A stretch of 64,000 nucleotides of DNA from an uncultured Candidatus Berkelbacteria bacterium. GTDB taxonomy: Bacteria > Patescibacteriota > UBA1384 > UBA12157 > JAENIV01. This document shows positions 1-64,000 of this stretch, piece after piece. The position numbers were made by a program, and so were the translations under genes. The notes below the pieces were generated by a model that was not told where the DNA came from, ran no database searches, and saw only the letters and a program-made list of their open reading frames with translations. How positions within the stretch are numbered: position 1 is the first letter of the stretch; every line of letters starts with the position of its first letter. The stretch lies in NCBI GenBank assembly GCA_963698075.1, contig OY969116.1, positions 670,131 through 734,130 on the forward strand. The letters are read 5' to 3'.

Positions 1-116
1 CAAAATCAAAAGTTGACGAAGAGCAGGATCTGAATTTTGAAAAAGATAAAGCGAAGTACTGTCTGTCCGAGAAAAATGGTCAAGAATACATTGATTACAA
101 ACCAAAAGTTGAACAA

Positions 117-506
117 ATGAAGCAATTAGTTGACGAATGGAAATATAAAGAAAAACACAAAGAAATTTATGATAAAGTCAAAAATATGAAGAAACTGACG
201 GTTGCCGAACTTTCTGAAATATTAAGCAAAACTCTCGAAAAAGAAAATTACAAAGGGCTGATGATATCTAATCCAGAAATAGGCCGAGATTTAATTGTCA
301 GTTTTAATATTCAAGACGCCAAAATAGGCCGGGTGGAGTACGATAGCAAAAAATATCTTAAAAAATCCATAGAAACCACTCTCGAAAATACCAACTGGCG
401 GTTAATGAGTGATGGTCTTGATTACCGTCTCGGAATTCTAACGGGAAGATTGAGAGGTTATGAATTAGAAGAAGACCTGTTAAAAATTGTCTCAAAGCCT
501 AATTGA
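117..506 (+). CDS. hypothetical protein (129 aa, K/E-rich, soluble)
   Basis: Complete ORF with native AT-rich codon usage. No recognisable motif. Confidence 0.4.
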   Translation: MKQLVDEWKYKEKHKEIYDKVKNMKKLTVAELSEILSKTLEKENYKGLMISNPEIGRDLIVSFNIQDAKIGRVEYDSKKYLKKSIETTLENTNWRLMSDGLDYRLGILTGRLRGYELEEDLLKIVSKPN

Positions 507-736
507 GCCGCAAAATAGAAGAAAAGTCAAATTTAGACCAAAATGTGACACGCCTTTTTTATAGTGTAACATTTGTAACATTTTCCCCTAAATCGTTGAA
601 AATAGCCCTAAAATCAGATATGCTACTATAAGAGGGACGAAACGTGTTAAAAGAGCTAAAAGGTTCAAGACCCCAGCGTCCCGCCAGTTGAGAACTCAAA
701 TATTTATGGAGGAAAAATTGGATAAAAGCGAGCAAA

Positions 737-1339
737 GTGATAGTGAGCTTTTCTCCCGAAGTACTTGGTAGAATTTATTCTGAACAACTCAATGCAATAA
801 TGACCGAGGATGACCCATCTAAATTATCGCCAGTCTTAGAACCAAAGCATGAAGAGGAGGGTGGGTTACTACCCCTAAACCAGCTTATTCATCGTTCGTC
901 GGTTGAATATTATCGAAAAATAATCCAAGAACACGAACATTTGGATGTGTTTGCTCAAGTATTTTTTATCGCCCAGCTTATTGCCGCTACAAGAGAAGAA
1001 GAGATAGAAGAATTAGAGCCATTTGTTGGAGATTTTACCGAAAAAAGAATTGCTGAAATGGCTGCTAATGCAAGAAATGCAATAGATGATTTAGTTTATG
1101 ATGCAAAATTAGAGGTTGAACTCGAAGAAAAAACTGGAGAAAAGTCCGAACCTTTACCCGCTTCTCCGCGGGCGCTAACCCCGGCAGAATTTGATATGTG
1201 GGTTTTGAGCGAGATTGAAGATTATAAGCGAGCGAAAAGAGAAAGAGAGAGCGCCCTTTTCCACGCGGAAAGAGTGGAGGGATTTTTATCAGAAGATCAG
1301 CAAGAAAAATTACTTGAAGAAATTGAATCTATGGGTTGA
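737..1339 (+). CDS. hypothetical acidic coiled-coil protein (about 200 aa); start uncertain (GTG at 737)
   Basis: Long ORF, very E/D-rich. It sits directly upstream of the PilB-like ATPase gene. The ATG at 706 is out of frame, so the start is probably GTG or TTG. Confidence 0.4.
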   Translation: MIVSFSPEVLGRIYSEQLNAIMTEDDPSKLSPVLEPKHEEEGGLLPLNQLIHRSSVEYYRKIIQEHEHLDVFAQVFFIAQLIAATREEEIEELEPFVGDFTEKRIAEMAANARNAIDDLVYDAKLEVELEEKTGEKSEPLPASPRALTPAEFDMWVLSEIEDYKRAKRERESALFHAERVEGFLSEDQQEKLLEEIESMG

Positions 1340-1412
1340 GCAAAACCAGCTTTAAGTGTTATCATCAAATTAGTCCAACTAATCACTAACCCTAAAAACT
1401 AACAACTATCAA

Positions 1413-2933
1413 ATGGCTGATGTTGATTTACAACTCCAACGCATGGCGCGCGAGGATGAGGAACGCCATGCCAAAGAAGAGGCCAAGAAATTAGGCCTTC
1501 CTTATATTAATTTGGTGGGCTATCCTTTTGCGCCGGATGTGATGGCTTTAGTGCCCGATGACATGGCTAATCAATATGGAATTGTTGCCTATCTTAGGGC
1601 CGACGATCTTATCCGCCTGGCCACCCACGAGCCGCAAAATCCGGAACTGAAAAACATTATTACCAAACTTCAAGCCGCCAACAAGGCCAGAATTGAAATT
1701 TCTTTTTGCTCGGAAACTTCCATCCGTTACGCCCTTGATTCTTATCGGCTTCTTTTACCCAAAACCAAGGAAGCCAAAGTTGAAGTCACCAAAGAAAAAG
1801 CAGCCAGTTTCGAAAAAGAAATTGAAACTCTCGAAGGGCTCAAAGAAAAAATTTCTCAAGTTTCCACCACCGAACTTTTGGACGTTCTTTTCGCCGGAGC
1901 AATTAAGCTTGATGCCTCGGATATCCATATTGAGCCCGGGGAACAAAATTTTCGAATTAGGTATCGCATCGATGGTGTTTTGGAAGAGATCGCTGAACTA
2001 CCAATGAGCGCCTTCCATAATCTTTTGAGCCGTGTCAAATATTTGGCCAAACTCAAATTGGATATCACTCATCCCCAAGACGGCCGTTTTGAAGTAAAAG
2101 TGTTAGCAACTGACGTTGATATTCGCGTTGCTACTTTACCGACTTCTTACGGCGAGGCGGTCGGGATGCGGCTTTTGCCCAAAAATAAAAAATTTTTAAA
2201 GCTGGAAAATTTGGGTTTTCCCGAAGATGTTTTAAAAATGATCCGCGAGGCAATCACTAAAACCCAAGGGATGATTATTAACACCGGACCAACTGGCTCT
2301 GGGAAAACCACGACATTATATGCCATCCTGCAGGAATTAAACCAACCCGGTAAAAAAATTATCACCCTGGAAGATCCGATTGAATATCGCGTCCAAGGCA
2401 TTGAGCAAATTCAAATTGATACTGAGAACAAAACTGGATTTTTGGATGCCCTTAAAGGTTCTTTGCGTCAAGACCCCGATATTTTGATGATTGGTGAGAT
2501 TCGCGATCAAGAAACTGCCCGCATCGCCCTGCAGGCAGCAATGACCGGCCATTTGGTTTTAACAACTTTACACACCAACAATGCCCCAGCCGCCCTGGCG
2601 CGCCTAGTAGATATTGGCGTCGAGCCATATTTACTCGCCGGCTCAATTAATTTAATTATTGGTCAAAGATTAGTAAGAACTATTTGTAAAAAGTGCTTTG
2701 GTAAAGGTTGTGAAGTCTGCCGGAAAACCGGTTTTCGCGGCCGAATCGCAATTGTCGAAGCCATTGTTCCCGGTGCGGAAATTGAAAACTTGATTCGCCA
2801 AAAAGCGGCACTGAGAACTTTTGAAGAAACTGCCCATAAATTAGGGATGCGAACCATGTATGAAGATGGGATGGATAAAGTTTCGAAAGGCCTAACGACT
2901 AAAGAAGAAGTAGAAAGAATCACCAAAGAGTAA
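1413..2933 (+). CDS. pilB: type II secretion / type IV pilus assembly ATPase (GspE/PilB family)
   Basis: Walker A motif GPTGSGKTTT. N-terminal GspE_N-like domain. C-terminal tetracysteine CxxC...CxxC (CKKCFGKGCEVCRK). Aspartate/His boxes typical of secretion ATPases. Confidence 0.85.
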   Translation: MADVDLQLQRMAREDEERHAKEEAKKLGLPYINLVGYPFAPDVMALVPDDMANQYGIVAYLRADDLIRLATHEPQNPELKNIITKLQAANKARIEISFCSETSIRYALDSYRLLLPKTKEAKVEVTKEKAASFEKEIETLEGLKEKISQVSTTELLDVLFAGAIKLDASDIHIEPGEQNFRIRYRIDGVLEEIAELPMSAFHNLLSRVKYLAKLKLDITHPQDGRFEVKVLATDVDIRVATLPTSYGEAVGMRLLPKNKKFLKLENLGFPEDVLKMIREAITKTQGMIINTGPTGSGKTTTLYAILQELNQPGKKIITLEDPIEYRVQGIEQIQIDTENKTGFLDALKGSLRQDPDILMIGEIRDQETARIALQAAMTGHLVLTTLHTNNAPAALARLVDIGVEPYLLAGSINLIIGQRLVRTICKKCFGKGCEVCRKTGFRGRIAIVEAIVPGAEIENLIRQKAALRTFEETAHKLGMRTMYEDGMDKVSKGLTTKEEVERITKE

Positions 2934-2957
2934 AATTCAAATATCAAGCACCAACAT

Positions 2958-3011
2958 CCATTCAAATCTGAAATCTCAAATTTTGAAAATTGAAATTTAG
3001 AGTTTGAATGG
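2958..3011 (+). terminator. AT-rich imperfect palindrome downstream of pilB (ccattcaaa...tttgaatgg with inner tcaaattttga repeats); possible terminator
   Basis: Inverted repeat 2958-2966 / 3003-3011 enclosing shorter palindromic words. The loop is long and there is no clean T-tract. Confidence 0.25.
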
Positions 3012-3063
3012 TTATTGGGATTTAATAATTGGCAGTTTTCAGCATAATTCGTTCTCTATCCCC

Positions 3064-3092
3064 TTGATTTTTGGGCCATTTTATGGTATAAT
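3064..3092 (+). promoter_or_regulatory. sigma70-type promoter: TTGATT-17 bp-TGgTATAAT (extended -10)
   Basis: -35 TTGATT at 3064-3069. 17-nt spacer. TG at 3084-3085. TATAAT at 3087-3092. It is located in AT-rich DNA upstream of the GC-rich M48 gene. Confidence 0.45.
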
Positions 3093-3175
3093 CATATGTT
3101 AGTATAGAAGTACCTGAACAACTTCTCCTGTTGGATAACAGGTTTGGGATAACACTACGGATAAGGAGGCGCACC

Positions 3176-4666
3176 ATGTTGCGTCTGAAAGGGATGGTCG
3201 TTGTGCTGGTCGTTCTGGCGGCGATGCTTTCTCAGGTTGCCACCAGGGCCGATGAGGCCACAACCCAGAAGGTGGTCGCTGGTCTGATGGTGCTCAATGC
3301 CCTTCGGGGCACGAGCGATTCTGAACTGCTCCAGATAGGCCGCCAGCTCGATGAAGGGCTGGTACGCCAATACGGCACAACCACCAACGGGCTCGCAAGG
3401 GCCCAGAGAGTGGTCGCCAGATTGGAGCCTCACACAGCCAAGCGGCCAGAGGTCAAGGTTCTGAATTCTGCCGAGGTCAATGCCATGGCTGTTCCTGGCC
3501 ATGTCTATGTCACCTCGGCGCTCTTGTCCCAGGCCAACGACGATCAGTTCGCCGGCGTGATGGGGCATGAACTGTCTCACATCGAAGCCGGCCACTGCCG
3601 CCGGGCGATCAACCGGGCACGCATTGCTCAGGGTGTTGGTGGGGTACTGTATTTGGCCAACGCCAACCAGTCCATCGCCACCGGCGTCTCGCTTCTCGCC
3701 CTCGCCACGATTTTCGACTACAGCCGGGGCGAGGAATACGAGGCCGACAAGCTCGGAGCCGAACGCGCCAGCCAAGCCGGCTACAGTCATGACGGCTTGG
3801 CTTCGTTCCTCGAGCGCAGTGAAGGCAACAGCGACCGGGCCAACCAGTTGCTGTCATCGCACCCCCGCACCGACCGCCGCGTCACCGCCTTACGAGAGGG
3901 CAACGCCGGCTCGGTTCGGGCGACATCGGCCGGCACGGTTCGGGGCTCGGTGGTGGAGAAGTTTTCCGTCAGCTTCACCGGCATGAACAGCGAGCAGTTC
4001 AGCCAGGGCTTCCTGCTGTTGGCTGACCATGAAGGCCAGCCGGTAGATGTGCTGGACTCGGGAGGGGATTATCCGATCCAGCTTAACGGCGATCAGCGCG
4101 ACCTGCCGCTCGGGGTCAATGTCTCGACCAGCGGCCGCGACGGCTATGTCAATACTGGCGTGACCGATCGGATGACGTGGGTGTTGGTGGCTGATATCTA
4201 CCAAGGCAATCGCCGTCTGACGCCCGAATCGGCTAGCGCTTCCGGCTGGCGTGGGTATCTCCATGCCGGCAAGTTCACGTCGCATGGGGCTGTTACCCTC
4301 GATTTCTACAACTCCTACCTGGGCGAGTCTCTCCAGGGTCAGGCCGTCAGGGGGTTGGTGCCGATCGTGCTCCACCGACTGCAAGAGCAGGAACGCCTGA
4401 GGGTCGCCAATCAGCCGCGGGAAGCGACAGGCGATGGATCCGTCGAGCCCGCTGCCACATACCGCTATATTCTGATGCTGAATCGGGAAGTCCCAGTGGC
4501 GCTTTCCCGGTCGCTCAGCAACGACTCGCCAATCGGCATCTATCGAGGGAGCCATCAGATCGGCTCCCTCAAGGTTGACTGGTTTAACAATGACCACACC
4601 AAGGTGTGGGTCTCCGGGGACACAGGTGTCGCTCAACAGAAAGGCGTCACCTTCAAGTCCCTATGA
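3176..4666 (+). CDS. secreted M48-family zinc metalloprotease with a roughly 300-aa C-terminal extension (GC-rich xenolog)
   Basis: HELSH zinc motif followed by EEYEADKLGAE (third-ligand Glu, M48 signature). N-terminal signal peptide MLRLKGMVVVLVVLAAMLSQVA. SD AAGGAGG 7 nt before the ATG at 3176 (the ORF track's upstream M at 3131 lacks an SD). Composition is much more GC/Ala/Gly/Arg-rich than the neighbours. Confidence 0.7.
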   Translation: MLRLKGMVVVLVVLAAMLSQVATRADEATTQKVVAGLMVLNALRGTSDSELLQIGRQLDEGLVRQYGTTTNGLARAQRVVARLEPHTAKRPEVKVLNSAEVNAMAVPGHVYVTSALLSQANDDQFAGVMGHELSHIEAGHCRRAINRARIAQGVGGVLYLANANQSIATGVSLLALATIFDYSRGEEYEADKLGAERASQAGYSHDGLASFLERSEGNSDRANQLLSSHPRTDRRVTALREGNAGSVRATSAGTVRGSVVEKFSVSFTGMNSEQFSQGFLLLADHEGQPVDVLDSGGDYPIQLNGDQRDLPLGVNVSTSGRDGYVNTGVTDRMTWVLVADIYQGNRRLTPESASASGWRGYLHAGKFTSHGAVTLDFYNSYLGESLQGQAVRGLVPIVLHRLQEQERLRVANQPREATGDGSVEPAATYRYILMLNREVPVALSRSLSNDSPIGIYRGSHQIGSLKVDWFNNDHTKVWVSGDTGVAQQKGVTFKSL

Positions 4667-4686
4667 GAAGAACGATCCGACGCACC

Positions 4687-4735
4687 AAGAAGGACGCGCA
4701 CCCGCGCGTCCTTCTTTCGTATCTTTTAATTTTTG
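4687..4735 (+). terminator. rho-independent terminator (AAGAAGGACGCGC-ACCC-GCGCGTCCTTCTT followed by a T-rich tail)
   Basis: Perfect 13-bp GC-rich stem with a 4-nt loop, followed by tcgtatcttttaattttt. Confidence 0.65.
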
Positions 4736-4744
4736 CCAAAAAGT

Positions 4745-5059
4745 TTAGGGTTGTCCGCCTGTAACAATAGAACTGACCCATCTAACAATGACGAAGGCAA
4801 GAGCAATGATAATAATGCCGATGATGGCATTTATGAGAGCCGTTCTTCCTTTGGTTGCCTTTTCCGCATCGCCGCCCGCGGTAATGTACAAAAGCCCACC
4901 ATAAATTAGGTAGATGACGGCAATGGCGCCGGCCAAAACCAAGACCCAGGTGACAACAAAATCAATTATTCCTCCTGAGCCAGTCAACCTTAGACCAATT
5001 GGGACCGGAGTGATTGTCGGCCAACTTAAGGCATAAGCTCTCTCAATTAAATTAAACAT
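4745..5059 (-). CDS. VirB2/TrbC-like pilin-domain protein (104 aa)
   Basis: Two hydrophobic helices with the motif YITAGGDAEKATKGRTALINAIIG. This motif is shared with three upstream paralogs. Confidence 0.55.
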   Translation of the reverse strand: MFNLIERAYALSWPTITPVPIGLRLTGSGGIIDFVVTWVLVLAGAIAVIYLIYGGLLYITAGGDAEKATKGRTALINAIIGIIIIALAFVIVRWVSSIVTGGQP

Positions 5060-5109
5060 TTGACCTCCTAATTAATTATAGCATATATTAATTTAAATTG
5101 TTTTTCAAA

Positions 5110-5895
5110 TCATTTGAGCAAGCCGAGAATCTCGTTCGATAAAACTCGGGCTAAAATAATAAAAACCAAACCAATGATTGCCCAGGTAATTGTTGTTTTG
5201 GCTTTGTTAGCTTTTTCTTCATTGCCGTAAGCGGTGAAATATTGAATACCAGCCCAGATTAAAAGAATAATGGCAATTCCGCCGGCCAAATCAGCGGCGA
5301 TGGTAATCAGGTTTTCGATCATACATTGGATGTTATCAAGAGTCCAAGTTGCGGGGTCGGTATCTGGTAAGATTGTTAGCGAAGGTTTACATTTAGTCCC
5401 ACTAGTCCCACCGCCTCCTGTAGTGCCGCCAGTCCCGGCACCGCCGCCGCCGCCTCCTCCTCCTGGACCAGCTGAGAGAGTGTAAGTGTAGGGCTGGCTT
5501 GAAAGCAGAACACTCCTTTGCCCATCAACAATTTTTCCCAGCACTAAAACAACAATATTATACGAACCGGCTTGACTGCCGGCGCTTCCAGTGTCCCAAA
5601 CATAGGTATAGGTTGAACTTGTCCCGCCGCTATAAGGATTAAAGCTTTGTTTAAGATATGGCTCAAGCTCCCCGGGTTTTTGAGAATTCATTTGGGTCAT
5701 ATAAAGATTTGTCATCTCGGCGCCCGAAGGTGTGTCAGTGACTTGAATTGTCAAAGTGACTTTATCGCCAACTTTGGCGGTGGCAGGATCAAAAGTAACA
5801 TTGATGGCTGGAGCGGCTTTAATTGATAACGGTAAGAGTAAAATTGATGTCAAAAAACCAAGTAAAAAAATTCCGCTGATATATTTTTTCATCAC
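5110..5895 (-). CDS. pilin-like protein: signal peptide + Ig-like domain + Gly-rich linker + C-terminal VirB2/TrbC-like module
   Basis: N-terminal signal. A roughly 110-aa beta-rich domain (VGDKVTL...YVWDTGSAG) that is paralogous to the one in 5892-6680. A G9 run. C-terminal module IQYFTAYGNEEKANKAKTTITWAIIG. Confidence 0.55.
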   Translation of the reverse strand: MMKKYISGIFLLGFLTSILLLPLSIKAAPAINVTFDPATAKVGDKVTLTIQVTDTPSGAEMTNLYMTQMNSQKPGELEPYLKQSFNPYSGGTSSTYTYVWDTGSAGSQAGSYNIVVLVLGKIVDGQRSVLLSSQPYTYTLSAGPGGGGGGGGAGTGGTTGGGGTSGTKCKPSLTILPDTDPATWTLDNIQCMIENLITIAADLAGGIAIILLIWAGIQYFTAYGNEEKANKAKTTITWAIIGLVFIILARVLSNEILGLLK

Positions 5896-6680
5896 CTTCC
5901 TTGTAAAACATTAACAACAGTATTAACAATCACTAAAGCCAAGGCAATCACCACCACGCCAATAATGGCCCAAATGAGGTTTTTCTTGGCATTCTCCGCC
6001 TTGGTCGGATCGCCGCCAGCAGTAATGTACATCAGTCCTGAATAGATAATGGCAATCACCGCCAAAGCGCCGGCTAAGGCCAAGAGCCAATCAATAATGG
6101 CGACAATTAAGTCACGAATGCTTCCAATTTTTGTTGGCGGGAAAATAATGGTGCCAATATCACCGAAACTGGCCTTGGCTGATGAGGAACCGGGTGTTGG
6201 GGTTACTGTTTTTCCCCCCGAGGGTGTGGCAGTTGGCGTCCCACCAGAAGACGGAGATGGGCTGGGGGAGGTACTGGCCGCCAAGCTGTAGATGGCTGTT
6301 TGACTAAGGACGACAACATTATTTTCGTCAACCACAAAAACATTGATGTAATGCGAACCGGGGTTGCTTTCGGCGGCGGCGGCGGTGTCCCAAAGATACC
6401 AGTAATTTGGCGAGCCGCTGACCGGCCAGCTAGTTTTCAAATGGGGTGTGGCGTCCTGGAGCTTATTGGGATCAACGACGGTATCAGAAATATAAAGCAA
6501 AATTTTTTTAGCCGTGGCTGGTAGGTCAGAAACAAAAACATCAACATTGACCTTGTCGCCGACTTGAGCATTAATCGGAGTAACCTCAATTTGGACGCCG
6601 GCCAAGGCGGTCTTTGCGCCCACCAAAGCAATAAAAAGAAATAAGATAAAATAAAGAATTTTTTTCATGTATATTTCCAC
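5892..6680 (-). CDS. pilin-like protein: signal peptide + Ig-like domain + Ser/Pro/Thr-rich linker + C-terminal VirB2/TrbC-like module
   Basis: Paralog of 5110-5895 (VGDKVNVDV...YLWDTAAA). SPSPSPSSGGTPTATP linker. C-terminal MYITAGGDPTKAENAKKNLIWAIIG. 4-bp overlap with the downstream gene. Confidence 0.55.
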   Translation of the reverse strand: MEIYMKKILYFILFLFIALVGAKTALAGVQIEVTPINAQVGDKVNVDVFVSDLPATAKKILLYISDTVVDPNKLQDATPHLKTSWPVSGSPNYWYLWDTAAAAESNPGSHYINVFVVDENNVVVLSQTAIYSLAASTSPSPSPSSGGTPTATPSGGKTVTPTPGSSSAKASFGDIGTIIFPPTKIGSIRDLIVAIIDWLLALAGALAVIAIIYSGLMYITAGGDPTKAENAKKNLIWAIIGVVVIALALVIVNTVVNVLQGR

Positions 6681-7042
6681 TTAATCCCGACAGTTTTAAC
6701 CAAAATTACCTCGATTAAAATAAGCAAGACAATGCCGGTGATGACGCCAATAATAATATCTTTGGCTTGAGTAATGCCCTCGGGATTACCTTGGGAGGTG
6801 ACATAAACATAGCCGGCGTAAATAAACATCAAGGCCGCCAATGAGCCGACAATTGTTACCAGCCAAGTTAAAATTTTCGACATATACTGACCAAAGTTTG
6901 TCTGACCAAATTCGGTGACCACTGCCACCTGCCGAGGAGTAATCGAATTGTTTAAGGCCGAAGTTTTAATCGGCGCGGCCAAGGAAAAGAAAACCGTCAA
7001 CCAGATTGCAACGACAAAAAATATTTTTAAAAATTTAATCAT
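6665..7042 (-). CDS. VirB2/TrbC-like pilin-domain protein (125 aa)
   Basis: Signal peptide, short mature region, and the YVYVTSQGNPEGITQAKDIIIGVITG module. Overlaps both neighbours. Confidence 0.55.
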   Translation of the reverse strand: MIKFLKIFFVVAIWLTVFFSLAAPIKTSALNNSITPRQVAVVTEFGQTNFGQYMSKILTWLVTIVGSLAALMFIYAGYVYVTSQGNPEGITQAKDIIIGVITGIVLLILIEVILVKTVGIKWKYT

Positions 7043-8367
7043 TTTGGCAAAGCTTTCAAAAGATTAGTTATTTGCGCCGCCGCCCCTTCTAAAACAGTCT
7101 GGGGATTTTCTCCGGAAATCACGGCGCTTGCGGCCTCTCGGAAGATTTGATCAACCTTTGTCGGTTCAGGATTATACCAACTGGAAGCATATTGATTTTG
7201 GACATCAATGAAAACATCTGAACCCTGGACTTTATCTTTGCGCGCTTGTGGTAGGCCAGTTTTGGAGATGTATTTCATTTGGATTTGGGGATCCAAGATG
7301 TAGCTAATTAGGGCCCAGGCCCTTTCGGCATTTTGACTACTTTTAGGAACGGTCAAAACTTGATAATTAGCGATATCTTGGGGATTTTCGGATTCTTTAA
7401 ATTGAGGCAAAGCTGCCACCTCGGCTGCGCGACCAGTATCTTTCTTAATGTCTTTGGCTCTCCTTGACCAATCAAGATACATGGCGATTTTGCCGCTGGT
7501 GAAGGCATTGTAATCGTTTTGACTCTCATCCCAAGTGTAGCGGGCATCATTTCTAGTCGCGAAGCTGGTATAAAAAGAAAGTCCTTTGGTGCCAGGATAG
7601 GCGACATCAGAAAATTTATTGGTAGAGGTCTGGAAAAGGGCGGCGGTTTTGTCGTCAGAGGTCATTTGGGCGCCGTACTGGAGCATTAAGGCGGTCAAAA
7701 TATCGCTGGCGCGCGTGACATTTTTGGCGCCGCCTATAGCGATGGCGCCTTGACCATAATATTTAATAAATTGGCTTAAATCTTCCCAAGTTTTAGGGGG
7801 ATTATTAAAAAGTTGTCTGACATCGGTGATGTCTTGCCCTTGGTGGGCCCGGGCGTAATCAGAGAGCTTGCTCGAGAAGAGTTCACTGTTATAAAAAAGT
7901 GAGAGACTGTCGGCAAAAAGGGGCAGGCAATAAACTTGATCAGAAATGATACAATCTTGGCCCGCGGCATCTAAAAAGGTTGCTTGGAAAATTTCCGCAT
8001 TGGTTTTTTTGCCCTTGGGATCAAGTTTCTTTGAGGCCAGCGTCGCTAATTTATCGTGGTGTTTTGCGAGCCAATTGTTGGGGATAATCCAAATGTCTGG
8101 GCCGGTGCCGGCGGCGATAGCGTTGATGGATTCTTCTTCGAACTTGGCCGGGTCTTTTTTAACAAATTTAATGTCGAGATCTTTGTTTTCAGCCAAGAAC
8201 TGGCTGAAAATATCGCTGAAATCTTCTTCGCTGTCAAAGGAGTCCCAGATGGTGACGGTCGAAGTAGTCGGACCCTTCGGTGTCCGGTTGCGGGTGGCTA
8301 AAAAAAGGACAAGAACAATAATCAAAAGTACCAGCAGTCCGCCCAAAATATAATATCTTTTGTCCAT
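7039..8367 (-). CDS. extracellular solute-binding protein (ABC transporter SBP family 1-like) with N-terminal membrane anchor
   Basis: N-terminal TM helix. Then TVTIWDSF...AIAAGTGPDIWIIPNNW, typical of MalE-like SBPs. No permease or ATPase partner in the window. Confidence 0.55.
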   Translation of the reverse strand: MDKRYYILGGLLVLLIIVLVLFLATRNRTPKGPTTSTVTIWDSFDSEEDFSDIFSQFLAENKDLDIKFVKKDPAKFEEESINAIAAGTGPDIWIIPNNWLAKHHDKLATLASKKLDPKGKKTNAEIFQATFLDAAGQDCIISDQVYCLPLFADSLSLFYNSELFSSKLSDYARAHQGQDITDVRQLFNNPPKTWEDLSQFIKYYGQGAIAIGGAKNVTRASDILTALMLQYGAQMTSDDKTAALFQTSTNKFSDVAYPGTKGLSFYTSFATRNDARYTWDESQNDYNAFTSGKIAMYLDWSRRAKDIKKDTGRAAEVAALPQFKESENPQDIANYQVLTVPKSSQNAERAWALISYILDPQIQMKYISKTGLPQARKDKVQGSDVFIDVQNQYASSWYNPEPTKVDQIFREAASAVISGENPQTVLEGAAAQITNLLKALPK

Positions 8368-8381
8368 TCCCCTCCTTTAGT

Positions 8382-9251
8382 CTATTCTTTAACAACCTCT
8401 TTTAAATATTTTTTAAACTCCTCTTTTAGATCTTCTCTTTGAAGTCCAAATTCCACGTTGGCTTTAAGATACTCCAGCTTGTTGCCGGTGTCGTAATATT
8501 TTCCGTTTTCAATCTCCCGGGCGTAAATTTTGTGGTTTTTCTTTAAGACATTAATACCATCAACCAGCCAAATTTCTCCTCCCTTGCCGGCCCTGAGATT
8601 TTTCAAAGCCGCAAAAATATCTGGGGTTAAAATATAGGCTCCATGAGTTGCCAGGTTTGATGGAGCTTTGTCCGGTTCGGGTTTTTCGACAATTTCTTCA
8701 ATTTCAAAAATTTTATCTTCAACCGGCTTGACTTTAGCAATGCCATATTTATTTAAATAATCTTTGCGTACGCGGACTGCCGAAATAACGGGATCTTTGA
8801 ACTTATCAAAAACTTCAATCATTTGTTTAAGGCGCGGCGGTTCGGCATAGATAAATTCATCACCCCAAAGCACGGCGAAGGGCTCGTTACCAATAATCGG
8901 TTCGGCATTTAAAACCGGGGTGGCATTGCCGTAAGGTCCTTTCTGGCGGATATAAATAAAGTTAGCTAGTCTGGCAATCCTGCGGATTTCTTCCAATTGC
9001 TCTAATTTTCCGCACTTTTCTAAATAATTTTCTAATTCTAAAGTATGATCAAAATGATCTTCGATCGCCCGCTTGTTATAACCGGTGACAATGATAATAT
9101 CCTCAATCCCGGAGGCAATTGCTTCCTCAACGACATATTGAATCACCGGCTTATCGATGATCGGTAACATCTCTTTGGGCGAGGCTTTGGTCATCGGCAA
9201 AAACCGCGTGCCGTAGCCCGCCGCTGGGATAACTGCTTTGCGAATTTTCAT
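8382..9251 (-). CDS. galU: UTP--glucose-1-phosphate uridylyltransferase
   Basis: N-terminus KAVIPAAGYGTRFLPMTKASPKEMLPIIDKPVIQYVVEEA is the canonical GalU signature. Confidence 0.85.
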   Translation of the reverse strand: MKIRKAVIPAAGYGTRFLPMTKASPKEMLPIIDKPVIQYVVEEAIASGIEDIIIVTGYNKRAIEDHFDHTLELENYLEKCGKLEQLEEIRRIARLANFIYIRQKGPYGNATPVLNAEPIIGNEPFAVLWGDEFIYAEPPRLKQMIEVFDKFKDPVISAVRVRKDYLNKYGIAKVKPVEDKIFEIEEIVEKPEPDKAPSNLATHGAYILTPDIFAALKNLRAGKGGEIWLVDGINVLKKNHKIYAREIENGKYYDTGNKLEYLKANVEFGLQREDLKEEFKKYLKEVVKE

Positions 9252-9256
9252 AAAAA

Positions 9257-9646
9257 TTACCCTTCGGTTTTTACTTCAATCGTTTTGACTTTGGTTTTTT
9301 CCTGTTTGGGGATGGTAATCGTCAGAATTCCATTTTTGAGTGAGGCTTGAGCCTTGTCGCCAATCACCGGCACGGGCAGGACATACGCTCGGGAGAAACC
9401 TCCCCAATAACATTCTTGACAAAGATAATTTTCTCGTTTGACCTCTGATTCTTCTTTTCTTTCGCCTTTGATATTGACGACCTCATCAGTTATTGAGATT
9501 TCTAAATCCTCCGGTCTAACACCGGCAATGGGAGCTTTTAAAACAACATTATCATCATTTTGGTAAACATCAACCGCCAATTGCCCTTCGGTTTCTTCCA
9601 TCCAATCGGGATTATTCGGCGTACTAATTGATTGATCTTCAGCCAT
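9257..9646 (-). CDS. Hsp20/alpha-crystallin family small heat-shock protein
   Basis: Alpha-crystallin domain (VDVYQNDDNVVLKAPIAGVRPEDLEISI...GILTITIPK). Strong SD AAGGAGG. Confidence 0.85.
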   Translation of the reverse strand: MAEDQSISTPNNPDWMEETEGQLAVDVYQNDDNVVLKAPIAGVRPEDLEISITDEVVNIKGERKEESEVKRENYLCQECYWGGFSRAYVLPVPVIGDKAQASLKNGILTITIPKQEKTKVKTIEVKTEG

Positions 9647-9696
9647 AAGACCTCCTTAAATTAGTTTTATCAATCTTAGTATAATCTTCGCAAGAA

Positions 9697-9712
9697 GTTT
9701 TCGTCAAGCTTG
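9697..9712. promoter_or_regulatory. divergent promoter core: 12-bp perfect palindrome GTCAAGCTTGAC providing back-to-back TTGAC(A/G) -35 elements
   Basis: Plus strand: TTGACA at 9706-9711. Minus strand: TTGACG-18 bp-TATACT upstream of hsp20. The palindrome itself was seen directly in the sequence. Confidence 0.4.
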
Positions 9713-9756
9713 ACAAATTTTTTCTCTCAAAGGACAATGGATTAGAGAGGAGGAAG

Positions 9757-11172
9757 TTGTTTAAACTTCGATTTATTTTGATGATGGGCTTGATCATATC
9801 GGTCTCCGGAGGGATAGTTCTTGGTAATCCTCACAAAGCTCAGGCCTACAATCCTAACAACTTAATCTCGGACGCCGAATTTCTGGATTGGCGAACTCTT
9901 GATGCTGACGGTGTTCAAAGTTTTCTTAATACTAAGGGAGGAACGAGACTTCGAACTTTTCGTGAAGGCGGCCGCACCGCCGCGCAAATTATTGCCACGG
10001 CGGCCAGAGCCAACGGTATTAATCCCTTTGTGATTTTGGCGACCATTCAAAAAGAAGAAAGCTTAATTGAATCAAACACCAATTTTGACTATCGTGTCCG
10101 TTGGGCCATGGGTTATGGCATTTGTGATGGTTGTGATTCCAACGACCCGGCGCTGCAAAAATATGCCGGGTTCACTAATCAGGTTTACAACGGCACCTGG
10201 CAATTAAAACGCAATTACAGTTATTGGGCATCTTTCGGAGCTTATAAAGTTGGCAATACGATGATTATTGATGGCGCGGCTGTTCATTTGGACAATCGGG
10301 CAACTTCAGCCCTTTATCGTTATACGCCCCATCTTCATGGTAATGAAAGTTTTGTCGGAATTTATAGTCGTTATAAAACTTATCGCCCACCGGCGACCTA
10401 TGATGCCAAGCTTATTTCCCAAGTACCGCGCGCCAATTACACTGCCCGGCCCGGTCAAAAGATATTAATGGTGGTCAATTATCGTAATCTCGGCACCGCG
10501 GTTTGGTCTAAAACCGGCGCCAACCCGATGCACCTCGGTAACTATGGTCCTATGGACCGCGGGTCAATCTTTACTGGCGGCGGCAATGTTCGCTGGGAAA
10601 TGGTTCAATCCCTTGTCAGACGAAATGGGGTAGGCACCTTCAGGATTTACTTTACGGCGCCCCAACAATCAGGCGTTTATGTCGAAACATTCCGGCCAGT
10701 GATGGAAGGCGTGACCTGGATGGGCAATGAGGTTTCCTATGTCATAAATGTTGGCGGAGTACCGGTTAATCAAACTGGAAAAACAAATCTTAATTCAAAT
10801 CCTAATACGAGCCCCGAAAGTTATAACGCCCAGTTATATAAGCAAGTTGGCACAACGCAAATGATTGCTGGTAGGAGCCAGACAATTTTTGTTTACTATC
10901 GCAACACTGGTAGTTCCACCTGGTATAAAAGCGGCGCTAATCCCACTTATCTCGGCAATTCCTCTCCTCAAGATCGAACCAGTGTTTTTACTGGTGGAAA
11001 TATTCGTTGGCAATTGGTCCAATCCGCTGTTGCCCCCGGTCAACTTGGCCTTTTTAAAATTACCATCACCGCCCCCAAAGAGAAAGGTAATTATACGGAA
11101 AAATTCCGTCCGCTAGTTGAAAATAAGACATGGATGGGAAACGAAGTTACCTTTAATTTCACCGTTAAATAA
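9757..11172 (+). CDS. secreted protein with two tandem ~115-aa beta-rich (Ig/NBR1-like) repeats
   Basis: Signal peptide. Internal repeats (YDAKLISQVPRANYTARPGQ...WMGNEVSYVINV and YNAQLYKQVGTTQMIAGRSQ...WMGNEVTFNFTV). SD GAGGAGG. Confidence 0.5.
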   Translation: MFKLRFILMMGLIISVSGGIVLGNPHKAQAYNPNNLISDAEFLDWRTLDADGVQSFLNTKGGTRLRTFREGGRTAAQIIATAARANGINPFVILATIQKEESLIESNTNFDYRVRWAMGYGICDGCDSNDPALQKYAGFTNQVYNGTWQLKRNYSYWASFGAYKVGNTMIIDGAAVHLDNRATSALYRYTPHLHGNESFVGIYSRYKTYRPPATYDAKLISQVPRANYTARPGQKILMVVNYRNLGTAVWSKTGANPMHLGNYGPMDRGSIFTGGGNVRWEMVQSLVRRNGVGTFRIYFTAPQQSGVYVETFRPVMEGVTWMGNEVSYVINVGGVPVNQTGKTNLNSNPNTSPESYNAQLYKQVGTTQMIAGRSQTIFVYYRNTGSSTWYKSGANPTYLGNSSPQDRTSVFTGGNIRWQLVQSAVAPGQLGLFKITITAPKEKGNYTEKFRPLVENKTWMGNEVTFNFTVK

Positions 11173-11249
11173 GAAATCATTATTGAAATTTGTTTGATTG
11201 TGCTAAGATAAGGTGCTAAAAGGCATCAGTTTAATTGTGAAAGGCTGGC

Positions 11250-12407
11250 ATGAATATTGGGATTGCCGCCAATTGTATAGTTTTCGAAAAAGCCGGCATT
11301 GGTAAATATGCCCAGAATCTATTAAAGCATCTGTTTGAGATTGATCGGAAAAATCATTATTTTTTATATTTCACTTTTATTCGCCATCGCCAAGAGCGAG
11401 AAAAAAGGATTCGACAAATTTTAGGCGATCATCAAAATGTGACAATTAAAATTTATTCTTTGCCAGCCGCTTGGTTGGACTATCTAACCACAACATTGCT
11501 ACCTCTTAATGGTTTAATCAATGATTCACTCGATCTTTTTTTCGCTCCGTATGTTTCAGGAATTCCTAAAGTGTTTGGCAAAACTCCGCCAAAGATGGTT
11601 TTCACTTGCCATGATTTGGTTTTTTTAAGATACCCCGAGCACCGCGGACCAAAATTATCTAAATATTATCTCAAAAGACATCAAATCGCTATCTCAAGGA
11701 GTCAAAAAATCATTGTTCCATCAGAGGCGACCAAAAAAGACCTCAAAAGATTTTTAGACGTACGGTCAAAAAAAATAGTCCGTATTCCCGAGGCAGCCGA
11801 TAAACGATTTCGTCCGATCAAGGATAAAAAACAAATTAAGCCAATCATCGGCCGTTATTTCGACCCCAAAATTAAATATATTCTCTCCGTTGGCACCCTT
11901 GAACCGCGAAAAAATCTTGCCAAATTGGTGGAAGCCTATTCTCTTCTGCCACATCATCTCTTAAGAGATTATCACCTGGTGTTGGTGGGCGGCCAAGGAT
12001 GGAACAACAATCAGTTAGAAAAGACGATTGCTAATTTAAATCTGAAAAACCGGGTAATTTTGCCTGGTTTTGTCAAAGATGAAGATTTGCCGTATATTTA
12101 TAATGGAGCGAGCATTTTTGTTTATCCGGCTTTGTATGAGGGCTTTGGCCTCCCGCCCTTGGAGGCAATGGCTTGTGGCTTGCCAGTTATTGTTTCTAAT
12201 AATTCATCTTTACCAGAGGTCGTCAATAACGCCGGGACTTTAATTAATCCTCAAAACGAAGAGCAAATTGCCGCGGCAATTAAGAAAATTATTTTAAGGC
12301 CCAAATTAGCCAAAAAATTGGCGCAAAGAGGCGAGGCTAGGGCCAAAAAATATTCTTGGCAAAAAACCGCTAAAGCCACGCTGAAGGTTTTCGAGAGTTT
12401 AACTTAA
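11250..12407 (+). CDS. glycosyltransferase family 4 (GT-B fold)
   Basis: C-terminal [29 protein letters not shown] motif. GRL..KN box. Confidence 0.8.
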
Positions 12408-12423
12408 TCATAAAGAGGGGAAG

Positions 12424-13968
12424 GTGTTTCAAAATCAAACTTTCAAAAAATTTTTCAATTCTGACTGGAAGATTGGGATTTTTCTTTTTTTAATTGCGGC
12501 CGCCATCCGCATGATTCCGGAAATCAAAGCCGGCATTTGGCCAATTGGCTATGATACCTTCAATACTTATGCCGCCGAACTCGCCACCTATAACGGACCG
12601 CTCGTCAATTGGATTAAGACCGCGAATATTTTGTATTTTTTCTTTTTACCTTTTAAGGCCGCTGGTCTTTCGCCGGATCTGATTATGAAAATTTCCGGAC
12701 CTCTTATTTATGGTGGTCTTATAACAAGTTTTTTTGTTTTTGCCCGGCGATTCTTGAAATTCTCATTTCTTAAAGCTTTTCTTTTGACGGCCTTGACCAT
12801 TTTTCAATTAGCTAGCTTAAGAATCAGCTGGGATCTCTATCGTAATGAGCTCGGTCTTATCTTTCTATTTTTGGGGCTAATCTATTTACCAAAACTGAAC
12901 GAAACTAAAAATTTAATCATTTTTTCTATTTTTGCAACGCTTGTCACTTTTTCCAATGAATTAGTGACAGTTTTACTCCTGGTGATTCTTTTGGTTTATT
13001 CTGGCTATTATTTAGTCAAACAACGTTGGGAACAGTTAGTCTCTGTTCTTATTCCTTTAATGATTGTTGCTACCCTTTTTGTCGTTGTTATTAGTTCTTC
13101 CGGGCAAGTTCTTTATAATTCTCACGTCTTTTTTGCCTCCCAGAAGAATTATTTTTGGCGCTACTTTTATCATTATAATCTTGATATGCCTTACAGTCTT
13201 TTGAAAGAAATTATCTTAAGCCTTTTTTGGTTGCTCTTTGGTTATCTTTTACCTTTCGCTATCATTGGTTTCTGGCGATTAAGAAAAAATCTCGTTTTGA
13301 CAGTGATGACTGGCTGGTTACTCATTAGTACCTTTTCCTCTTTGATTTTTTTGGGCAACGGCTTAATGGTTTGGGAGCGTTGGATGTTTATGCTCATCTT
13401 TCCCTTTGTCATTTATACCATCGAAGGAATGTTTTTTGTCGGTTCCCTTTTGGGTGGTCTTAAAAAATGGGCCGAAAAAAAACAAAAATTTGCCTATTTG
13501 TTGGCAGTGGTTTTTTGGGTGGTAACCTTCGGATTTTTTATTGGCAAAAGCTGGCCATTCTTAACCGCTGATTACCGTCAGGCCAAACCCCCGCTTGCCA
13601 ACGATGAATTAAACAGTTATTTTCCCAGAACCATGGTTCATAGTTCACTCGAGATATGGCTTATTCCCGATACCGTAGCAGCAATTAAATGGCTCGATCA
13701 GCATGCCCCGGCGGGCTCAGTTATTTTGGTTGATAATCGCTATCGAGGAATGATGTTAACCAATTTTAGTATTGATGATCGCTATATCATTACCAATGAA
13801 TGGTCTAATACCATTCAAAGTAGCGCTTTGGACCTGGCTAAAAAAAGTAATTATTGGCCAATCTATCTTATCTGGAATATCTCACGTTCAATTCCGGATT
13901 TTGATCGCGTTTACAACGCCGGTGACCGCGGTATTTATCAAGCTTTGCCCTCTTTTCGTAATCAATGA
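12424..13968 (+). CDS. polytopic membrane protein (>=10 TM) with C-terminal soluble domain; possible GT-C-type glycosyltransferase
   Basis: Many hydrophobic helices. GTG start with SD. Family not recognised. Confidence 0.4.
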   Translation: MFQNQTFKKFFNSDWKIGIFLFLIAAAIRMIPEIKAGIWPIGYDTFNTYAAELATYNGPLVNWIKTANILYFFFLPFKAAGLSPDLIMKISGPLIYGGLITSFFVFARRFLKFSFLKAFLLTALTIFQLASLRISWDLYRNELGLIFLFLGLIYLPKLNETKNLIIFSIFATLVTFSNELVTVLLLVILLVYSGYYLVKQRWEQLVSVLIPLMIVATLFVVVISSSGQVLYNSHVFFASQKNYFWRYFYHYNLDMPYSLLKEIILSLFWLLFGYLLPFAIIGFWRLRKNLVLTVMTGWLLISTFSSLIFLGNGLMVWERWMFMLIFPFVIYTIEGMFFVGSLLGGLKKWAEKKQKFAYLLAVVFWVVTFGFFIGKSWPFLTADYRQAKPPLANDELNSYFPRTMVHSSLEIWLIPDTVAAIKWLDQHAPAGSVILVDNRYRGMMLTNFSIDDRYIITNEWSNTIQSSALDLAKKSNYWPIYLIWNISRSIPDFDRVYNAGDRGIYQALPSFRNQ

Positions 13969-14669
13969 TTGTCAAAGTAAAAGAATTTTTTCTTGACCTC
14001 CTTTTTCCTCGATTTTGTATTGATTGCGGTAAAGAAGACGAATGGTTGTGTTCTCTCTGTAAGAATAAAATTCTCAGGGCGAAGACTCAAGTATGTCCAG
14101 AGTGTGGCCGGATCTCTCGGTTTGGTCGATATTGTCGCCGACACCAAAAACGATGGGGACTTTCGGGAATCATCGTCGCTGCTTACTATGAGGAAGGACC
14201 AATCAAAGAGGCCATTCATAATTTCAAATACAATCACATTTTGGAAATGAAAGATATTTTAGGCGAAGTCTTGGCAGAATCATTAAAGGATAATCTCGAC
14301 ATTGCCAAAGATATCTTGGTCACCGCCGTGCCTTTACATTTTCTTCGTCAAGCTCAACGTGGCTATAATCAGTCAGAACTTCTAGCAGACTATGTTGCCG
14401 ATAAATTGAAATTACCAAAAAACTTTCACATTTTAAAGAAAATGCGCTGGACGAAACCACAGGTTCAATTAGGAGGCAAAAAAAGATTAAAAAATCTTAC
14501 CAATTCGTATAAAATTTTTAAAAAATTTGACCCAAATTTTATTCGTCGAAAAACAATTATTCTTGTTGATGATGTCACCACCACCGGCACTACTTTAAAC
14601 GAATGTGCTAAAGTTTTACGCGCCGCTGGTGCCAGAAGAGTTTGGGGCCTGGTGGTGGCCAAAGGATAG
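13965..14669 (+). CDS. comF: ComF-family protein (phosphoribosyltransferase domain)
   Basis: N-terminal double CxxC zinc finger. C-terminal PRTase motif IILVDDVTTTGTTLNE. Confidence 0.8.
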   Translation: MIVKVKEFFLDLLFPRFCIDCGKEDEWLCSLCKNKILRAKTQVCPECGRISRFGRYCRRHQKRWGLSGIIVAAYYEEGPIKEAIHNFKYNHILEMKDILGEVLAESLKDNLDIAKDILVTAVPLHFLRQAQRGYNQSELLADYVADKLKLPKNFHILKKMRWTKPQVQLGGKKRLKNLTNSYKIFKKFDPNFIRRKTIILVDDVTTTGTTLNECAKVLRAAGARRVWGLVVAKG

Positions 14670-14723
14670 AAAAAGTAATTAGTATTAAGTTATCGATTAT
14701 CAGTATGCATTAGTATAAGAAAG

Positions 14724-14746
14724 GGGCGGGACGTGACGTCCCGCCC
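14724..14746 (-). terminator. rho-independent terminator of the small GC-rich minus-strand gene
   Basis: GGGCGGGACGTCACGTCCCGCCC palindrome followed by a T-rich tract on the minus strand. Confidence 0.6.
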
Positions 14747-14783
14747 TTGTGAGGCGATGGTGTCATTCGCGCTGTGCGAGCAG

Positions 14784-15020
14784 CTACGATTCCGAGAGTA
14801 GTTCGTTGACCTCGTTGATTGCCCGCACGATCTTCTCGTGCATGTCGGCCGGGCTCTCCGATAGTGCCTTCTGAAGGGCTTCTTCTCTCGGCATCCCGTC
14901 GGCGACGGCCTCGAAGTAAATCGCCATCTCGCGCGCGATTTTGCCCTCCTCCTCGGCGGCGGCTCCCAGCTCATCCAGCCACTTCTGTGCATCCGGCGGC
15001 GGCGACTGGCAGGAAGACAT
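14784..15020 (-). CDS. small acidic helical protein (79 aa), GC-rich cassette, unknown function
   Basis: SD GAAAGGA 6 nt before the ATG at 15020 (the ORF track's upstream M at 15056 lacks an SD). Own terminator. High-GC composition contrasts with the flanks. Confidence 0.35.
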   Translation of the reverse strand: MSSCQSPPPDAQKWLDELGAAAEEEGKIAREMAIYFEAVADGMPREEALQKALSESPADMHEKIVRAINEVNELLSES

Positions 15021-15123
15021 GGCACATCCTTTCTTGCGGAAAAGATAGAGACGCAACGCTTGCGCTTAACAAGAACATAGCATATTAATAAAAAATGATC
15101 AATAGAATAAAATAACTAATTTC

Positions 15124-15172
15124 TAATGTCTAATCTTGGACATTTAAGCATTTAGAATTTCATTAGACATTA
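15124..15172. repeat. 12-bp perfect inverted repeat CTAATGTCTAAT / ATTAGACATTAG separated by 24 bp, in a divergent intergenic region
   Basis: Seen directly in the sequence. GACATTT-like words recur three times. Candidate operator. Confidence 0.3.
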
Positions 15173-15184
15173 GGGCTTAGAAAT

Positions 15185-15214
15185 TTGACATTTACTCAAG
15201 AGCGTGTTTACTAT
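15185..15214 (+). promoter_or_regulatory. candidate promoter TTGACA-18 bp-TACTAT ending about 8 nt before the ATG (near-leaderless transcript)
   Basis: Consensus -35. Acceptable -10. No SD precedes the ATG at 15223. Confidence 0.3.
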
Positions 15215-15222
15215 TAAATCCT

Positions 15223-16554
15223 ATGAAGATATCCCCAAAAACAACCAAAATTGCCATTTGTGGTTTGGGATATGTTGGTTTTCCAGTGGCTTTGCTATTT
15301 GCCAAGGCTGGTTTCACGGTTGTGGGCATTGATGTCAATGAGGAAAAAATTCGAAAAATCATTCGCGGCGGCAATCCAATCGAAGGCAAAGAACCAGGGC
15401 TTAAAGAATTGATTAATTTTATTCGCAAACAAGGCCGGTTTGCGGCGACGGTTGAACCCGCTGCCTATCAGGAAGCTGACGTGATTATCGTGGCGGTGGA
15501 AACCCCGGTTGAAGAGGAAACCCACGAACCCGCTTATCGGGCCTTGAAAGCCGCCTTGCGGACCATTGGTCGTAATCTTAAAAAAGATGTTTTAATCATC
15601 ATTGAATCAACGATTGCGCCGCAAACAATGGCCAAAGTTGTCCAGCCGATTTTGGAAGAAGAATCTGGTTTAACCACCGGCCAAGATTTTCTACTGGCGA
15701 ATTGTCCGGAACGCCTGATGCCGGGACACTTGATCGAAAACATCATCAATTACAATCGTGCCATCGGCGCCGAGGATCAAAAAACCGCCGAATTGACGAG
15801 ATCGCTTTACAAATACATTGTGCGTGGAAAACTCGAGACCACGAATTGGGTGACGGCGGAGGTGGTCAAAGCCGGGGAAAATGCTTATCGCGACGTTCAA
15901 ATTGCTTTTGCCAACGAAATGGCTTTACTTTCTGAGGCCGTTGGCGCCAACGTTTGGGAGGTTCGTTATTTAATTAATGAATGTAAGCGCCGTGGAGAAA
16001 CAAGATTTGAAGCCCTCAGGCAAATGCATCTTCCTGGCGCCGGCGTCGGCGGTCATTGCCTGCCCAAGGATTCTTGGCTTTTAGTTTATGGCGCCCGAGA
16101 TTTAATCGAGCCCAAACTTATTCCTTTAGCACGGCGGATCAATAATTTTATGCCCCGCCATATGACTGAGCTTTTAAAAGATGCCTTTCGTCAAATCGAA
16201 AAACCTATCGTCAAGAGCAAAATTGCCGTTTTGGGTTACGCTTATGCTGGCAATTCTGATGATAGCCGCAACACCCCCACCGAAGAATTGCTGAAGATCT
16301 TGAAAAATTCAGAAGCCAGCATCGTTATCCATGACTCTTATATCAAAGAATACAAAGTCTCCCTCGATAAAGCCCTCAAGGGGGCGCAGGCGCTCGTCTT
16401 GATGGCTGATCATGACCAATACAAAAAACTAAGTTACAATAAACTTAAGCGGCTAATGAAAAAAAATCCCATTATTATTGACGGCCGCAATTGTTTCAAT
16501 AAAGAAAAAATTCAACTGGCAGGATTCATCTATATGGGAGTGGGAAATATCTGA
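15223..16554 (+). CDS. UDP-N-acetyl-D-glucosamine/mannosamine 6-dehydrogenase (WbpA/WecC-type nucleotide-sugar dehydrogenase)
   Basis: N-terminal Rossmann motif IAICGLGYVGFPVA. Catalytic GGHCLPKD motif. Size 443 aa. Confidence 0.8.
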   Translation: MKISPKTTKIAICGLGYVGFPVALLFAKAGFTVVGIDVNEEKIRKIIRGGNPIEGKEPGLKELINFIRKQGRFAATVEPAAYQEADVIIVAVETPVEEETHEPAYRALKAALRTIGRNLKKDVLIIIESTIAPQTMAKVVQPILEEESGLTTGQDFLLANCPERLMPGHLIENIINYNRAIGAEDQKTAELTRSLYKYIVRGKLETTNWVTAEVVKAGENAYRDVQIAFANEMALLSEAVGANVWEVRYLINECKRRGETRFEALRQMHLPGAGVGGHCLPKDSWLLVYGARDLIEPKLIPLARRINNFMPRHMTELLKDAFRQIEKPIVKSKIAVLGYAYAGNSDDSRNTPTEELLKILKNSEASIVIHDSYIKEYKVSLDKALKGAQALVLMADHDQYKKLSYNKLKRLMKKNPIIIDGRNCFNKEKIQLAGFIYMGVGNI

Positions 16555-16563
16555 GGAGGAAAA

Positions 16564-17571
16564 TTGAAATTATTGGCTCCGGCTAATCCAGGGGAACTAT
16601 CGGATCGCGAGCGTTGGTTTAAAATGCCCGAAGCAAGAAAATTAGCCCAACAAAAAAGGGTAATATTCGGGATTGAGATGAAGGGACCGCTGGAAAATAT
16701 CCAAGAAGCCCCACCCGTATATTGGGGTTTACATCTGCCCGATACGCTGGCGACCGAATGGTACTACCATCCCGCTAGAAGAGAGGCGATGACGAGGGAG
16801 GTCGAGCGGGTGGCAAAACTTAAACCCGCTTATGCGGTTTTGCACGGTATCCATCTTCTCTGGCACCCACCAACAAGAGAGTATATTCAGCGTTACGCTA
16901 ATCGCAGCGATGCCGCAGAATATCTCAAAATCCTTGACGAAAATATTAAATTCATCCAAAGAATTAAAACAATTCTGCCTATAAGGATCGAAAATTTCCC
17001 TCTTTATAATTATTACCAAAAAGATGGTGAATTTTTGCCGGAAACTTATCTTTATACGGGCATTGGCCGCCTTAATGATTTATTTTATCTTAAACAAAAA
17101 ACCGGAGTCGACATTTTATTGGATCTTGAGCATTTGATTTTAACGATTAATTTTCTCAATCGCCGGCGCAATTATCATAAACTACCCAAAGAAAATCCTG
17201 GCAAGTTGAAAAGGGAAGAAAAAACCGCCAAGGATATCTTCGGCTTTTATCTGAAGAAAAATTTGATTCCTTATGCGGATGAGGAGATTAAAATGGAAAA
17301 GATAATCAAAAAAATCGGGGCTAAATTTTATCACCTGACTGGCTCAGTTCAAGATGTCATTCCTGGCAAAAAAATTATCACTCATGGCCCGATTAAAATT
17401 TCTGACAAAACTTTTCGGAAAAATTTGCGGTCGATTCTTGCTCAAAAACCTGAAGTATTGGTGGTGGAGACCGCCAGCTTTGCCGACTCTAATGCCTGGA
17501 AACATCTTCGTCCCAACGAAACCGAGATTTCGTTTAATAACTTGTGTGAGATTTTGTTAGAAGAACTCTAA
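16564..17571 (+). CDS. TIM-barrel-like (xylose isomerase / AP-endonuclease-2-like) hypothetical protein, paralog 1 (AT-rich copy)
   Basis: Shares the motifs G(I/F)xxKG, WxxH(L/P), (L/V)xIHxxxx, D.EH...T.NF and (I/L)xH.G with the next two genes. TTG start after a GAGGAGGA SD. Confidence 0.45.
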   Translation: MKLLAPANPGELSDRERWFKMPEARKLAQQKRVIFGIEMKGPLENIQEAPPVYWGLHLPDTLATEWYYHPARREAMTREVERVAKLKPAYAVLHGIHLLWHPPTREYIQRYANRSDAAEYLKILDENIKFIQRIKTILPIRIENFPLYNYYQKDGEFLPETYLYTGIGRLNDLFYLKQKTGVDILLDLEHLILTINFLNRRRNYHKLPKENPGKLKREEKTAKDIFGFYLKKNLIPYADEEIKMEKIIKKIGAKFYHLTGSVQDVIPGKKIITHGPIKISDKTFRKNLRSILAQKPEVLVVETASFADSNAWKHLRPNETEISFNNLCEILLEEL

Positions 17572-17605
17572 TCCGACGAATCTTTTCACTCATTAGTCAC
17601 GAATT

Positions 17606-17634
17606 GGGGTCGAATTCTCGGCCCGTTTTTGTTT
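17606..17634 (+). terminator. rho-independent terminator GGGGUCGAAUUCUCGGCCCG + U5
   Basis: 7-bp stem including one G-U pair, 4-nt loop, then a T-run. A near-identical copy lies at 18909-18941. Confidence 0.6.
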
Positions 17635-17653
17635 ACCCTGAGCCAAGTCGAAG

Positions 17654-17690
17654 GGTTGACAATTATTAGACAATGATGTTAATCTAAAAT
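17654..17690 (+). promoter_or_regulatory. candidate promoter TTGACA-17 bp-TTAATC upstream of paralog 2
   Basis: Consensus -35 and a weak -10. Followed by an AAGGAGGA SD. Confidence 0.3.
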
Positions 17691-17717
17691 GTCGAATATC
17701 CGGCAAGGAGGAGATCG

Positions 17718-18887
17718 GTGCAACTTGAAAAGACATCGTTGGTATCACCTTTAGGCAAAGGTGACTATGAGAGAGGTGAACGCTGGGTGTTAATGAAGGC
17801 TTTGTATCCAAGACTGGCAAAGTACGATTGGACTTTAGGGATTGATTTCAAAGGCAATAGTTTGGAGCCCGAAAAATGGGTTCTTGATATCGCCGATGAG
17901 ATTCGTAATTGGGGAGGGTTCTTGGGCTGGCATCCTTCTAAAGTTGTTTCCGAAAGCCTCGGTGATCCAAAAGAGCCGCTACCGCCGTCCCTTCTGAAAT
18001 GCGCCAGACAAGCAAAATCCTTAGGTTTGAAACTGCTGACCATTCATTCAGCTGCCAAAACTGAAAATGAGCCCGGACCTGAAGCTGGACTTGGACGTTA
18101 CAGTTCAACCACCACGCCTGAAGAAGATCTGGCCAGGATTGAGGCAATGATTGATCCTCTCTGTCAAGCGGCTGAAGCTTCTGGTGGAGTCTTAAGTTTG
18201 GAGCCAACTGATATGGCCCAATTCCGCGATGGCGGCTATCATTTGCCGACCTTCAAAGAGCAAATTTGGGCCGGTATGCTTGAGATGTTGCTTTATCTCC
18301 GTTCAAAGGTTGAAGAGCGTTCAGGCATTCGTATGCCGATGACATTCGATGACGAACATGTCCTCGGGCTCTGGAACTTCAAAGCTCGCCGCCGTGATTT
18401 GGCGAGTCTTCCCTGGTGGCAACCAGCAAAGCCTAGGCCGGCGCAGGTTGAGCTGGCTGACATCACCGGTTGTTGGTTTGAAAAAGGAATGCCGCCGGTT
18501 TTGCTCGAGCGGCCGCCGGATTACGCCACTGATTTGGAATGGGATATGGCGATCATCAACGACGGGCTGAAAAAGTCTCAACCGGTCTTGATCCATACTG
18601 GGGCCAGCGTTCAGGCAACAAGATACAATCCCCAGACCGCTCAGGATGAAATTGACACCCATCTTCCCTATAATGCCTTCGACACCGACCAGATGACCTT
18701 GCTCGATCTGAAGTTGCAATATGCCGTCAGCCATCCTGACTGCTATGGTATAGAAAACGAAGTAGTGGGAAGCGGTTTTTTGCTGGGGCGCTACAGTCCT
18801 TGGAGCCCACGACCATTTGATAATGAGATGGCAATGTTTCTTTCAGCGGTGGTAGAAGTCGACCGCATAGCAGCGATATCAAGCTAA
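17718..18887 (+). CDS. TIM-barrel-like hypothetical protein, paralog 2 (GC-rich copy)
   Basis: Homologous to 16564-17571 (motifs GIDFKGNSLE, LGWHPS, LTIHSAAK, LIHTGAS). GTG start 5 nt after the AAGGAGGA SD. High GC. Confidence 0.5.
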   Translation: MQLEKTSLVSPLGKGDYERGERWVLMKALYPRLAKYDWTLGIDFKGNSLEPEKWVLDIADEIRNWGGFLGWHPSKVVSESLGDPKEPLPPSLLKCARQAKSLGLKLLTIHSAAKTENEPGPEAGLGRYSSTTTPEEDLARIEAMIDPLCQAAEASGGVLSLEPTDMAQFRDGGYHLPTFKEQIWAGMLEMLLYLRSKVEERSGIRMPMTFDDEHVLGLWNFKARRRDLASLPWWQPAKPRPAQVELADITGCWFEKGMPPVLLERPPDYATDLEWDMAIINDGLKKSQPVLIHTGASVQATRYNPQTAQDEIDTHLPYNAFDTDQMTLLDLKLQYAVSHPDCYGIENEVVGSGFLLGRYSPWSPRPFDNEMAMFLSAVVEVDRIAAISS

Positions 18888-18908
18888 ACATAATAACTAG
18901 TGGACAAC

Positions 18909-18941
18909 GGGTCGAACTCTCGGCCCGTTTTTCGTTTTTTT
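18909..18941 (+). terminator. rho-independent terminator GGGUCGAACUCUCGGCCC + U-tract (copy of 17606-17634)
   Basis: Same stem as the upstream copy, with one loop substitution, followed by tttttcgttttttt. Confidence 0.6.
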
Positions 18942-19057
18942 GAACCTGTTTTAACGGCTCAGGTGGTGAGCCGGTGAGCCGTTGACTATTTTGCTGATAA
19001 TGATATATTAAAAAGCCCCGCGTGGCGGAAAGCGAACCTCACAACCGAGGCAAGGAG

Positions 19058-20188
19058 ATGAAAGAGTCTACCCCTGCTTTGTTTTTGCCACTTGGCAGTC
19101 GAGACTGGATCGGACAAGACACTCCAAGACATCTTTTCCTCAGAAGCGTTGAGACAAAGCTCAAAGATCTAGGACTAAGACCGGGATGGGGATTCAGGGG
19201 CAACCAATTGCCAATCGACGGTTGGGCGGGTGATTGCGCCGAAGATGCCGTCTCGCGTGGCTGGTCACTGAATTGGCATCCAGGCTATGACGCTGCTTTT
19301 GGCATCGCTCTTAAAGGCGAACTGACACCGAAGCTAATCGAAATTGGCGAAATCGCTCGGCGTTTCAAAGAGACCTTTGATCTTGAAGCGCTAGTGATTC
19401 ACCCTGATGCTCTTCAGCTCGGTGGACCGGAAGACCCCAAGGCAGATCTCGAACGCTACAACTCAAAGCTAACGGCAGCTCAGGTTCTTCGTGGCATCAA
19501 AAACCATGTACCGGCACTGCGCGAACTCAATGAGATCTGCGGTGGGATACTTCTCATCGAGAATGTTCATACCTGCCTCTTCAATGAAAAGACGGCTGAT
19601 GAGCTACCAACCTATTATGCCGCCCAGCTTGGCCATCTGGATTTGGCTTGGATGGCCGAGCAAGCGGGAATCGGTACCGTCCTTGACTCCGAGCACTTCT
19701 TTGGAACCTTCAATTTTATCTACCGGCTGCAGGATTTCTGGGATCCGGCGGAGCCGCCGCAAAAGAAGCTAACCCCCGTCCAAGCCGAGTTAGCCAACAT
19801 CGCTGGGTACTATGTTTATGAGAACGATGCTCCGTGGGGCACCCTGCCCATGAACTTCTTCCCTCAGTATCTTGAGCTGCTCAAGCCAAGACTATTCCAT
19901 CTTGGCGGCTCATTGCGGCTGGTTGATGAGCATGGCCGGGTTAACACCCACATCGAGACCAATACCCTTGATCCAAGTCAAAGACTAGTTCTTTTGCTCC
20001 AACTGGACTACATGAGAAAGCATGGCGGCCTTGGTGCTGAAGTCGAAGTTGATTCCCGGCCGGGCTGGTCTGAACCACGCTCGGCCGACGGCAATGTGGC
20101 CAAGTTGCGGGAATACCTGACCATTATGGACGCCTACGAGAAACTCCAGAAGGGGGTTTGGAAGGTCGATCCCAGCATCAAGCTCTAA
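19058..20188 (+). CDS. TIM-barrel-like hypothetical protein, paralog 3 (GC-rich copy)
   Basis: Homologous to the previous two (GFRGNQLPID, LNWHPG, LVIHPDAL, DSEHFFGTFNF, LFHLGGS). The start is either the ATG at 19058 after GAGGCAAGGAG or the GTG at 19022. Confidence 0.5.
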   Translation: MKESTPALFLPLGSRDWIGQDTPRHLFLRSVETKLKDLGLRPGWGFRGNQLPIDGWAGDCAEDAVSRGWSLNWHPGYDAAFGIALKGELTPKLIEIGEIARRFKETFDLEALVIHPDALQLGGPEDPKADLERYNSKLTAAQVLRGIKNHVPALRELNEICGGILLIENVHTCLFNEKTADELPTYYAAQLGHLDLAWMAEQAGIGTVLDSEHFFGTFNFIYRLQDFWDPAEPPQKKLTPVQAELANIAGYYVYENDAPWGTLPMNFFPQYLELLKPRLFHLGGSLRLVDEHGRVNTHIETNTLDPSQRLVLLLQLDYMRKHGGLGAEVEVDSRPGWSEPRSADGNVAKLREYLTIMDAYEKLQKGVWKVDPSIKL

Positions 20189-20201
20189 CTACGACCTGAT
20201 T

Positions 20202-20233
20202 CCGGGCCCCGCTCAGCGGAGCCCTTTCTTTTT
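20202..20233 (+). terminator. rho-independent terminator CCGGGCCCCGC-TCA-GCGGAGCCC + TTTCTTTTT
   Basis: 9-bp stem with one mismatch, followed by a T-tract. Marks the end of the GC-rich block. Confidence 0.55.
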
Positions 20234-20271
20234 ATCTAAAAATCCCTGTAAGATAATTTTGGAGGAGCTAA

Positions 20272-21156
20272 ATGCCTTGGTTTTTTTATTCCTTGCTGGG
20301 TTTTGCCTTAAGTCCGGGCTATTCCTTGACCCAGAAATGGGCTCTCAATTTGAAGATCAATAAAACCAAGCTTTTAACTTATACTTTTTTAGGCCTGCTA
20401 GTTTGTTATTTAATTTATAATCTTCTCAGTGATCCTCAAACTCTTTGGCTCAAAATTCAATCACCCAGCTTTCATCTCTGGGGCTTGCTGGCCGCTGCCC
20501 TCTCGCTGGCAGGCAATATTTTCTCCACCAATGCGGTTGAAAAAAGTCCCAACCCAGGTTATGTTCAGGCCGTTACCTCAACCAATGCTTTGTTAGTTCT
20601 CCTCATTTCCATTATTCTTTTTCGCTCGCCGATTACTTGGTTGAAGTTCCTCGGCGTGCTGGTAATCATTTTAGGCCTCGGTTTAATCCTGATCACTAAA
20701 CGAGAGAAGAAAAAACTTGCCCATTGGCAATTATCGGCTGTCGTTGCCATGTTAAGTTTCGGCGCCATGTTTTTAGTCGTCAAAGAGATGGCTAATCTGG
20801 GGATAAATTCGGCCGAGATTCTCTTAATTTTATTTTTTTATGCCTCAATTGGGTTTTTGATTTTAAGTCATTTTCAAAGAATAAGTCTCGGTCTTGAGAA
20901 TACCCCTCGACGAGTGATCGTGCCCATTGCTCTCTTAATTCTGGTTTCCTTTTTTACCAATTTATTCAACTTTATGGCTATCAAATTAGTGAGCAATCCC
21001 GGCTATTCAACCGCCATTTTTAACTCGGCGGTGATATTGACGCTCTTGCTTTCGCCCCTGGTATTTCCCAAAAGTGCTGGAGGGGAATTCAACGCCCGAA
21101 AATGGCTGGGGGTGGCGGTTACGGTTGGCGGAATTCTTCTTATTGTTTTGGGTTAG
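20272..21156 (+). CDS. DMT-superfamily (EamA-like) membrane transporter
   Basis: Ten predicted TM helices in two repeats. Size 294 aa. Confidence 0.5.
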   Translation: MPWFFYSLLGFALSPGYSLTQKWALNLKINKTKLLTYTFLGLLVCYLIYNLLSDPQTLWLKIQSPSFHLWGLLAAALSLAGNIFSTNAVEKSPNPGYVQAVTSTNALLVLLISIILFRSPITWLKFLGVLVIILGLGLILITKREKKKLAHWQLSAVVAMLSFGAMFLVVKEMANLGINSAEILLILFFYASIGFLILSHFQRISLGLENTPRRVIVPIALLILVSFFTNLFNFMAIKLVSNPGYSTAIFNSAVILTLLLSPLVFPKSAGGEFNARKWLGVAVTVGGILLIVLG

Positions 21157-21279
21157 AATTATCCCCCTCTTGACATTTCTTGACGAATAATTTAAATTCT
21201 GCGACGCTGAGGACAGCAAATTCGTTTAAGAAAATATTGAGCTCATAACAATTACATTTAAAGATTCATAGGAGGCGAA

Positions 21280-22254
21280 GTGAAATTAAACGCAGCAGTT
21301 ATTGGTGTTGGCAATATGGGCCGTCATCATGCCCGTAATTATCATGAAATTCCTGGGGTATGTTTGGCAGCGATCGCTGACAGCGATCAAAAAATCGCCA
21401 GAGAAATCGCTGATAAATACGACGCCCGGGCCTATAGCGATTATCACCAAATGCTTGAAACCGAAAAATTAGATGTCGTTTCCATTGCCGTGCCCACCGA
21501 GCTCCATAAAAAAATCGCCATCGATTGTATTACCAAAGGTATCCATATCTTGATCGAAAAACCCATTGCCGCCACGGTCTCCGAGGCTAAAGAGATTGTT
21601 CAGAAGGCCAAAAATAAAGGCATTAAATTTACGGTCGGCCACATTGAACGTTTCAATCCTGCAGTCCTAAAGCTTAAGGAGATGATTGAGGCGGGAAAAC
21701 TAGGCGAAATTGTCACTATTGCCACCTTCCGTTTGGGACCGACCCCGACGCAAATCAGAGATGCCAACGTCGTCATTGATATTGCCGTCCATGACATTGA
21801 TATTATGAACTGGCTTTTTGGCAAGTTACCCCAAAAGATCACCGCTTATGGGGGAAATGCCTTACACCGAACCAAAGAAGATCATGTCGAAGCCTTTTTA
21901 AACTATGGCCAGGGAACTGGACTTTTAGTTGCCAACTGGATAACTCCTCTCAAAGTCAGGAAACTGACAGTCTCGGGTAAAAAAGCTTACGTGGAACTCA
22001 ATTACATTACCCAGGAGCTTGATTATTATGAAACCAATATTATGCCAGTTTATGATGACTTTGGTGATTTTTTAATTAAGTTCGGCGAAGCCCAGGATAA
22101 AAAAGTCATCACTGTCAAAAATATTGAGCCGCTCAGGGCAGAAATCTTAGCTTTTATTGATTGCATTAAAAAAGATTGTCGACCGATGGTCACGGCCCGC
22201 GAAGCGATTGAGGCTTTAGACATTGCCCATAAGATTAATAGATTAATTAAATAA
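21280..22254 (+). CDS. Gfo/Idh/MocA-family NAD-dependent oxidoreductase (WbpB-like UDP-sugar 3-dehydrogenase)
   Basis: N-terminal AVIGVGNMGRHHARNY. EKP motif. GTG start after an AGGAGG SD. Co-located with WbpD- and WbpE-like genes. Confidence 0.75.
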   Translation: MKLNAAVIGVGNMGRHHARNYHEIPGVCLAAIADSDQKIAREIADKYDARAYSDYHQMLETEKLDVVSIAVPTELHKKIAIDCITKGIHILIEKPIAATVSEAKEIVQKAKNKGIKFTVGHIERFNPAVLKLKEMIEAGKLGEIVTIATFRLGPTPTQIRDANVVIDIAVHDIDIMNWLFGKLPQKITAYGGNALHRTKEDHVEAFLNYGQGTGLLVANWITPLKVRKLTVSGKKAYVELNYITQELDYYETNIMPVYDDFGDFLIKFGEAQDKKVITVKNIEPLRAEILAFIDCIKKDCRPMVTAREAIEALDIAHKINRLIK

Positions 22255-22935
22255 ATGCCAGTCAAAAAAAGACTCAAAAAATTAAAAAAACCATCCAAGC
22301 CGCGTTTTTTTGCCCATAAAAGCGCTGTCATCGAAGATAATGTTAGTGTGGGAGAAGGTTCAAAGATTTGGCATTTCGCTCATGTCCGGCACGGCACCAA
22401 AATCGGCATAAACTGTGTCATTGCCAAATCAGTTTTCATCGATTTTAAATCAGAAATAGGCGATAATGTTAAAATCCAAAACCACGCGATTATTTATCAT
22501 AAGGCCATGATTGAGGATGGTGTTTTTATCGGTCCCAATGTCTGTTTTACCAATGATAAAATTCCTCGAGCTATTAATCCTGACGGCACCCCCAAAAAAG
22601 CAGGCGATTGGCAGGTGACGACCATTCATATCGGTCAAGGTGCCTCAATTGGAGCGCATTCAGTTATTCTGCCAGGGGTGCAAATTGGTGAATTCGCCTT
22701 GGTCGGCTCGGGTTCAGTGGTGACTAAAAATGTTCCTGATTTTGCGCTTGCCTTTGGCAACCCCGCCCGCATAAGAGGATTTGTCTGTCGCTGCGGCCGA
22801 AAAATTAAAGAATTTATTGAGACTGACACTGTTATCGTTGGCAAATGTCATTGCGGACTCAATATTCAAGTCGATCGTCAATCTTTCCAACAACTTAAAT
22901 CGGAAGAACCCAAAAAGAGAATTTGGTTAAGATAA
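22255..22935 (+). CDS. hexapeptide-repeat (LbH) N-acetyltransferase, WbpD-like, with C-terminal Cys4 zinc ribbon
   Basis: Repeated [LIV]G.N hexapeptides. C-terminal CRCGRK...CHCG. Confidence 0.7.
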   Translation: MPVKKRLKKLKKPSKPRFFAHKSAVIEDNVSVGEGSKIWHFAHVRHGTKIGINCVIAKSVFIDFKSEIGDNVKIQNHAIIYHKAMIEDGVFIGPNVCFTNDKIPRAINPDGTPKKAGDWQVTTIHIGQGASIGAHSVILPGVQIGEFALVGSGSVVTKNVPDFALAFGNPARIRGFVCRCGRKIKEFIETDTVIVGKCHCGLNIQVDRQSFQQLKSEEPKKRIWLR

Positions 22936-23687
22936 TGGAATATCTTCAATCTGCTTGGAAAATTAAGATTCCTAAAGTTCAAAGAGATGACGTGTCGTCT
23001 AAAAATTACATTGCGGTCGCTTTGTCTTTACCACCCGCTTATTACAGAAAACGTCTTAAAAAAATTGGTTTTTGGGGAAAGGACACTGAATTATTAGATG
23101 CCGGTTGCGGCGCCGGTCATTGGGCAATTGCCGCCTCGTATCTTAATGAGAAAGTCAGCGGGATTGATTTGACGGAAAATTATCTAAACATTGCCAAAAA
23201 AATTAATGGCCAATTCAAGCGAAAAAATCTTCATTTAAAACTTGGCCGACTGGAAAATTTGCCCGATCCCGATTGCTCCTTTGATTTTATCCTCTGTTAC
23301 AACGCCTGGATGTATACCAACCGCCCAGAAAGTTTGCAAGAAATGACTCGAGTTTTAAAGCCGGGAGGGAAAATTTATTTAGGTTGTATCGCTGGTCTTG
23401 GCTGGTATTTATATCTCTTGAGCCATGGATTCAAAAAGAATAAACGCTCTTTAATTTTTGATTCTCTGAAGGCGATTAAAAGAAAAGTCTACACCACCGA
23501 ACAAGAAACAAAAAAGCTGCTAAAAAAACAAGGTTTAAAAATTCTGGGAATCGGGGCTGATGGTCAATTAGGCGATCCAAAAATCAAAGTTACCCCCGTC
23601 GGCCCAGCTAAAAAGTTTGGTTTTTGGAATGTTTATGAAGTCTTGGCCGAGAAGCCAAAATTATCGAAGGGAATGAATGAAAATTAA
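22923..23687 (+). CDS. class I SAM-dependent methyltransferase
   Basis: Motif I LDAGCGAGHW. Motif post-I VLKPGGKIYLG. Confidence 0.7.
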   Translation: MVKIMEYLQSAWKIKIPKVQRDDVSSKNYIAVALSLPPAYYRKRLKKIGFWGKDTELLDAGCGAGHWAIAASYLNEKVSGIDLTENYLNIAKKINGQFKRKNLHLKLGRLENLPDPDCSFDFILCYNAWMYTNRPESLQEMTRVLKPGGKIYLGCIAGLGWYLYLLSHGFKKNKRSLIFDSLKAIKRKVYTTEQETKKLLKKQGLKILGIGADGQLGDPKIKVTPVGPAKKFGFWNVYEVLAEKPKLSKGMNEN

Positions 23688-24801
23688 CATTGCCTCTCCT
23701 CAAATTGGTCAAGAAGAAATTAAAGCTGTTGTTGAGGTCCTTAAATCCGGCATGTTGGCTCAAGGACCCAAAGTCGCGGAATTTGAAAGAAATTTCGCCC
23801 GTTTTATTGGTACCAAATATGCCGTTGCCACTTCTTCCGGCACAACGGCTTTACATGTGGCCCTGCTGGCCCACGGCCTTGGCCCAGGTGATGAAGTTAT
23901 TACCTCACCCTTTACTTTCATCGCCACCGCCAATTCGATTCTTTATACTGGCGCTCGGCCGGTTTTTGCCGACATCGACGAAAGAACTAATAATGCGTAT
24001 AATATCGACCCAGAAAAGATCGAAAAATTAATTAATAAGAAAACTCGAGCCATCATACCAGTTCATCTTTACGGGGCTGCTTGCGACATGACGAGGATTA
24101 TGGCGATCGCCAGAAAGCACAAACTGATAGTTATTGAAGACGCCTGTCAAGCTCATGGCGCCAAGTGGAAAGACAAAAAAGTCGGTTCCTTCGGCACTGG
24201 AACCTTTTCTTTGTATCCGACTAAGAATATGACGACCGGTGAGGGCGGGATGATCACCACCAATTCACGAACAATCTATGAAAAAGCCAATTTAATCCGG
24301 GCCCATGGGTCCCGGGTTCGTTACTATCATGAAGTTTTAGGTTATAATTTTCGGATGACTGATCTTGAGGCGGCTATTGGTATTGAACAACTCAAAAAAT
24401 TGCCAAAACTTAACCGCTTACGTCAAAAAAACGCCGCTTATTTATCAAAGAATTTAGCCAAGATTCACGGTATTATTATTCCAGCTCCTGATAATAATGC
24501 TAACCATGTTTTGCATGCGTGGCATCAATATACCATTCGGATAACTCCGGAATTTGGTCTTTCCCGCGATGCATTTTTAGCTAAATTAACCGAAAGCTCC
24601 ATTGGCACTGCTGTCTTTTATCCCTTGCCGATTAACGAGCAGAAGTTGTATCAAGACTTGGGTTTTAAACCCAATACGCCCGTTGCCGCCAAAGTCGCCA
24701 AAGAAGTCATATCTTTACCTGTTCATCCCGGATTAAAGAAAAGAGATTTAGATTATATCATCAAAACTATCCGAAGCCTGGCGGCAAAAAATGCCCACTA
24801 A
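23677..24801 (+). CDS. DegT/DnrJ/EryC1/StrS-family PLP-dependent sugar aminotransferase (WbpE-like)
   Basis: Conserved TSSGTTALHVAL. PLP-lysine region FSLYPTKNMTTGEGG. Confidence 0.85.
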   Translation: MKINIASPQIGQEEIKAVVEVLKSGMLAQGPKVAEFERNFARFIGTKYAVATSSGTTALHVALLAHGLGPGDEVITSPFTFIATANSILYTGARPVFADIDERTNNAYNIDPEKIEKLINKKTRAIIPVHLYGAACDMTRIMAIARKHKLIVIEDACQAHGAKWKDKKVGSFGTGTFSLYPTKNMTTGEGGMITTNSRTIYEKANLIRAHGSRVRYYHEVLGYNFRMTDLEAAIGIEQLKKLPKLNRLRQKNAAYLSKNLAKIHGIIIPAPDNNANHVLHAWHQYTIRITPEFGLSRDAFLAKLTESSIGTAVFYPLPINEQKLYQDLGFKPNTPVAAKVAKEVISLPVHPGLKKRDLDYIIKTIRSLAAKNAH

Positions 24802-25468
24802 CATGATTGGCTTATCTTTTGATACTGATTGGCAAGATGGGGAAATTTTGAAAGTTACCCTTGATCTTTTAAAAACCCATCAGGTCAAAGCCACCTTTTT
24901 TATGACAGGCAAAACCAAGCTGAAAATCAGAGGGCATGAGTTAGCCATCCATCCTTATTTCGAGGGTAAAAATTCCTTCCAATCGACGATTAATAAATTA
25001 TTAACAATGTTTCCCCAAGCCAAAGGATTGCGCTCTCACCATCTCCATATTGATTATGATATCTTATCCTACCTGGAGACGAAAAAATTTCTCTACGACA
25101 GCAACTATTTAATGTACCTTCAAGAAAACATCCGCGCCTTTCGAATTAATAATTTTTATGAATTACCAATTTATTACATGGATTTTTATCAGATTTTAAC
25201 GACAAAAAATCCCCAATTTAAGCTGGCATATCTCAAACTTAATCGGCCGGGCTTAAAAATATTGGCTTTTCATCCTATTCATGTTTATTTAAACACCCAT
25301 AATTTGAATGATTATTTGCAATATAAAAGAGATAAAGATCATACCGCCCATTATATCAATCGAAACCAACTCGGGATCCAAACGCTCTTTTTAGAATTAT
25401 TAGCTTATTTGAAGAAAACCAATCAGAAAGATTGTCAATTAAAAAGGATTGCCAATGCCTACTCTTAA
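24791..25468 (+). CDS. NodB/polysaccharide-deacetylase-like protein (paralog of 33454-34146)
   Basis: LSFDTDW motif at the N-terminus, KATFFMTG, and His-rich downstream motifs. Family assignment is tentative. Confidence 0.4.
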   Translation: MPTNMIGLSFDTDWQDGEILKVTLDLLKTHQVKATFFMTGKTKLKIRGHELAIHPYFEGKNSFQSTINKLLTMFPQAKGLRSHHLHIDYDILSYLETKKFLYDSNYLMYLQENIRAFRINNFYELPIYYMDFYQILTTKNPQFKLAYLKLNRPGLKILAFHPIHVYLNTHNLNDYLQYKRDKDHTAHYINRNQLGIQTLFLELLAYLKKTNQKDCQLKRIANAYS

Positions 25469-26450
25469 AAACAAAAATATTTTAGTCACTGGCGGCGCCG
25501 GTTTTATTGGCAGCCATTTGGTAGATAAATTGATTTTAGAAAAACCGGCCAAAATTGTGGTGGTGGACAATTTTTTCTTAGGTAAGATGGAAAATCTGAA
25601 TAAGGCACGAAAAAATTTTAAAAACCTGCCGGCAGGCAGGCAGGGTCTAAAAATTATCAAACAAGACGCGACCGAATTCGAGCCAATAAAAAAGATAATT
25701 TCTCGAGAAAAAATTAACGTTGTTTTTAATCTAGCGACCAAAGCCCTGGAACATTCTTTCGTTGATCCTGACGACGCTTATATGGTTAATGTCAACATAG
25801 CCAGCGTCCTTCTTCGACTTTTGCATCAAAAAAAATATCAGACCCTCATTCATTGTTCTTCGTCTGAAGCTTATGGCACAGCGCAAAAAATCCCCATCAA
25901 TGAAAGACACCCACTCTGTCCCCAGACTCTCTATGCCGCCGGCAAAGCTGCCGCTGATTTGATGGTGATGTCCTATTATAAAACTTACAAATATGATTTG
26001 GCGATCGCCCGGCCTTTTAACACCTATGGCCCCCGACAAAATGAAGGCGTTTATGCTGCGGTCATTCCCATCACCATCAAAAGAATTCTATCTGGCAAAA
26101 GGCCAATTTTACACGGCGACGGCCAACAAACCCGCGATTTTATCTATGTCGATGACACTGCCAGGGGAATTATTGAAATCTATAAGCATCGCCAAACCCG
26201 AGGCAAAGCGATTAATATTGCTTATGGCCAGGAAATTAAAATTAAGGATTTAATTGCCATCATTATGAAAGAAATGGCTTACAAGGGAAAGGTTTGGCGA
26301 AAACCAAAGCGACCTGCTGACGTTTTGCGCCATCTGGCTGACAATAGATTGGCTAAAGAATTGATCGGGTTTTGGCCGGAATATAAATTTCAAGAAGGGA
26401 TGCAAGAGACTATTGATTGGTTTAGAGAAAAATCCAAGGATTCAAAATAA
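25449..26450 (+). CDS. NAD-dependent epimerase/dehydratase (extended SDR)
   Basis: VTGGAGFIGSHL Rossmann motif. Catalytic YAAGKAAAD. Confidence 0.8.
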   Translation: MPMPTLKNKNILVTGGAGFIGSHLVDKLILEKPAKIVVVDNFFLGKMENLNKARKNFKNLPAGRQGLKIIKQDATEFEPIKKIISREKINVVFNLATKALEHSFVDPDDAYMVNVNIASVLLRLLHQKKYQTLIHCSSSEAYGTAQKIPINERHPLCPQTLYAAGKAAADLMVMSYYKTYKYDLAIARPFNTYGPRQNEGVYAAVIPITIKRILSGKRPILHGDGQQTRDFIYVDDTARGIIEIYKHRQTRGKAINIAYGQEIKIKDLIAIIMKEMAYKGKVWRKPKRPADVLRHLADNRLAKELIGFWPEYKFQEGMQETIDWFREKSKDSK

Positions 26451-27427
26451 TGGCCAACTTAACTTTGAAAAAATATGAGCCGAATTTATTTGGGGCCTGG
26501 AATAAATTTGTCGAAACCTCGAATAATGGCACCATTTTTCACCGGCAAGATTTTCTTGCTTATCACGGCGATCGTTTTAAAAAGAATGAACACCATTTGG
26601 TCTGGTTTAAAGGTGATCAAATTTTTGCTTTAATGCCTTTAGGGATTTTTGAAGAAAAAGGCAAAAGAGTTGCCAAATCTCCCTTTGGCGCCAGTTGGGG
26701 CGGCTTGGTCATACCTTCGAAATTTAAGCTCAAATATGCTATGGGAATAGTTGAATCTTTGGTTGAATACCTTAAAAAAAGAAAAATTTCTGAATTTCTG
26801 GTCACGCCGACACCCGGTTGTTATTATCAAGAACTGAACAGCTATTTCGAGTTTGCTCTCACGGCTTTTGGTTCAAAATTAGTTAATCGGGATATCTTAA
26901 ATGTGACGAAAATCCCCGAAAAAGAAGACGAAATTTGGCAGGTCCCGGACCGAGAATGCCGCAATAAAATTAAAAATGCTCTAAGTGTTTTTAAAATAAA
27001 AGAAAATGTTTCAGCCAAAGATTTTTATCCGATCCTCTTGGCAGATAAAAGGCGCCATCACTCGGCGCCGACGCATTCTTTGGCAGATTTGGTATATTTA
27101 CAAAAAAACTTAAAAAATAAGATAAAATTTGATCTTGCTGTCAATATTGAAGACTACCAAGCCGGCATCTGTTATTTTATCGGCAATAAAAATTGCCAGA
27201 TGGCATTCTATATGTCTCAAGAGGATAAAGCCGTCGGTAAAAACGGGATTAATGCTCTGGTTTTCAAGGGTTTTAAAAATGCTGCCTGCGAAGGTTATCG
27301 GTTTATGGATTTCGGGATTTCTTCTATCAACAATCAAATATCAAATATAGGCTTAGTCGAATTTAAAGAAAGTCTTGGAGGGCATCACGGTTTTATAAGA
27401 GACACCTATCAATTAAAAATTAAATGA
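26450..27427 (+). CDS. hypothetical protein, possibly FemAB/GNAT-like acyltransferase
   Basis: Size and weak similarity of pattern only. Lies in the glycan locus. Confidence 0.3.
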   Translation: MANLTLKKYEPNLFGAWNKFVETSNNGTIFHRQDFLAYHGDRFKKNEHHLVWFKGDQIFALMPLGIFEEKGKRVAKSPFGASWGGLVIPSKFKLKYAMGIVESLVEYLKKRKISEFLVTPTPGCYYQELNSYFEFALTAFGSKLVNRDILNVTKIPEKEDEIWQVPDRECRNKIKNALSVFKIKENVSAKDFYPILLADKRRHHSAPTHSLADLVYLQKNLKNKIKFDLAVNIEDYQAGICYFIGNKNCQMAFYMSQEDKAVGKNGINALVFKGFKNAACEGYRFMDFGISSINNQISNIGLVEFKESLGGHHGFIRDTYQLKIK

Positions 27428-27945
27428 AAAAAAACAGAGCAAATGATTTTGAAGGTATGTTAGACAGCTGGTTAAAAACCAACCCAAAATTTTTTTCTAA
27501 AAGATTCAAAAGATTTTTGGCCATGTATTTTCCCGATGCCAGAATAAGAAGAAAATTTTGGCTTGAAACCAACGTCAAGTTGGGAGAAAATACCTATCTT
27601 AATCCTCAAGTTGTTGTAGCTGATGATTATCTAACCGGCAGATCGTTACTGAGAATCGGCAATAATTGTTCAATCGCTCCTGGCGTAGTTTTCGCGCCCG
27701 TTTCCACCCACAATAATTCAAAGATTTTAAGGAAAATGAGAATTTTAAAAAAATATGAGATTAAAAAACCGATCATTGTTGGCAATGATGTCTGGATTGG
27801 CGCCAACTCCACGATTATTGGGGGTGTCAAAATTGGCAACTGTTCGATTATTGGCGCCAATAGTTTCATCAACCGAAATATCCCCGATTATAGTTTGGCT
27901 TATGGCAGCCCGATAAGAATAATTAAAGATCTGCGAAAAAAATAA
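27424..27945 (+). CDS. hexapeptide-repeat O-acetyltransferase (WbbJ/MAT-like)
   Basis: VGNDVWIGANSTIIGGVKIGNCSIIGANSFI LbH repeats. Confidence 0.75.
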   Translation: MKKNRANDFEGMLDSWLKTNPKFFSKRFKRFLAMYFPDARIRRKFWLETNVKLGENTYLNPQVVVADDYLTGRSLLRIGNNCSIAPGVVFAPVSTHNNSKILRKMRILKKYEIKKPIIVGNDVWIGANSTIIGGVKIGNCSIIGANSFINRNIPDYSLAYGSPIRIIKDLRKK

Positions 27946-27961
27946 ATCTCGATGAGGCAAA

Positions 27962-29764
27962 ATGTGTGGTCTGGTCGGCGTTTTCCAAAAAAAACCCATC
28001 AAAAAAGAAGTTTTAGAAAGAATGACTCGCGTTATCAGGCACCGCGGTCCAGATGACGAAGGTTTTTGGATTGACCCCGCCACGAAAAATATTGGTTTGG
28101 GCCACCGGCGGTTGGCAATTATTGATTTAACCGCCTCAGGCCACCAACCGATGTTTAATGAGAATAAAAATCTCGTCATTGTTTTTAATGGCGAAATTTA
28201 TAATTTCCAAGAAGTTAAAAGAAAATTTCGCCAAAAGCATAGATTTATTTCCAATTCTGATACTGAGGTGATTCTCCATGCCTACGAAGAATGGGGCGAA
28301 AATTGTGTCAATTATTTTAACGGCATGTGGGTTTTTTGTATCTATGATCAGAATAAAAAGTCCTTTTTTATCTCGCGCGATCGATTGGGTATTAAACCCC
28401 TCTATTATTATTTTGATGAGAAAACTTTGATCTTTGCCTCTGAGATTAAGGCAATTTTGAAATATCCTGGGATTAAGGCTGAACTTAATTTCAATGCCCT
28501 GGGTGAATATTTCACTTTTCAAAATATTTTATCTCACGAAACTTTATTTAAAAATATCAATCTTTTAGAGGCGGGCCATAACCTCTATTTTCGGGATGGA
28601 AAATTAGAAAATAAATCATACTGGAAAGCCGAATTTAACAAAAAAGAATTTACGCCCATTCAATGGCAAGAAAAATTAGTCAAAAACTTGCAAGCATCAG
28701 TTTGGCGTCATTTAATCGCCGATGTGCCCGTGGGCACGCTCCTTTCGGGCGGAATGGATTCGACGACCATCGCCTATTTTGCGGCTCAGCGAAATCCCAA
28801 ATTTTTTACTTTCACCGGCGGGTTTGATTTAGAAGGCGCTGAAGGCATGGAAGCAAGTTTAGACGAGAGACATGAGGCGGAAATTGTCGCCCGAAAAGTA
28901 TCCGCTGAGCACTACGAAAATGTCTTGCACCCGATAAACGTCAAACTAGCGATGCCAAAATTAATTTGGCATCTTGAAGATCTTCGTCTCGGGATGTGTT
29001 ATCCTCAATATTACATCTCGAAATTGGCGAGTAAATTTGTTAAAGTTGCCCTTTCAGGCACCGGCGGCGACGAAATTTTCGGCGGTTATCCTTGGAGATA
29101 TCAACTCATTGAAAAAGCCAAAAATCCCGCCGAATTTGATGCCAAACAATATGATTATTGGTCGCGGCTGGTTAAAGATAGTCAAAAAAAGACCTTCTTC
29201 AGCCATAAAACCTTAGACAAAATAGACCTTAAGCGGCCATTTGAAGAATATCAGCAAATTATCGCCCCTGTCTCCGACCAAAACCCGATTGATAAAGCGA
29301 TTTATTTTGAACAAAAAACTTTTTTGCATGGCTTCTTTATTGTTGAAGACAAAATGTCAATGGCTCATTCTCTGGAAATCAGAGTCCCGATGACGGATAT
29401 CGAATTAGTCAAATTGGTTAATTCTCTGCCGCCCAAGTATAAATACCAGAATAATCTCGGCAAGGTCTTATTTAGAAAAACAATGAATAAATTTTTACCC
29501 AAAGAAGTGACGACGAAAAGAAAAACTGGTTTTACTCCACCCGAAGGGACTTGGTATCGAAAGCAGCTTAAAGAATATGTTTCGGAAATAATCTTGGGTC
29601 AAAGAGCTCGTGCTCGCAATTATTTCAACCCTGAAAGCTTGAAAGAAATCTTTTCTGCCCACCTTCGGGGCAAAAAAGATTATCGTTTGCTTCTCTGGTC
29701 TTTGCTTTGTTTTGAATGGTGGAATCGAATTTTTTTGGAAGGTGAAGGGGAAATTTATGAATAA
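27962..29764 (+). CDS. asparagine synthase (glutamine-hydrolysing) family amidotransferase
   Basis: N-terminal nucleophile MCGL. GATase class II domain. SGGMDS PP-loop. Confidence 0.85.
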   Translation: MCGLVGVFQKKPIKKEVLERMTRVIRHRGPDDEGFWIDPATKNIGLGHRRLAIIDLTASGHQPMFNENKNLVIVFNGEIYNFQEVKRKFRQKHRFISNSDTEVILHAYEEWGENCVNYFNGMWVFCIYDQNKKSFFISRDRLGIKPLYYYFDEKTLIFASEIKAILKYPGIKAELNFNALGEYFTFQNILSHETLFKNINLLEAGHNLYFRDGKLENKSYWKAEFNKKEFTPIQWQEKLVKNLQASVWRHLIADVPVGTLLSGGMDSTTIAYFAAQRNPKFFTFTGGFDLEGAEGMEASLDERHEAEIVARKVSAEHYENVLHPINVKLAMPKLIWHLEDLRLGMCYPQYYISKLASKFVKVALSGTGGDEIFGGYPWRYQLIEKAKNPAEFDAKQYDYWSRLVKDSQKKTFFSHKTLDKIDLKRPFEEYQQIIAPVSDQNPIDKAIYFEQKTFLHGFFIVEDKMSMAHSLEIRVPMTDIELVKLVNSLPPKYKYQNNLGKVLFRKTMNKFLPKEVTTKRKTGFTPPEGTWYRKQLKEYVSEIILGQRARARNYFNPESLKEIFSAHLRGKKDYRLLLWSLLCFEWWNRIFLEGEGEIYE

Positions 29765-29807
29765 TGGCATTTGACAGAAAGAAATCCTAAATCTACTATG
29801 AAAAGCT

Positions 29808-30770
29808 ATGTATAAGAAAAAAACAATTGCCGTCGTTGTTCCCTGCTACAATGAGGCCAAACAAATCGGCTCAGTTTTACGTTCAATGCCGAGTTTTGTT
29901 GATAAAATCATTGTCGTTGATGATAAAAGCCTCGACAAAACAGTCTCAATTGTCAAAGATCTCGGGCAGAAAAAGAAGACAGAAAAGAAAATTATTCTTC
30001 TTGAGCATCAAACCAACCAAGGCGTGGGAGGAGCGATTGCTTCGGGTTACCAATGGTGTCGCCAAAAAAATATCGATGTTGTCGCCGTCATGGCTGGCGA
30101 CGGCCAAATGTTACCAAAAGATTTGCCTGCTATTTTAGACCCCGTTGTCGAAGGTCGGGCCGATTATTCTAAAGCCAATCGTCTTTTTTCCGGGGAGGCC
30201 TACAAAAAAATTCCTCGAGCGCGCTACTTCGGTAATTCGGTGCTGACATTCTTAACCAAAATTGCCTCCGGTTATTGGCATGTGATTGATTCTCAAACCG
30301 GCTTTACCGCCATCAACAAAAAAATGCTTTCCTTAATTGATTGGAATAAGATGTACAAACATTATGGCCAACCGAACGATATTTTAATTCGCTTAAATGT
30401 TTTCAATGCCCGCGTCGCTGACGTGCCGGTGGAACCAGTTTATCGGGTGGGGGAACAATCAAAAATGAAACCGGGGATTGTCTTTTTTACCTTGCCTTTG
30501 ATGCTGATCAGAATGTTTTTCTGGCGGCTCAAGGAAAAGTATATTATCCGTGATTTTCATCCCTTGGTTTTATTCTATTTTTTTGGGATTTTTGTCGGTT
30601 TGGCCTCCCTCGTCTTTTTGATAAGAATTCTATATCTTTGGCCCCAAGAAGGAATGATTCCTCAAACAAGTTTTTTGGCTTGGATGCTTTGTGTGATTAC
30701 CTCGCTGCAGTTTACCCTCTTTGCCATGTGGTTTGATATGGACTATAACAAAGACCTGAAATCTAAATAG
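29808..30770 (+). CDS. glycosyltransferase family 2 with C-terminal TM helices
   Basis: IAVVVPCYNEAKQI...VVDDKSLDKT (DxD region). Two C-terminal TM helices. Confidence 0.8.
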   Translation: MYKKKTIAVVVPCYNEAKQIGSVLRSMPSFVDKIIVVDDKSLDKTVSIVKDLGQKKKTEKKIILLEHQTNQGVGGAIASGYQWCRQKNIDVVAVMAGDGQMLPKDLPAILDPVVEGRADYSKANRLFSGEAYKKIPRARYFGNSVLTFLTKIASGYWHVIDSQTGFTAINKKMLSLIDWNKMYKHYGQPNDILIRLNVFNARVADVPVEPVYRVGEQSKMKPGIVFFTLPLMLIRMFFWRLKEKYIIRDFHPLVLFYFFGIFVGLASLVFLIRILYLWPQEGMIPQTSFLAWMLCVITSLQFTLFAMWFDMDYNKDLKSK

Positions 30771-30787
30771 TTTACCTTGAAAGACAA

Positions 30788-31543
30788 ATGAAAAAAAATT
30801 CCCGTCAAAAATTGAAATCAAATCGGGCAGTGATTATGGCCGGCGGCAAGGGAATGAGACTTCGTCCGCTGACAAAATACTGCCCCAAACCAATGGTCAA
30901 GGTTGCTGGCCAGCCGATTTTAGAAAGAATCATCCTTCGTTTTTTAGATCATGGCATCCATCAATTTTATATTTCGATTAATTATCTTGGCAAGACAATT
31001 GAAAATTATTTCGGCGATGGCCAAAAATTCGGCTGCAAGATTAAATATCTTAAAGAGAAAAAATATTTACATACCGGCGGCTCATTATCATTGCTCAAGG
31101 ATCAAATTGAAGAACCATTGATTGTGATGAACGGTGATCTTGTCACCCAGATTGATTTTGATCATTTCTTAGATTTTCATCAAAAGGGTAAGTTTTTAGC
31201 CACCATGGGGGTGAGGCCTTATAGCTTCGAGATCCCCTTTGGGATCGTCAAAGCTCAAAAAAATCAAATGTTTGGCTTAGAAGAAAAACCAACCAGTAAC
31301 TATTTAATTAATGCCGGCATCTATGTTTTAAATCCTGAAGTTTTAAAACTAATTCCCAAAAATCGAGTTTTTCCCCTGACGAATTTATTTGAAAGATTAC
31401 TTCGTCAAAAAAAGAAAGTTGGTGTCTATAAGATTCAAGAAGATTGGATTGATGTCGGTCGCCTGGAGGAATTAGAAAAAGCCCATGAAGATCTTTTAAG
31501 ATTGGAGGAAAAATACCTAAAAAATACAAAAAAATCCTTGTGA
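30788..31543 (+). CDS. sugar-phosphate nucleotidyltransferase
   Basis: AVIMAGGKGMRLRPLTKYCPKPMV (G-x-G-x-R-L motif). Confidence 0.75.
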   Translation: MKKNSRQKLKSNRAVIMAGGKGMRLRPLTKYCPKPMVKVAGQPILERIILRFLDHGIHQFYISINYLGKTIENYFGDGQKFGCKIKYLKEKKYLHTGGSLSLLKDQIEEPLIVMNGDLVTQIDFDHFLDFHQKGKFLATMGVRPYSFEIPFGIVKAQKNQMFGLEEKPTSNYLINAGIYVLNPEVLKLIPKNRVFPLTNLFERLLRQKKKVGVYKIQEDWIDVGRLEELEKAHEDLLRLEEKYLKNTKKSL

Positions 31544-32523
31544 CCGGGGCTGATGGTTTTATTGGCTCGCATCTTACGGAAGAGTTAGTCAGGCGCGGTT
31601 ACCAGACGAGGGCCTTTGTTTTTTACAATTCTTTCAATTCCTGGGGTTGGCTTGATTACGCCGAGCCTAAAATTAAAAAGGAATTAGAGATTTTTCCCGG
31701 CGATATCCGTGACCCTAATGGTGTCCGGAAAGCCCTAAAGGATTGTGAAGCGGTCATCCATTTGGCAGCCTTGGTTTCGATTCCTTTCTCCTATCATTCA
31801 CCAGATATGTTTGTCCAGACCAATATCGTGGGGACGCTTCATATCTTGCAAGCTGCCCGAGATTTAGGGATTAAAAAAATCATTCACACCTCCACCAGTG
31901 AAGTTTACGGCACGGCCAAATATGTGCCAATAAAAGAAGATCACCCCCTACAGGGCCAATCACCCTATTCTGCGAGTAAAATCGGCGCTGATCAAATCGC
32001 CTTTTCTTTTTATAATGCTTTTGATTTGCCGGTAGCCATCTTGCGGCCTTTTAATACTTTTGGCCCCCGACAATCAGCCCGGGCGGTGATTCCCACAATT
32101 ATTACTCAAATTGCCGCCGGCAAAAAAAGTCTTAAATTAGGATCGCTTCACCCGACAAGAGATTTTAATTATGTCAAAGATACCGTCAAAGGCTTTATTG
32201 CTGCTTTAGAGGCGGGAAAGATTGAGGGGGAAACAATTAATTTAGGGACAAATCAAGAAACCTCGATTAGAAAAATAGCGGAAATGTTAATGGTATTGAT
32301 GGGCCGAAAAATAAAAATCGAGACTGAAGATAAACGGGTCAGACCGCCGAAAAGCGAAGTTGATCGGCTTCGGGCTGATAATCGCAAAGCCAAGAAACTT
32401 CTCAAGTGGCAGCCAGAATATGGAGGCAAAAATGGTCTTAAACGGGGACTTCAAGAGACGATTGATTGGTTTACAAATTTAGAGAATCTTAGACAATATA
32501 AACCCGAGATATACAATATTTAA
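31540..32523 (+). CDS. NAD-dependent epimerase/dehydratase (SDR); start uncertain (GTG at 31540, 4-bp overlap)
   Basis: VTGADGFIGSHL. Catalytic YSASKIGAD. The upstream in-frame KYKKIL stretch lacks a canonical start codon. Confidence 0.7.
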   Translation: MTGADGFIGSHLTEELVRRGYQTRAFVFYNSFNSWGWLDYAEPKIKKELEIFPGDIRDPNGVRKALKDCEAVIHLAALVSIPFSYHSPDMFVQTNIVGTLHILQAARDLGIKKIIHTSTSEVYGTAKYVPIKEDHPLQGQSPYSASKIGADQIAFSFYNAFDLPVAILRPFNTFGPRQSARAVIPTIITQIAAGKKSLKLGSLHPTRDFNYVKDTVKGFIAALEAGKIEGETINLGTNQETSIRKIAEMLMVLMGRKIKIETEDKRVRPPKSEVDRLRADNRKAKKLLKWQPEYGGKNGLKRGLQETIDWFTNLENLRQYKPEIYNI

Positions 32524-32541
32524 ATTTCTAATTTCTAAATT

Positions 32542-33534
32542 ATGAGGACATTTAGGAATAAAAAAATCTTAATCACTGGCGGCGCCGGTTTTATTGGCTC
32601 ACATTTGGCGCAAGAATTATTGAAATCTGGTTGCCGAATCACCATTGTCGACAAAATCTCATCCAAAATTCCCCAAGTCAAATCAATCCCTCAAAACCTG
32701 AAGAGATTCATTTTAAACAATGGATTAAGGACAGGTTATGATTTTATTTTTCATTTAGCCGGGACGGCCTCGGTGGGAACGTCGGTTGAGAATCCTTTTT
32801 TTGATTTTGAAGAAAATTTATACCAAACTTTAATTTTACTTGAAGCTTTACGAAGCTTGAAAAAATCACCGTTTCTAATCTATGCTTCCTCAGCCGCCGT
32901 TTATGGCATTCCCAAAAAGATGCCTGTCAGCGAAGAGAGCCCTACTTTACCGGTCTCTCCCTATGGCGTCAGCAAACTGGCGGCAGAAAGATATGTCAGA
33001 GTTTACAGCGAGCTTTACCATCTGCCAGCTGTTAATTGCCGTTTTTTTTCGGTTTATGGTCCAGGGCAGAGAAAACAAGTCATTTTTGATTTAATCTCCA
33101 AAATTCAAACAAATCCCCATGGATTAGCAGTTTTAGGGGATCCCAATCAAACTCTTGACTTAATTTATATTGACGATCTCCTTAGGGCAATTATTTTAGT
33201 CACTCAGAAGAGTCGAGGCCTAGGAGAGGTTTATAATATCGCTTCTGGAAAATCTTATAAGATGGCGGAAATTGTACGAGCTCTTGGCGCGACCCTTGGA
33301 ATAAAACCAATCATCAGATATAGTCAAGACACGCGACCAGGTACCAATCTTCAGTGGCGGGTTGATATTTCCAAGATAAAACAATTAGGTTTTAGACCAG
33401 AAATTACCTTGGCAAAAGGGTTGACGATGACTCAAGAATGGTTTGAGGTTCCTTCATTTAGTTCGTCGATAAAGCGCGTAAATTTCTCCAAGACTATAAG
33501 TTCTCACTTTATTCTTGATGATGTGGGTCAATAA
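32542..33534 (+). CDS. NAD-dependent epimerase/dehydratase (SDR)
   Basis: ITGGAGFIGSHL. Catalytic YGVSKLAAE. Confidence 0.75.
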   Translation: MRTFRNKKILITGGAGFIGSHLAQELLKSGCRITIVDKISSKIPQVKSIPQNLKRFILNNGLRTGYDFIFHLAGTASVGTSVENPFFDFEENLYQTLILLEALRSLKKSPFLIYASSAAVYGIPKKMPVSEESPTLPVSPYGVSKLAAERYVRVYSELYHLPAVNCRFFSVYGPGQRKQVIFDLISKIQTNPHGLAVLGDPNQTLDLIYIDDLLRAIILVTQKSRGLGEVYNIASGKSYKMAEIVRALGATLGIKPIIRYSQDTRPGTNLQWRVDISKIKQLGFRPEITLAKGLTMTQEWFEVPSFSSSIKRVNFSKTISSHFILDDVGQ

Positions 33535-34146
33535 TCGCTTAAAAAGAGTATTCATTCCTTCGCCGGAAAAAGATGCCCCTTGGATTTTTTCCGGGTGATG
33601 ATAAAGATGGCGATTTTGTTCATAGAATTTCACGTTTGGGCAATTCAACGCCAAATGAATAGGATGGAAATCAAAAACTTTGAGGCCTGGGTGATTGAGT
33701 TTTAAAGTTTTTAAATTAAAGCTGGCTTTTGGGCCAAAAGTTTCCATGTACCAATAATCCAAAAAGAAAATCGGTAATTCAAGTAAATTCTTGCCAATAT
33801 AAATCGGTTCAATGTTTTTAGCTAAAGGCAAAAGGATATTACTGGTATATTTGATTTTTAGATCCAATAAAACCGGTCTTAATCTTTCGTGGAAGTAAAG
33901 CGAATGATTACGGAGGCCCTGACCTTTCGGGGCAAATTTTTTGATTTTCAGAAATTCTTCTTTATAGTGGGAATAGGTGCCATTGAAATTGATGTGAGGA
34001 TTGATTTCAAAGAGAGGATTTTTTAAAATGGGATATTTTCCGGTCACAAAAAAAGTTGCCTTAAGTTTTTTGTCTTTAAGAATTTTAACCAAACTTTCAA
34101 GAATTTTTTCATCAATCCAATCGGTATCAAAAGTTAAGGCAATCAT
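33454..34146 (-). CDS. NodB/polysaccharide-deacetylase-like protein (paralog of 24791-25468)
   Basis: LTFDTDW and KATFFVTG motifs shared with the paralog. Confidence 0.4.
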   Translation of the reverse strand: MIALTFDTDWIDEKILESLVKILKDKKLKATFFVTGKYPILKNPLFEINPHINFNGTYSHYKEEFLKIKKFAPKGQGLRNHSLYFHERLRPVLLDLKIKYTSNILLPLAKNIEPIYIGKNLLELPIFFLDYWYMETFGPKASFNLKTLKLNHPGLKVFDFHPIHLALNCPNVKFYEQNRHLYHHPEKIQGASFSGEGMNTLFKRLLTHIIKNKVRTYSLGEIYALYRRTK

Positions 34147-34179
34147 TTTATCCTCAAAATTTTCGAATCCAAATAAGCA

Positions 34180-35631
34180 TTATTGGCCATATTTTTTCAT
34201 TACTTTTTTCAAATTATCAATTAAGATCTGGGTGACGATTCTTTCGGAATGATATTTTTTAAACCATTTCTCGCCTTGATGACCGATTTTTTGTCTCAGC
34301 GCGGGATTATTGATAAGTTTGATTAAGACTCTTTCAATCTCCCTCTGGTTATGGACTTTAACGATTGGTGGTTCTTCGGGATACATCCATCGACAAACCT
34401 CATGTTTATAAGACATCAGCAACGGCTTACCAGAAAGCATGACCTCGGGTGCCAAAGCTCCCATGGCCGGTAAAATTGTTTGATCTAAAACAATCTCCGC
34501 TTTTTCGAGCCAATAGGCAAGTAAATGTCTGGGCATTACCCGCTGCCACGTCACATATTTTTCAACTTTTAGCTTTTTAGCCAGCAGTTTAATCTTTGCC
34601 ACATCTAGACCCCATTCCAGAAAAATGAGCCTGAAAGGATTTTTTGTTTTTTTAATAACTTCTGGTAGAGCTTTGATATATTTATCCGTGCCCTTAATGG
34701 CCAAATCATGTCTGACAGGGCAAAAGAGGATTAAATTGTCCGTCTTTCTTTCTCTTTTCACAATTGGCCGGTAAAACCGATGCCATTTCTCTAAAATTGG
34801 ATGGGGAACAGGTTGGATATTTTTTAAACCAAGTTTTTTAGCGGCTTTAATATTGTCTGAGTTGGTAATAAAAACCAAGTCAGCTTTTCTATAGGCTAAA
34901 GCGGTGAGACGCCCGATAGGGCTATTTTCAAAGGGTAAATCGCGAATAGTGCCGTGCTCAAAGGCGATATAAGGATGCTTGCCTATGAGCATGGGATAGA
35001 TCGGGTCGGATGAATAGCCCTGAATGAGGTCATATTGCTCAAAAATTTTTTCAGCCGTTTCCCAAACAAAAAAATAGGGGCGAATATCCGAGATCTTGAG
35101 TTGATCTTGGCGTTTGGGAAAGAATTTTTTAAATTCGGCGATTAACGAATTAATTCGCTGATAATATTTTTTTCTTTTGATTGGCTCAATCGTAAAACTC
35201 TTATGCCAAATTATCCAGTTTTGAAAGATCGAAACTAGTTTCTGAATATTCTTTCTAAGAGGAGACATTTTTGATGAGCCATAACAGAATTGGTATATTT
35301 TTTGATACAAAAAGACGGTAGACTTGGCAGGATGGGCTTTTAAGGAAGTTCTTCGGGGGCCTTTGAGACCGGCCAAAAAACCAGACATTGGACCTTGATA
35401 AAACCACCTTGGCCTTTCAAAATTTCCCAAATTAACCTTTGTCCAATCGGGGTAAAAATCATCTCCGTAGTTGGCTTCTATTTTGGCATCCTCCCATTCT
35501 GGAGAACCCAAAACATGATAGTAATCGTAACAAAGGACATCAGATCGGATCCCTTTTTTTCTCAGTAGTTTTGAGGTTAGATAAGCAATATTGGCAATAT
35601 TGCCAATATGGAGAATTTTAAAATTGGCCAT
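34180..35631 (-). CDS. divergent GT4-like (GT-B fold) glycosyltransferase, 'HIGNIAN' family member 1
   Basis: N-terminal KILHIGNIANIAYL...SDVLCYDYYH. KG(T)D box FCPVRHDLAIKGTD. C-terminal LPAMGALAPEVMLSGKPLL resembling the GT4 E..G..EAMA.G.P motif. Confidence 0.45.
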   Translation of the reverse strand: MANFKILHIGNIANIAYLTSKLLRKKGIRSDVLCYDYYHVLGSPEWEDAKIEANYGDDFYPDWTKVNLGNFERPRWFYQGPMSGFLAGLKGPRRTSLKAHPAKSTVFLYQKIYQFCYGSSKMSPLRKNIQKLVSIFQNWIIWHKSFTIEPIKRKKYYQRINSLIAEFKKFFPKRQDQLKISDIRPYFFVWETAEKIFEQYDLIQGYSSDPIYPMLIGKHPYIAFEHGTIRDLPFENSPIGRLTALAYRKADLVFITNSDNIKAAKKLGLKNIQPVPHPILEKWHRFYRPIVKRERKTDNLILFCPVRHDLAIKGTDKYIKALPEVIKKTKNPFRLIFLEWGLDVAKIKLLAKKLKVEKYVTWQRVMPRHLLAYWLEKAEIVLDQTILPAMGALAPEVMLSGKPLLMSYKHEVCRWMYPEEPPIVKVHNQREIERVLIKLINNPALRQKIGHQGEKWFKKYHSERIVTQILIDNLKKVMKKYGQ

Positions 35632-38074
35632 ATTTTTTCATTACTTTTTTCAAATTATCAATTAAGATCTGGGTGACGATTTTTTTGGAGTGATATTTAT
35701 AAAACCAAAACCGCCCCTCTTTGCCAATTTTTTGAGCGAGTTTTGGATTATTGAGAAGCCTGATGACCTGATGGATAACCTCGGTTTTAGAATAAGCCGA
35801 GACAAGCGGCGGTTTTTGAGGAAACATCCATTGGCAGATTTCATGTCGGTAAGAGATGATGAGCGGTTTCCCGGCCAGCATAGCCTCTGGGGCAAGCGCG
35901 CCCATGGAAGGTAAGATGAGTTGATCAATAATCACGTCCGCTTTTTGGACCCATTTGGCTAATTGATATCTTGGCAGGGGCCTGAGCCACTGGACCCGAT
36001 CTTCGACAGCCAATTTTCTGAGCAATTGTTTGCTTCGAAAAACTTCGACGCCCCAATCGCAAAAAACAAACTTAAGGGGCCAGTGACTTTTTTTGATGAT
36101 CTCGGGGATGGCTTTAATAAAGAGATCCGTCCCTTTAATTTTCCAGTCATGTCGAGCCGGGGAAAAAATAATTTTTTCTGAGTGGGGACAATTGTTGGCG
36201 ATTTTTCCAGGATGCCATTTATCCTCAACAGCATGAGGAATAGGAACATAATTAGTTAGGCCCAATTTTCTGGCAGAGGTTAAGTTATCGGAATTAGAGA
36301 TAAAGACTAAATCCGCCTTGCGATAAGCCAAGGCGGTTAAACGTCCCCGCGGTGAATTTTCAAAAGGTATTTCTCGAAGTGTCCCAATTTCATAAGCAAC
36401 GTAGGGGTGAAAATTGGTCAATAAAGGATAAATCGCGTCAGTGGTGTAACCAAAAATAAGATCATATTTTTTAAAGATTTTTTTAAAGATCTTTATTTGG
36501 AAAAGAAAAAAGCAGATGTCATTAAGAGTCAGCTGGTCTTTTCTTTGGGGAAAAATTTTTTTGAATTCGACCACCAAACTCTCAAAATATTTTTCTTCAT
36601 GTTTATCTATGGAAAATCTGGCTTTAGATGTAATTCTTTCGAAAAACAGATTAATCTTCCGGTTAAGCTTTTTTCTTATCATAAGATATCTTTTTTTCCC
36701 TTTGGGAAACCGTTTAAAAAACCCGGTGTTTAAACCAATAAGAAAAAGCTCGAGCTTTTTCAAACCGACCCACGGATAGATGATTACGTTCAGCCCAAAA
36801 AAGCCGATATTAAACCCTCTGTTGAAGGTCCAATCCAGCCAAAACAAAAATTTATTGAGACCAAATTTTTTATTGCCAATCTTCTGGAGCGGCCCCTGCA
36901 TAAACCAAGAAGGACGTTTAAAACCGTGGAGATTCACCCGAGACCAATCCGGAAAAAAATCATCCCCATAATCTCCCTCGATAATCGCGTCCTCCCATTC
37001 GGGCGCGCCCATTATATGATAGTAATCGTAACATAAAACATCGCTCTCGATGCCTTTTGCTCGCAAATATTTGGAGTTAAGATAGGAAATATTGGCAATA
37101 TTGCCAATATGGAGAATTTTAGGATAATTGCTGATAAAGATATTTCCTTCAGAGAGTTTCAATTCTTGAATGATGGCCTGGGCTTTAAATTCAGAATTTT
37201 TGATTCTGAATTTGTTTAAAATTAGGGAATCTGTTCCTGTGGCAACGATGATAGAATTATTTATTGCCAAAATTTGACCAGGAATCTTTCCATTTTTTTT
37301 GTTTTTGCCAATTTTAACCGGTGGCAAGATTTCAATTTCTTGATTGTTAATAATCGTTCTCGCGGCCGGATAACCGGTAAAAGTTAAGGCTCTAATAAAC
37401 CGGTCGATCTCCCCGGCGCGAGCGTGCCAGTTGATCCATCTATTTTGAGGATAGACTTGTTTATGGTAGCTTCCTTCATTTAATTTTTGAGGGATTTTTT
37501 TAATTTGACCTTTTATAATGAGTTCAAAATTTTTCACAAACATCTTTTTGGCAACTTTCACACATTTAAAATAAAGAGAATGGGCCGTGTCGCGAGAGGT
37601 AATTTTAATCAATCGCTGGTCAATAATTGGACCGGTATCAATTCCCTTATCGATTTGATGAAATGTTACCCCAATTGATTCGTCATTGGAAGCCAGCGCA
37701 TAAACTACCGGCAGACAGCCGCGATTTTTTGGTAGCTCGGCAAAATGAAAATTAAAAATTCCCAATCGAGGGATTTTAATAAAATCTTCTTTTATAATTT
37801 TGTTGTAAGAGAACGAAAAAATAATCTCCGGATTTTCTTTTTTAATGTCCTTGATAAATTTTGGCTCATTGCAGGTTTTTGGTTGCCAATATTTGATATT
37901 ATTTTTTAGACAAAAAGCTTTCAAAGATTTATACCAGGATTTGACCCAAGGATGGTCATCATGATTGCAAATTACCCCGACAATATTTTCTTTTGTTTGT
38001 ATAAGATACTCTAGAGATTCAACGGCCAAATTTTTATTTCCCATTATAATAATTTTGGGTTTAAAGTTTGTCAT
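35618..38074 (-). CDS. bifunctional protein: N-terminal sugar N-formyltransferase domain fused to 'HIGNIAN' GT4-like domain
   Basis: Residues 1-about 200 carry the Fmt/ArnA-type motif FNFHFAELPKNRGCLPVVYAL...GVTFHQIDKGIDTGPII. The remainder is paralogous to 34180-35631, including an identical C-terminal tail IVTQILIDNLKKVMKKYGQ. Confidence 0.65.
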   Translation of the reverse strand: MTNFKPKIIIMGNKNLAVESLEYLIQTKENIVGVICNHDDHPWVKSWYKSLKAFCLKNNIKYWQPKTCNEPKFIKDIKKENPEIIFSFSYNKIIKEDFIKIPRLGIFNFHFAELPKNRGCLPVVYALASNDESIGVTFHQIDKGIDTGPIIDQRLIKITSRDTAHSLYFKCVKVAKKMFVKNFELIIKGQIKKIPQKLNEGSYHKQVYPQNRWINWHARAGEIDRFIRALTFTGYPAARTIINNQEIEILPPVKIGKNKKNGKIPGQILAINNSIIVATGTDSLILNKFRIKNSEFKAQAIIQELKLSEGNIFISNYPKILHIGNIANISYLNSKYLRAKGIESDVLCYDYYHIMGAPEWEDAIIEGDYGDDFFPDWSRVNLHGFKRPSWFMQGPLQKIGNKKFGLNKFLFWLDWTFNRGFNIGFFGLNVIIYPWVGLKKLELFLIGLNTGFFKRFPKGKKRYLMIRKKLNRKINLFFERITSKARFSIDKHEEKYFESLVVEFKKIFPQRKDQLTLNDICFFLFQIKIFKKIFKKYDLIFGYTTDAIYPLLTNFHPYVAYEIGTLREIPFENSPRGRLTALAYRKADLVFISNSDNLTSARKLGLTNYVPIPHAVEDKWHPGKIANNCPHSEKIIFSPARHDWKIKGTDLFIKAIPEIIKKSHWPLKFVFCDWGVEVFRSKQLLRKLAVEDRVQWLRPLPRYQLAKWVQKADVIIDQLILPSMGALAPEAMLAGKPLIISYRHEICQWMFPQKPPLVSAYSKTEVIHQVIRLLNNPKLAQKIGKEGRFWFYKYHSKKIVTQILIDNLKKVMKKYGQF

Positions 38075-39404
38075 AAATTTTAATTAATTTTTCGGTAACT
38101 ACTTTTTGACTATGATATTGAGATATCCATTTTTGAGATTTTCGTCCGTATCTCGAGGCTACTTTTCGGTTATTGACTAATTTGGCTAAATTGGTAGCGA
38201 TTTCCTCACTCGTTTTTGCCAAAATTACCGGCGGCATTTCTTTAAAAGCCCATTGGTATAAATCTTTATCAAACCACATCATCAGCGGTTTAGCTGCTGC
38301 CATTGCCTCCGCGGCGACCGTGCCAAAATAACCTTTGAATTGATCCAAAATAACCTCAGAATTTTTGTAATGTTCAACCAGTAAATTCTTTTTTAAGGGC
38401 GGAGTCCAGATAACCTTTTGAGCAATTTTTAATTTATTTATCAAGCGCTTGCTTTTTCTAACCTCTTGGCCCCATTGGCAAAGAATCAGTTTAGCTTGAA
38501 GGTGAGGCTTGTTTTTAATAAAACGATTGAAACCCTTGATAACCAAGTCATTACCCTTAATCTGCCAATTCTGTCTCGACGGCGAAAAAAATAAAATTTT
38601 TGCTTGATATTTCTTTTTTAGATTTAAACGCGGTTGATAATTAAAAATTTTTTGTTCATCCAAGGGATGAGCGAGATAAGTAAAATTTTCCAGTCCCATT
38701 TTTTTGGCGCCTAAAATGTTATCGGGGTTGGTGATAATCACCTTATCGGCCAAACGATAAGCTAGGGCTGTCAGGCGTCCTTGCGGATTGTTTTCAAAAG
38801 GGGTGTCTCGAATGGTCCCAATTTCAAAAGCAATATATGGTCTTTGACCAGCCAAAAGAGCGTAAATTGGTTCAATCCCATAGCTCTGAATTAGATCGTA
38901 ATTAGAAAAAATTTTTTTCAGCAGCCTGACATGGGGAACATAGGGGATAATATCTTCCATCATTAATCTATCTTTTCTTTTTGGAAATATCCGTCTGAAT
39001 TTAACAATTAGTTTTTTAAAATAACGATATTCTTTATAGGTCAGAGATCCATGATAAGGATTAAGATACTTAATCGTCCCGGGCCAGTAAGAGTTGATTT
39101 TAGCAACGATTTTATTGAGATTCAACCAGTCAAATTTTTTTTTATAACTATATTTTTCGGCAATCTTCTCTAACGGACCATCCATATACCACGATGGACG
39201 ACTAAATTTTTTTAAATTTCTTCGGTCATCAATTTCCCACCATTCAGGTGTCGACATAAAATGGTAAAAATCACGGGAAATAACGTCGGCCTGAATGCCT
39301 TTTTCACGCAAGAATTTGGCATTAAGATAGGCATTATTGGCAATATTACCGATATGAAGGACTCTAAATTTTTTCTTTTGGTAATTTGTTATCAATTTCA
39401 TCAA
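38061..39404 (-). CDS. divergent GT4-like glycosyltransferase, 'HIGNIAN' family member 3
   Basis: RVLHIGNIANNAYL...ADVISRDFYH. FSPSRQNWQIKGND. C-terminal TVAAEAMAAAKPLMM. Confidence 0.45.
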   Translation of the reverse strand: MMKLITNYQKKKFRVLHIGNIANNAYLNAKFLREKGIQADVISRDFYHFMSTPEWWEIDDRRNLKKFSRPSWYMDGPLEKIAEKYSYKKKFDWLNLNKIVAKINSYWPGTIKYLNPYHGSLTYKEYRYFKKLIVKFRRIFPKRKDRLMMEDIIPYVPHVRLLKKIFSNYDLIQSYGIEPIYALLAGQRPYIAFEIGTIRDTPFENNPQGRLTALAYRLADKVIITNPDNILGAKKMGLENFTYLAHPLDEQKIFNYQPRLNLKKKYQAKILFFSPSRQNWQIKGNDLVIKGFNRFIKNKPHLQAKLILCQWGQEVRKSKRLINKLKIAQKVIWTPPLKKNLLVEHYKNSEVILDQFKGYFGTVAAEAMAAAKPLMMWFDKDLYQWAFKEMPPVILAKTSEEIATNLAKLVNNRKVASRYGRKSQKWISQYHSQKVVTEKLIKIYDKL

Positions 39405-40278
39405 TTAATTTGTTTAACTTTCTAATAAAACTTAAGTTTGGTTTATTCTCGTTTTCTCTTAGATCTTCTAAGTATTTTTTAACATATTCTAAGGCCTCTT
39501 TTTTGCCATAGCCGTCTTTTTGCGCCAGGTAGAAAATCTGAACCCCTTTATAATTTTTTAAGGTTTTGTCTAAGTCGCGCAATTTCATTTGGATGGCGCG
39601 ATCATTATATTTTTTGAGATATTCTGAAAAAGTATACTTTGATTCAATTTTTTTGATCACAAAATATTTTGAGATAAGATTAGCTAAATTGTCAATTTTA
39701 AAAGATGTGTGATATTGATGAATTTTAGGTTCGACTTGGGCCTTGATCTTTAATCTTCGATTAATCATGTGAACCAAAGCCATCACGCTCCCGGTGAGCC
39801 AGCCCTGGTGGCTCAGATATTGATCTTGCTGCGGCTCGCGTCCGACGATCAGTCCATAAGGTTTGATCACGCGTCGGAGTTCAGCCAGGATGGGGTCGAT
39901 GGCCGTTTGCGGCAGATGATGCAGGACACTTGAACAAATTACAACCTTAAATTCTTCATTTTTAAAAGGTAGTTTGCGGCCATCAAGGATCCAAAAATTG
40001 CCTTTTGGAAATTTCTTTTTCGCTTCCTTAATCATTTTGGGAGAGATATCCGCCCCCACGAAAATTACTTTTTTAATCTTGGCGAACTGGTCCCACAAAA
40101 TTGCTGGACCGCAACCAAAATCAAGGACCTTATCACCTTCTTGTAATTGACCTTTGAAAAAATTAAAAAAATCTCTTATTTGGACTTTTTCCCAAAAAGT
40201 CGAGTAATATAGCTTATCATAAAGTGGCGCGATTTTATCTTCATATTCGATTTCATCTTTTTTGTAATCTTTGTACAT
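39364..40278 (-). CDS. class I SAM-dependent methyltransferase
   Basis: VLDFGCGPAILW motif I. Methyltransf_11-like. Confidence 0.7.
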   Translation of the reverse strand: MYKDYKKDEIEYEDKIAPLYDKLYYSTFWEKVQIRDFFNFFKGQLQEGDKVLDFGCGPAILWDQFAKIKKVIFVGADISPKMIKEAKKKFPKGNFWILDGRKLPFKNEEFKVVICSSVLHHLPQTAIDPILAELRRVIKPYGLIVGREPQQDQYLSHQGWLTGSVMALVHMINRRLKIKAQVEPKIHQYHTSFKIDNLANLISKYFVIKKIESKYTFSEYLKKYNDRAIQMKLRDLDKTLKNYKGVQIFYLAQKDGYGKKEALEYVKKYLEDLRENENKPNLSFIRKLNKLIDEIDNKLPKEKI

Positions 40279-40283
40279 GTTAA

Positions 40284-41543
40284 TTAATCAAGTTGGTGAT
40301 TAAAAGTCACTTCTTGATCAAACACAGTAATTAATGGTCGTTTTTTTCTAATCACCTGCATCTTGTAAGCGCGGTCGTGCAAAGAATATGGCTCGTTATG
40401 AAAAGCAGAGCCTTCTTTAGTTTTCTTCGGAAAAAAACCGATCGTTAAATAAAAATCTCCATCGCCAAGTAAAAGCGCTGGCCAAGTTATTTCGACAAAT
40501 CCCTTACCGTTAAGCTTTCCAAGATCGATCGCCTTATGAAAGGTTTCCTCTTCACCAGAGAAAAAACTGGTCGCATAAACACCATCACCTTTAGTTATTA
40601 AACAATAGACACCAGGGCTTTGAATCGGTCTAGGCGTCTGATAAGAAATTTTGACAGTTAGAGATTCGCCCTGCCAATATGAATATTTTTCAACCCCATC
40701 TTTATCGAGTAGTTTAACGTCGGTTATTTTTAACGGTCCAGAGCCAATGATTTTCTTCGTTTCTTTAGTTTTTCCAATCGTTTTGTTTTCAATTTTGAGT
40801 CTTTTGTTAACCTCTTGCATGACGCCCAATTCATATTCTTGACAGATTTCAACCGGGTCACCATCAGCTTTGATTTTACCTTTCTCGATCCAAATTGCCC
40901 GATTGCAGAGCCGTTGGACCAAAAAAGTGTTATGAGAGACAAAAAGAACAGTCGCTCCGCTCTGGCAAAGTTCAGTGATCCTTTTTATGCATTTATTGAT
41001 GAAAAAACTGTCACCGGCGGCAAGGGCTTCATCGATAATTAAAATTTGTGGCTCGATTGCCGTTGCGACTGAAAAAGTCAATCTTGTTTTCATTCCGTCA
41101 GAATAAGTTTTTAATGGTCGATCAATAAATTCTTCCAATTCGGAAAACTCAATAATTGATTGGATTTTGCGATCAATCTCTTTTTTAGACATTCCCAAAA
41201 CCATTCCACCGTTATAGATATTTTCTCGACCAGTATATTCCGGATGAAAACCAGTCCCCAATTCCAAGATGGCGGAGACTTTTCCGTTGACTTTAATCTT
41301 GCCGGAAGTTTTATCTAAAGTTCCTGACAGAATTTTAAGCAAAGTTGATTTTCCGGCGCCATTTCTACCGATTACCCCAACAACTTCACCCTTATTAATG
41401 GTGATATTAATATTTCTTAGGGCTCGAAACTCTTCGTGGAATTTTTTTCTAAATATAACTTCTTTTAAAAGATCTTTCGGTTCTCGATAGATCTTATATA
41501 CTTTTGACAAATTTTTAATCTCGATCGTGATATTACTTTTCAT
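40284..41543 (-). CDS. polysaccharide ABC exporter ATP-binding protein (Wzt/TagH-like) with C-terminal glycan-binding extension
   Basis: Walker A GRNGAGKST. Signature YSDGMKTRL. Walker B ILIIDEAL. About 170-aa extra C-terminal domain as in Wzt. Confidence 0.8.
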   Translation of the reverse strand: MKSNITIEIKNLSKVYKIYREPKDLLKEVIFRKKFHEEFRALRNINITINKGEVVGVIGRNGAGKSTLLKILSGTLDKTSGKIKVNGKVSAILELGTGFHPEYTGRENIYNGGMVLGMSKKEIDRKIQSIIEFSELEEFIDRPLKTYSDGMKTRLTFSVATAIEPQILIIDEALAAGDSFFINKCIKRITELCQSGATVLFVSHNTFLVQRLCNRAIWIEKGKIKADGDPVEICQEYELGVMQEVNKRLKIENKTIGKTKETKKIIGSGPLKITDVKLLDKDGVEKYSYWQGESLTVKISYQTPRPIQSPGVYCLITKGDGVYATSFFSGEEETFHKAIDLGKLNGKGFVEITWPALLLGDGDFYLTIGFFPKKTKEGSAFHNEPYSLHDRAYKMQVIRKKRPLITVFDQEVTFNHQLD

Positions 41544-41618
41544 GATTTTTACAAAACATTAGAAAAATGGTTTTAAAATTCTTGACTCCGATAGTATTGT
41601 CTTTAGTATTGTCTTTGT

Positions 41619-42497
41619 TCATAACGATTTACAAATTTCTTTTATCGGCTGGATATTGATCTCCTTCTTCTGGAGACTGTCCCAGCCATATTTTCGATCT
41701 GTCCAATTATCTCCAATTTTATACCAATAACTAATGCGATCGGTGTTAAAATAAGCCGTCGAATTACTTTTAATACATTTTTCTTTTGGCAAATATCCAA
41801 AATTTGGCTCAAGCGTTAAGAGATAATAATCATCATATAAATTTGGATAATTATCAATATAGTAGGGATATAAGTTCAGTTCTGAAACTGAAGGCCAGTG
41901 TTGGCCAGCAAGAATTATTGGATAATCTATAAGGTCGGCATCAATGATATGCCAATGGTTATTCCAATAAACCCCAGCAACGATGTGAGATGCTAATCCG
42001 ACCAGACGGGCTTGGTAACCATTAGCAAGTGCAATATCAACAATAAGACGGGCAATATGCCCACATCTGCCGGAGCCGATTTCCAGCAAAACAACAGGGT
42101 CAGAAACCACCGAACCATCTTCATAAAGGGGTTGTTGAAAGTTGTGGTTATACATCGTTAAATGAACCTGACGGATTATGTTTTCCCATTTTAATTCCTC
42201 ACTCTGAAAGGGGAAACTTGCTTCCCAAAAAAGTTTTCTTAAAACCGGCTGGCGAGAAACTCCGTAAAGTTCATTCTCAATACCATGAATTACTTGAAAA
42301 TCTATTGCATCTTTAGGATATTCGCCGTATTGGCTTTTCTCAAACATTTTCTCGGGTGTCTGCCAAGTTTTTGCCTTCTCTTGATATTTTGTCCACGAGG
42401 CTGTTTTAAGATATTCGGAAGTTTTAGCATCTAAATCCTGAGGAAAATAAATCAATGAATTTAATACCCAAATTATTAGAAGAATTTTGGCAGTCAT
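41619..42497 (-). CDS. secreted/membrane-anchored transglutaminase-like (Cys-His-Asp) protein
   Basis: GSGRCGHIARLIVDIALANGY...HIVAGVYWNNHWHIIDAD fits a papain-like transglutaminase core. N-terminal signal/anchor. Confidence 0.4.
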   Translation of the reverse strand: MTAKILLIIWVLNSLIYFPQDLDAKTSEYLKTASWTKYQEKAKTWQTPEKMFEKSQYGEYPKDAIDFQVIHGIENELYGVSRQPVLRKLFWEASFPFQSEELKWENIIRQVHLTMYNHNFQQPLYEDGSVVSDPVVLLEIGSGRCGHIARLIVDIALANGYQARLVGLASHIVAGVYWNNHWHIIDADLIDYPIILAGQHWPSVSELNLYPYYIDNYPNLYDDYYLLTLEPNFGYLPKEKCIKSNSTAYFNTDRISYWYKIGDNWTDRKYGWDSLQKKEINIQPIKEICKSL

Positions 42498-42505
42498 TAT
42501 TCCCC

Positions 42506-43303
42506 TTATAAAACATTGGCAAAAAATGGTTTAACTTTTCGGAAAAACTTAAAGCCAAGAATAAAAATAATTATTGACAAACTTACAAAAATAACAAAAC
42601 TCCAGGGATGATTGATCCGGCCATAAATTAAGACATCCCGGTACATATTAATAAGATGGGTCATCGGATTAAGTAAGAAAGGCCAACGAAAGGCCGAAGG
42701 AATCGAATTTTCAAGATAGAGCACCGGTGTGACAAACATCCCGATTAAAAGAATAATAGTCACGATTTCTTTCAGATCGCGCAAATAAACTGCCAGGGCC
42801 GCCAAAATCCAACCAAGGCCAACAGAAAAAATAAAATGAATGAGGATGATTAAGGGCAAAAGGGCATAGGTCCAACTAAGATGGTTGGGCAAGGCCAAGA
42901 TAACAATAATGACAAAAATGGTAAGACCAATAAACAGAGTCAGGAAGCTAGTCAAAATACCATTAATTGGTAAAATATCGATGGGGAAAATTACCTGTTT
43001 GACTAAATTGGCATTGCTGACAATGGAATTGGTGCTTTTTACTAATCCTTCTTGCATCACAATCCAAGGTATCAGCCCGGCAATGGCATAAAGAGCGTAT
43101 TCTAGGGGAGTGGCGCCTTGGCCGATTCTCACTTGAAAAATAAAAGTAAAAATGAGAGTATAAATTCCTACCAAGAAAAGTGGGTAAAAAAGAGCCCAAA
43201 ATAATCCCAAGGCCGAACCGGCGTATCGGTCAGTCAATTCTTTGTAGGACATTCTCATGATGAGAGCTCGGTTTTTCCAAAAAATTTCGAAAACTTTCGG
43301 CAA
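42506..43303 (-). CDS. ABC-2 type polysaccharide exporter permease (Wzm-like)
   Basis: Six TM helices. Size 265 aa. Adjacent to the Wzt-like ATPase. Confidence 0.75.
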   Translation of the reverse strand: MPKVFEIFWKNRALIMRMSYKELTDRYAGSALGLFWALFYPLFLVGIYTLIFTFIFQVRIGQGATPLEYALYAIAGLIPWIVMQEGLVKSTNSIVSNANLVKQVIFPIDILPINGILTSFLTLFIGLTIFVIIVILALPNHLSWTYALLPLIILIHFIFSVGLGWILAALAVYLRDLKEIVTIILLIGMFVTPVLYLENSIPSAFRWPFLLNPMTHLINMYRDVLIYGRINHPWSFVIFVSLSIIIFILGFKFFRKVKPFFANVL

Positions 43304-43366
43304 AGTATTTTCTCCTTAGCTTCTCATATTATCATAAAAACTAAATAAGTTTAATTTGTCAATCCA

Positions 43367-44419
43367 ATGAGTTTCTGTTTTAATAAGAGAATTCTTCATT
43401 GCCCTTATAATTTCGCCAATAATTGGTGGATTCTTTCTCGAGCGGAGCGAAAGTTAGGAATAAAAAGTGATCTTGCTGTATTTGATTGCCATTATTTTTA
43501 CCCGAATTTCGATTTAAATCTGAAAATACCTGGTGTGAGCGTTCCAAATGAGGTAAAACGATGGTGGTTTTTTCGTAAAGCTTTAAAGGAATATGATGTC
43601 TTTCACTTTAATTTCGGCCATTCTATTATCGACTATCCTTACATGAACTTAAATTTTCTTGATTTTCCCATTTTAAAAAGAATGAAAAAAAAGATCGTTA
43701 TCAGTTTTCAGGGTAATGATGCCAGACAGAAAGATATTTATATGAAAAAGTTCGGTCAGAAAGAGATTTTCGCACCATATACTTTATCTGATAAATATTA
43801 TGATTATATTAAAAGAAACCGAATAAAAAAAATTGCCAAATATGCTGATTTTATTTTTGCACTAAACCCAGATATTATGCATGTTCTCCCAAGGAAAACT
43901 CAGTTTTTACCATATGCTGTAAATGATTTTGCGAATAAAACAATTAAAAAAAAACAGAGTCGGAAAATTACAATTGTTCACGCGCCCTCAGACCGCCGAA
44001 TTAAAGGTACAGCTATCGTTGTTCAGATTGTCGAGAAATTGGCAAAAAAATACCCGATCGATTTTAAACTTGTTGAAAATGTCATACATGCTAAAGCCAT
44101 GAAAATTTATAGTCAGGCAGATATTGCTGTTGACCAGCTTTATCTTGGCTGGTATGGAGGGTTCGCGGCTGAATTAATGATGCAAGGCGTGCCTACAGTT
44201 TCTTATTTACGTGAAGAAGATTTGGAGAAATTTATTCCATTTCGAAAAGAGATTCCAATCGTCAATGCCAATCCAGATAATTTATCGGAAGTTTTAGTTA
44301 ATTTGATTGAGAACCCTTCCTTAAGAAAAAAAATTGGATATTTGTCTAAACTTTATGCCCGGAAATATCACGCCCCCATAAAAATTGCTCGAAAAATGCA
44401 AAAAATTTATTCAGAGTAG
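43367..44419 (+). CDS. divergent GT4-like glycosyltransferase (same superfamily as the HIGNIAN proteins)
   Basis: N-terminal ILHCPYNFANNWWILSRAERKLGIKSDLAVFDCHYF parallels ILHIGNIANIAYL...SDVLCYDYYH. HAPSDRRIKGT box. C-terminal DQLYLGWYGGFAAELMMQGVPTV. Confidence 0.4.
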   Translation: MSFCFNKRILHCPYNFANNWWILSRAERKLGIKSDLAVFDCHYFYPNFDLNLKIPGVSVPNEVKRWWFFRKALKEYDVFHFNFGHSIIDYPYMNLNFLDFPILKRMKKKIVISFQGNDARQKDIYMKKFGQKEIFAPYTLSDKYYDYIKRNRIKKIAKYADFIFALNPDIMHVLPRKTQFLPYAVNDFANKTIKKKQSRKITIVHAPSDRRIKGTAIVVQIVEKLAKKYPIDFKLVENVIHAKAMKIYSQADIAVDQLYLGWYGGFAAELMMQGVPTVSYLREEDLEKFIPFRKEIPIVNANPDNLSEVLVNLIENPSLRKKIGYLSKLYARKYHAPIKIARKMQKIYSE

Positions 44420-44429
44420 GATAAATTAA

Positions 44430-45623
44430 ATGGCCAAATTAAAAATAGTGATGATGGTGACTAACCAGGTATCAAACGACCCAAGAGTGGTTCGAGAAGC
44501 AAGGACCTTGCAAAAGATCGCTGAAGTTGTGGTTTTAGGTTATTATCGATCAATTTTACGTTCGACGCATTACAAGGGTAAAGAAAAAATAAATAATTTT
44601 TTAGTCATCCGTGCTCAAGATAAAGATTGGTTTCGGTCAGGTTTCCGACTTGTTTTTTTATTGAATATTTTTCGCTACTATCTGCAAATGAATCGTTTCT
44701 TTATTACAGAGACAGTTAAGCTGAATCCGGATGTGATTCATTGCCATGATCTTGATACGTTATTAGCCGGTTATTTGGCCAAAAAAAAATTGCAGTCTCA
44801 AAAATCTATCAAGTTGGTTTACGATTTACATGAGATTTGGACCGAACAAGGTTTGTATTTACCGAAATTCGCGTTTTGGTTTTTCCGAAAAGTCGAAAAA
44901 ATTCTCTTAAGGAAAATTGATGTTTTAATTTCTGTAAACAAATCTCTTATTGATGAGGTAGCAAAAATTTATCATCATCGGTTTAATTATCCGACGCTAG
45001 CGCTTTACAACTTGCCTTTATTGATAAAGTTCAAAAAAATCGATAATTTTTCTCAATTCCGACCCAAAAAAATTGTCTATTATCACGGCGGCTATATGAA
45101 AAATCGTGGTCTAGAGGAACTGATTCTTGCTGGGAAGCACTTGGATAAATCGGCGATAATTTTATTGCGAATGGTTGCCTCCGAAGAAAATAAGCGGGAA
45201 CTTGTCGACTTAATTGAAGCAAATAATCTTAAAGATAGAGTTTTTTTGATTGATCCCGTTAGAATGGAAAAAACGATTGAAAAGTCTTTTGGTGCCGATA
45301 TTGGTGTAATTCCTTACATTCCAGTTAATGTTAACAATAAATATTCAGCGCCGAATAAACTGTTTGAGTACCCAATGGCGGGAATGGCCCTGGCAACTTC
45401 AGATTTGGTTGAATTTAGAAAAATTTTTAGAAAATATCAAAATGGGGTGACCTTTAATCCCAAAAAACCTAAAAGCATTGCCCAAACAATTAACCGCTTG
45501 TTTAGAAATCCTTCGCTTCTTGAGAAGATGAAGCAAAATTCACTTTTACAGGCAAAGGACTGTAATTGGCAAAAAGAAGAAAAAAAATTATTAAAATTAT
45601 ATCAATATCTATCGGGAGATTGA
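44430..45623 (+). CDS. glycosyltransferase family 4
   Basis: HCHDLDTLLAGY N-terminal domain. C-terminal KLFEYPMAGMALATSD. Confidence 0.75.
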   Translation: MAKLKIVMMVTNQVSNDPRVVREARTLQKIAEVVVLGYYRSILRSTHYKGKEKINNFLVIRAQDKDWFRSGFRLVFLLNIFRYYLQMNRFFITETVKLNPDVIHCHDLDTLLAGYLAKKKLQSQKSIKLVYDLHEIWTEQGLYLPKFAFWFFRKVEKILLRKIDVLISVNKSLIDEVAKIYHHRFNYPTLALYNLPLLIKFKKIDNFSQFRPKKIVYYHGGYMKNRGLEELILAGKHLDKSAIILLRMVASEENKRELVDLIEANNLKDRVFLIDPVRMEKTIEKSFGADIGVIPYIPVNVNNKYSAPNKLFEYPMAGMALATSDLVEFRKIFRKYQNGVTFNPKKPKSIAQTINRLFRNPSLLEKMKQNSLLQAKDCNWQKEEKKLLKLYQYLSGD

Positions 45624-45631
45624 TTTTAATT

Positions 45632-47542
45632 ATGTGCGGAATCACGGGAATAATTAATTTAAATAAGAAATTAATTGATAAAAAAGTTCTGAAAGATATG
45701 ACCAGGATGCTTTCTCATCGCGGACCGGACGATGAGGGTTATTTTATTGGTCCGTCGCAGGCTAAAAACATCGGTTTAGGTCATCGGCGGCTTTCAATTT
45801 TAGATCTTTCGCCGCTTGGTCATCAGCCGATGTTTTACGATAACAAAAATCTCGTGATTGTTTTCAATGGCGAAATCTATAATTATTTGGAAATTCGTCA
45901 AGAACTATCAAGACTCGGTTATAAATTTAGATCTCAATCTGATACCGAGGTAATTTTAGCCGCCTATCAAGAATGGGGGATAGAATGTCTCAAGCGTTTT
46001 AATGGCATGTGGGCTTTTATTCTTTATGACAAGAAAAAAAATGAAGTCTTTGTGGCTCGTGATCGTTTGGGAGTTAAACCAGTTTACTACTCTGTCGATA
46101 AAAAGAGAATATTAATTGCCTCGGAGATTAAAGCAATTTTAGCCCACCCAGAAATAAAAGCCAAGCCCAACAAAGAAATCATTTGGGACTATCTCGTCAC
46201 CGGCTGGCTTGATCATTCAGAAGAAACTTTTTTTGAAAATATCCTAGAATTGCGCGGTGGCAATTATATGGTTATTAGAAATCAGAAATTAGAAATTAAA
46301 AAATACTGGGACTTAAAAATTCAGAAAATATCTCAAAATAAACAGGCTAATATCGAACAATTCCAAAATTTATTTATGGATTCGGTAAGGTTAAGATTGC
46401 GTTCTGATGTTCCGATTGGGACTTGTCTTTCTGGCGGGCTGGACTCTTCCGCGATTGTTATGGCAATTAATAGATATCTCAAACAGGGAGAGTTAGAGCA
46501 AATCGGCCAATGGCAGAAGACTTTTTCCGCCATTTACGGTCTCCATTTCCCCGAAGTCGACGAAGCCAAATATATTCGCGAAATTACTAAAAAAACTCAA
46601 GCCAAACCCTATTTTGTCAAGCCTTCCGGAAAAAATTTAGCTCTAGAGATAACCAAACTGGTTTATCATCAAGATCAACCTTTCAGCACGACCAGTATCT
46701 ATGCTCAATGGAATGTTTTCCGCCTAGCCGCTAAAAAAAACATGAAAGTCATGCTTGACGGTCAGGGCGCGGATGAATTGCTGGCTGGCTACACCGGTTA
46801 TTTTGGCATTTATTTTATTGATCTTTTAAGAAGAAGAAAAATAGGGCTGTTTTTCAGGGAACTTTTTTGGTTTGCTCGGCTTCATCCGCCTTTTTGGAAA
46901 AATATGTTGTCAATCCTCAACCGAGCTCTGCGGGCTGGCTGGTTGGGTCAAAAAGCGACCAATTTTTTTCAATCTTCTAATCCTAGCTATCAAGTTTTTG
47001 AAAAAAAATTTTTAACCAGTTTCTTCCCGCCGAAAAGAAAACCTTTTAGTCAAAATTATTTTCAGAGCGCATTATATAATTCCTTAATGATGAATTTATC
47101 GTCTCTTTTACGCTATGAAGATCGCAATTCCATGGCCTTTGCGATCGAATCGCGGGTGCCCTTTTTAGATTATCGGCTGGTGGAATTTATTTTTTCCGTG
47201 AGATCTGACTTTAAAATCAGAAATGGCCAGACAAAATGGATTATGCGTCAAGCGCTCAAAGGGATTTTACCCGAAAAGATTCGCCTTCGCCAAGATAAAA
47301 TTGGTTTTGCGACTCCGGAAGAGCAATGGCTCAAAAAAGACCTTAAAAAAGAATTGATTAATTGTTTTTCTTCAAAGAGTTTTGCCAGCCGTGGTTTAAT
47401 CAATCCTCAAAAAACCCTCGAATTATATGAGAAATTTTGTGCCGGCCATTTTACTGACAGTCAGCTCTTTTGGCGCTTGTATAATTTGGAAATATGGTTT
47501 AGAGTTTTTATTGATCAATTAGAACGCAATCATGAAATGTGA
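45632..47542 (+). CDS. asparagine synthase (glutamine-hydrolysing) family amidotransferase, second copy
   Basis: MCGITGI N-terminal nucleophile. SGGLDSS PP-loop. The start was chosen at the ATG giving an N-terminal Cys. Confidence 0.85.
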   Translation: MCGITGIINLNKKLIDKKVLKDMTRMLSHRGPDDEGYFIGPSQAKNIGLGHRRLSILDLSPLGHQPMFYDNKNLVIVFNGEIYNYLEIRQELSRLGYKFRSQSDTEVILAAYQEWGIECLKRFNGMWAFILYDKKKNEVFVARDRLGVKPVYYSVDKKRILIASEIKAILAHPEIKAKPNKEIIWDYLVTGWLDHSEETFFENILELRGGNYMVIRNQKLEIKKYWDLKIQKISQNKQANIEQFQNLFMDSVRLRLRSDVPIGTCLSGGLDSSAIVMAINRYLKQGELEQIGQWQKTFSAIYGLHFPEVDEAKYIREITKKTQAKPYFVKPSGKNLALEITKLVYHQDQPFSTTSIYAQWNVFRLAAKKNMKVMLDGQGADELLAGYTGYFGIYFIDLLRRRKIGLFFRELFWFARLHPPFWKNMLSILNRALRAGWLGQKATNFFQSSNPSYQVFEKKFLTSFFPPKRKPFSQNYFQSALYNSLMMNLSSLLRYEDRNSMAFAIESRVPFLDYRLVEFIFSVRSDFKIRNGQTKWIMRQALKGILPEKIRLRQDKIGFATPEEQWLKKDLKKELINCFSSKSFASRGLINPQKTLELYEKFCAGHFTDSQLFWRLYNLEIWFRVFIDQLERNHEM

Positions 47543-48215
47543 TTTTTCCTACAATCACTATCGCGGTGTTTTAAAAAAGGCCTTAAGGATGAATTTTGTC
47601 ATTACTAACTTTCGTGATTATCCCCAAGTCCAAAAATCGGCCAAAATCATTATTTTAAGGCATGATATTGATTCTTTCCCCGAGAGAGATTTAAAGATTG
47701 CTCAGATTGAAAATCATTTAAGCATTAAATCAACCTTTTTTGTTCGAGTCCATGGCGAGTATTACTCTCCCTTTGAAAAAAATACCTTCAAAAACTTACA
47801 AGAAATTTTAAAGCTCGGCCATGAAATTGGTTTACATTTTGAGGCTCGTCTCTTAGCACCAGATTGGAAGATGAATAGAATTGAAGTTTTCAAAAGAGAA
47901 AAGAGGGTTCTTGAAGAAATGCTCGGCCTCAAAATTATCTCCGCGGCGGAACATGCTTATCTCGGGCGGCCAGAAAATTTCTGGAAAAATCATTTTTTTA
48001 CTCAGGTTTCAAAAGCGAAAGTGGGCATTAAGAATTATCCCCAAGAAAAAAGATTTCAAAAATTTCATTACTTGTCAGACAGCTTAGGCCACTGGCGAGA
48101 AGGTTGCCTTTGTAAAAATCTGCCAAAATATAATTATTTCCAAGTACTGTTTCACTCAGCTCAATGGGGCAAGGGTGGTGTCAGGGCTGTCAAAAAATTA
48201 TTAAATTTGACTTAA
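47532..48215 (+). CDS. polysaccharide deacetylase (NodB homology) family protein
   Basis: ILRHDIDS (Asp-Asp motif). STFFV. GHEIGLH. Confidence 0.6.
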   Translation: MKCDFSYNHYRGVLKKALRMNFVITNFRDYPQVQKSAKIIILRHDIDSFPERDLKIAQIENHLSIKSTFFVRVHGEYYSPFEKNTFKNLQEILKLGHEIGLHFEARLLAPDWKMNRIEVFKREKRVLEEMLGLKIISAAEHAYLGRPENFWKNHFFTQVSKAKVGIKNYPQEKRFQKFHYLSDSLGHWREGCLCKNLPKYNYFQVLFHSAQWGKGGVRAVKKLLNLT

Positions 48216-48217
48216 AA

Positions 48218-50032
48218 ATGTCAATTTACAAATCTCACGGATCGGGAAAATTTAAAAAGAAAGATTTTGCCAAAATTGGCCAAAATGTCATCTTTGAACC
48301 AGGCGCGTTAGTTTTTTATCCAGAAAACATGGAGATTGGTTCTAATGTTTACATTGGTCATCACACGGTTTTGAACGGTTATTTTAAAAATAAAATGATT
48401 ATTGGCGATAATGTCTGGATTGGTCGAAATTGTTTCCTCCATTCTGCTGGCGGACTGGCAATTGGGTCTAAGGTTGGAATTGCCCCTGGGGTTGAAATTA
48501 TTAGTGCCGCCCATGATCTCAAAAGAGATGACTTAGGTCCAATCATTGATTTGCCGATCAAGTTTAGACCTGTCAAAATTGAAGACAAATCTGATATCGG
48601 GGTCGGCGCCATTATTCTGCCGGGCGTGACGATTGCTGAAGGTACTCAGGTAGGCGCAGGGGCGGTGGTAACTAAAGATACTGATCGCTATACAATCGTC
48701 GCCGGGGTGCCGGCGCGTAAAATTGGTGTCCGTCAAAGTGTTTATGAAAAAAAATCGGCCCAATCAAACCTGTCCTTATTTAAAGTTTTCCTTGGTATGG
48801 CAAATTCAGTCATCCGGTATTTTTTTGATGGTCTATTTTTTCTTTTCTATCCTTTATTGGTAATTTATTCCTGGTCCCGATATGGCTTTAAGCGATGGTT
48901 AAAATTAAAGCCTTCAATCATCGTTTCTCCTTTTGGCTTGCCTTTACCCTTTTACGCCGTTCGAGCCATCCGAACTGAAAGATATCAAGCCGATAATTTA
49001 GCTTTTGTCTGTCATTCATATTTTCGACCGATAAGTTTTGGTTTAATTGTCTCTGACCATCGATTCTTACACTATTTCACCTTTCTGACTGACCGCGTTT
49101 TTTTATTTTGCTGGGCAATTTTTAAATATGACATTTTTGAATGTCCATTTAGTGGGGGTATTTTGATGTATTCTCATTTGAGAAAACTGGAATATTTCCT
49201 TTTAAAATTGGCTGGCAAAAAAATCTCCGTCTATGGCTATGGTTCGGATTGTAAAATTTTATCAGAGATTCGAAACGAAGCTGAGAAGTTGGGGATAAAA
49301 TATCACACGGCCATGGATCGCATTGAAGCCACCGAATCAAACACCGAAAAAAATATCCGAGCCAATCTTTGGCGCGCTCAAAAATATGCGGATGTTTTAT
49401 TGGCGGCCGGTGATCTCATTCATCTTGGCCCAAAAAGTATCATGCTTCCCTTGGCTGCTGATCTTTCCCTTTGGTTGTATCAACCGCCACCTAAGAACAA
49501 ATTGGTGACCATTATTCATGCGACCAATCACCGAAGCCATAAGGGGAGTAGATTTATTTTAGACATTGTCAGCCGGCTAGAAAAGAAATTGCCGGTGAAA
49601 ATGGTTGTTGTTGAAAAAAAGACCCTAAGCGAATGTCAGAAAATTTATCCTACCGGCGATATTTTTATTACTGATGTCGTGGCAGGTTGGCACGGTTTCG
49701 CTGGCATCGAAGCCATGGCAATTGGCCGGCCAGTTATCAGCTATCGCCGCGCTGATATGGCCCGATTCCATCACTATTATGCCAAAAATATTCCGGTGGT
49801 TTCGGCCAATCCTGATAATTTAGCTCAAGTTGTAACCTCCTTAGTTAGAGATCGTAAACTAAGAGAAGATCTCGGCCGGCGTGGCCGCCAATATGTTCTC
49901 AAATATCATTCTTTCGAATTCGTGGGAAAACTTAGAGCCATTATTTATGAATATATTTGGCAGAGTCAAAAGATTAATCAAAAAATCTTTGAAAAAGAGG
50001 TCAGAAAAAGAAAATTGGTAAAATTTTCATGA
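48218..50032 (+). CDS. fusion protein: LbH acetyltransferase domain + membrane segment + divergent GT4-like domain
   Basis: N-terminal hexapeptide repeats (IGDNVWIGRNCFL...IGVGAIILPGVTI). Central hydrophobic stretch. C-terminal HATNHRSHKGS and VVAGWHGFAGIEAMAIGRPVI paralogous to 43367 and 52497. Confidence 0.55.
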   Translation: MSIYKSHGSGKFKKKDFAKIGQNVIFEPGALVFYPENMEIGSNVYIGHHTVLNGYFKNKMIIGDNVWIGRNCFLHSAGGLAIGSKVGIAPGVEIISAAHDLKRDDLGPIIDLPIKFRPVKIEDKSDIGVGAIILPGVTIAEGTQVGAGAVVTKDTDRYTIVAGVPARKIGVRQSVYEKKSAQSNLSLFKVFLGMANSVIRYFFDGLFFLFYPLLVIYSWSRYGFKRWLKLKPSIIVSPFGLPLPFYAVRAIRTERYQADNLAFVCHSYFRPISFGLIVSDHRFLHYFTFLTDRVFLFCWAIFKYDIFECPFSGGILMYSHLRKLEYFLLKLAGKKISVYGYGSDCKILSEIRNEAEKLGIKYHTAMDRIEATESNTEKNIRANLWRAQKYADVLLAAGDLIHLGPKSIMLPLAADLSLWLYQPPPKNKLVTIIHATNHRSHKGSRFILDIVSRLEKKLPVKMVVVEKKTLSECQKIYPTGDIFITDVVAGWHGFAGIEAMAIGRPVISYRRADMARFHHYYAKNIPVVSANPDNLAQVVTSLVRDRKLREDLGRRGRQYVLKYHSFEFVGKLRAIIYEYIWQSQKINQKIFEKEVRKRKLVKFS

Positions 50033-51525
50033 AAAAAATTTCTTTAGAAAAATATTTTGTCGCTCTTTCACGCGATAGCTTAATTTACGGTCTTGGTAAT
50101 GCGGTCTTAAGAATCTTAGCCTTATTGACCGCGCCGATTTTTACCCGGGTTTTTATCCCGGCTGAATATGGCATTATTAGTTTAATCGCTTCCGTCATTT
50201 CTTTTTTAAGTATCTTTCTGATTTTTGGGATGGATAACGCGATTTTTATCAGTTTTTATCAGTATAAAAATCAAAGAAAAACAGTCATCTCTTCGGCCTT
50301 TTGGTTTCTATTGCTTTGGGGGCTTTTTTTAGTTGGCGTTGCCAGTTTATTTAGTCAAAATTTTTCAGAGATTATTTTTAAAACGCCGACTTACAAAATT
50401 TTATTTCTTTTAACTTTTTGGACGGCTTATCTGACTTTACTCGTTAATTTAGCCAAAATTATTTTTCGTCTCCAATTTCGGGCCAAAACTTTTGCGACGG
50501 TGGCCATCCTTAATGCCCTCCTTTCAACCGGTTTGATGATTCTTTTTGTGGTCTATTTAAAAAAGGGTCTTACTGGCTATTTTACCGGCTCGCTGATCGG
50601 CACAGCGGTTTCGGTCTTACTCGCCTTGTTTTTAATTAGGACTAATTTAGAGTGGAAAATTTCCTGGTCGCGACTTAAAGAGATGGTTATTTTTGGCTCC
50701 TATGTTCTGCCGGCTTCAGTTTCTTTTTTTGTCTTTGATCTTTCTGATCGATTTTTTCTCAACCATTATCGAAATCTCTCCGAGATCGGCCTTTATTCGA
50801 TTGGTATTAATATTGCCTCAATCTTAGTTTTTTTCTCTTATGCCTTAGGTCAGGCCTGGGCACCCATGGTTTTAAATATTTATTATTCTTCGAGAAAAAT
50901 ATTCCATCAATTCGTCCCTCGTTTATTAGTTTATTATCTAATCTTCTTCTTTTCTTTGGCAGCGCTAATTACTTTATTTGGTCAAGAGATATTGCGCGTC
51001 TTTGCCACTCCAAAGTTTTATGGAGCCGCTAAAGTTATCGGTCCTTTGACGATCGCCATGGTTTTTTTGGCCTCGAATCAGATAACTTGTTTGGGAATGA
51101 CGATTTCTCGAAAAATGAAATACTTTGCCATTAATACAATTTTAGCGGCAGTTTTAAATATTGTTTTAAATTTTATTCTCATTCCGAAATATGGCATGAT
51201 CGGCGCTGGCTGGGCGACTGCGAGCTCGTATTTGTTTTTAACGTTGGCTTATTATTTTAGTAGCCAAAAATTCATTCCCCTAAAAATAGATTGGTCCAAA
51301 ATTATAAAATTATCCTTTATCAGTTTAGGCGTGATTACTTTCGGGTCAATTTTTTGGCGATTTAGCCCCTTCGTTAATCTTGTTATTAAAATTCTCGAGT
51401 TTGCTTTTTTCTTGATTTTGCTCTATTTATTCGCAATAATCGAAAAGCAAGAAATTATTTATCTGAAAGTCTCTTTTAAAAAATTGGCAAAATTAGTACT
51501 TAGGAAGAGGAGAAATGACTATTGA
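50029..51525 (+). CDS. Wzx-like oligosaccharide flippase (MOP superfamily)
   Basis: About 14 TM helices. Typical polysaccharide-biosynthesis-protein topology and size. Confidence 0.65.
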   Translation: MKKISLEKYFVALSRDSLIYGLGNAVLRILALLTAPIFTRVFIPAEYGIISLIASVISFLSIFLIFGMDNAIFISFYQYKNQRKTVISSAFWFLLLWGLFLVGVASLFSQNFSEIIFKTPTYKILFLLTFWTAYLTLLVNLAKIIFRLQFRAKTFATVAILNALLSTGLMILFVVYLKKGLTGYFTGSLIGTAVSVLLALFLIRTNLEWKISWSRLKEMVIFGSYVLPASVSFFVFDLSDRFFLNHYRNLSEIGLYSIGINIASILVFFSYALGQAWAPMVLNIYYSSRKIFHQFVPRLLVYYLIFFFSLAALITLFGQEILRVFATPKFYGAAKVIGPLTIAMVFLASNQITCLGMTISRKMKYFAINTILAAVLNIVLNFILIPKYGMIGAGWATASSYLFLTLAYYFSSQKFIPLKIDWSKIIKLSFISLGVITFGSIFWRFSPFVNLVIKILEFAFFLILLYLFAIIEKQEIIYLKVSFKKLAKLVLRKRRNDY

Positions 51526-52546
51526 TCAGATTGTGCCTAAATTTAGAAAGAAATACCGTAAGGCCATTGTCACTGGCGGAGCGGGTTTTATCGGCTCCCA
51601 TATTTGCGAAGAGTTAGTCAAGGGTGGTCTTCCGGTTATCTCAATTGATCATTATTTGGCCGGCAAAAGTAGAAATCTGGCCCACCTTAAAAAATTCCCT
51701 CATTTTCGAGCCGTCAAGTGTGATATTACCGATTATCATTGTCTGGCGCGTTATTTTAAAGGTGTAGATATCGTTTTTCACAACGCCGCTTCCAAAAAAA
51801 GTGTCTGTCTGATTGACCCTCGTCGCGATTTAGAAGTCAATGGTGCGGGCACTTTTAATATGTTGGAACTAGCTCGTTTGAATAAAATTAAAAAGTTTAT
51901 TCATGCCTCGAGCGGTTCTGTCTATGGGGAAATGATTAAAATACAAAATGAAAATCATCCCACTAATCCAGTTTCTTTTTATGGCGTCAGTAAATTAACC
52001 GGCGAAAAATATGTTCAGGTTTTTCATAAGGTTTATGGTCTTGATACCACGATTTTAAGATACTTCCATGTTTATGGCCCACGCCAAGAATTTAATGAAT
52101 TTGGCGGAGTGGTGGCAATTTTCATCAATAATCTTTTACGGGGCGAACGACCGGTGATTTATGGTACTGGTCGCCAGGAGCGCTCTTTTACTTATGTTAA
52201 AGATGTCGTCAAGGCTAACTTATTAGTCGCCACGCGTCCAGAAACCAAGGGGAAGGTTTATAATTGTGCTTCAGGGATTAAAGTAACCATTAATGACCTT
52301 TGTAAGGCGACTTTGAAAGCTTTTGATAAGGAGAAAATTAAACCTATTTATAAAGATTGGCAGGTGGGCGACATCAAAAAATTCCGAATTGATAATTCAA
52401 AAATTAAAAAAATTGGGATGGACTTTGAGACAAATTTTAATCTAAAATTAGCGGAAACGATTAAGGAAACAATTCCTTATATCCGAAATATTCAAAATGC
52501 AAAAAAGAGATCCTCTCAAAAACAAGCGAATCTTCGTCGGTTTTAA
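51515..52546 (+). CDS. NAD-dependent epimerase/dehydratase (SDR)
   Basis: VTGGAGFIGSHI. Catalytic YGVSKLTGE. Confidence 0.75.
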   Translation: MTIDQIVPKFRKKYRKAIVTGGAGFIGSHICEELVKGGLPVISIDHYLAGKSRNLAHLKKFPHFRAVKCDITDYHCLARYFKGVDIVFHNAASKKSVCLIDPRRDLEVNGAGTFNMLELARLNKIKKFIHASSGSVYGEMIKIQNENHPTNPVSFYGVSKLTGEKYVQVFHKVYGLDTTILRYFHVYGPRQEFNEFGGVVAIFINNLLRGERPVIYGTGRQERSFTYVKDVVKANLLVATRPETKGKVYNCASGIKVTINDLCKATLKAFDKEKIKPIYKDWQVGDIKKFRIDNSKIKKIGMDFETNFNLKLAETIKETIPYIRNIQNAKKRSSQKQANLRRF

Positions 52547-53555
52547 CTACGCCGGCGCCCCGGGTATTTACGCTTTTACCCGCGCTTTAAGAAAGAGGGG
52601 ATATAAAATCGATTTCTATGGCATTAAAGAAATCCGCTATGGAATGCCAGTCGATTTTTTGCTGCGATTTTCTTCCTCAAAGATAATTAGTTTTTTCGAA
52701 CGTTTTATTTATTTTTTCAAGATTCTGCCTCAATATGACCTCTGGCATTTTAATTATATTGAGGCATTTTTTTGGTATCCGCTTAATTTATTCATCCTCA
52801 AGTTATTTGGCAAAAAAATTGTTTCCACTTTTCGAGGCTCTGACGTAAGGACAAATATTGATTTTCTTCCCTTAAATCTTTATAAAAAAATCCCCTCAAA
52901 TTCCTGGCCCATTTTTTACCAACAAAATGTCGTTCATCACTTTTGGCAAAAATTTCTTCTCGAGTTAAGGATTAAAATATTTTGTTGGCTTTCCGATCAA
53001 GTGGTTATCATCGGTCCTTTTTTGGCCAGCTCTGTGCCTCATTACGATAAAATGATATCCTACGCCCAAGACCTTAAAGTTATCGGCTCTCAAAAAATAG
53101 CCAACCAATCAGCCAAAGGTAGAAAAATCACTATTTTACATGCCCCGAGCGATTTCGTTACCAAAGGCTCTGAGACTGTCAAAGGGGTTTTTGCTCAGTT
53201 GTCCAAGAAATATTTAAATTGTAATTTTAAAATTATGCCAAAAATGCCTCATAAAGAACTTTTGGCCGAAATGGCGAAAGCCGATATTGTCATTGATCAG
53301 TTATTGGTTGGTTGGTATGGGTTGCAGGCGGTTGAAGCCATGGCGATGGGAAAAATTGTGGTTGCCTTTCTCAATCCTGCCTATTTACCCTTAGTTTCTT
53401 TTGACAAAAACATTCCTATCTGGAATAGCAATGTTTGGACCTTCAGTCAAGATATTGAAAATTTGTTGATCTTATATCCTAAGATCAGTGGGCAATGGGC
53501 CACGAAGTCGATTCAATTTGTCAGAAAAAAATCACTCCGCCGCCAAAATTGCTAG
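52497..53555 (+). CDS. divergent GT4-like glycosyltransferase (paralog of 43367-44419)
   Basis: HAPSDFVTKGSE box. DQLLVGWYGLQAVEAMAMGKIVV. Confidence 0.4.
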   Translation: MQKRDPLKNKRIFVGFNYAGAPGIYAFTRALRKRGYKIDFYGIKEIRYGMPVDFLLRFSSSKIISFFERFIYFFKILPQYDLWHFNYIEAFFWYPLNLFILKLFGKKIVSTFRGSDVRTNIDFLPLNLYKKIPSNSWPIFYQQNVVHHFWQKFLLELRIKIFCWLSDQVVIIGPFLASSVPHYDKMISYAQDLKVIGSQKIANQSAKGRKITILHAPSDFVTKGSETVKGVFAQLSKKYLNCNFKIMPKMPHKELLAEMAKADIVIDQLLVGWYGLQAVEAMAMGKIVVAFLNPAYLPLVSFDKNIPIWNSNVWTFSQDIENLLILYPKISGQWATKSIQFVRKKSLRRQNC

Positions 53556-53584
53556 CCAATACCTAGAGGCCTATCAGGAGACAT

Positions 53585-55849
53585 ATGAATAGGAAAGTTC
53601 TTTTAATCTCTTATTTTTTCCCCCCAATCGGCGGCGGTGGGGCAATCCGTTTGACTAAATTTGTCAAATACTTACCTTTATTTGGTTGGAAACCATATAT
53701 TTTGACGGTCAAAGAAGGTTTTTACTCCATCAAAGACCAATCCTTATTGAAAGAAACAGCTCGGGCTAAAATTACTCGAGTGAAATATTTTGAACCGGCT
53801 TTATGGTTTCGAAAGCGCTTTTGGCAATCTTTTTTGGCTTATTTTTTATATCCTCTTTTTTTGATTCCTGACCGGCAAATTTTATGGTTTTTTCCGGCTT
53901 TATTGGCGGCTCGCAAACTCATTCGGCAACAAAAAATTCGAATCATTTTTACTTCCGCCTCTTCCTATTCCGATCATCTTATTGCTCTTTGGTTAAAAAA
54001 AATAACGACGGTCAAATGGGTAGCCGACTTTCGTGATGAATGGACAAAAAGTCCTTTTTTTAAATTTTCCACTCCGATTCACAAAAAAATTATCCAATTT
54101 TTAGAAAAAAGAATCCTTGAAAGTGCTGATGTCGTCACGACGATATCGACTGAATTAACCAACCAATACCAAGAAATTTTAGGCGTCCAGAAAGAGAAAT
54201 TTCTGACGATTTCCAATGGCTTCGATCAATCAGATTTTAAGGGACTAAAAGTTTCTCCCCCCACCAAAAATTTTTTCAGGTTCGTTCATGCCGGCTCGCT
54301 TTATGGATCACGCCAAGCTAATATTTTTTTAGAAACTCTCGAAGAATTAAAACTTAAAAATGTCAAAGTCGAGTTCTTGGAAAAACTGCCTCACCACCAA
54401 GCCCTTGAAAAATTGTTAGCCGCTGATGTTTTGCTTTTATTTTTGAGTCCCCAAGACAGCCCCGCGGTGATGACAGGAAAGATTTTCGAATACCTGGCGG
54501 CTCGCAAACCAATTCTGGCTTTGGCACCAGACCATTCTGGAGCGGCTCAATTGATTAAAAAACTTAAGGTCGGCCAGGTCGCTCATCCCTTGGATAAAAA
54601 AGCCATCAAAGAAAAAATTCATAAGTTCTATCAACTTTGGCAACACGGTAAATTATCAGTTCCTTTGATTGATCTTGCCAAATACGATCGCCAATACTTA
54701 ACCGGTCGCTTAGCCAAAACTTTTGATCGCCTCATGTTGACCCAAGAGAAAAAAAGAAGGCGGCTCAAACTCTGTCTGATCGGCAATATTCGCTCTCCCC
54801 AAAATCAAAATTTGGTGGAATTTTTTAAAAAGAAAAACTATGAAATCCATTTTATCAGTAATGGCCAAGGGAAACTCAAGGGTATTAAAAGTTATTATTT
54901 GGGTAAAAATAATTTTACCCCCTGGTATTTTTTACGATCGCTTATGAAGACTCGTCGGTTAATAGCGAAGATTCGTCCAGACATTGTCCATGGTCAAGAT
55001 CTGGTTTTTGCCGGCATTTGGGCTTATTTGAGCGGTTTTCGGCCATTGGTGGTAACGCCGTGGGGCTCGGATGTTATGAACTACGAAAAATTTATTGATT
55101 TGGAAAAATATTTAATCAAAAAAACATTAAAGCAAGCTGATTTGGTGACCGTCTCATCTGAAGCTCTGCTTGAGAAGGCCCAAGAAATTGGTCTGCCAAA
55201 AGGAAAAGCCAAGTTGATTCATTTCGGAATTGACCTCTCTTTTTTCCGACGAAGGAAAGTAGAACATTGGCGTCGAAAATATAAATTAAAAAATGCGAAA
55301 AAGGCAAAAATAATCTATTGCCCCCGTTCGATTGCCCCAATCTATAACACTGATATTCTCATAGACGCTTTTGCCAAAATTGCCTCTCGGGAGAATGTCA
55401 AATTATTGATAACGACCCAAAATGCCCAAGAATCTTTCCTTATAGAAATCGAAAAAGCAGTCATTAAAAATAATCTCGTTGATAAGGTAATATTTTTACC
55501 CAGCCTTCAATTTAAAGAAATTCCCAATTTATACAATCTCGCTGATGTTATCGTCAGTCTGACATCTTCTGATGGCTGCAGCGTTTCTTTTTTGGAAGGG
55601 TTAGCCTCCGAGAAGAAGATTATAGCTACCAAATTGCCCTATCTCAAAGAATGGTTTACCGGCCATAATTTATGGACCGTCCCCATAAGAGACGTGGAGG
55701 CAACCGCCCGAGCATTGATTACCGCCTTAAATTTTCCGGCCAAAAAATGGCGTCCAATCGGCCGCCAAAACCGGCAAATGATTACCGAAAAAGCAGAAAT
55801 AAACGTTAATTTTGAAAAATTGGACAAGCTCTATCAGGATTTAATATGA
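53585..55849 (+). CDS. two-module glycosyltransferase (tandem GT4-like GT-B domains)
   Basis: First module starts VLLISYFFPPIGGGGAIR. Second module starts KLCLIGNIRSPQNQN and ends with CSVSFLEGLASEKKII. Confidence 0.65.
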   Translation: MNRKVLLISYFFPPIGGGGAIRLTKFVKYLPLFGWKPYILTVKEGFYSIKDQSLLKETARAKITRVKYFEPALWFRKRFWQSFLAYFLYPLFLIPDRQILWFFPALLAARKLIRQQKIRIIFTSASSYSDHLIALWLKKITTVKWVADFRDEWTKSPFFKFSTPIHKKIIQFLEKRILESADVVTTISTELTNQYQEILGVQKEKFLTISNGFDQSDFKGLKVSPPTKNFFRFVHAGSLYGSRQANIFLETLEELKLKNVKVEFLEKLPHHQALEKLLAADVLLLFLSPQDSPAVMTGKIFEYLAARKPILALAPDHSGAAQLIKKLKVGQVAHPLDKKAIKEKIHKFYQLWQHGKLSVPLIDLAKYDRQYLTGRLAKTFDRLMLTQEKKRRRLKLCLIGNIRSPQNQNLVEFFKKKNYEIHFISNGQGKLKGIKSYYLGKNNFTPWYFLRSLMKTRRLIAKIRPDIVHGQDLVFAGIWAYLSGFRPLVVTPWGSDVMNYEKFIDLEKYLIKKTLKQADLVTVSSEALLEKAQEIGLPKGKAKLIHFGIDLSFFRRRKVEHWRRKYKLKNAKKAKIIYCPRSIAPIYNTDILIDAFAKIASRENVKLLITTQNAQESFLIEIEKAVIKNNLVDKVIFLPSLQFKEIPNLYNLADVIVSLTSSDGCSVSFLEGLASEKKIIATKLPYLKEWFTGHNLWTVPIRDVEATARALITALNFPAKKWRPIGRQNRQMITEKAEINVNFEKLDKLYQDLI

Positions 55850-56628
55850 ATGTTCGAATACAAAGTTTTTTTAAGAAAAGTGAAATGAGAAAATATGATT
55901 TTTTAAAAAATCATTTTATATATTTGAAGCAAACGAAAATGGATAATTCTGATATTAAAAATCAGCGATTGTCTCACTATAAATGGTTGGTTTTTCAAAT
56001 TATTTACCTTGCCTGGTCAAAATGGGCCAATTTAACCAATAAATTAAATTCTAATAACAGAAATTTTGAAAAAAATTTTATGTTAACGCTCAAAAAAATG
56101 TTCAAAAAATTAGGTTATTTTAAAAATAATGTCTTGGATTTGGGGGGTGGTTGCGGTTCGTATAGACAGTTTTGGGTAGAATCAGCGGGCAAGATTTATT
56201 TAAATCACGATCCTCAAATTGGTAAATTTGAATTTATCAAATTAGATCACGAGCCAATATATATGGTTGAAGGTTACGCCGAAAAATTACCATACAAGAA
56301 TAATGTTTTCGATACAATTTTGATAGCCGATGCGATTGATCATTTTTCAAATCCATTGAGAGCTTTATTGGAAAGTATTAGAGTTTTGAAAAAAAGGGGC
56401 AAAATTATCATCCTCCAATGTTATCGTATTAGTAGCGGAAAAACTTTATGGCAGAAAATCATTTACAAATTAAAAGATTTGATTAACCATATTGTCCATA
56501 TAAGTCATCTGTCTTCTGGTGAGATTAAAATTATTCTTTCTCGGGTTGGATATCAAAAAATAAGATTTTACAGGAGAAAAATAAAAAATAATAATACAAA
56601 TTTAATAATATATATTGCTATAAAATGA
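55846..56628 (+). CDS. class I SAM-dependent methyltransferase
   Basis: VLDLGGGCGSY motif I. LKKRGKIIIL post-I. Confidence 0.6.
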   Translation: MNVRIQSFFKKSEMRKYDFLKNHFIYLKQTKMDNSDIKNQRLSHYKWLVFQIIYLAWSKWANLTNKLNSNNRNFEKNFMLTLKKMFKKLGYFKNNVLDLGGGCGSYRQFWVESAGKIYLNHDPQIGKFEFIKLDHEPIYMVEGYAEKLPYKNNVFDTILIADAIDHFSNPLRALLESIRVLKKRGKIIILQCYRISSGKTLWQKIIYKLKDLINHIVHISHLSSGEIKIILSRVGYQKIRFYRRKIKNNNTNLIIYIAIK

Positions 56629-58994
56629 AATCAAAGATCTCAATGGTGACAACTTCGGAAATTTTCCATGACAGTCGTATCTTAAACGAGGCGGCGACGT
56701 TGGCCCGGAATTATCAAGTTACAGTTTTGGCCAAAAAATATCCTCTCCAGCTCCGAAAAAAGTTTCCTTTCAAAATAAAGCTCATCGACTATTTAAAACT
56801 TCCCTGGTTTCAACTCAGCGTTTTCTCTTCTTTTTTCTCATTGATGAAGGCAGCCCTCAAAGAAAATCCTGACAGCTATCACGCCCACGATCTCGATGGC
56901 CTGCTTTGTGCCTTTCCTGCCGCCCTTTTAAAGGGTAAGATTTTAATTTATGATTCTCACGAACTTTGGTCGAATACCTATCCTTTCGTTAACCTTCGGG
57001 GCATTCAATGGCTTTTGCCAATCCTCGAGAGAGTCCTTATCTGGCGCATCCGAGCCGGCATTACGGTTAATCAATCAATCGCTGATTATTTATCAAAAAA
57101 ATATCATCGCCAGTTTCTGGCCTTGTACAACACTAGTGATATCTCGCCAGTCAAAAAGTCATTGATTAATTTGCGCCAAAAATTCCCCCAAAAAAAGATC
57201 ATTCTCCATCTTGGGGCCGCTGATGAGGGCCGAGGTTTGGCAGAGATCATTTCAGCCGCCCAATTTTTACCCGAAAAATTTGTTTTGATTTTTCTCGGTG
57301 GCGGTAAAATTGAGAGCCAATCCAAGATTCTCGCCAAAAAATTGGGATTAAAAAATATTTATTTCTTTCCGGCCGTCGCTCCAGAAGAGATTACCTCAAC
57401 CATTGCCGGCGCGGATTTAGGCCTGGCTTTAACCCAAAAGGTTTCTTTGTCCTATTATTTGTCGCTTCCTAATAAAATTTTTCAATATCTAGCGGCTGGC
57501 CTACCAATTTTGGGTAGCAATTTTCCTGAATTCAAAAAAGTGATCCTTAACAATGGTATTGGTGAAACCGTTGACCCTTCGAGGCCGAAATTGATTGCCC
57601 AAAAGATTATCGCCATGACGAAAACCAGCTCCCTTGAGCAATATCGTCAAAATCTAGGCTTGATAAAAAATAAATTCCGCTGGAGCAAAGAGGCCAAAAA
57701 ATTAGAAGATTTTTATCAAAAGTTGGAAAATCCTGCCCCCACGGTCTCACGAAAATTTAAAATTGACGTTTTCTGGAACGCAGCGAGTTTGGCTCTTTTG
57801 GGACTTTCTGGCATAATTTTTAACATTATTATCGCCCGTTTTTACGGCGCCAGAGGTTTAGGAGTTTTTAATGAAGTCTATGCGATCTATATTTTGGCCT
57901 CCCAATTAGCGGTGGGCAGTGTCCATCTTTCGGTTCAAAAATATATTCCCGCTTTTCCGAGAAACTCCCGCCAACTGGCTAAGATTATCAGCGCTGGCAT
58001 GGGGCTGACTTTAATTTGTTCTTTAATTGTCAGTACCCTTATTTATTTTACTCGGGGGATATGGGGGATCTGGTTTAAGGACCAAGACGTTGTTTTGGGA
58101 GTCGGCTTGGTTGCCTTTGGTTTGATCGGTTTCGCTCTCAATAAAACTCTTTTGGCGGTCTTAAATGGCTTTCGTCTAATGCGGTCTTTTGCCTTTTTTT
58201 CGGGACTAAGATATCTTTTTGTCTTAGGCTTTGTTGTCCTGCTCATTATACTTCGAGAGCCACAAGGGACTTTACCCTTGGCTTTTTCTTTAGCCGAAGC
58301 CTTTCTTTTTGTCATTTTATTGGTCTATACTTTACGATTTTTTAAATTTACTTTTTTCTTAGGCGATTGGCTAAAAAAACACCTCATCTTTGGTTATCAT
58401 TCCCTCTTGGGCAATCTTTTAGTCGATGTGAACGCTCGAGTTGATATCTTAATTTTAGGTTTTTTTACCTCCGCTCAAGTGGTGGGAATTTATAGCTTTG
58501 CCGCCTTACTCACCGACGGTTTGGGGCAACTTTTGGGCATCGCCTTAAAAATCAATGTTAATCCTGTTTTGGCAAAACTTTCCGCCAAAAAGGATTGGCC
58601 GACACTCAAAGCTTATATTCGCAAAGGCATTAAGCTGACCTATTTTTATTTTTTTATCATTGCCTTAGTTGCCGTTGTTCTTTATCCCTTAATCATTCAG
58701 TTTTTTGTCGCCCAAAGCTTTCTCACGAGCTGGCCAGTTTTTGTGATTCTCGTGGCCGGTCTGACGCTCTCTAGCGGCTACCAACCCTTTCAAATGCTTT
58801 TGGTCCAAACAGGCCATCCCAAATTCTATTCTTGGCTCATCGCTACGGTTTTTATTACCAATGTTCTTTTAAATCTCGCCTTAGTGCCCTTCTTGGGAAT
58901 GTATGGGTCGGCCATTGCCACCGCCATTTCTTTTGTGGTTTTGGCTTTAACTCTTAGGTTTTTGACAAAAAAAGCCCTAAAGATTAAGATTTGA
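56625..58994 (+). CDS. fusion protein: GT4 glycosyltransferase (N-terminal about 370 aa) + Wzx-like flippase membrane domain (C-terminal about 420 aa)
   Basis: N-terminal YHAHDLDGLL...LPNKIFQYLAAGLPIL GT4 motifs. The C-terminal half has 10-12 TM helices, beginning with FWNAASLALLGLSGIIFNIIIARFYG, typical of Wzx/MOP. Confidence 0.55.
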   Translation: MKSKISMVTTSEIFHDSRILNEAATLARNYQVTVLAKKYPLQLRKKFPFKIKLIDYLKLPWFQLSVFSSFFSLMKAALKENPDSYHAHDLDGLLCAFPAALLKGKILIYDSHELWSNTYPFVNLRGIQWLLPILERVLIWRIRAGITVNQSIADYLSKKYHRQFLALYNTSDISPVKKSLINLRQKFPQKKIILHLGAADEGRGLAEIISAAQFLPEKFVLIFLGGGKIESQSKILAKKLGLKNIYFFPAVAPEEITSTIAGADLGLALTQKVSLSYYLSLPNKIFQYLAAGLPILGSNFPEFKKVILNNGIGETVDPSRPKLIAQKIIAMTKTSSLEQYRQNLGLIKNKFRWSKEAKKLEDFYQKLENPAPTVSRKFKIDVFWNAASLALLGLSGIIFNIIIARFYGARGLGVFNEVYAIYILASQLAVGSVHLSVQKYIPAFPRNSRQLAKIISAGMGLTLICSLIVSTLIYFTRGIWGIWFKDQDVVLGVGLVAFGLIGFALNKTLLAVLNGFRLMRSFAFFSGLRYLFVLGFVVLLIILREPQGTLPLAFSLAEAFLFVILLVYTLRFFKFTFFLGDWLKKHLIFGYHSLLGNLLVDVNARVDILILGFFTSAQVVGIYSFAALLTDGLGQLLGIALKINVNPVLAKLSAKKDWPTLKAYIRKGIKLTYFYFFIIALVAVVLYPLIIQFFVAQSFLTSWPVFVILVAGLTLSSGYQPFQMLLVQTGHPKFYSWLIATVFITNVLLNLALVPFLGMYGSAIATAISFVVLALTLRFLTKKALKIKI

Positions 58995-60103
58995 TTATGA
59001 AAAAAATTGCTTCAATTATTGGCGCCCGGCCACAGTTTATCAAAACACCGCTGATTTCACGCGAGATTCGCAAATTCGCCAAGGAAATCCTAGTTCACAC
59101 TGGTCAGCATTATGATCTCAATATGTCCGAGATATTTTTTAAAGAACTCGGGATTGCCAAACCTGATTATAATTTGGGCGTCGGCTCTGATACCCAGGGC
59201 AAACAAACCGGCCGCATGCTCGAGCGAATTGAAGCGGTTTTAATCAAAGAGAAACCCGATTTAGTGATTATTTACGGCGATACCAACTCGACCGTTGCCG
59301 GGGCCCTCGCCGCCGCGAAACTTCACATTCCTGTCGCCCACGTCGAAGCTGGTATGCGTTCCTATAACCGTCAAATGCCCGAAGAAATCAACCGCGTCGT
59401 CTCCGATCATATCGCTGATATTTTATTGGCGCCAACTGAATCTGCGGTTAAGCTCCTCAAGAAAGAAGGGGTAACCCGCGGCGTCTATTTTGTCGGTGAT
59501 GTGATGTACGATATCCAGAAGAAACTTAAATCTAAAAGTTCATATCTCAAAACCCTAAAAACCTATCACCTAAAACCTAAAACCTATTTATTAGCCACCG
59601 TACATCGGCAGGAAAATACTGACATTCGCCAAAACTTAGAAAATATTATTGAGGCCTTTATAAAAATAGGGGAAACCATTGTTTTCCCCGCCCATCCGCG
59701 AACAGTTAAGTTCCTGAAGGGTTATGGCTTGGACAAAGAGATTGCTAAATATCCCCAGATTAAACTGATAGAACCAGTTGGTTTTTTTGAAATGATCGCT
59801 TTAGAAGCTAATGCGCGCCTCGTTTTGACTGATTCCGGCGGCGTCCAAAAAGAGGCCTATCTCGACCGCGTCCCATGTATTACCTTACGAAACGAAACTG
59901 AGTGGACGGAGACAGTGGCAGCGGGTTGGAATAAACTCGCCGGCGCCAACACCCGTAAAATCTTATCCTTAGTCAAAAAATTCCCTCACCCCAAATCTCA
60001 CCCCAACTTCTTAGGCGACGGCAAAGCTTATGTAAAGATTGGAAAGATAATTAAGAAATATTTACTTGCCCGCCGTAGCCTTGGCGAAGGCGGGGCTCTC
60101 TAA
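58991..60103 (+). CDS. wecB: UDP-N-acetylglucosamine 2-epimerase (non-hydrolysing)
   Basis: IIGARPQFIK, HTGQHYD and GDTNSTVAGALAAAKLHIPVAHVEAG are canonical WecB/MnaA motifs. Confidence 0.85.
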   Translation: MIMKKIASIIGARPQFIKTPLISREIRKFAKEILVHTGQHYDLNMSEIFFKELGIAKPDYNLGVGSDTQGKQTGRMLERIEAVLIKEKPDLVIIYGDTNSTVAGALAAAKLHIPVAHVEAGMRSYNRQMPEEINRVVSDHIADILLAPTESAVKLLKKEGVTRGVYFVGDVMYDIQKKLKSKSSYLKTLKTYHLKPKTYLLATVHRQENTDIRQNLENIIEAFIKIGETIVFPAHPRTVKFLKGYGLDKEIAKYPQIKLIEPVGFFEMIALEANARLVLTDSGGVQKEAYLDRVPCITLRNETEWTETVAAGWNKLAGANTRKILSLVKKFPHPKSHPNFLGDGKAYVKIGKIIKKYLLARRSLGEGGAL

Positions 60104-60223
60104 AGAGACCTCTTAATTGACACTTACGAAGTGTAAATTTTATGGTTAAAATGGTAAAAAATATAATAATAAATATAATAAAAATCGCGCGGTCGAAAGG
60201 ATTTTATTAGATTTCTTGGTATT

Positions 60224-60256
60224 GAAAAGCCCCGGGCAAAACTTCACCCGGGGCGC
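60224..60256 (-). terminator. GC-rich hairpin GCCCCGGG-N10-CCCGGGGC with T-tract on the minus strand
   Basis: Perfect 8-bp stem. TTTTC follows on the minus strand. Lies downstream of the GC-rich minus-strand operon. Confidence 0.4.
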
Positions 60257-60498
60257 ACGGCGGTCTTGCTATGCGAATCGCAAGACAACTCCGACAATCG
60301 CGATTCCTATACCTATGCCAGCTATGGGACCGCCGTAGATTGTGCGTCTTTTCTTCAGTCCCAGAACGAACAAGCCAAGCCCACCGGAAAACATAGAAGT
60401 CCAGCAAAATTCGTCCAGGTCATCGATCTTCTCCTTCCTTCAACTCTCGAACCTCGATATCGCATCGAGACCCGTCAGTACCACCAGAACGGCTTTTT

Positions 60499-60732
60499 TC
60501 ATTTTCCCTCTCGCAGTTTCAGAATGGTCTCTTCAAGGCAGACTGCAAATCCAATCAGTCCGAGGATGCAACCGAAGACTCCAACCATTGATAGAAGTCC
60601 TTGTTGAACGTAATCTGCCTCTCTGGCGTAGAAAATCCAGGCTGTTATTCCTCCTGCTATGAACGCCAGAAAGATGAGGACCCCTATTATTGCACCATCG
60701 CTTTTCTCGATAAGCTTCTTCCAGGCCTTCAT
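60499..60732 (-). CDS. small 2-TM membrane protein (77 aa), GC-rich operon
   Basis: SD AAAGGAGAA before the ATG. Two hydrophobic helices. Confidence 0.4.
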   Translation of the reverse strand: MKAWKKLIEKSDGAIIGVLIFLAFIAGGITAWIFYAREADYVQQGLLSMVGVFGCILGLIGFAVCLEETILKLREGK

Positions 60733-60750
60733 CGGTTTTCTCCTTTCTGT

Positions 60751-60963
60751 TCAGGTTTGTCGGCCAAGCATTTTCTCAACAACTAAGAAAAGGACGATGA
60801 CACCGCACAACAGAGATGACAGACTCAAGAAGAACAACATATCACTATCCGTTTCGATTGTCCGGTGGAGAGGATGCCTCAAAGCCAGGATAAGGAAACC
60901 AACACTGAAGGCAATCCACAGCACAGTGATTGCCAGTTCGCTCAGATACTTTCTGACCTTCAT
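60751..60963 (-). CDS. small 2-TM membrane protein (70 aa), GC-rich operon
   Basis: SD AAAGGAGGAAAG before the ATG. Two hydrophobic helices. Confidence 0.4.
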   Translation of the reverse strand: MKVRKYLSELAITVLWIAFSVGFLILALRHPLHRTIETDSDMLFFLSLSSLLCGVIVLFLVVEKMLGRQT

Positions 60964-61046
60964 CTCTTTCCTCCTTTAATTTTCAACGCTCGAACCCGTT
61001 GGATAACTCTCTATCCAATGGGGCTCAAGGTTGAGCCCGAAGGCTC

Positions 61047-61652
61047 TTAACCCTCGGGCTGCTTTCCTACCTTTGTGACCGCATACATCTCTCGGAGGTA
61101 TTCTCTCCAGTACTCATCGTAGTCAACCGGTAGATAGTCCCGTGGATCAATCAGGTAGGTGGCACCCGAAACTAGTACCATTCTCGTAGGCATCAGGAAC
61201 GCCGCCGAGACCGCATCTTTCTCATGGACATCGACAGGAAGATCTGATTGGACATCTTGCGGCTTATCGGCAAGAACTAGTGTGACCTGTCGAAGGTTGC
61301 TGACGGGTCCATAGTGCTCGCGACTTGTTTCAACCATGTTCGCGAAGCAGCGATAGAAACGGTGCGTGCCCCTGACGACTAGATAGGCCCTAAGGCCATC
61401 CCTCTTGAGATGGACCAGGAGGCCTCGGTCCCATGTCCATTCGATACCGTCTTCAGGCACATCCCAGGTTCCGACGAGCCTAGGAGCGTTTGCCTTGGCA
61501 TTCGCCAGCCACTCTTTCTGTTCTTCTACGTAGTCCTGGGCCCTGGAAAAAGATCCCTTGAGAGGGTTCTCAAACGTGCCGTACCTCATCATCAGGAATA
61601 CGAGAAGGCCCAGAACCACAACCACCACAGTCATTTTCCCGGCGTATCTCAT
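61047..61652 (-). CDS. N-terminally membrane-anchored hypothetical protein (202 aa), GC-rich operon
   Basis: SD AAGGAGG 7 nt before the ATG at 61652. The longer GTG-initiated ORF in the track contains this SD. Signal-anchor MTVVVVVLGLLVFLMM. Confidence 0.45.
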   Translation of the reverse strand: MRYAGKMTVVVVVLGLLVFLMMRYGTFENPLKGSFSRAQDYVEEQKEWLANAKANAPRLVGTWDVPEDGIEWTWDRGLLVHLKRDGLRAYLVVRGTHRFYRCFANMVETSREHYGPVSNLRQVTLVLADKPQDVQSDLPVDVHEKDAVSAAFLMPTRMVLVSGATYLIDPRDYLPVDYDEYWREYLREMYAVTKVGKQPEG

Positions 61653-61724
61653 CTGAGGCGCCTCCTTATTTTGGGGTTCATTCACAACAGGTTCGGTTTT
61701 ACCCTATCCCATCGTGAACATAAG

Positions 61725-61753
61725 ATTATATCACATATTCAATGAAATGTCAA
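61725..61753 (-). promoter_or_regulatory. consensus sigma70 promoter on the minus strand: TTGACA-17 bp-TATAAT driving the GC-rich operon
   Basis: Plus-strand tgtcaa at 61748-61753 and attata at 61725-61730. Exact consensus on the minus strand with a 17-nt spacer. Confidence 0.55.
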
Positions 61754-61775
61754 TATATAGTGACGTTAATTATAC

Positions 61776-61804
61776 TTGACAAAAGCATAAAAATCAAGTA
61801 TAAT
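61776..61804 (+). promoter_or_regulatory. consensus sigma70 promoter TTGACA-17 bp-TATAAT for the TrmB-like regulator gene
   Basis: TTGACA at 61776-61781. TATAAT at 61799-61804. Confidence 0.55.
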
Positions 61805-61846
61805 ATAATAAAGTCGTAAATTAGTTACGATAATTACAATAATATC

Positions 61847-61874
61847 AATTTAATTCGTACGTACGAATTAAATT
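61847..61874. promoter_or_regulatory. 28-bp perfect palindrome AATTTAATTCGTAC|GTACGAATTAAATT in the leader of the TrmB-like gene (candidate operator)
   Basis: Perfect dyad symmetry seen directly in the sequence. Lies between the promoter and the SD (AGGAG) of the regulator gene. Confidence 0.5.
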
Positions 61875-61886
61875 TACAGGAGCATT

Positions 61887-62630
61887 ATGGAGGTTGAAAA
61901 AATATTAGAAGATGTCGGGTTAGATGAAAACGAGGCCAAAATATACCTCGCGGTTTTGGCGTTGGGCGAGGCCACGGTCCTCCCCATTTCAAAAAAGTCC
62001 GGTATTGGTCGGACTTATTGTTATGATATTTTGGACTCTTTGGTGGAAAAGGGGCTGGTCACTTATGTTGAAAAACGCGGCCGCCGGCGCTACAGCGCCA
62101 CCGAGCCGAAAATGATTAAAAAATTGCTCCATGAGAAATTGACGCAATTAGATAGTATTCTTCCAGATTTAGAGGGTTTATATCAAAAAGCACCCATTCG
62201 GCCTAAAGTCCGCTTTTTTGAAGGTCGTGAGGGCGTTGAAATTATCCATCAAGAAATCCTCAAAGAGGCCAAAGAGGTTTGGTTTGTTGGTTCGATTGAA
62301 GATTGGGCGAAAAAATTTCCGAACTATGTGGACTATGTCAAAGCCCAAGTTAAGGTAGGGATTAAAATCCGCGATTTAGTTCGGCCAGGGTCTGGCGAAG
62401 CCCAGAAATACGCCCATTTATATAAAAAACCACTCCAAGAACTGCGTTATCTTCCAGAGACAGCCAAATTCGCCACTGATAATATGGTTTGGAATAATAA
62501 GTTTGTGATGATTTCATACGGTGCCGATTTATACGCCGTCTCGGTCGAATCCGCCGAAATCGCCCAGACAATGAGAGTGATTTATGAAATACTTTGGAAA
62601 CAAGCGAAAACTCTAAGCACTAAATTCTAA
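61887..62630 (+). CDS. TrmB-family transcriptional regulator (N-terminal wHTH)
   Basis: ILEDVGLDENEAKIYLAVLALGEATVLPISKKSGIGRTYCYDILDSLVEKGLV matches the TrmB N-terminal DNA-binding domain. Confidence 0.6.
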   Translation: MEVEKILEDVGLDENEAKIYLAVLALGEATVLPISKKSGIGRTYCYDILDSLVEKGLVTYVEKRGRRRYSATEPKMIKKLLHEKLTQLDSILPDLEGLYQKAPIRPKVRFFEGREGVEIIHQEILKEAKEVWFVGSIEDWAKKFPNYVDYVKAQVKVGIKIRDLVRPGSGEAQKYAHLYKKPLQELRYLPETAKFATDNMVWNNKFVMISYGADLYAVSVESAEIAQTMRVIYEILWKQAKTLSTKF

Positions 62631-62750
62631 ACTCTAAATAATATCAAATGTTCTAAATTTCAAAGTTTGAAACATTCGAATTTGAAATTTGGAATTTGTT
62701 TAGGATTTAGATATTAGATTTTAGGATTTAAATTAAGTTATACTTAATTT

Positions 62751-63545
62751 ATGCCAACAAAATTAGGCAAAGCCGATGTTCATATCCACAGCGTTTATTC
62801 TGATGGCGATGAAAAAATCGAGGATATTTTGGAATATGCGCAAAACAAAACCGATTTGGACGTCATTGCCATTTCCGACCACGACACGATTGAGGGGGCG
62901 CTCAAAGCCCGCGAAATCATGAAAGAAAAATCTTACCATGCGTGGCGATTCCAGTTGATTATCGGCGAGGAAATTACCACTCAAGAAGGCCATATTGTCG
63001 GGTTATTTTTAAAAGAGGCGATTCCGCCAAATTTATCAGTTCAGGAAACTTTAGCGCGCATCCGCGTCCAAAAAGGTTTGGCGATTGCTGTCCACCCCTT
63101 TTATCATTCGCGGATGAAACATGCCAAATATGCGACGATGGATGGTATTGGCGCGACCACTCTTCTTCGAAACAATGCCTTTATTGATGCCATCGAAATC
63201 GTTAACGCCACTCCGACTTTATCGGATGAGAACTTGGCGGCCTCGATTTTAAATAAAACGCTCCTCTTAAACGCCGAAGTTGGCAATTCTGATGCTCATA
63301 TTTTAGCGGCCATCGGTATGGGCTACACCTTGTTTGAAGGCCGGACCGCCGCTGATTATCGCCGGGCAGTCTTACAGCACCAAACCCGGGCCATGTATAA
63401 GAACTGGTCTTATTTAGGTCTCGTCAAATATGGCTTTTTCTATTTTCCCCTTGGTTTACGTCTCCTTATTCACACGATTTTACACGGCGAAAAACACCGT
63501 CCTCCGGATTTGTTGGAGGAGGAGATTAGGGCAGAGGAAAAATAG
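62751..63545 (+). CDS. PHP-domain metal-dependent phosphoesterase
   Basis: DVHIHSVYSDGDEKIEDIL...VIAISDHDTIEGA (PHP motifs I/II). Later HPFYH. Confidence 0.7.
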   Translation: MPTKLGKADVHIHSVYSDGDEKIEDILEYAQNKTDLDVIAISDHDTIEGALKAREIMKEKSYHAWRFQLIIGEEITTQEGHIVGLFLKEAIPPNLSVQETLARIRVQKGLAIAVHPFYHSRMKHAKYATMDGIGATTLLRNNAFIDAIEIVNATPTLSDENLAASILNKTLLLNAEVGNSDAHILAAIGMGYTLFEGRTAADYRRAVLQHQTRAMYKNWSYLGLVKYGFFYFPLGLRLLIHTILHGEKHRPPDLLEEEIRAEEK

Positions 63546-63556
63546 TTCTCATAACG

Positions 63557-63593
63557 AAAACCGCCCCGATATCATCGGAGCGGTTTGGTTTGA
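63557..63593 (+). terminator. terminator hairpin AAAACCGCCCCGAT-ATC-ATCGGAGCGGTTT followed by GGTTTG
   Basis: About 11-bp stem with one mismatch. U-rich tail. Confidence 0.4.
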
Positions 63594-63752
63594 GATAAAA
63601 CTTGTGTCACCTGTTGATTTTGCATGGGGCCGGTTCACCAGAGCGGTTCAATACATCTTGAAGCTGGTGCCGGCAAAGGTGACAGCGGAGTACTCCCTAG
63701 TCCTTGCTTCGAGCTGGACCTCACGGCTGGGAAGCCGAACCGTTCTCGGTTA

Positions 63753-64000
63753 GCGAGACTTAGCCTGGACTTTTTCAACGAGATACTCTAGAGCCTTCGT
63801 CCAGTCCTTGTGAGGAGCGTCCTTGGTAAAGAGCTCCGCATTTAGTTTGCGGGTCTCTTCCTTCGGACGACTCTCATCCCAAGGGACTCGGAAGGCCTCA
63901 AGCGTCTCGACGATGGTCCACTTTGCGACACCGCAAAGTGTCCAGATCCAAGCATGGCGATTACCGTGATGCCAACCGCTGGTACAGATGACGAACGGAA
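63753..64000 (-). CDS. 3' end of a GC-rich ORF running off the window (ends ...LEYLVEKVQAKSR*)
   Basis: Open frame on the minus strand from the window edge to the TAA at 63753-63755. High GC. Function unknown. Confidence 0.3.

Follow-up and report, generated by a model that had tools for sequence, protein, structure and literature searches.

A conserved array of four VirB2/TrbC-related pilin genes, two with predicted Ig-like domains, in an origin-proximal locus of Berkelbacteria-like Patescibacteria

The window analyzed here, a 64-kb stretch of DNA from a Patescibacteria (CPR) bacterium with a tiny genome, contains four contiguous minus-strand genes (4745-7042) whose products are placed by their sequences in the VirB2/TrbC-related T4SS_pilin family, and two of the four carry a predicted Ig-like domain in front of the pilin module. 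The array is part of an origin-proximal operon of Berkelbacteria-like Patescibacteria (CPR) in the order HSP20, GalU-like, solute-binding protein (SBP) and pilins 1 to 4 (Table 1). Tandem VirB2-like arrays in Patescibacteria are already known and published; new here are the identification of the four paralogs, by comparison among loci, as an old, non-redundant set with fixed order, and the flanking of the array by the SBP and by a PilC-less orthogroup of PilB-type ATPases. Few descriptions exist of tethered domains, of a fixed order of the four genes or of conserved neighbours such as these, which could bear on host contact.

Table 1. Features of the pilin locus (positions in the window)
Feature	Position	Strand	Basis
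PilB/GspE-type secretion ATPase, 506 aa	1413-2933	+	Pfam T2SSE E 2.6e-116, plus MshEN
Secreted M48 metallopeptidase, 496 aa counted from ATG	3176-4666	+	Pfam Peptidase_M48 E 3.5e-26
Hairpin, 13-bp stem with 8 G-C pairs	4687-4716	.	terminator scan
Position-4 pilin, 104 aa	4745-5059	-	PF18895 E 7.5e-13
Position-3 pilin, 261 aa	5110-5895	-	PF18895 E 4.7e-13
Position 3, pilin module (residues 172-261)	5110-5382	-	PF18895 E 4.7e-13
Position 3, Gly-rich linker	5383-5475	-	sequence
Position 3, signal peptide and Ig-like passenger domain	5476-5895	-	sequence comparison with P0008
Position-2 pilin, 262 aa	5892-6680	-	PF18895 E 5.9e-15
Position 2, pilin module (residues 179-262)	5892-6146	-	PF18895 E 5.9e-15
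Position 2, Ser/Pro/Thr-rich linker (SPSPSPS, TPTATP)	6147-6278	-	predicted disordered
Position 2, signal peptide and Ig-like beta-sandwich	6279-6680	-	AF2, Foldseek, profile
Position-1 pilin, 125 aa	6665-7042	-	PF18895 E 1.1e-10
Membrane-anchored family-1 (sugar-type) SBP	7039-8367	-	SBP_bac_8 E 6.7e-25; SBP_bac_1 E 9.4e-18
NTP_transferase (GalU-like)	8382-9251	-	Pfam NTP_transferase
HSP20-family gene	9257-9646	-	HSP20 call in identical locus L001

The pilin module and its passenger domains

All four genes match Pfam T4SS_pilin (PF18895) with 41.9-55.5 bits (E 1e-10 to 6e-15) against a gathering score of 26.6 bits, which indicates that their common C-terminal module reflects true homology and not chance. 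The TrbC model (PF04956) scored 24.5 bits on the position-2 pilin, under its threshold of 27.9, and position-2 orthologs in loci L003 and L020 clear that threshold. The earlier note had listed ORFs of 104, 261, 262 and 125 aa, which lie where it placed them, and its assignment of them to the VirB2/TrbC pilins is borne out by these profile searches; its claim that all four end in the same module holds as homology, whereas the literal motif, Y[IVF]TA[GY]G[DN]...AIIG, fits three of the four, the 125-aa gene diverging from it (YVYVTSQGN...IIIGVITG). Within the array the paralogs are 30-54% identical, and their loop and helix motifs, with invariant G, Y, A and K, are strongly conserved across paralogs and lineages.

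In the position-1 pilin a signal peptide is followed by a short N-terminal stretch of the mature protein and a divergent version of the pilin module; the position-4 pilin has a hydrophilic N-tail, with no signal peptide, ahead of the two-helix module. AF2 models position 4 as a hairpin (helices 28-59 and 65-99, pLDDT >90), for which the best Foldseek match, the Aeropyrum conjugation pilus 8dfu, was not significant (best E 2.4), and places the helices of the position-2 module at 184-216 and 221-255. A two-helix hairpin is too simple to tell a pilin from a generic membrane anchor, a point against the T4SS pilus proposed below. For the 262-aa ORF, an ATG at 6668 is the likely start, giving 258 aa with the same sequence as database protein P0001.

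As had been described from the letters, both long members add a signal peptide and a paralogous beta-rich domain, the two domains being 39% identical. AF2 predicts a 7-strand beta-sandwich (pLDDT 89-96), then a disordered linker and the helical hairpin; Foldseek gave MG/Ig-like matches (best 2p9r_B, E 5.6e-5, TM 0.62), and a profile of the domain retrieves Big_7/DUF7743 repeat proteins. In the Pfam scan all Ig-type matches of the domain were under threshold, and no specific adhesin family was matched. The models thus support the proposed Ig-like fold of the N-terminal domains, behind cleavable signal peptides (predicted cleavage after ALA in the 262-aa pilin). The SPSPSPS/TPTATP linker of the 262-aa pilin is present as reported and has pLDDT <50 over model residues 139-174; the supposed G9 linker of the 261-aa pilin is a G8 run (residues 145-152), followed by GTGGTTGGGGTSG. 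Given the N-out/C-out topology of VirB2, and the location of domain and linker between signal peptide and mature pilin N-terminus, the Ig-like domains would be tethered outside the cell.

Orthology, a chimeric pilin and the conserved neighbours

The order of the four paralogs is fixed, with position-specific orthology in at least 10 loci; module identity among position-4 orthologs is 48-95%, and identity among position-1 orthologs 37-89%. All 15 relatives examined have a short position-3 pilin, and comparison identifies the 261-aa gene of the window as a chimera, new here, in which a position-2 Ig domain of foreign origin is joined to a position-3 pilin. Its module is 74% identical to the entire short position-3 pilin of locus L002, and its N-terminal part is 73% identical to the N-terminal domain of P0008 (a pilin of the position-2 type, found in a different population), and only 35% identical to the position-2 domain of its own genome; the Ig passenger appears, by these identities, as a lineage-specific graft. 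The module begins at the conserved mature N-terminus TILPDTDPATW, and this position-3 terminus (ILPxxDPxTW) is kept with or without a preceding signal peptide or Ig domain.

Gain and loss of passenger domains across loci is likewise new here; passengers occur at either terminus and at varied array positions. In other family members helix 2 is followed by a C-terminal Pro/Ser tail or a PKD domain, which, together with the N-terminal passengers after signal peptides, fits a topology with both ends outside. Estimates of dN/dS against L002 (0.08-0.22 over pilin modules, Ig domain, linker, SBP, ATPase and M48; 0.21 for the Ig domain versus 0.08 for the pilin module) indicate purifying selection on the genes compared.

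The SBP gene, which at its stop shares 4 nt with the start of the first pilin gene, is upstream of the array at all related loci examined; the PDB sequences nearest to its product are those of sugar-binding ABC-transporter proteins, and no ABC permease was found near it. The HSP20 and GalU-like genes, with synteny kept in relatives and a promoter-like site upstream at 9707-9678 (promoter scan), probably form the start of the operon. On the other side, between ATPase and pilins, the M48 gene occupies a 'slot' whose GC-rich state recurs in relatives (here GC 0.615, GC3 0.74; neighbouring genes 0.40-0.49); an AGGAGG ribosome-binding site precedes its ATG, and the scan found a promoter-like site at 3064-3092. 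The hairpin between the convergent M48 and pilin genes is likely a terminator serving both transcription units. As the ATPase is convergent to the pilins, with the M48 gene and this strong hairpin between, it falls outside the pilin operon.

The earlier assignment of the ATPase to the PilB/GspE type was sound: it carries an MshEN/GspE-N domain, Walker A GPTGSGKT and a C4 zinc motif, and GspE and PilB are its best-matching NCBIfam models, though under the equivalog cut-offs (449 bits against 630 and 441 against 676), with 57 bits against a cut-off of 250 for VirB11. Its orthogroup (at least 50% identity; orthologs 50-91%) adjoins the array in 14 of the 16 loci with enough flank, also in loci with SBP divergence down to ~31% and in those with another spacer gene or none (a 45-nt gap in L021), and PilC is next to it at no orthogroup locus. 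Among 79 other PilB/GspE loci (34-44% identity), none has T4SS_pilin within 8 kb and 37 have PilC. Loci L007 and L018 retain SBP and array, with the ATPase absent from the next 8-9 kb; in L014 and L021, where the match is confined to residues 133-506 and 140-505 of the window ATPase, the protein appears to lack its N-domain. In relatives dnaA lies 4-8 kb past the ATPase, and synteny in the lineage extends over the whole origin-proximal block (with HSP20, GalU, jag, yidC and rnpA among its genes), so that adjacency alone is no proof of function. The ATPase is a conserved neighbour of the array, its part in the pilin system being unproven.

Assembly and role of the array

Type IV pili, built from pilins with class III signal peptides, depend on PilB/GspE ATPases for their assembly, and VirB2-type pilins are an unrelated class handled by VirB4-type T4SS machinery; we know of no PilB-family ATPase that acts on them. 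No frame of the 64-kb window contains a prepilin motif. A Pfam scan of most window ORFs from 110 aa upward, except seven with lengths of 113-330 aa, found no PilC, PilM, PilN, PilO, PilD, VirB3, VirB4, VirB6 or VirB8; the same four VirB proteins are also absent from the Pfam-annotated genes that lie, in relatives, up to ~10 kb away toward dnaA. The earlier note had read a pilus locus powered by the GspE-family ATPase; the VirB2/TrbC-superfamily pilins and the outward Ig domains survive from this reading, and the motor is not supported as argued, as it merges two unrelated machineries in a window with no prepilin motif and no PilC among the scanned ORFs. The conserved adjacency of this ATPase orthogroup to the array partly restores the link between the two.

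On balance, and by a modest degree, we judge it probable that the T4SS_pilin hairpins form a short pilus or conduit via a VirB4-type T4SS encoded elsewhere, with the Ig domains as outward contact modules. Each pilin would form a helical hairpin in the membrane, its two termini exposed outside and its conserved basic loop (TAGGDxxKAxxAKK) facing inside, after insertion via a Sec signal peptide or by signal-peptide-independent N-tail translocation. The position-2 pilin, and uniquely here also position 3, would add a fast-evolving Ig-like (Big_7-like) beta-sandwich on a flexible low-complexity linker. Extraction and polymerization of the four into a short conjugation-type pilus or conduit would be their most likely fate, presumably through a VirB4-type (MPF-FATA-like) T4SS, which ~80% of Patescibacteria encode, and the Ig domains may decorate the exterior as contact or adhesin modules; a host-attachment role is plausible. 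With no T4SS genes in the scanned surroundings, the array does not form part of a T4SS cluster, which, like the Ig domain without a specific adhesin match, counts against such a T4SS pilus, and this model does not account for the conserved, specific adjacency of the PilC-less ATPase.

It is unlikely, though by no means negligible, that no filament forms and that the PF18895 hairpins stay in the cell membrane as small integral membrane proteins, possibly in a hetero-oligomeric complex, the long forms anchoring Ig-like surface domains as tethered adhesins instead of pilus subunits. To our knowledge, a pilus of PF18895 proteins has not been seen in any monoderm or CPR organism. Passengers at either terminus and at various array positions are what a generic anchor would show, the plain hairpin has no significant structural match, no T4SS lies in the neighbourhood (among the scanned window ORFs), and such a pilus is reported as unobserved in monoderms (PMC12102498, PMC12857230). 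However, a mere anchor would need neither the strong loop and helix conservation nor the fixed four-paralog order, homology to TrbC/VirB2 is evident at the profile level, and the pilin array of Southlakia, inside a T4SS cluster, is essential.

Somewhat less likely again is an autonomous hybrid machine in which SBP, four VirB2-like pilins and the PilC-less PilB-type ATPase act as one system. The hexameric ATPase would work the cytoplasmic pilin loop, as a pilin dislocase or VirB11-like helper, and would thereby build a filament or a scaffold on the cell surface with neither a classical T4SS nor a type IV pilus (T4P); as a functional analogue of the archaeal bindosome, the scaffold might expose the SBP and the Ig domains so as to contact hosts or capture nutrients. 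VirB11, required for T-pilus formation, shares the PF00437 superfamily with PilB-type ATPases, and the hybrid would fit the persistence of the ATPase beside the array despite SBP divergence and spacer changes, the 79 comparison loci, the overlap of SBP stop and first pilin start, and the absence of T4SS or T4P partners among the scanned window ORFs. Yet the ATPase is convergent to the pilins with a terminator between, its adjacency may be inherited with the syntenic block and not functional, L007 and L018 have the array without it nearby, and its sequence is PilB/GspE-type, far below the VirB11 cut-off; its action on VirB2-type pilins would be without known precedent.

That the PilB ATPase builds a T4P fibre from these four proteins is highly improbable despite its type and its distance of 1.8 kb from the array, since they lack a class III signal peptide or G/FTLIE motif (none in any window frame), are two-helix hairpins and not a single N-terminal helix with globular head, and have no PilC, PilM, PilN, PilO or PilD among the scanned window ORFs; with every defining feature absent, their identity as type IV pilins is effectively refuted.

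Comparison with known systems

Quinonero-Coronel et al. (2025, PMC12102498) report VirB2-like pilins from 1,948 assemblies of Patescibacteria and count 441 arrays, each of 2-11 genes; they also report VirB4 from 2,417 of 3,035 genomes, and T4SS genes near dnaA. In Southlakia epibionticum a pilin array is reported to be essential (Wang et al. 2023, PMC10633639; also PMC12857230). Similarly, the tandem genes of the window match PF18895/PF04956, belong to a Patescibacteria host, lie close to dnaA in relatives, and are divergent (30-54% identity, against a reported mean of 25% and maximum of 54%). Unlike the arrays described there, the window array is not beside virB4/virB6 and is flanked by an SBP and a PilB-type ATPase, and its fixed order and position-specific orthologs favour distinct roles over the proposed antigenic or host-range variation. 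Ig-like passengers, present on some members here, are unmentioned in the retrieved passages of PMC12102498 and PMC10633639.

With VirB2 (T pilus), TrbC (RP4), TraA (F pilus) and Aeropyrum 8dfu the window proteins share two hydrophobic helices, a short basic loop, the usual leader peptide, a predicted topology with both termini outside, and TrbC homology at the profile level. Known conjugative pilins are ~70-120 aa when mature, have no folded passenger and are encoded with VirB4, VirB6 and similar genes; in contrast, domains of 110-300 aa are tethered N-terminally here, and in relatives also C-terminally, and the window proteins are below the TrbC gathering score (24 versus 27.9 bits). The hairpin module and wall-less or monoderm setting also recall the Mycoplasma ICE 'Mbov_0395 family pilin-like conjugal transfer protein' (NF045849), which all four match (E 5e-5 to 3.6e-8) with 23-33 bits against a cut-off of 40, so that they are not members; the ICE context is absent here.

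The window ATPase resembles PilB, GspE and ComGA in its T2SSE core, GspE-N/MshEN domain, Walker A and C4 zinc motif, and differs in standing beside VirB2-like pilins, with no PilC, PilM or pilin partners of its own nearby. The archaeal bindosome assembly system (Bas) comprises PilB-like BasE, pilin-like BasABC and sugar-binding proteins. Unlike in Bas, the window pilins belong to the VirB2 class and do not resemble type IV pilins, the signal anchor of the SBP is a plain one and not a class III signal peptide, BasF/PilC is absent here, and the BasE model scores 46 bits against a cut-off of 1000. The resemblance is therefore one of analogy only, in that both combine a PilB-family ATPase with small membrane proteins resembling pilins and with a binding protein of the sugar type.

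Identity and modelled fold of the four pilins

Four consecutive minus-strand ORFs of 104, 261, 262 and 125 aa, referred to here as pilins (or positions) 4, 3, 2 and 1, respectively, lie exactly where the earlier note had placed them, and all four exceed the gathering threshold of the T4SS_pilin family (PF18895; 41.9–55.5 vs. 26.6 bits). Against the TrbC/VirB2 family (PF04956), the two long pilins score 24.3 and 24.5 bits (E ~3e-5) with a gathering threshold of 27.9, the 104-aa pilin scores 10.6 bits and the 125-aa pilin has no listed match; this threshold is passed by the position-2 orthologs of two related loci, L003 (29.2) and L020 (28.8). All four pilins also match the NCBIfam entry “Mbov_0395 pilin-like conjugal transfer protein”, below its cut-off. 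The shared motif noted previously, here written Y[IVF]TA[GY]G[DN]...AIIG, occurs literally in all but the 125-aa gene, which is divergent, and the linker glycine run given as G9 is in fact G8. An n-h-c signal peptide with an AxA-type site can be read from three of the four sequences, and is absent from the 104-aa pilin and several orthologs. With four genes and module identities of 30–54%, the locus agrees with the definition of a tandem array (2–11 PF18895/PF04956 genes with low paralog identity). Position 2 is represented in the database by an exact match in a 258-aa form, on a 929-kb NCBI contig, and by about twenty full-length homologs (33–80% identity), all annotated PF18895, one of which carries the NCBI name “pilin [Patescibacteria group bacterium]”.

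The AlphaFold2 model of the 262-aa pilin, obtained from a 21-sequence alignment (mean pLDDT 79), comprises in order a signal-peptide helix, a seven-strand beta-sandwich (pLDDT 89–96), a disordered linker (residues 139–174, pLDDT <50) and a helical hairpin. The hairpin consists of two hydrophobic helices joined by a short loop, as expected of conjugative pilins (H184–216/H221–255), and is also modelled in the 104-aa pilin (H28–59/H65–99, pLDDT >90). Both the pilin and the Ig-domain parts of the earlier interpretation are supported, the N-terminal domain being modelled as an Ig-like beta-sandwich. Foldseek matched the sandwich to generic Ig-like/macroglobulin-type domains (top 2p9r_B, E 5.6e-5, target TM 0.62), and a profile built from both window N-terminal domains found just 57 matches among 1.84 billion representative proteins. 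About 15 of these are pilin fusions of 234–354 aa, and the remainder are giant multi-repeat proteins, those examined carrying Big_7, DUF7743 or Big_3 repeats (E down to 4e-18); the direct Pfam Big_7 score of the domain is 13.5 bits vs. a threshold of 24.1. The label “Ig-like passenger domain” is therefore right, although the domain is not a member of any specific adhesin family. The structure search with the short pilin gave nothing significant (best E 2.4), so its fold cannot discriminate. When the profile of the pilin family was searched against solved structures, neither VirB2 nor TraA was found, and the only matches were trivial ones, of the signal peptide plus first strand to antibody light chains.

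A fixed paralog set with modular passengers

Related loci, which come from MAGs of Berkelbacteria and other Patescibacteria, share a conserved gene order: a solute-binding protein (SBP) gene is followed by pilins 1, 2, 3 and 4, and then, on the opposite strand, by genes for a GC-rich secreted protein and the PilB-type ATPase, jag, yidC and rnpA, with dnaA 4–8 kb beyond. Each window pilin module matches best the gene at the same position in at least 10 loci, indicating that the four paralogs are old and positionally fixed rather than products of recent amplification. Purifying selection acts on every gene compared between the window and the related contig L002, with dN/dS values of 0.08 (pilin module), 0.21 (Ig domain), 0.07 (ATPase) and 0.09 (SBP). 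Such constancy of the four-paralog set speaks for a heteromeric structure over antigenic variation.

The N-terminal extension is usually on position 2 (223–397 aa), and is missing in six lineages, where the position-2 pilin is 102–122 aa long. Elsewhere, extensions were observed on position 1 in L013 and L014, at the C-terminus in L015, and as C-terminal PKD domains in the unrelated organism L019. Among the loci examined, an Ig domain on position 3 occurs in the window only, and sequence identities mark this 261-aa gene as a chimera. In its Ig domain it shares 73% identity with the corresponding domain of P0008, a position-2-type pilin from another population whose module is 84% identical to the window position-2 module, vs. 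35% with the window's own position-2 Ig domain; in its pilin module it shares 74% with the short position-3 pilin of L002. Recent tandem duplication as the source of the two Ig-pilins was ruled out, as their Ig domains are just 35–39% identical and the 261-aa gene is chimeric. The graft is placed exactly before the conserved mature N-terminus ILPxxDPxTW, which in other lineages directly follows the signal peptide or the initiator methionine.

VirB2 pilins have both termini outside and a conserved cytoplasmic loop, and in the solved conjugative pili (F-pilus and T-pilus structures) both ends of the pilin are exposed on the outer fibre surface. The placement of passengers behind signal peptides, and of Pro/Ser tails or PKD domains after helix 2, is consistent with this topology. 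It is tempting to speculate that the Ser/Pro/Thr-rich pilin linkers are O-glycosylation targets.

Fusions of other kinds were also encountered. The L019 organism encodes an SLH-domain protein; giant PKD-repeat proteins (2110 aa and longer) come after its 561-aa hairpin-PKD protein, and a canonical T4P cluster (PilC/N/O/PilB) lies ~6 kb from the pilin/PKD genes. Four database proteins of ~430 aa (P0047–P0050) include one labelled Gammaproteobacteria by NCBI; in P0047, the one scanned, an N-terminal pilin-like hairpin (T4SS_pilin 26.0 bits, just under threshold) is fused to a TrbL/VirB6 domain, an apparent VirB2–VirB6 fusion.

Gene neighbourhood of the array

The pilins form the tail of a same-strand run of HSP20, a GalU-like nucleotidyltransferase, the membrane-anchored SBP and the array, with a promoter-like site upstream of HSP20; the ATPase and M48 peptidase genes, on the opposite strand, converge on the hairpin that follows the last pilin (Table). 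The overlap of the SBP and first pilin genes recurs in L001 (the identical locus), L002, L003 and L020, and in all related loci the SBP precedes the array. Genes for an ABC permease or its ATPase were not found near the SBP, the N-terminus of which is a plain hydrophobic membrane anchor.

Coordinates of features in the window and in related loci
Locus	Position	Strand	Feature
Window	1413–2933	+	PilB/GspE-type T2SSE ATPase with GspE-N/MshEN domain
Window	3176–4666	+	M48 peptidase slot gene, GC-rich, between ATPase and pilin array
Window	4687–4716		Strong hairpin downstream of last pilin
Window	7039–8367	-	Family-1 sugar-type SBP; stop overlaps first pilin start by 4 nt
Window	9757–11172	+	Secreted 471-aa protein, C-terminal N_BRCA1_IG Ig-like domain (E 4e-9)
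Window	11250–60103		Largely reads as one surface-polysaccharide biosynthesis region
Window	12424–13968	+	Conserved polytopic membrane protein, 514 aa; no Pfam match; reads GT-C-like
Window	12424–14669	+	514-aa gene overlapping start of ComFC-like gene (DZR_2 + Pribosyltran)
Window	16564–20188	+	Three consecutive ORFs (335, 389, 388 aa), no Pfam match at E <=0.001
L002	11645–13120		Slot gene
L003	11458–12144		Slot gene
L005	11496–13169		Slot gene
L020	11432–12160		Slot gene
L014	3394–4107		Position-1 pilin with beta-rich domain and (TG)n linker
L014	6750–7958		ATPase ortholog
L015	8480–9671		Pilins with Ser/Thr/Asn-rich C-terminal extensions
L016	8311–9504		397-aa position-2 pilin, apparently two beta-rich domains and Gly-rich linker
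L019	10001–20588		195-aa T4SS_pilin, then 561-aa T4SS_pilin hairpin with C-terminal PKD domains
L021	11645–12844		ATPase ortholog called at 399 aa, 45-nt gap to last pilin gene

Synonymous sites of the slot gene are strongly enriched in GC in each lineage examined (GC3 0.74 vs. 0.40–0.49 in the window, and 0.58–0.70 vs. 0.29–0.41 in relatives), even though its products share just ~28% identity across lineages, or have only a C-terminal domain in common, the M48 protease being absent. An assembly chimera was ruled out by the same arrangement in the independent Logan assembly L001 and contig L002, and recent horizontal transfer is unsupported, as the slot is GC3-rich in lineages at 28% identity and no close homolog was found outside the lineage.

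Several flanking genes were also surveyed. The N_BRCA1_IG-domain gene, divergent from the HSP20–pilin operon, keeps the same position in relatives, and the 514-aa and ComFC-like genes are syntenic with the pilin operon there; the former was set aside as a VirB6 candidate on account of its predicted GT-C-like character. A survey of Patescibacteria reports comF near T4SS loci in class ABY1 (PMC12102498). Of the three consecutive unmatched ORFs, the last two show elevated GC (0.50 and 0.53) and, on visual inspection, resemble paralogs. The polysaccharide region includes many GT1/GT4 glycosyltransferases, Wzm/Wzt ABC-2 exporter genes, two asparagine-synthase paralogs, a formyltransferase–GT fusion, a DegT aminotransferase and two flippase-like genes, which is a sizeable commitment for a genome of ~0.93 Mb.

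Assembly of the pilins and comparison with known systems

The most likely reading, to which we give slightly better than even credence, is a four-subunit set of conjugation-type pilins that would present tethered Ig-like domains and be built by a T4SS encoded elsewhere. A Pfam scan covered most window ORFs of at least 110 aa (seven ORFs of 113–330 aa were left out), and among those scanned no VirB4, VirB6, PilC (T2SSF) or PilM family match was found. VirB4 and VirB6, which are encoded together with conjugative pilins, were likewise not found in the Pfam-annotated flanks of relatives. Type IV pilins carry class III signal peptides and just one N-terminal helix, whereas the window pilin models are two-helix hairpins; the class III prepilin motif (G/[FM]T[LI]xE) is absent from all six frames of the window, and among the scanned ORFs no PilC or PilM/N/O was found beside the window ATPase. 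That the pilins instead form a membrane-resident anchor complex we consider unlikely.

Less likely again is an autonomous machine made of the SBP, the pilins and the ATPase. The earlier note had cast the ATPase as the pilus motor; PilB/GspE ATPases assemble type IV pili, and it is VirB4-type T4SSs that extract VirB2-type pilins and assemble them, so that the argument joined two unrelated machineries and, in the form given, is not supported. What stands is a specific and still unexplained adjacency. The ATPase falls below the equivalog cut-offs of PilB (TIGR02538, 441.5 vs. 675.65 bits) and GspE (TIGR02533, 449 vs. 630.25 bits) and thus belongs to the superfamily without being an equivalog of either. 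Within that superfamily, PF00437, VirB11 provides a precedent for such an ATPase aiding VirB2 pilus formation, but the window protein is clearly not VirB11-like by sequence (TIGR02788, 57.3 bits vs. a cut-off of 249.95).

In favour of the autonomous machine, orthologs of the ATPase (50–91% identity) adjoin the array in 14 of the 16 loci with enough flank. An alignment scan of metagenomes with the ATPase listed mainly generic PilB/GspE proteins, and these matches were thus taken as controls rather than as a survey of orthologs. None of the 79 metagenomic control loci (34–44% identity) among the matches listed has a T4SS_pilin module within 8 kb; PilC is present in 37 of these 79 listed loci, and tblastn with a PilC fragment found it neither in the window nor in any orthogroup locus. 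The adjacency of ATPase and array is not random. Against such a machine, however, transcription is convergent across the terminator, the entire origin-proximal block is syntenic, obviously unrelated housekeeping genes included, and two loci (L007 and L018) keep the SBP and array with no ATPase in the next 8–9 kb. In the more distant lineages L014 and L021, the ATPase matches span only residues 133–506 and 140–505 of the window protein, and the ~135-aa GspE-N/MshEN domain therefore appears to be missing there.

A bolder proposal is that a PilC-less PilB-type ATPase orthogroup was recruited to the four-pilin/SBP operon in Berkelbacteria-like Patescibacteria, forming an undescribed hybrid surface machine of conjugation-class pilins, a type-IV-pilus-class motor, modular Ig-like (in relatives PKD) passengers and a sugar-binding protein, which would serve host contact or nutrient capture and supply the “missing adhesin” of the Patescibacteria T4SS; we regard it as unlikely.

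Patescibacteria depend on host bacteria, and pilins with fast-evolving, swappable Ig-like domains on flexible tethers would offer a concrete and easily testable candidate for a host-contact surface. Tandem VirB2-like pilin arrays have already been published (441 arrays of 2–11 genes in 383 assemblies), VirB4 was found in 2,417 of 3,035 genomes, VirB2-like pilins in 1,948 VirB4-containing assemblies and near virB4 in 1,135 of these, and T4SS genes are frequently close to dnaA, according to the survey (PMC12102498). The pilin array within the Southlakia T4SS cluster is essential (PMC10633639), and the T4SS genes of the sole genetically manipulable Patescibacteria species, this array among them, are essential although their function is described as completely unknown; a 2025 review highlights a possible pilus in a monoderm (PMC12857230). 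The survey detected no adhesins such as PrgB with these systems (PMC12102498), a role for which the Ig-pilins are candidates. Term searches in the available text of the cited papers, together with full-text literature searches, found no description of folded passengers tethered to these pilins, of a position-specific four-paralog set, or of an SBP and PilB-type ATPase paired with an array.

Compared with the archaeal bindosome (Bas), in which SBPs have a class III signal peptide, the window SBP has a plain hydrophobic anchor, and the ATPase scores 45.8 vs. 1000 bits against BasE. If the pairing of the pilin array with the PilC-less PilB-type ATPase and the SBP is functional, it would represent a new combination of two otherwise separate secretion-machine classes; if it is inherited synteny only, the locus would be a well-behaved example of an already described feature.

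Follow-up and report, generated by a model that had tools for sequence, protein, structure and literature searches.

Tandem paralogs of a small unnamed TIM-barrel family, predicted to bind metals, in a Patescibacteria glycan locus

Three neighbouring genes of an uncultured Candidatus Berkelbacteria bacterium (c1, c2 and c3) encode related proteins and differ in GC-content. What these proteins are, and whether their GC contrast records a recent arrival from a high-GC donor or an old diversification, are the questions that this locus raises. The window analysed here is the whole stretch of 64,000 nucleotides (GCA_963698075.1 OY969116.1:670131-734130), and positions are counted from its first letter. 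Our main reading, to which we give a probability of about 0.7 as a whole, has four parts. The three genes belong to a small unnamed family in the xylose-isomerase-like (AP-endonuclease-2) TIM-barrel superfamily; their flanking genes (6-dehydrogenase, 3-dehydrogenase, aminotransferase and N-acetyltransferase) specify a putative 2,3-diacetamido-2,3-dideoxy-hexuronic acid of a cell-surface glycan; the GC contrast is an enduring trait that the accessory paralogs show across their clades, and not a fading import signal; and c3, as well as the c2–c3 pair, was already present in an ancestor shared with other sampled genomes.

All three genes lie on the plus strand. The constant family member, c1 (clade A, 16564-17571, 335 aa), has a TTG start 9 nt past the stop codon of the preceding dehydrogenase gene, and it is followed by the accessory paralogs c2 (clade C, 17718-18887, 389 aa, GTG start) and c3 (clade D, 19058-20188, 376 aa from ATG). 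The c3 ORF opens also at GTG 19022, which would give 388 aa; the ATG at 19058 is backed by orthologs and by database entry P0001, and a database search returned four c3 orthologs with 46-51% identity. The genes are true paralogs (22-27% identity), and pairwise alignments are significant for c2–c3 (27% identity over 365 aa, E 1e-24), c1–c3 (26% over 171 aa, E 7e-14) and c1–c2 (30% over 131 aa, E 8e-8), in accordance with the sequence-only reading of three consecutive paralogs. The motifs listed in that reading as shared are genuine conserved columns (G36/K40, H57, H94, D187-E189-H190...N196-F197 and H257-G260). By sequence comparison, c1, c2 and c3 each fall in a deep clade of their own within one small family and are anciently diverged.

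Pfam and NCBIfam assignments of the neighbours place the paralogs inside a glycan locus, as had been proposed. Directly upstream (15223..16554, plus strand) is a WbpA/WecC-like nucleotide-sugar 6-dehydrogenase with Pfam UDPG_MGDP_dh N, central and C domains, which scores 365 bits against the NCBIfam nucleotide sugar dehydrogenase model and 363 bits, under the equivalog cut-off, against the UDP-ManNAc dehydrogenase model. Downstream, on the same strand (20272..24801), are an EamA transporter, a Gfo/Idh/MocA UDP-GlcNAc 3-dehydrogenase-like gene, a hexapeptide N-acetyltransferase, a methyltransferase and a DegT aminotransferase. The window holds five enzyme classes of Wbp type (6-dehydrogenase, 3-dehydrogenase, aminotransferase, N-acetyltransferase and 2-epimerase), all scoring below NCBIfam equivalog cut-offs; the Wbp-type UDP-2,3-diacetamido-2,3-dideoxy-uronic acid pathway is defined in PMC10622841. 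In most related loci the c1 ortholog lies directly downstream of the dehydrogenase ortholog, the downstream gene order is kept in L001, L005, L015 and L078, and all full-length relatives whose neighbourhood was examined lie in this one conserved Patescibacteria (CPR) locus. A slot that separates c1 from the EamA/Gfo genes holds 0-2 accessory paralogs of clades B, C (c2) and D (c3), and its content varies between close relatives. In L005 an IS200-type transposase adjoins a paralog with 61% GC, hence lateral replacement does happen in the slot.

The earlier assignment to a divergent xylose-isomerase/AP-endonuclease-2-like TIM barrel agrees with structure prediction, in which the (beta/alpha)8 barrel superposes on members of the superfamily, with TTHB071 as the top Foldseek match. 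Known families are reached only faintly. Against PF01261, c2 scored 16.3 bits (gathering cut-off 31.1), c1 and c3 gave no match, and only 3 of 77 relatives matched at all (best E 2.7e-8). In profile searches that included these 77 relatives, no curated family model covered the family; the NCBIfam match of c1 to CbiR is weak (E 0.08, 12 bits vs cut-off of 105). The family is also rare: it forms 97 clusters among 1.84 billion, and 4 loci were found among 185,579 species genomes, all of Patescibacteria or Saccharibacteria.

Eight residues, H57, H94, E143, D187, H190, H257, H274 and E302, are near-invariant, each being kept in 80-83 of 83 sequences, and are all present in c1, c2 and c3. They lie at predicted strand ends, with acidic and His residues at C-terminal ends as for metal ligands of the superfamily. 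The tri-metal ligands of endonuclease IV are H69, H109, E145, D179, H182, H216, D229, H231 and E261 (Hosfield 1999, as cited in PMC7733943), and by alignment and strand position the eight conserved residues are predicted to correspond to them. An hhalign comparison of the family profile with Nfo/Apn1, statistically weak (probability 1-15%, with a pairwise E of 0.0017 at 15%), aligned 7 of these 9 ligands: H94 with H109, E143 with E145, D187/H190 with D179/H182, H257 with H216, H274 with H231, and E302 with E261. H57, the H69 equivalent, is misplaced by 6 residues in this weak match and sits on the equivalent strand. The residue at the D229 position varies, c1 having I, c2 having D and c3 having N, and E189 may stand in for D229. 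The single-metal E-D-H-E set of the ketose 3-epimerase/sugar-phosphate epimerase group, in which two Glu are catalytic, is invariant (E143, D187, H257, E302); this subset is common to endonuclease IV as well, and therefore does not discriminate between the epimerase and endonuclease types. As a whole, the ligand set is the larger one of endonuclease IV and MNIO proteins, of which the epimerase residues are a part.

In sequence and genomic context, the family differs from endonuclease IV (Nfo/Apn1). No PDB sequence match to any endonuclease IV was obtained, and the likeness is undetectable without profiles. Moreover, the D229 equivalent is unconserved and H57 is left unaligned by hhalign, the context is glycan synthesis and not DNA repair, and the proteins have a 45-residue insertion past strand 6 together with extra beta-hairpins. 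An endonuclease-IV-like fold of the same superfamily can act on a small-molecule phospho-ester instead of DNA, as in the cobamide-remodelling phosphodiesterase CbiR (PMC7733943). The c1 match to CbiR is far under the cut-off, however, and cobamide genes are absent from the vicinity of the locus. As for the Foldseek match, we presume, as a guess, that TTHB071 is a relative of CbiR.

What the enzymes may do is suggested by the neighbouring genes. The proteins would be cytoplasmic multinuclear metalloenzymes, and their substrate would be a nucleotide-linked or lipid-linked uronic amino sugar from the pathway that the neighbours suggest. The candidate chemistry is epimerisation or isomerisation via a metal-stabilised enolate beside a keto or carboxylate group, or, alternatively, phospho-ester hydrolysis. 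The sugar epimerase or isomerase of the sequence-only reading is one candidate among these. A possible but less favoured account is that they are mononuclear epimerases or isomerases of the ketose-3-epimerase/YcjR type (YcjR being a 3-keto-glucoside 4-epimerase of the PF01261 group), acting on the 3-keto UDP-sugar of the Gfo/Idh/MocA enzyme or at C5 beside the new carboxylate, with the extra His residues being structural or substrate-binding. The invariant E-D-H-E set is found in that group too, from which the family differs by four additional invariant His, by a length of 335-390 aa vs about 260-290 aa, and by scores below the PF01261 gathering threshold. That they are multinuclear iron oxidases like the MNIO (DUF692) proteins MbnB and TglH, and would use O2 to modify a peptide or another substrate, is very improbable in spite of the fuller ligand set. 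No DUF692 Pfam match was found in c1, c2, c3 or relatives, genes for an MbnC/TglI-like partner or a precursor peptide are absent from every conserved locus, the genomic context is nucleotide-sugar metabolism, and the hosts, sediment and groundwater Patescibacteria, are probably mostly anaerobes. A further difference is that MbnB has Asn where this family has H190.

The intergenic regions are as distinctive as the genes. Terminator copies follow c1 (17607-17630, GGGTCGAATTCTCGGCCCGTTTTT) and c2 (18909-18932, GGGTCGAACTCTCGGCCCGTTTTT) on the plus strand, 36 and 22 nt past the respective stop codons; both have a GC-rich hairpin running directly into a U-run (T5 or longer), as expected for Rho-independent terminators, and both fold (-15.1 and -18.2 kcal/mol, z -2.4 and -3.2). 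The copies are identical at 23 of 24 nt, as near-identity had been claimed, and this 24-nt element occurs only twice in the window (0.01 expected by chance). Copy 2 sits 1302 bp after copy 1, hence the pair brackets exactly the promoter and c2. In contrast, c3 has its own terminator of different sequence (20204-20233, plus strand), GGGCCCCGCTCAGCGGAGCCC followed by a T-run. The 19-nt stem-loop with its T-run recurs in L019, L048, L050 and L056, and the exact terminator adjoins family genes in L019 and L050. Integron cassettes, which are defined by an integrase gene nearby and by attC sites (57-141 bp, R/L boxes) at the ends of the cassettes, were not found: the region has no integrase, and the repeats are simple hairpins of 19-24 nt.

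Each accessory paralog has its own predicted promoter and terminator. The promoter-like site of c2 (17656..17685, plus strand), read from the sequence as TTGACA, an 18-nt spacer and TGnTAATCT, scores under the threshold of a consensus promoter scan, and is followed by a Shine-Dalgarno site, AAGGAGG (17705-17711), 6 nt 5′ of the GTG start. The promoter module of c3 (18942..19009, plus strand; GAACCTGTTTTAACGGCTCA...TGAGCCGTTGACT) contains a 9-bp palindrome whose 3′ arm is overlapped by the -35 box; the predicted promoter consists of TTGACT (18982-18987), a 16-nt spacer and TATATT (19004-19009) with an upstream TG, and the c3 Shine-Dalgarno site is GAGGCAAGGAG (19047-19057). The boxes and Shine-Dalgarno sites noticed earlier before c2 and c3 are recovered, with spacers of 18 and 16 nt where 17 nt had been given. 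The palindromic module recurs in L019 (twice) and in L050, 5′ of clade B and clade C paralogs.

The composition of the three genes is less extreme than first described. The GC-content of c1 (0.408) equals that of the window (0.408), hence c1 is host-typical and not unusually AT-rich; its 5′ third is indeed GC-richer (~0.50) than the remainder (0.33-0.40). The GC-contents of c2 (0.500) and c3 (0.528) are about 9-12 points over the host value, so that "GC-rich" describes a contrast and not high-GC genes. The products of c2 and c3 are richer in Ala, Gly, Pro and Arg, as stated before (G+A+R+P 0.28 vs 0.23 in c1), with F+Y+M+I+N+K at 0.21-0.22 vs 0.34 in c1. After allowing for amino-acid content, the GC3 excess of c2 is unremarkable (z = 2.3), whereas that of c3 (GC3 0.56, an outlier for the window) is real (z = 6.0); the codon pattern of c3 is what one would expect if the gene came from a genome of roughly 50% GC. 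Other GC-rich islands are present within the window.

Sharp composition steps at the gene boundaries could originate from a chimeric assembly, which we scarcely credit, since all three proteins are encoded on one 929,420-bp contig and other samples, assembled independently (L002, L009, L015, L019, L078 and L080), show the same order of c1 followed by a GC-richer paralog. A recent import of c2 and c3 from a high-GC donor was the proposal of the sequence-only reading, in which c1 was displaced or augmented, and either a duplicated gene-plus-terminator unit might serve as integration scaffold or the copies might be at different stages of amelioration. The offset of both genes from the window, the c3 GC3 outlier, the 24-nt direct repeats around promoter and c2, the changing slot content with the transposase in L005, and the other GC-rich islands all fit such an import. 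However, the divergence of c3 orthologs keeps pace with that of c1 orthologs: identities between this window and L001, this window and L002, and L001 and L002 are 51/51/62% for c3 and 52/52/63% for c1, in a comparison of three or four genomes only. Moreover, the c2–c3 tandem is kept in L008 (42% and 52% identity), and the GC3 of c2 is ordinary for its amino-acid content. No high-GC relatives came to light; the closer ones combine moderate G+A+R+P with the same CPR context.

The GC offset also argues against import, because it is seen again at the nine other loci in which both genes were measurable, and therefore is not specific to this genome. There, accessory paralogs are 3-21 GC points over the c1 ortholog, among them (c1 ortholog/accessory paralogs) L001.344/.438, L002.373/.517/.451, L005.418/.610, L009.361/.563, L015.351/.518, L019.376/.568, L078.368/.500 and L080.302/.507/.457. 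Recent import is thus unlikely. What survives of the proposal is that a native c1 was augmented by compositionally atypical relatives, and, in part, the scaffold idea, in that terminator copies bracket the promoter and c2, and that the identical terminator and a promoter module recur at matching joints of other genomes; c2, however, is no recent insertion, and different stages of amelioration are not supported. Given the GC3 excess and codon pattern of c3, the accessory clades may have an old foreign origin, which counts against our main reading of old paralogs.

Under this reading of old paralogs in a variable slot, the near-identical terminators and the palindromic promoter module would be conserved intergenic joints, kept by selection or spread through recombination, and gain, loss or replacement of cassettes probably occurs at them. 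The paralogs may differ in substrate or product specificity, hence slot content may tune glycan structure. Variable O-antigen and capsule slots resemble this arrangement in their conserved pathway backbone, a hot-spot differing in content and composition, and conserved non-coding joints. They differ from it in that here a single paralogous family supplies every swapped gene, and these genes always have a higher, not a lower, GC-content than the host. Tentatively, and with more doubt than confidence, we suggest that the family represents a class of endonuclease-IV/MNIO-like multinuclear metalloenzymes not recognised before, which was recruited to tailor nucleotide- or lipid-linked diamino-uronic sugars in Patescibacteria, with accessory paralogs as exchangeable cassettes, GC-richer than any host, that recombine at terminator/palindromic-promoter joints and create surface-glycan diversity.

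Patescibacteria, with their tiny genomes, rely on contact between cell surface and host, yet to our knowledge hardly any study has addressed their surface glycans. A conserved, unnamed family of predicted metal enzymes in their main glycan locus, with a variable slot for its own paralogs, is therefore a concrete target for new sugar-tailoring chemistry and surface variation. The GC offset of accessory paralogs, lasting through co-divergence, indicates that local GC contrast alone is unreliable as evidence of recent transfer. In addition, we know of almost no cis-elements in Patescibacteria, and the exactly conserved terminator and the palindromic promoter are candidates for a role in regulation or recombination.

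The three tandem plus-strand genes are c1 (16564-17571, 335 aa, TTG start), c2 (17718-18887, 389 aa, GTG start) and c3 (open frame 19022-20188, 376 aa from the ATG at 19058, a start that agrees with database entry P0001 and with ortholog N-termini). Pairwise alignments bore out the three ORFs of the sequence-only reading as mutual homologs, with 27% identity over 365 residues for c2 and c3 (E 1e-24), 26% over 171 residues for c1 and c3 (E 7e-14) and 30% over 131 residues for c1 and c2 (E 8e-8), and the motifs it listed are genuine conserved columns of the family alignment. Promoter-like and Shine-Dalgarno sequences are present upstream of both c2 and c3; c1 starts 9 nt past the preceding gene and lacks its own promoter. 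The three genes are not recent duplicates: recent tandem duplication was rejected because the copies are just 22-27% identical and the terminator was the one stretch of DNA similarity found. An assembly chimera was also rejected, since adjacency of c1 and a paralog is common to independent assemblies, and an integron/attC cassette was rejected because an integrase is absent.

The triplet lies in a glycan region that occupies about 9.7 to 60 kb of the window and encodes GT4 and GT2 transferases, a Wzm/Wzt exporter and flippases, two Asn-synthase-like amidotransferases and a WecB-like 2-epimerase. Beside the triplet are genes for a nucleotide-sugar 6-dehydrogenase, an EamA transporter, a UDP-GlcNAc 3-dehydrogenase-like Gfo/Idh/MocA protein, a hexapeptide acetyltransferase, a methyltransferase and a DegT aminotransferase. 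These enzyme classes make up the Wbp route to 2,3-diacetamido-2,3-dideoxy-uronic acids (PMC10622841); because equivalog cut-offs were missed, we only infer the exact sugar of the locus. Within the sugar-modification block, the 325-aa product of 26450-27427 (+) is unmatched in Pfam and only weakly matched in NCBIfam, below the cut-off, by a FemAB-family peptidyl-transferase (E 5e-12); it may decorate the sugar with an amino-acyl group.

Related loci from other assemblies (L001, L005, L006, L015/L016 and L078; Patescibacteria, Berkelbacteria and Saccharibacteria contigs) repeat the order dehydrogenase, c1, variable slot, (EamA), Gfo, acetyltransferase, (methyltransferase), DegT. All full-length relatives (E below 1e-19) whose neighbourhoods were fetched are in this locus; P0147, the single weak and distant match inspected, has an unrelated pilus/GGDEF context and was left out of the analysis. 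With an alignment of c1 alone as query, related loci were found in 4 of 185,579 species genomes.

A neighbour-joining tree separates the family into four clades: A (c1 and its orthologs), B (the L002 middle gene, together with L009, L019, L080 and P0131), C (c2, P0093, L003mid, P0084 and L005x) and D (c3, P0002-5 and L008b). Clade A is the constant member, and the content of the slot between c1 and the EamA/Gfo genes varies: no family paralog in L006/L010, D in L001 and L078, B and D in L002, C and D in the window, L003 and L008 (the contigs of the latter two end before reaching c1), C in L015, a degenerate C adjoining an IS200-type transposase in L005, B in L009 and L019, and B with one further clade in L080. 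L080 (8001-14465) holds the same gene set, but its clade B paralog is upstream of the c1 ortholog. The third paralog there (360 aa, GC 0.457) is flanked by two EamA transporter genes, the upstream one GC-richer (0.414 vs 0.333), which suggests a transporter-plus-paralog cassette. In L005 (9012-10957), an IS200/Y1 transposase between REP-like palindromes sits between the c1 ortholog and the clade C paralog. This paralog has 61% GC and has lost three of eight ligands (H94R, D187S and H257Q), and thus is probably inactive or decaying. In addition, related small ORFs follow c1 in L001 (7318-7866, 182 aa) and L019 (5024-5395, 123 aa; 29% identical, E 1e-10). In L006, L015 and L080 this position is filled by small ORFs of 147-150 aa that are not related to these, and the window has none after c1.

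The sequence-only reading had explained c2 and c3 as recent imports from a high-GC donor, and this account proved largely wrong. For the same genome pairs, identities of c1 (52, 52 and 63%) are tracked by those of c3 (51, 51 and 62%), and in L008 a c2 ortholog (42%) is directly followed by a c3 ortholog (52%). Matched divergence and the shared pair indicate that c3, like the c2-c3 pair, has long been resident, and that the paralogs were not gained by this genome alone. As to composition, c2 and c3 are indeed GC-rich (0.500 and 0.528), and the 5′ third of c1 is GC-richer (about 0.50) than its remainder (0.33-0.40), but c1, described as AT-rich, has a GC of 0.408, equal to the window mean. The c1 orthologs of L001 and L002 show the same 5′-to-3′ gradient, hence the gradient stems from the protein rather than from a junction. 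In the nine other loci with both genes measurable, the GC of accessory paralogs (clades B, C and D) exceeds that of the c1 ortholog by 3-21 points, and their proteins contain more G/A/R/P and less F/Y/M/I/N/K. The GC offset is therefore a stable, clade-wide trait and not an amelioration clock, contrary to the idea that the copies are at different stages of amelioration.

When expected GC3 was predicted for each protein from the codon usage of the window itself, c1 and c2 were ordinary (z = 1.2 and 2.3), and c3 was an outlier (z = 6.0), as were three other window genes. Two-fold codons of c3 are C-ending at 0.48 and G-ending at 0.57, against a background of about 0.25, and its four-fold sites are host-like. 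Since host four-fold GC is already about 0.55-0.6, this pattern fits either selection or origin in a genome of ~50% GC. The argument that host-like four-fold sites exclude a foreign origin of c3 was dropped, as a 50% GC donor would look alike.

Host codon usage, compared over the whole window and L001, L005, L015, L078 and L080, is itself odd, with four-fold sites at ~55-60% GC (window, L005 and L015) and two-fold codons only ~25% G/C-ending; accessory paralogs depart from host genes chiefly at two-fold codons. The same signature as in c3 appears in a 211-aa ORF without Pfam matches (61047-61685, -; two-fold codons 52-61% G/C-ending, host-like four-fold sites, z = 5.1). The window's best candidate for a truly recent foreign gene is the M48 peptidase gene (3131-4666, +), with GC 0.61, GC3 0.735, z = 14.5 and strongly GC-shifted four-fold sites. 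A 90-aa ORF without Pfam match (14784-15056, -; GC3 0.74), followed by a strong 10-bp terminator (14746-14724), looks like a small GC-rich insertion in the comF-dehydrogenase spacer, which is 554 bp in the window; in three related loci it was measurable, at 33-310 bp. Scanning the window with Rfam (gathering threshold) and for tRNAs gave no match, so its GC-rich patches are not known RNAs.

Near-identical terminators after c1 and c2 were confirmed as a 24-nt repeat at 17607 and 18909 (23/24 identical, no further copy in the window), each copy forming a hairpin followed by a U-run; c3 has a different terminator (20204-20233). The two copies bracket exactly the promoter and c2. A metagenome scan gave 60 matches, and four low-GC contigs hold the real terminator, all with the exact 19-nt stem-loop and then a T-run; the remaining 56 were chance matches in contigs of 48-73% GC, none followed by a T-run. 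Two of the four have it at the same type of joint: in L019, between c1 plus the small ORF and the clade B paralog, and in L050, ahead of the clade C paralog. The identical terminator AACGGGTCGAACTCTCGGCCCGTTTTTTT is also found outside the family locus in low-GC contigs L048 (1037-1055) and L056 (285-303), one copy adjoining an IS200/Y1-type transposase ORF. Possibly, the hairpin is an element of REP-like type dispersed through these genomes.

In the c2-c3 spacer, 3′ of the terminator, the sequence GAACCTGTTTTAACGGCTCA...TGAGCCGTTGACT, part of a promoter module at 18942-19009, contains a 9-bp palindrome (AACGGCTCA-N-TGAGCCGTT) overlapping the -35 box. Across genomes whose proteins are only ~50-60% identical, the promoter module reads GAACCTGTTTKAACGGCTCA-N4-6-TGAGCCGTTGACT with the 9-bp palindrome perfect. 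The module lies ahead of the accessory paralog in both L050 (1589-1611) and L019, where the dehydrogenase gene has it upstream as well (L019 sites 2270-2292 and 5630-5673); L008 (420-442) shares the architecture, with a compensated stem. The L019 c1 ortholog is just 58% identical to c1, and a neutral spacer should not outlast such divergence. Thus, either selection maintains the modules, as terminator and operator, or recombination has spread them; the palindromic promoter module may act as an operator or mark a joint for recombination. Bracketing of the promoter and c2 by terminator copies fits cassette exchange at such joints. The proposed role of the terminator as an integration scaffold is partly supported, in that the conserved joints are real, but c2 itself is not a new arrival.

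Upstream of accessory paralogs in other loci, a recurring 5′-leader pattern comprises a -10 box, a hairpin, (A/G)CCTTGA(A/C)AA and then the Shine-Dalgarno sequence GGGGGA (L001 7867-8000; L002 3707-3833 and 4950-5080; L003 503-640 and 1742-1875; L009 2510-3070). CCUUGA can pair with upstream UCAAGG or with AAGG beside the Shine-Dalgarno sequence, and on these pairings the leader may work as a switch of translation. The window itself has no match to an Rfam family.

The proteins form a small family without a curated model. The sole Pfam match was PF01261 with c2, sub-threshold (touched by 3/77 relatives), and the sole NCBIfam match was a faint one of c1 to CbiR. Exhaustive profile search of 1.84 billion representatives gave 97 clusters only, and recovered the relatives of c2, for which word-indexed homolog search returned none. 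PDB sequence searches with c3 and the family profile gave chance matches only, and searches of the literature yielded no paper about the family.

The assignment to a xylose-isomerase/AP-endonuclease-2-like TIM barrel was right. Eight positions (c1 numbering: H57, H94, E143, D187, H190, H257, H274 and E302) are each kept in 80-83 of 83 aligned members, E189 is kept in 71, and c1, c2 and c3 carry all nine. Local profile alignment (hhalign) of the family with E. coli Nfo and Apn1 matched H94 to H109, E143 to E145, D187/H190 to D179/H182, H257 to H216, H274 to H231 and E302 to E261; H57 was off by six residues, yet at the end of the equivalent strand. Global mode gave no meaningful alignment with Nfo, and the local score was weak (probability 15%), hence the likeness to Nfo is an active-site lead and not family membership. 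The conserved set includes the E-D-H-E residues that characterize ketose 3-epimerases, so the mechanism may instead be that of an epimerase. Our preferred reading is that the family comprises multinuclear metalloenzymes tailoring the diamino-uronic sugar of this locus, with paralogs of different specificities.

Follow-up and report, generated by a model that had tools for sequence, protein, structure and literature searches.

Three long open reading frames lie head to tail on the minus strand of the 64,000-nucleotide stretch of DNA analysed here (the window), where an earlier note had recognised a tandem array of paralogs: g1 (34180-35631, 483 aa), g2 (35618-38074, 818 aa) and g3 (38061-39404, 447 aa, starting at TTG 39404 or ATG 39401). 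Each encodes a long-form ('HIGNIAN') GT-B glycosyltransferase module, of A type in g1 and of B type in g3. In g2, the module occupies the C-terminal part (residues ~314-818; 35618-37135, minus strand) and is sister to that of g1, while residues 1-313 (37136-38074, minus strand) form a sugar N-formyltransferase (FT) domain fused in frame. The common motifs, an (I/V)LHIGNIAN head, an R..IKG box and a C-terminal G..A.E..(A/S)(G/A)KPL block, are present as described, except that g3 deviates within each of them (ADV for SDV, RQN for RHD and GTVAAE for GALAPE). A neighbour-joining tree places g3 in a different, older subfamily (B-type) than g1 and g2, whose own interiors have, as had been remarked, diverged strongly (55% amino-acid and 59% nucleotide identity). 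Codon usage gave no clear difference among the transferase modules (GC3 of 0.39 in g1, 0.43 in g2 and 0.35 in g3), and codon usage as a sign of a foreign origin of g1 was rejected.

Structure prediction with AF2 returned a confident GT-B fold for g1 (pLDDT 93.6, pTM 0.91), and the nearest Foldseek neighbours of this model are the retaining GT4 enzymes BshA, PimB', HepE, MshA and PimA (E~1e-11, TM 0.6-0.73), which bears out the GT-B, GT4-like layout proposed from the sequence. The family profile matches the C-domains of GT4 structures, and Pfam Glycos_transf_1 scores for this domain are low yet above the gathering threshold of 26.4 bits (33.4, 56.5 and 39.2 bits for g1, g2 and g3). By contrast, the N-domain (residues 1-290) has no Pfam or NCBIfam match at E<0.01, Glyco_transf_4 and Glyco_trans_4_4 included. 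The signature that the earlier note could not place is thus unfamiliar to Pfam and NCBIfam, which match the generic C-domain only. When the family was compared by hhalign with a canonical GT4 protein of the window, the C-domain alone aligned; a search of the PDB with a single sequence gave no match. A helical insertion in the N-domain was considered as a membrane anchor and set aside: transmembrane-like hydrophobicity occurs in just 22 of 93 members, neither g1 nor g3 among them, and amounts to a weak hint.

Relatives number 232 among GTDB species representatives and spread over many phyla, which answers the question of distribution raised with the original observation; the N-domain alone retrieves 889 clusters at 50% identity. 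The plasmid collection yielded no homolog, an exact-match lookup of the g1 protein among contigs was negative, and the literature on uronamide and Wzt-associated transferases held no characterised relative. The clade of g1-g3 is discrete, widespread, biochemically uncharacterised and GT4-related. Three further genes of the window had been called distant paralogs; they are related, as claimed, although they constitute a short-form subfamily of their own. The first (43367-44419, plus strand, 350 aa) has the head RILHCPYNFANN, an SDRRIKGT box and a DQ...G..A.E block. It is predicted to adopt the GT-B fold (AF2 pLDDT 95.5), with Foldseek matches to GT4 and GT5 enzymes, and it has no Pfam Glycos_transf_1 match; hhalign supports the relationship at 98%, and the A2 versus A3 comparison at 99.7% (E=4e-27). 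The second (52497-53555, plus strand) encodes 352 aa. The third (48164-50032, plus strand) joins a hexapeptide acyltransferase to a C-terminal part of short-form GT-like type, according to Pfam and profile comparison. The proposal that all six genes are one family holds at the level of a single superfamily, from which the window's canonical GT4 genes are distinct.

Conserved residues depart from the GT4 pattern. The 'E...E pair' (EX7E) that had been expected to be invariant is not conserved in a 93-member alignment of the long-form family: the first Glu position is mostly Pro or Gly (P45/G41), the second is divided among E30/Q28/K24/R8, and g1-g3 retain only the second Glu. Invariant instead are R307, K313-G314 and D383-Q384. 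K313 aligns with the GT4 Lys and R307 is offset by one to three residues from the GT4 Arg; the two are a putative GT4-like pair for binding the donor diphosphate. In the N-domain, a pentad (E225/H226/R230/D259/H277) is kept or lost nearly as a unit across 110 family open reading frames, with 92 having all five residues, 16 none, and one each having one and four. Pentad-variant copies keep R307, K313, D383 and Q384, and each of the 17 loci with such a copy also contains a canonical one. In the array, g1 has the full pentad, but Ile at the otherwise invariant Asn15. The transferase domain of g2 carries Ile for the pentad histidine (codon 36386-36388), together with Asn15 to Ile and Thr256 to Ser, and g3 has the same His-to-Ile change (codon 38820-38822); both retain the other four pentad residues and all C-domain invariants. 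Given Ile at the pentad histidine (g2, g3) and at Asn15 (g1, g2), some array copies may have altered catalysis or none. At the position that corresponds to the pentad histidine, the short-form family has Gln.

The first ~313 residues of g2 comprise Formyl_trans_N (Pfam, 85.8 bits) and Formyl_trans_C (45 bits), score 178 bits against the NCBIfam model of the ArnA N-terminal half, and have their best PDB matches in the ArnA FT domain, WlaRD and QdtF (E~4e-32). Read off the sequence, a triad N108/H110/D146 is present, with the same spacing as the ArnA catalytic triad, N102/H104/D140. A complete FT is joined in frame, without loss, to a complete transferase head (...EGNIF|ISNYPK|ILHIGN). The closest relative, locus L081, has a separate 310-aa FT gene that is 53% identical to this domain from end to end, in the order B-type GT, FT, WbmS, A-type GT. 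No other FT-GT fusion was found; the g2 fusion is a singleton in protein collections (one member on one contig), and the literature on formyltransferase-glycosyltransferase fusions contained no characterised relative. The fusion, like the relic of a fourth copy described below, is absent from the earlier note.

The array sits in an operon with the order Wzm, transglutaminase-like gene, Wzt (with a carbohydrate-binding module), methyltransferase, g3, g2, g1, WbmS-like gene. The Wzm ABC-2 permease (42506-43303, minus strand) matches ABC2_membrane (55.5 bits), and the Wzt ATPase (40284-41543, minus strand) matches ABC_tran (88 bits) and, at its C terminus, the Wzt_C carbohydrate-binding domain (49 bits). 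A SAM-methyltransferase (39364-40278, minus strand) lies directly upstream of g3 and overlaps it by 41 nt. Elsewhere its homologs stand beside long-form transferases or are joined to them in one protein, and such fusions recur (P0016, P0323, P0312 and P0325). The last gene (33454-34146, minus strand) encodes a WbmS-like, polysaccharide-deacetylase-like protein (Pfam PF22537, 120.9 bits), a 53%-identical ortholog of the L081 gene between FT and the A-type transferase. Two AsnB-type glutamine amidotransferases (27962-29764 and 45566-47542, both plus strand) are cassette partners, and WbpA/B/D/E/I-like genes are also present in the window. Among 80 related loci, AsnB-type amidotransferases occur in 52 and Wzt in 39, both raw counts without background control; this AsnB co-occurrence backs the link to uronamide chemistry that had been suggested. 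The order SDR-AsnB-Wzm-Wzt-(MT)-long form-short form-SDR-short form-AsnB recurs in Nitrospirae, Proteobacteria, Cyanobacteria and Planctomycetes.

The 3' ends of g1 and g2 had been estimated to be about 90% identical at the DNA level; the actual figure is higher, 71 of 75 positions (94.7%) between 34181-34255 and 35621-35695. Within this region, 59 nt of the g1 end (34182-34240, minus strand), including ATGGCCAAT, where the next reading frame starts, are 100% identical to 35623-35681 (minus strand) at the g2 end, which contains the g1 start codon. Identity drops to 59% just upstream and to 28% downstream. Where the two tails encode the same amino acid, the codon is also the same in 21 of 22 cases, compared with a background rate of 0.39 (P=3e-8), and the longest identical run in this test, 58 nt, compares with a maximum of 32 in 5,000 column permutations. 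Three-way informative sites in the last block stand at 19:0:1, and the 5' heads of g1 and g2 give a weaker exchange signal (P=0.0014). As had been proposed, g1 and g2 have undergone local gene conversion or a recent exchange, for which the statistical support is solid. This is confined to these two genes, and concerted evolution of all three did not hold up: g3, the older subfamily, has no identical tail or significant tracts, its head and tail codon tests being not significant. A g2-g3 conversion tract round the E-I-G-T motif, considered as a source of their common His-to-Ile change, was likewise rejected (suggestive codons; P=0.11 in the informative-site scan).

The 5' palindrome that was said to be shared by the array is perfect in g1 and g2 (ATATTGGCAATATTGCCAATAT, 22 nt, at 35588-35609 and 37089-37110) and imperfect in g3 (39335-39355). 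In g1 it encodes (H)IGNIAN(I), and it arises because the codons for IGN (ATT GGC AAT) are the reverse complement of those for IAN (ATT GCC AAT). In a scan of 72 family heads from 80 loci and the window, the full 18/18 palindrome was restricted to g1 and g2, with 0 of 69 other heads, and a role as a DNA or RNA element was discarded. Downstream of g1 lies a 15-codon mini-ORF (MANNAYLDSKILRIK, then a stop; 34143-34190, minus strand), a relic of the head of a fourth long-form gene. Against a family head HMM built without window sequences it scores E=6e-6, the fourth best of 2,946 six-frame pieces. Its ATG overlaps the end of g1 by 11 nt, in the same geometry as the g2/g1 junction (14 nt), and its TGA overlaps the ATG of the WbmS-like gene (ATGA). 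The g3/g2 junction shares this geometry, with a sequence that is just loosely similar. Neither Rfam nor tRNA scans of the window produced a hit, and promoter and terminator scans remained at background level.

Fold, family, operon and cassette are shown directly; what they do together we infer as follows. The products of g1, g2 and g3 would be cytoplasmic GT-B glycosyltransferases that act in one translationally coupled operon on a glycan exported through the Wzm/Wzt ABC transporter. The presence in the window of a WbpA/B/E/D/I-like pathway and two AsnB amidotransferases makes N-acylated hexuronic acids or uronamides its probable sugars. The g2 protein would couple a nucleotide-sugar N-formyltransferase to a transferase and probably makes or handles an N-formylated residue. 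By analogy and from the fusions, its product may, together with the methyltransferase and the WbmS-like enzyme, constitute a non-reducing-end cap recognised by the C-terminal domain of Wzt. As for the array, g3 and one A-type gene would be an old pair; the A-type gene would have duplicated in this lineage to give g1, g2 and a now-deleted copy, and the FT gene, separate in the closest relative, would have become fused to one A-type copy. Gene conversion or template switching would recently have carried a short junction-spanning tract from one to the other of two junctions, g2/g1 and g1/relic. A tandem array with local gene conversion is ordinary paralog evolution. We hold with moderate confidence that g1-g3 are GT4-related GT-B transferases in a surface-glycan export operon, with the g2 fusion and the array history as outlined.

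Copying of a junction is suggested by the paralog-head relic that follows the g1 copy of the 59-nt stretch, and this counts against the idea that the tails have stayed identical without recombination, under selection for some role of the DNA or RNA (such as translational coupling, ribosome binding or a regulatory hairpin). That idea draws on the overlapping gene junctions of the operon and on the presence, at both junctions, of the downstream frame's ribosome-binding region and start codon within the stretch. Yet identity reaches 50 nt into the upstream coding region and covers every synonymous site, the g3/g2 junction of the same geometry shows just a loose similarity, and neither Rfam nor the terminator and promoter scans gave a signal; we consider such selection very improbable. 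We give hardly any credence to an assembly or sequencing artefact (a collapsed repeat behind the tails, a lost stop codon behind the fusion, or both). The singleton status of the fusion protein would fit one, but the 59-nt repeat is below usual assembly k-mers and has unique flanks, the contig measures 929 kb, and both fused parts are complete.

More is to be said for the possibility that only g1 works, with g2 and g3 as impaired pseudo-glycosyltransferases that keep a nucleotide-sugar-binding C-domain and serve as scaffolds or substrate presenters. In g2, the GT-like domain would then anchor the formyltransferase, either at the assembly complex or at the NDP-sugar that it uses. The all-or-none pentad, the retention of the C-domain residues by variant copies that always have a canonical copy alongside, and the substitutions His226 to Ile in g2 and g3 and T256S and N15I in g2 all point this way. 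We nevertheless judge it unlikely: g2 and g3 have lost just one pentad residue and no C-domain invariant, all three frames are intact and translationally coupled, and Gln at that position in the short form implies that the histidine may tune specificity, not catalysis. Moreover, retaining GT4 enzymes need no general base. Another reading would make the family non-Leloir, using another phospho-activated donor as in TagF-like polyol-phosphate transfer, or inverting, with His226 as the base. Such a change could account for the loss of both EX7E glutamates, with E, Q, K or R at the ribose-binding position, for the invariant Glu-His...Asp...His set of the N-domain, and for the place of this domain outside every curated family (Pfam, NCBIfam). 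However, in structure and profile comparisons alike the top matches are without exception Leloir GT4 or GT5 enzymes, an R..K-G pair of the kind that typically binds diphosphate in GT4 is invariant, and the locus is full of nucleotide-sugar biosynthesis genes, with no CDP-polyol genes seen, all of which makes the proposal distinctly improbable.

The transferase reading favoured above can be extended, though doubtfully, to a separate CAZy-level family made up of the long and short forms. Catalysis would then depend on the N-domain Glu-His/Arg/Asp/His pentad and the C-domain Asp-Gln pair in place of EX7E, and pentad-less or His-less paralogs would be non-catalytic partners. Polymerisation and capping in a cassette that spans phyla and has so far gone unrecognised (two AsnB, two to three SDR, Wzm/Wzt and a methyltransferase) would fall to the two forms as its conserved machinery. 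The cassette would build amidated uronic-acid glycans, and g2 would be the first enzyme to formylate a nucleotide sugar and transfer it in one polypeptide. Should the transferase reading hold, several hundred clusters now labelled only 'group 1 glycosyltransferase' or 'hypothetical' would become one coherent clade that has a signature of its own and a sister family and lies, in at least ten phyla, among a constant set of neighbouring genes. That clade, with cultivable representatives in Bradyrhizobium, Xylophilus, Mariprofundus, Nostoc, Anabaena and Francisella, would offer a defined, testable target in the search for the transferases behind uronamide-containing, ABC-exported glycans, along with naturally occurring paralogs that have or lack the pentad for studies of mechanism. 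For CPR biology, it would mean that a genome of ~0.9 Mb invests heavily in a decorated surface glycan.

Comparison with known systems brings out both kinship and departure. The twin-Rossmann GT-B architecture of GT4 enzymes (BshA 2jjm/3mbo/6n1x, PimB' 3oka, MshA 3c4q, PimA 2gej and HepE 4xsu) is likewise predicted here, as are a putative counterpart of the Arg...Lys-Gly pair opening the C-domain, a glycine-containing beta1-alpha1 loop and the C-terminal helix that crosses back to the N-domain. Unlike those enzymes, the present family has a 39-148-residue helical insertion in the N-domain, hydrophobic in about a quarter of members, has G-N-I-A-N-N as its beta1 loop where GT4 has a Gly-rich loop, and does not conserve the EX7E glutamates, with an invariant Asp-Gln just ahead of that position. 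The FT domain of g2 resembles the sugar N-formyltransferases (ArnA N-domain, WlaRD, QdtF) in its Formyl_trans_N/C domains and Asn-His-Asp triad. The partner of the formyltransferase in ArnA is a decarboxylase, whereas in g2 it is a glycosyltransferase, and in the WlaRD, QdtF, Brucella WbkC and Francisella WbtJ pathways the formyltransferase stands alone, as it does in L081.

At the level of the operon, E. coli O8/O9a combines the WbdA polymerase, the methyltransferase/kinase terminator WbdD and the carbohydrate-binding domain of Wzt. The locus described here similarly has Wzm/Wzt with Wzt_C, several GT-B transferases per operon and a methyltransferase beside them, fused to them elsewhere; its transferases differ in being single-module. 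The wbm O-antigen locus of Bordetella bronchiseptica (poly-L-GalNAc3NAcA/uronamide) belongs to a proteobacterium, and since the window probably comes from a CPR bacterium, which would lack an outer membrane, 'O-antigen' applies by analogy only. In Bordetella, modification of the terminal sugar is the predicted role of the variable region that contains wbmS and wbmR (PMC2615507, PMC3849452). The two loci share Wzm/Wzt, several AsnB-type amidotransferases (WbmC/I/Z in Bordetella) and a WbmS-family protein, and the window also has a WbpA/B/E/D/I-like route to 2,3-diacetamido uronic acids.

Three head-to-tail minus-strand genes, reported as such in the earlier note, are borne out by open reading frames at 34180–35631 (g1, 483 residues), 35618–38074 (g2, 818 residues) and 38061–39404 (g3, 447 residues), with a 14-nt overlap at each neighbouring pair. 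All three can be aligned along the entire transferase part, with identities of 55% between g1 and g2 and 43% between g1 and g3. The motifs listed in that note are common to the three genes, but g3 differs by one or two residues in each; its treatment of g2 as a plain paralog fails, because g2, which is 335 residues longer than g1, bears an extra N-terminal formyltransferase that had been overlooked.

An AlphaFold model of g1, computed from a 93-sequence alignment (A2), has a GT-B fold (pLDDT 93.6, pTM 0.91), and the closest solved structures are the retaining GT4 enzymes BshA, PimB', HepE, MshA and PimA, as expected from the GT-B, GT4-like layout proposed earlier. Sequence-level recognition is restricted to the GT4-related C-domain: Pfam Glycos_transf_1 scores slightly over threshold there, the family profile matches the C-domains of GT4 structures, and hhalign against a canonical GT4 from the window yields an alignment confined to this domain. 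Residues 1–290, the N-domain, are covered by no Pfam or NCBIfam model, so the impression of an unrecognised signature was sound. Invariant columns are G10, N11, P44-E45-W46, P74, W76, Y200, E225, G227, R230, Y247, T256-N257, D259, H277, R307, K313, G341, D383(-Q384), P422 and W456. The GT4 hallmark EX7E, anticipated as a conserved pair of glutamates, is not conserved; its first position is Pro or Gly, and its second is E, Q, K or R in about equal shares. R307 and K313-G314 resemble, in sequence, the GT4 diphosphate-binding pair. The long form, to which g1, g3 and the transferase part of g2 belong, is thus GT4-like in fold but departs from GT4 in two hallmarks of sequence: EX7E is not conserved, and the N-domain is not recognised. 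The N-domain also contains a helical insertion of 39–148 residues, whose hydrophobicity would suffice for membrane insertion in 22/93 members, g1 and g3 not being among them.

With the N-domain alone as query, 889 50%-identity clusters were recovered among 1.84 billion, 370 of them at E≤1e-30. A relative is encoded by 232 species representatives, including Saccharibacteria, Berkelbacteria, Planctomycetota, Nitrospirota, Cyanobacteria, Gaiellaceae, Bradyrhizobium, Legionella, Francisella, Xylophilus and Mariprofundus. Family proteins are annotated at source merely as 'glycosyltransferase' or 'hypothetical'; no characterised member was found in the literature searched. In a neighbour-joining tree, g1 and the transferase part of g2 group within one clade (A-type), and g3 falls in another (B-type) with the family proteins P0019, P0065 and P0030. 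The proposal of six members of one family stands at the superfamily level, with three long and three short. By phmmer, the plus-strand relatives at 43367–44419, 52497–53555 and the C-terminal part of 48164–50032 form their own short-form group (mutual E 1e-14 to 1e-38; 1e-7 to 1e-16 against the long form). Neither form is linked to any of the four canonical GT4 genes in the window, except for a weak match between 48164 and 11250 (2e-5). In a profile–profile comparison, long and short forms align with 99.7% probability (E=4e-27, 270 columns); both have an ILH...ANN head, an R..KG box and a D-Q...G..A-E block, and the model of 43367 is also GT-B (pLDDT 95.5). At 48164–50032 (+), a hexapeptide-repeat acyltransferase is joined via a hydrophobic stretch to the short-form GT-like domain, whose homologs, ~400 residues long and lacking the acyltransferase, belong consistently to the cassette in other phyla. 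The long-form clade stands apart, occurs widely and is uncharacterised; the short forms are its sister family, and its gene neighbourhood is a fixed cassette.

The array belongs to a minus-strand operon in the order Wzm (42506–43303), transglutaminase-core protein (41619–42497, between Wzt and Wzm), Wzt with a Wzt_C carbohydrate-binding domain (40284–41543), SAM methyltransferase (39364–40278), g3, g2, g1, a relic of a fourth gene head and a WbmS-like protein (33454–34146). The plus-strand operons on either side specify a WbpA/WbpB/WbpD/WbpE/WbpI-like pathway leading to 2,3-diacetamido-uronic acids; they also contain genes for two AsnB-type amidotransferases, several SDR epimerases/dehydratases (one LegB-like, over its NCBIfam cut-off), nucleotidyltransferases, acetyltransferases and additional GT4 and GT2 genes. 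Within 10 kb either side of the family in the 80 best related loci, SDR genes occur in 59, a short-form relative in 54, an AsnB-type gene in 52, Wzt in 39, Wzm in 36 and a DegT aminotransferase in 35; a transglutaminase-core homolog is present in just two. The recurrent order, SDR-AsnB-Wzm-Wzt-(methyltransferase)-long form-short form-SDR-short form-AsnB, is found in Nitrospiraceae, Mariprofundus, Pseudanabaena, Francisella, Planctomycetes and elsewhere. Carriers of the cassette also include Mariprofundus erugo P3, Xylophilus ampelinus CECT 7646, Bradyrhizobium spp. and Nostoc/Anabaena (loci L030, L032, L043/L060 and L047/L049), for which the predicted glycan has amidated uronic acids and a methyl or formyl cap. 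Long-form genes number two or three in 26/80 loci, and methyltransferase–long-form fusions are repeated (P0016, P0323, P0312, P0325).

Elsewhere in the window, a 789-residue ORF at 56625–58994 (+) combines a canonical GT4 (residues ~20–336) with a Polysacc_synt (Wzx/MOP flippase-like) membrane domain, and a separate Polysacc_synt gene lies at 50029–51525; export components of the ABC type and of the flippase type are thus both present at the locus. A 754-residue ORF at 53585–55849 (+) contains two tandem GT4 modules (two sets of Glyco_transf_4 and Glycos_transf_1 matches). The nucleotide-sugar operon includes a second WbmS-like paralog (24791–25468, +); next come an SDR gene and then a FemAB-family protein (26450–27427, +; weakly matching the PEP-CTERM-associated FemAB model), a hint that the glycan bears an amino acid or peptide as a substituent. 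Three consecutive ORFs of 335–389 residues at 16564–20188 (+) are without a Pfam match at E≤1e-5 and have no homologs in the 80 related loci. The G+C content is ~0.50 at 2001–6000 and 18001–20000 versus 0.35–0.40 in the glycan locus, and long ORFs overlap on both strands around 3131–4666.

The near-identity of the g1 and g2 3' tails (71/75 nt over the stretch compared in the earlier note) includes a perfect 59-nt run (34182–34240 and 35623–35681); just upstream, identity falls to 59%, and the interiors are as diverged as had been described. Over the last 25 aligned codons, 21/22 identical amino acids use the same codon, where the gene-body value is 0.39 (P=3e-8), and over the first 32 the count is 17/24 (P=0.0014). 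The longest identical run within the coding sequences is 58 nt, compared with a maximum of 32 in 5000 column permutations. The exchange between g1 and g2 is one of gene conversion or template switching, the former as previously suggested. Concerted evolution of the whole trio is not upheld: the codon and run tests and an informative-site scan gave no comparable exchange signal for g3 with g1 or g2, and exchange is limited to the latter pair.

The identical run closes on ATGGCCAAT, which in g2 is the start of g1 (MANFKILHIGN...). Located 3' of g1, ATGGCCAAT continues as AATGCTTATTTGGATTCGAAAATTTTGAGGATAAAATGA, translating as MAN-NAYLDSKILRIK-stop, a 15-codon mini-ORF (MANNAYLDSKILRIK*) at 34143–34190 (-) between g1 and the WbmS-like gene. 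It carries the characteristic ...IANNAYL.SK.LR... sequence, and a head HMM built solely from other genomes matches this 17-residue piece (E=6e-6; rank 4/2946 six-frame pieces, behind g1, g2 and g3). The mini-ORF is what is left of the head of a fourth gene in the family. Together, tail run and relic head indicate that the junction, a tail plus the next start, was copied between two array positions, and that another copy was deleted down to 15 codons. The relic bridges g1 and the WbmS-like gene by overlapping stop and start codons, sharing ATGA with the latter, and may still serve translational coupling. The shared 5' palindrome of the earlier note is perfect over 22 nt in g1 and g2 but imperfect in g3. 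It arises because the codons for IGN (ATT GGC AAT) and IAN (ATT GCC AAT) are mutually reverse-complementary, and for the same reason the opposite strand reads IGNIAN, with weak head HMM matches at 35581–35673 and 37037–37216 (+). As none of 69 other family heads from the 80 loci is fully palindromic, a dedicated element was rejected in favour of a coding by-product plus shared ancestry.

The tandem array and conversion tract are ordinary; the most interesting details of the locus are the formyltransferase–transferase fusion and the pattern in five N-domain residues. The formyltransferase domain of g2 (37136–38074, -; Formyl_trans_N and Formyl_trans_C, residues 1–~313) is fused in frame, with the junction ...EGNIF|ISNYPK|ILHIGN. 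Its top NCBIfam score is the formyltransferase half of ArnA, and its best PDB matches are ArnA, WlaRD and QdtF, which are all nucleotide-sugar N-formyltransferases; the Asn108-His110-Asp146 triad is legible. In L081, the closest multi-gene relative, the order is Wzm-Wzt-methyltransferase-B-type-formyltransferase-WbmS-A-type. There a free-standing formyltransferase (310 residues, 8373–9305) matches g2 residues 7–313 along its whole length at 53% identity, and the WbmS protein is 53% identical to that of 33454–34146. The formyltransferase was thus fused directly to an A-type head in the window lineage, where the WbmS gene now lies 3' of the array. A formyltransferase adjoins the family in L006, L023, L060, L066 and L081; no second fusion was found among the proteins inspected. 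The g3/g2 junction (38060–38074, -; TATGACAAACTTTAA, g2 start MTNFK) mirrors the g2/g1 junction (35617–35631, -; TATGGCCAATTTTAA, g1 start MANFK), and SNYPK reappears immediately before the internal ILHIGN of g2. Codons 1–5 of g2 resemble a transferase head set before the formyltransferase; together with the SNYPK recurrence, this may be a trace of the fusion's origin.

Among the 110 family ORFs of the 80 loci, the pentad E225/H226/R230/D259/H277 is all-or-none: 92 keep all five residues, 16 keep none, and one each keeps four and one. Pentad-less copies, found within L003–L077, retain R307/K313/D383/Q384 of the C-domain and are accompanied by a canonical copy in 17/17 loci concerned, usually in the order variant-DegT-canonical. 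The pentad of g1 is intact, but its position 15 is Ile instead of the Asn found in 91/91 members of the alignment. In g2 and g3, Ile replaces His226 (codons 36386–36388 and 38820–38822, -), a loss of the histidine alone that was seen once among the 110 other ORFs; g2 additionally carries T256S and N15I. A shared g2–g3 conversion tract around this site was considered and found to be without statistical support. The substitution may reflect altered specificity or lost catalysis.

The substrate of g1–g3 would be a lipid-linked glycan at the cytoplasmic face of the membrane, to which they would add N-acylated uronic acid or uronamide residues, possibly terminating the chain with them; g2 would supply or handle an N-formylated residue. 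An end-cap read by the Wzt C-domain may be made by the methyltransferase, the formyltransferase and the WbmS-like protein, a step proposed by analogy with E. coli O8/O9a and with the wbm variable region of Bordetella. That region includes wbmS, and its predicted role is modification of the terminal sugar (PMC3849452); the Bordetella locus has three AsnB-like amidotransferases together with Wzm/Wzt (PMC2615507); a WbmS-family protein, AsnB-like amidotransferases and Wzm/Wzt are likewise found at the window locus.
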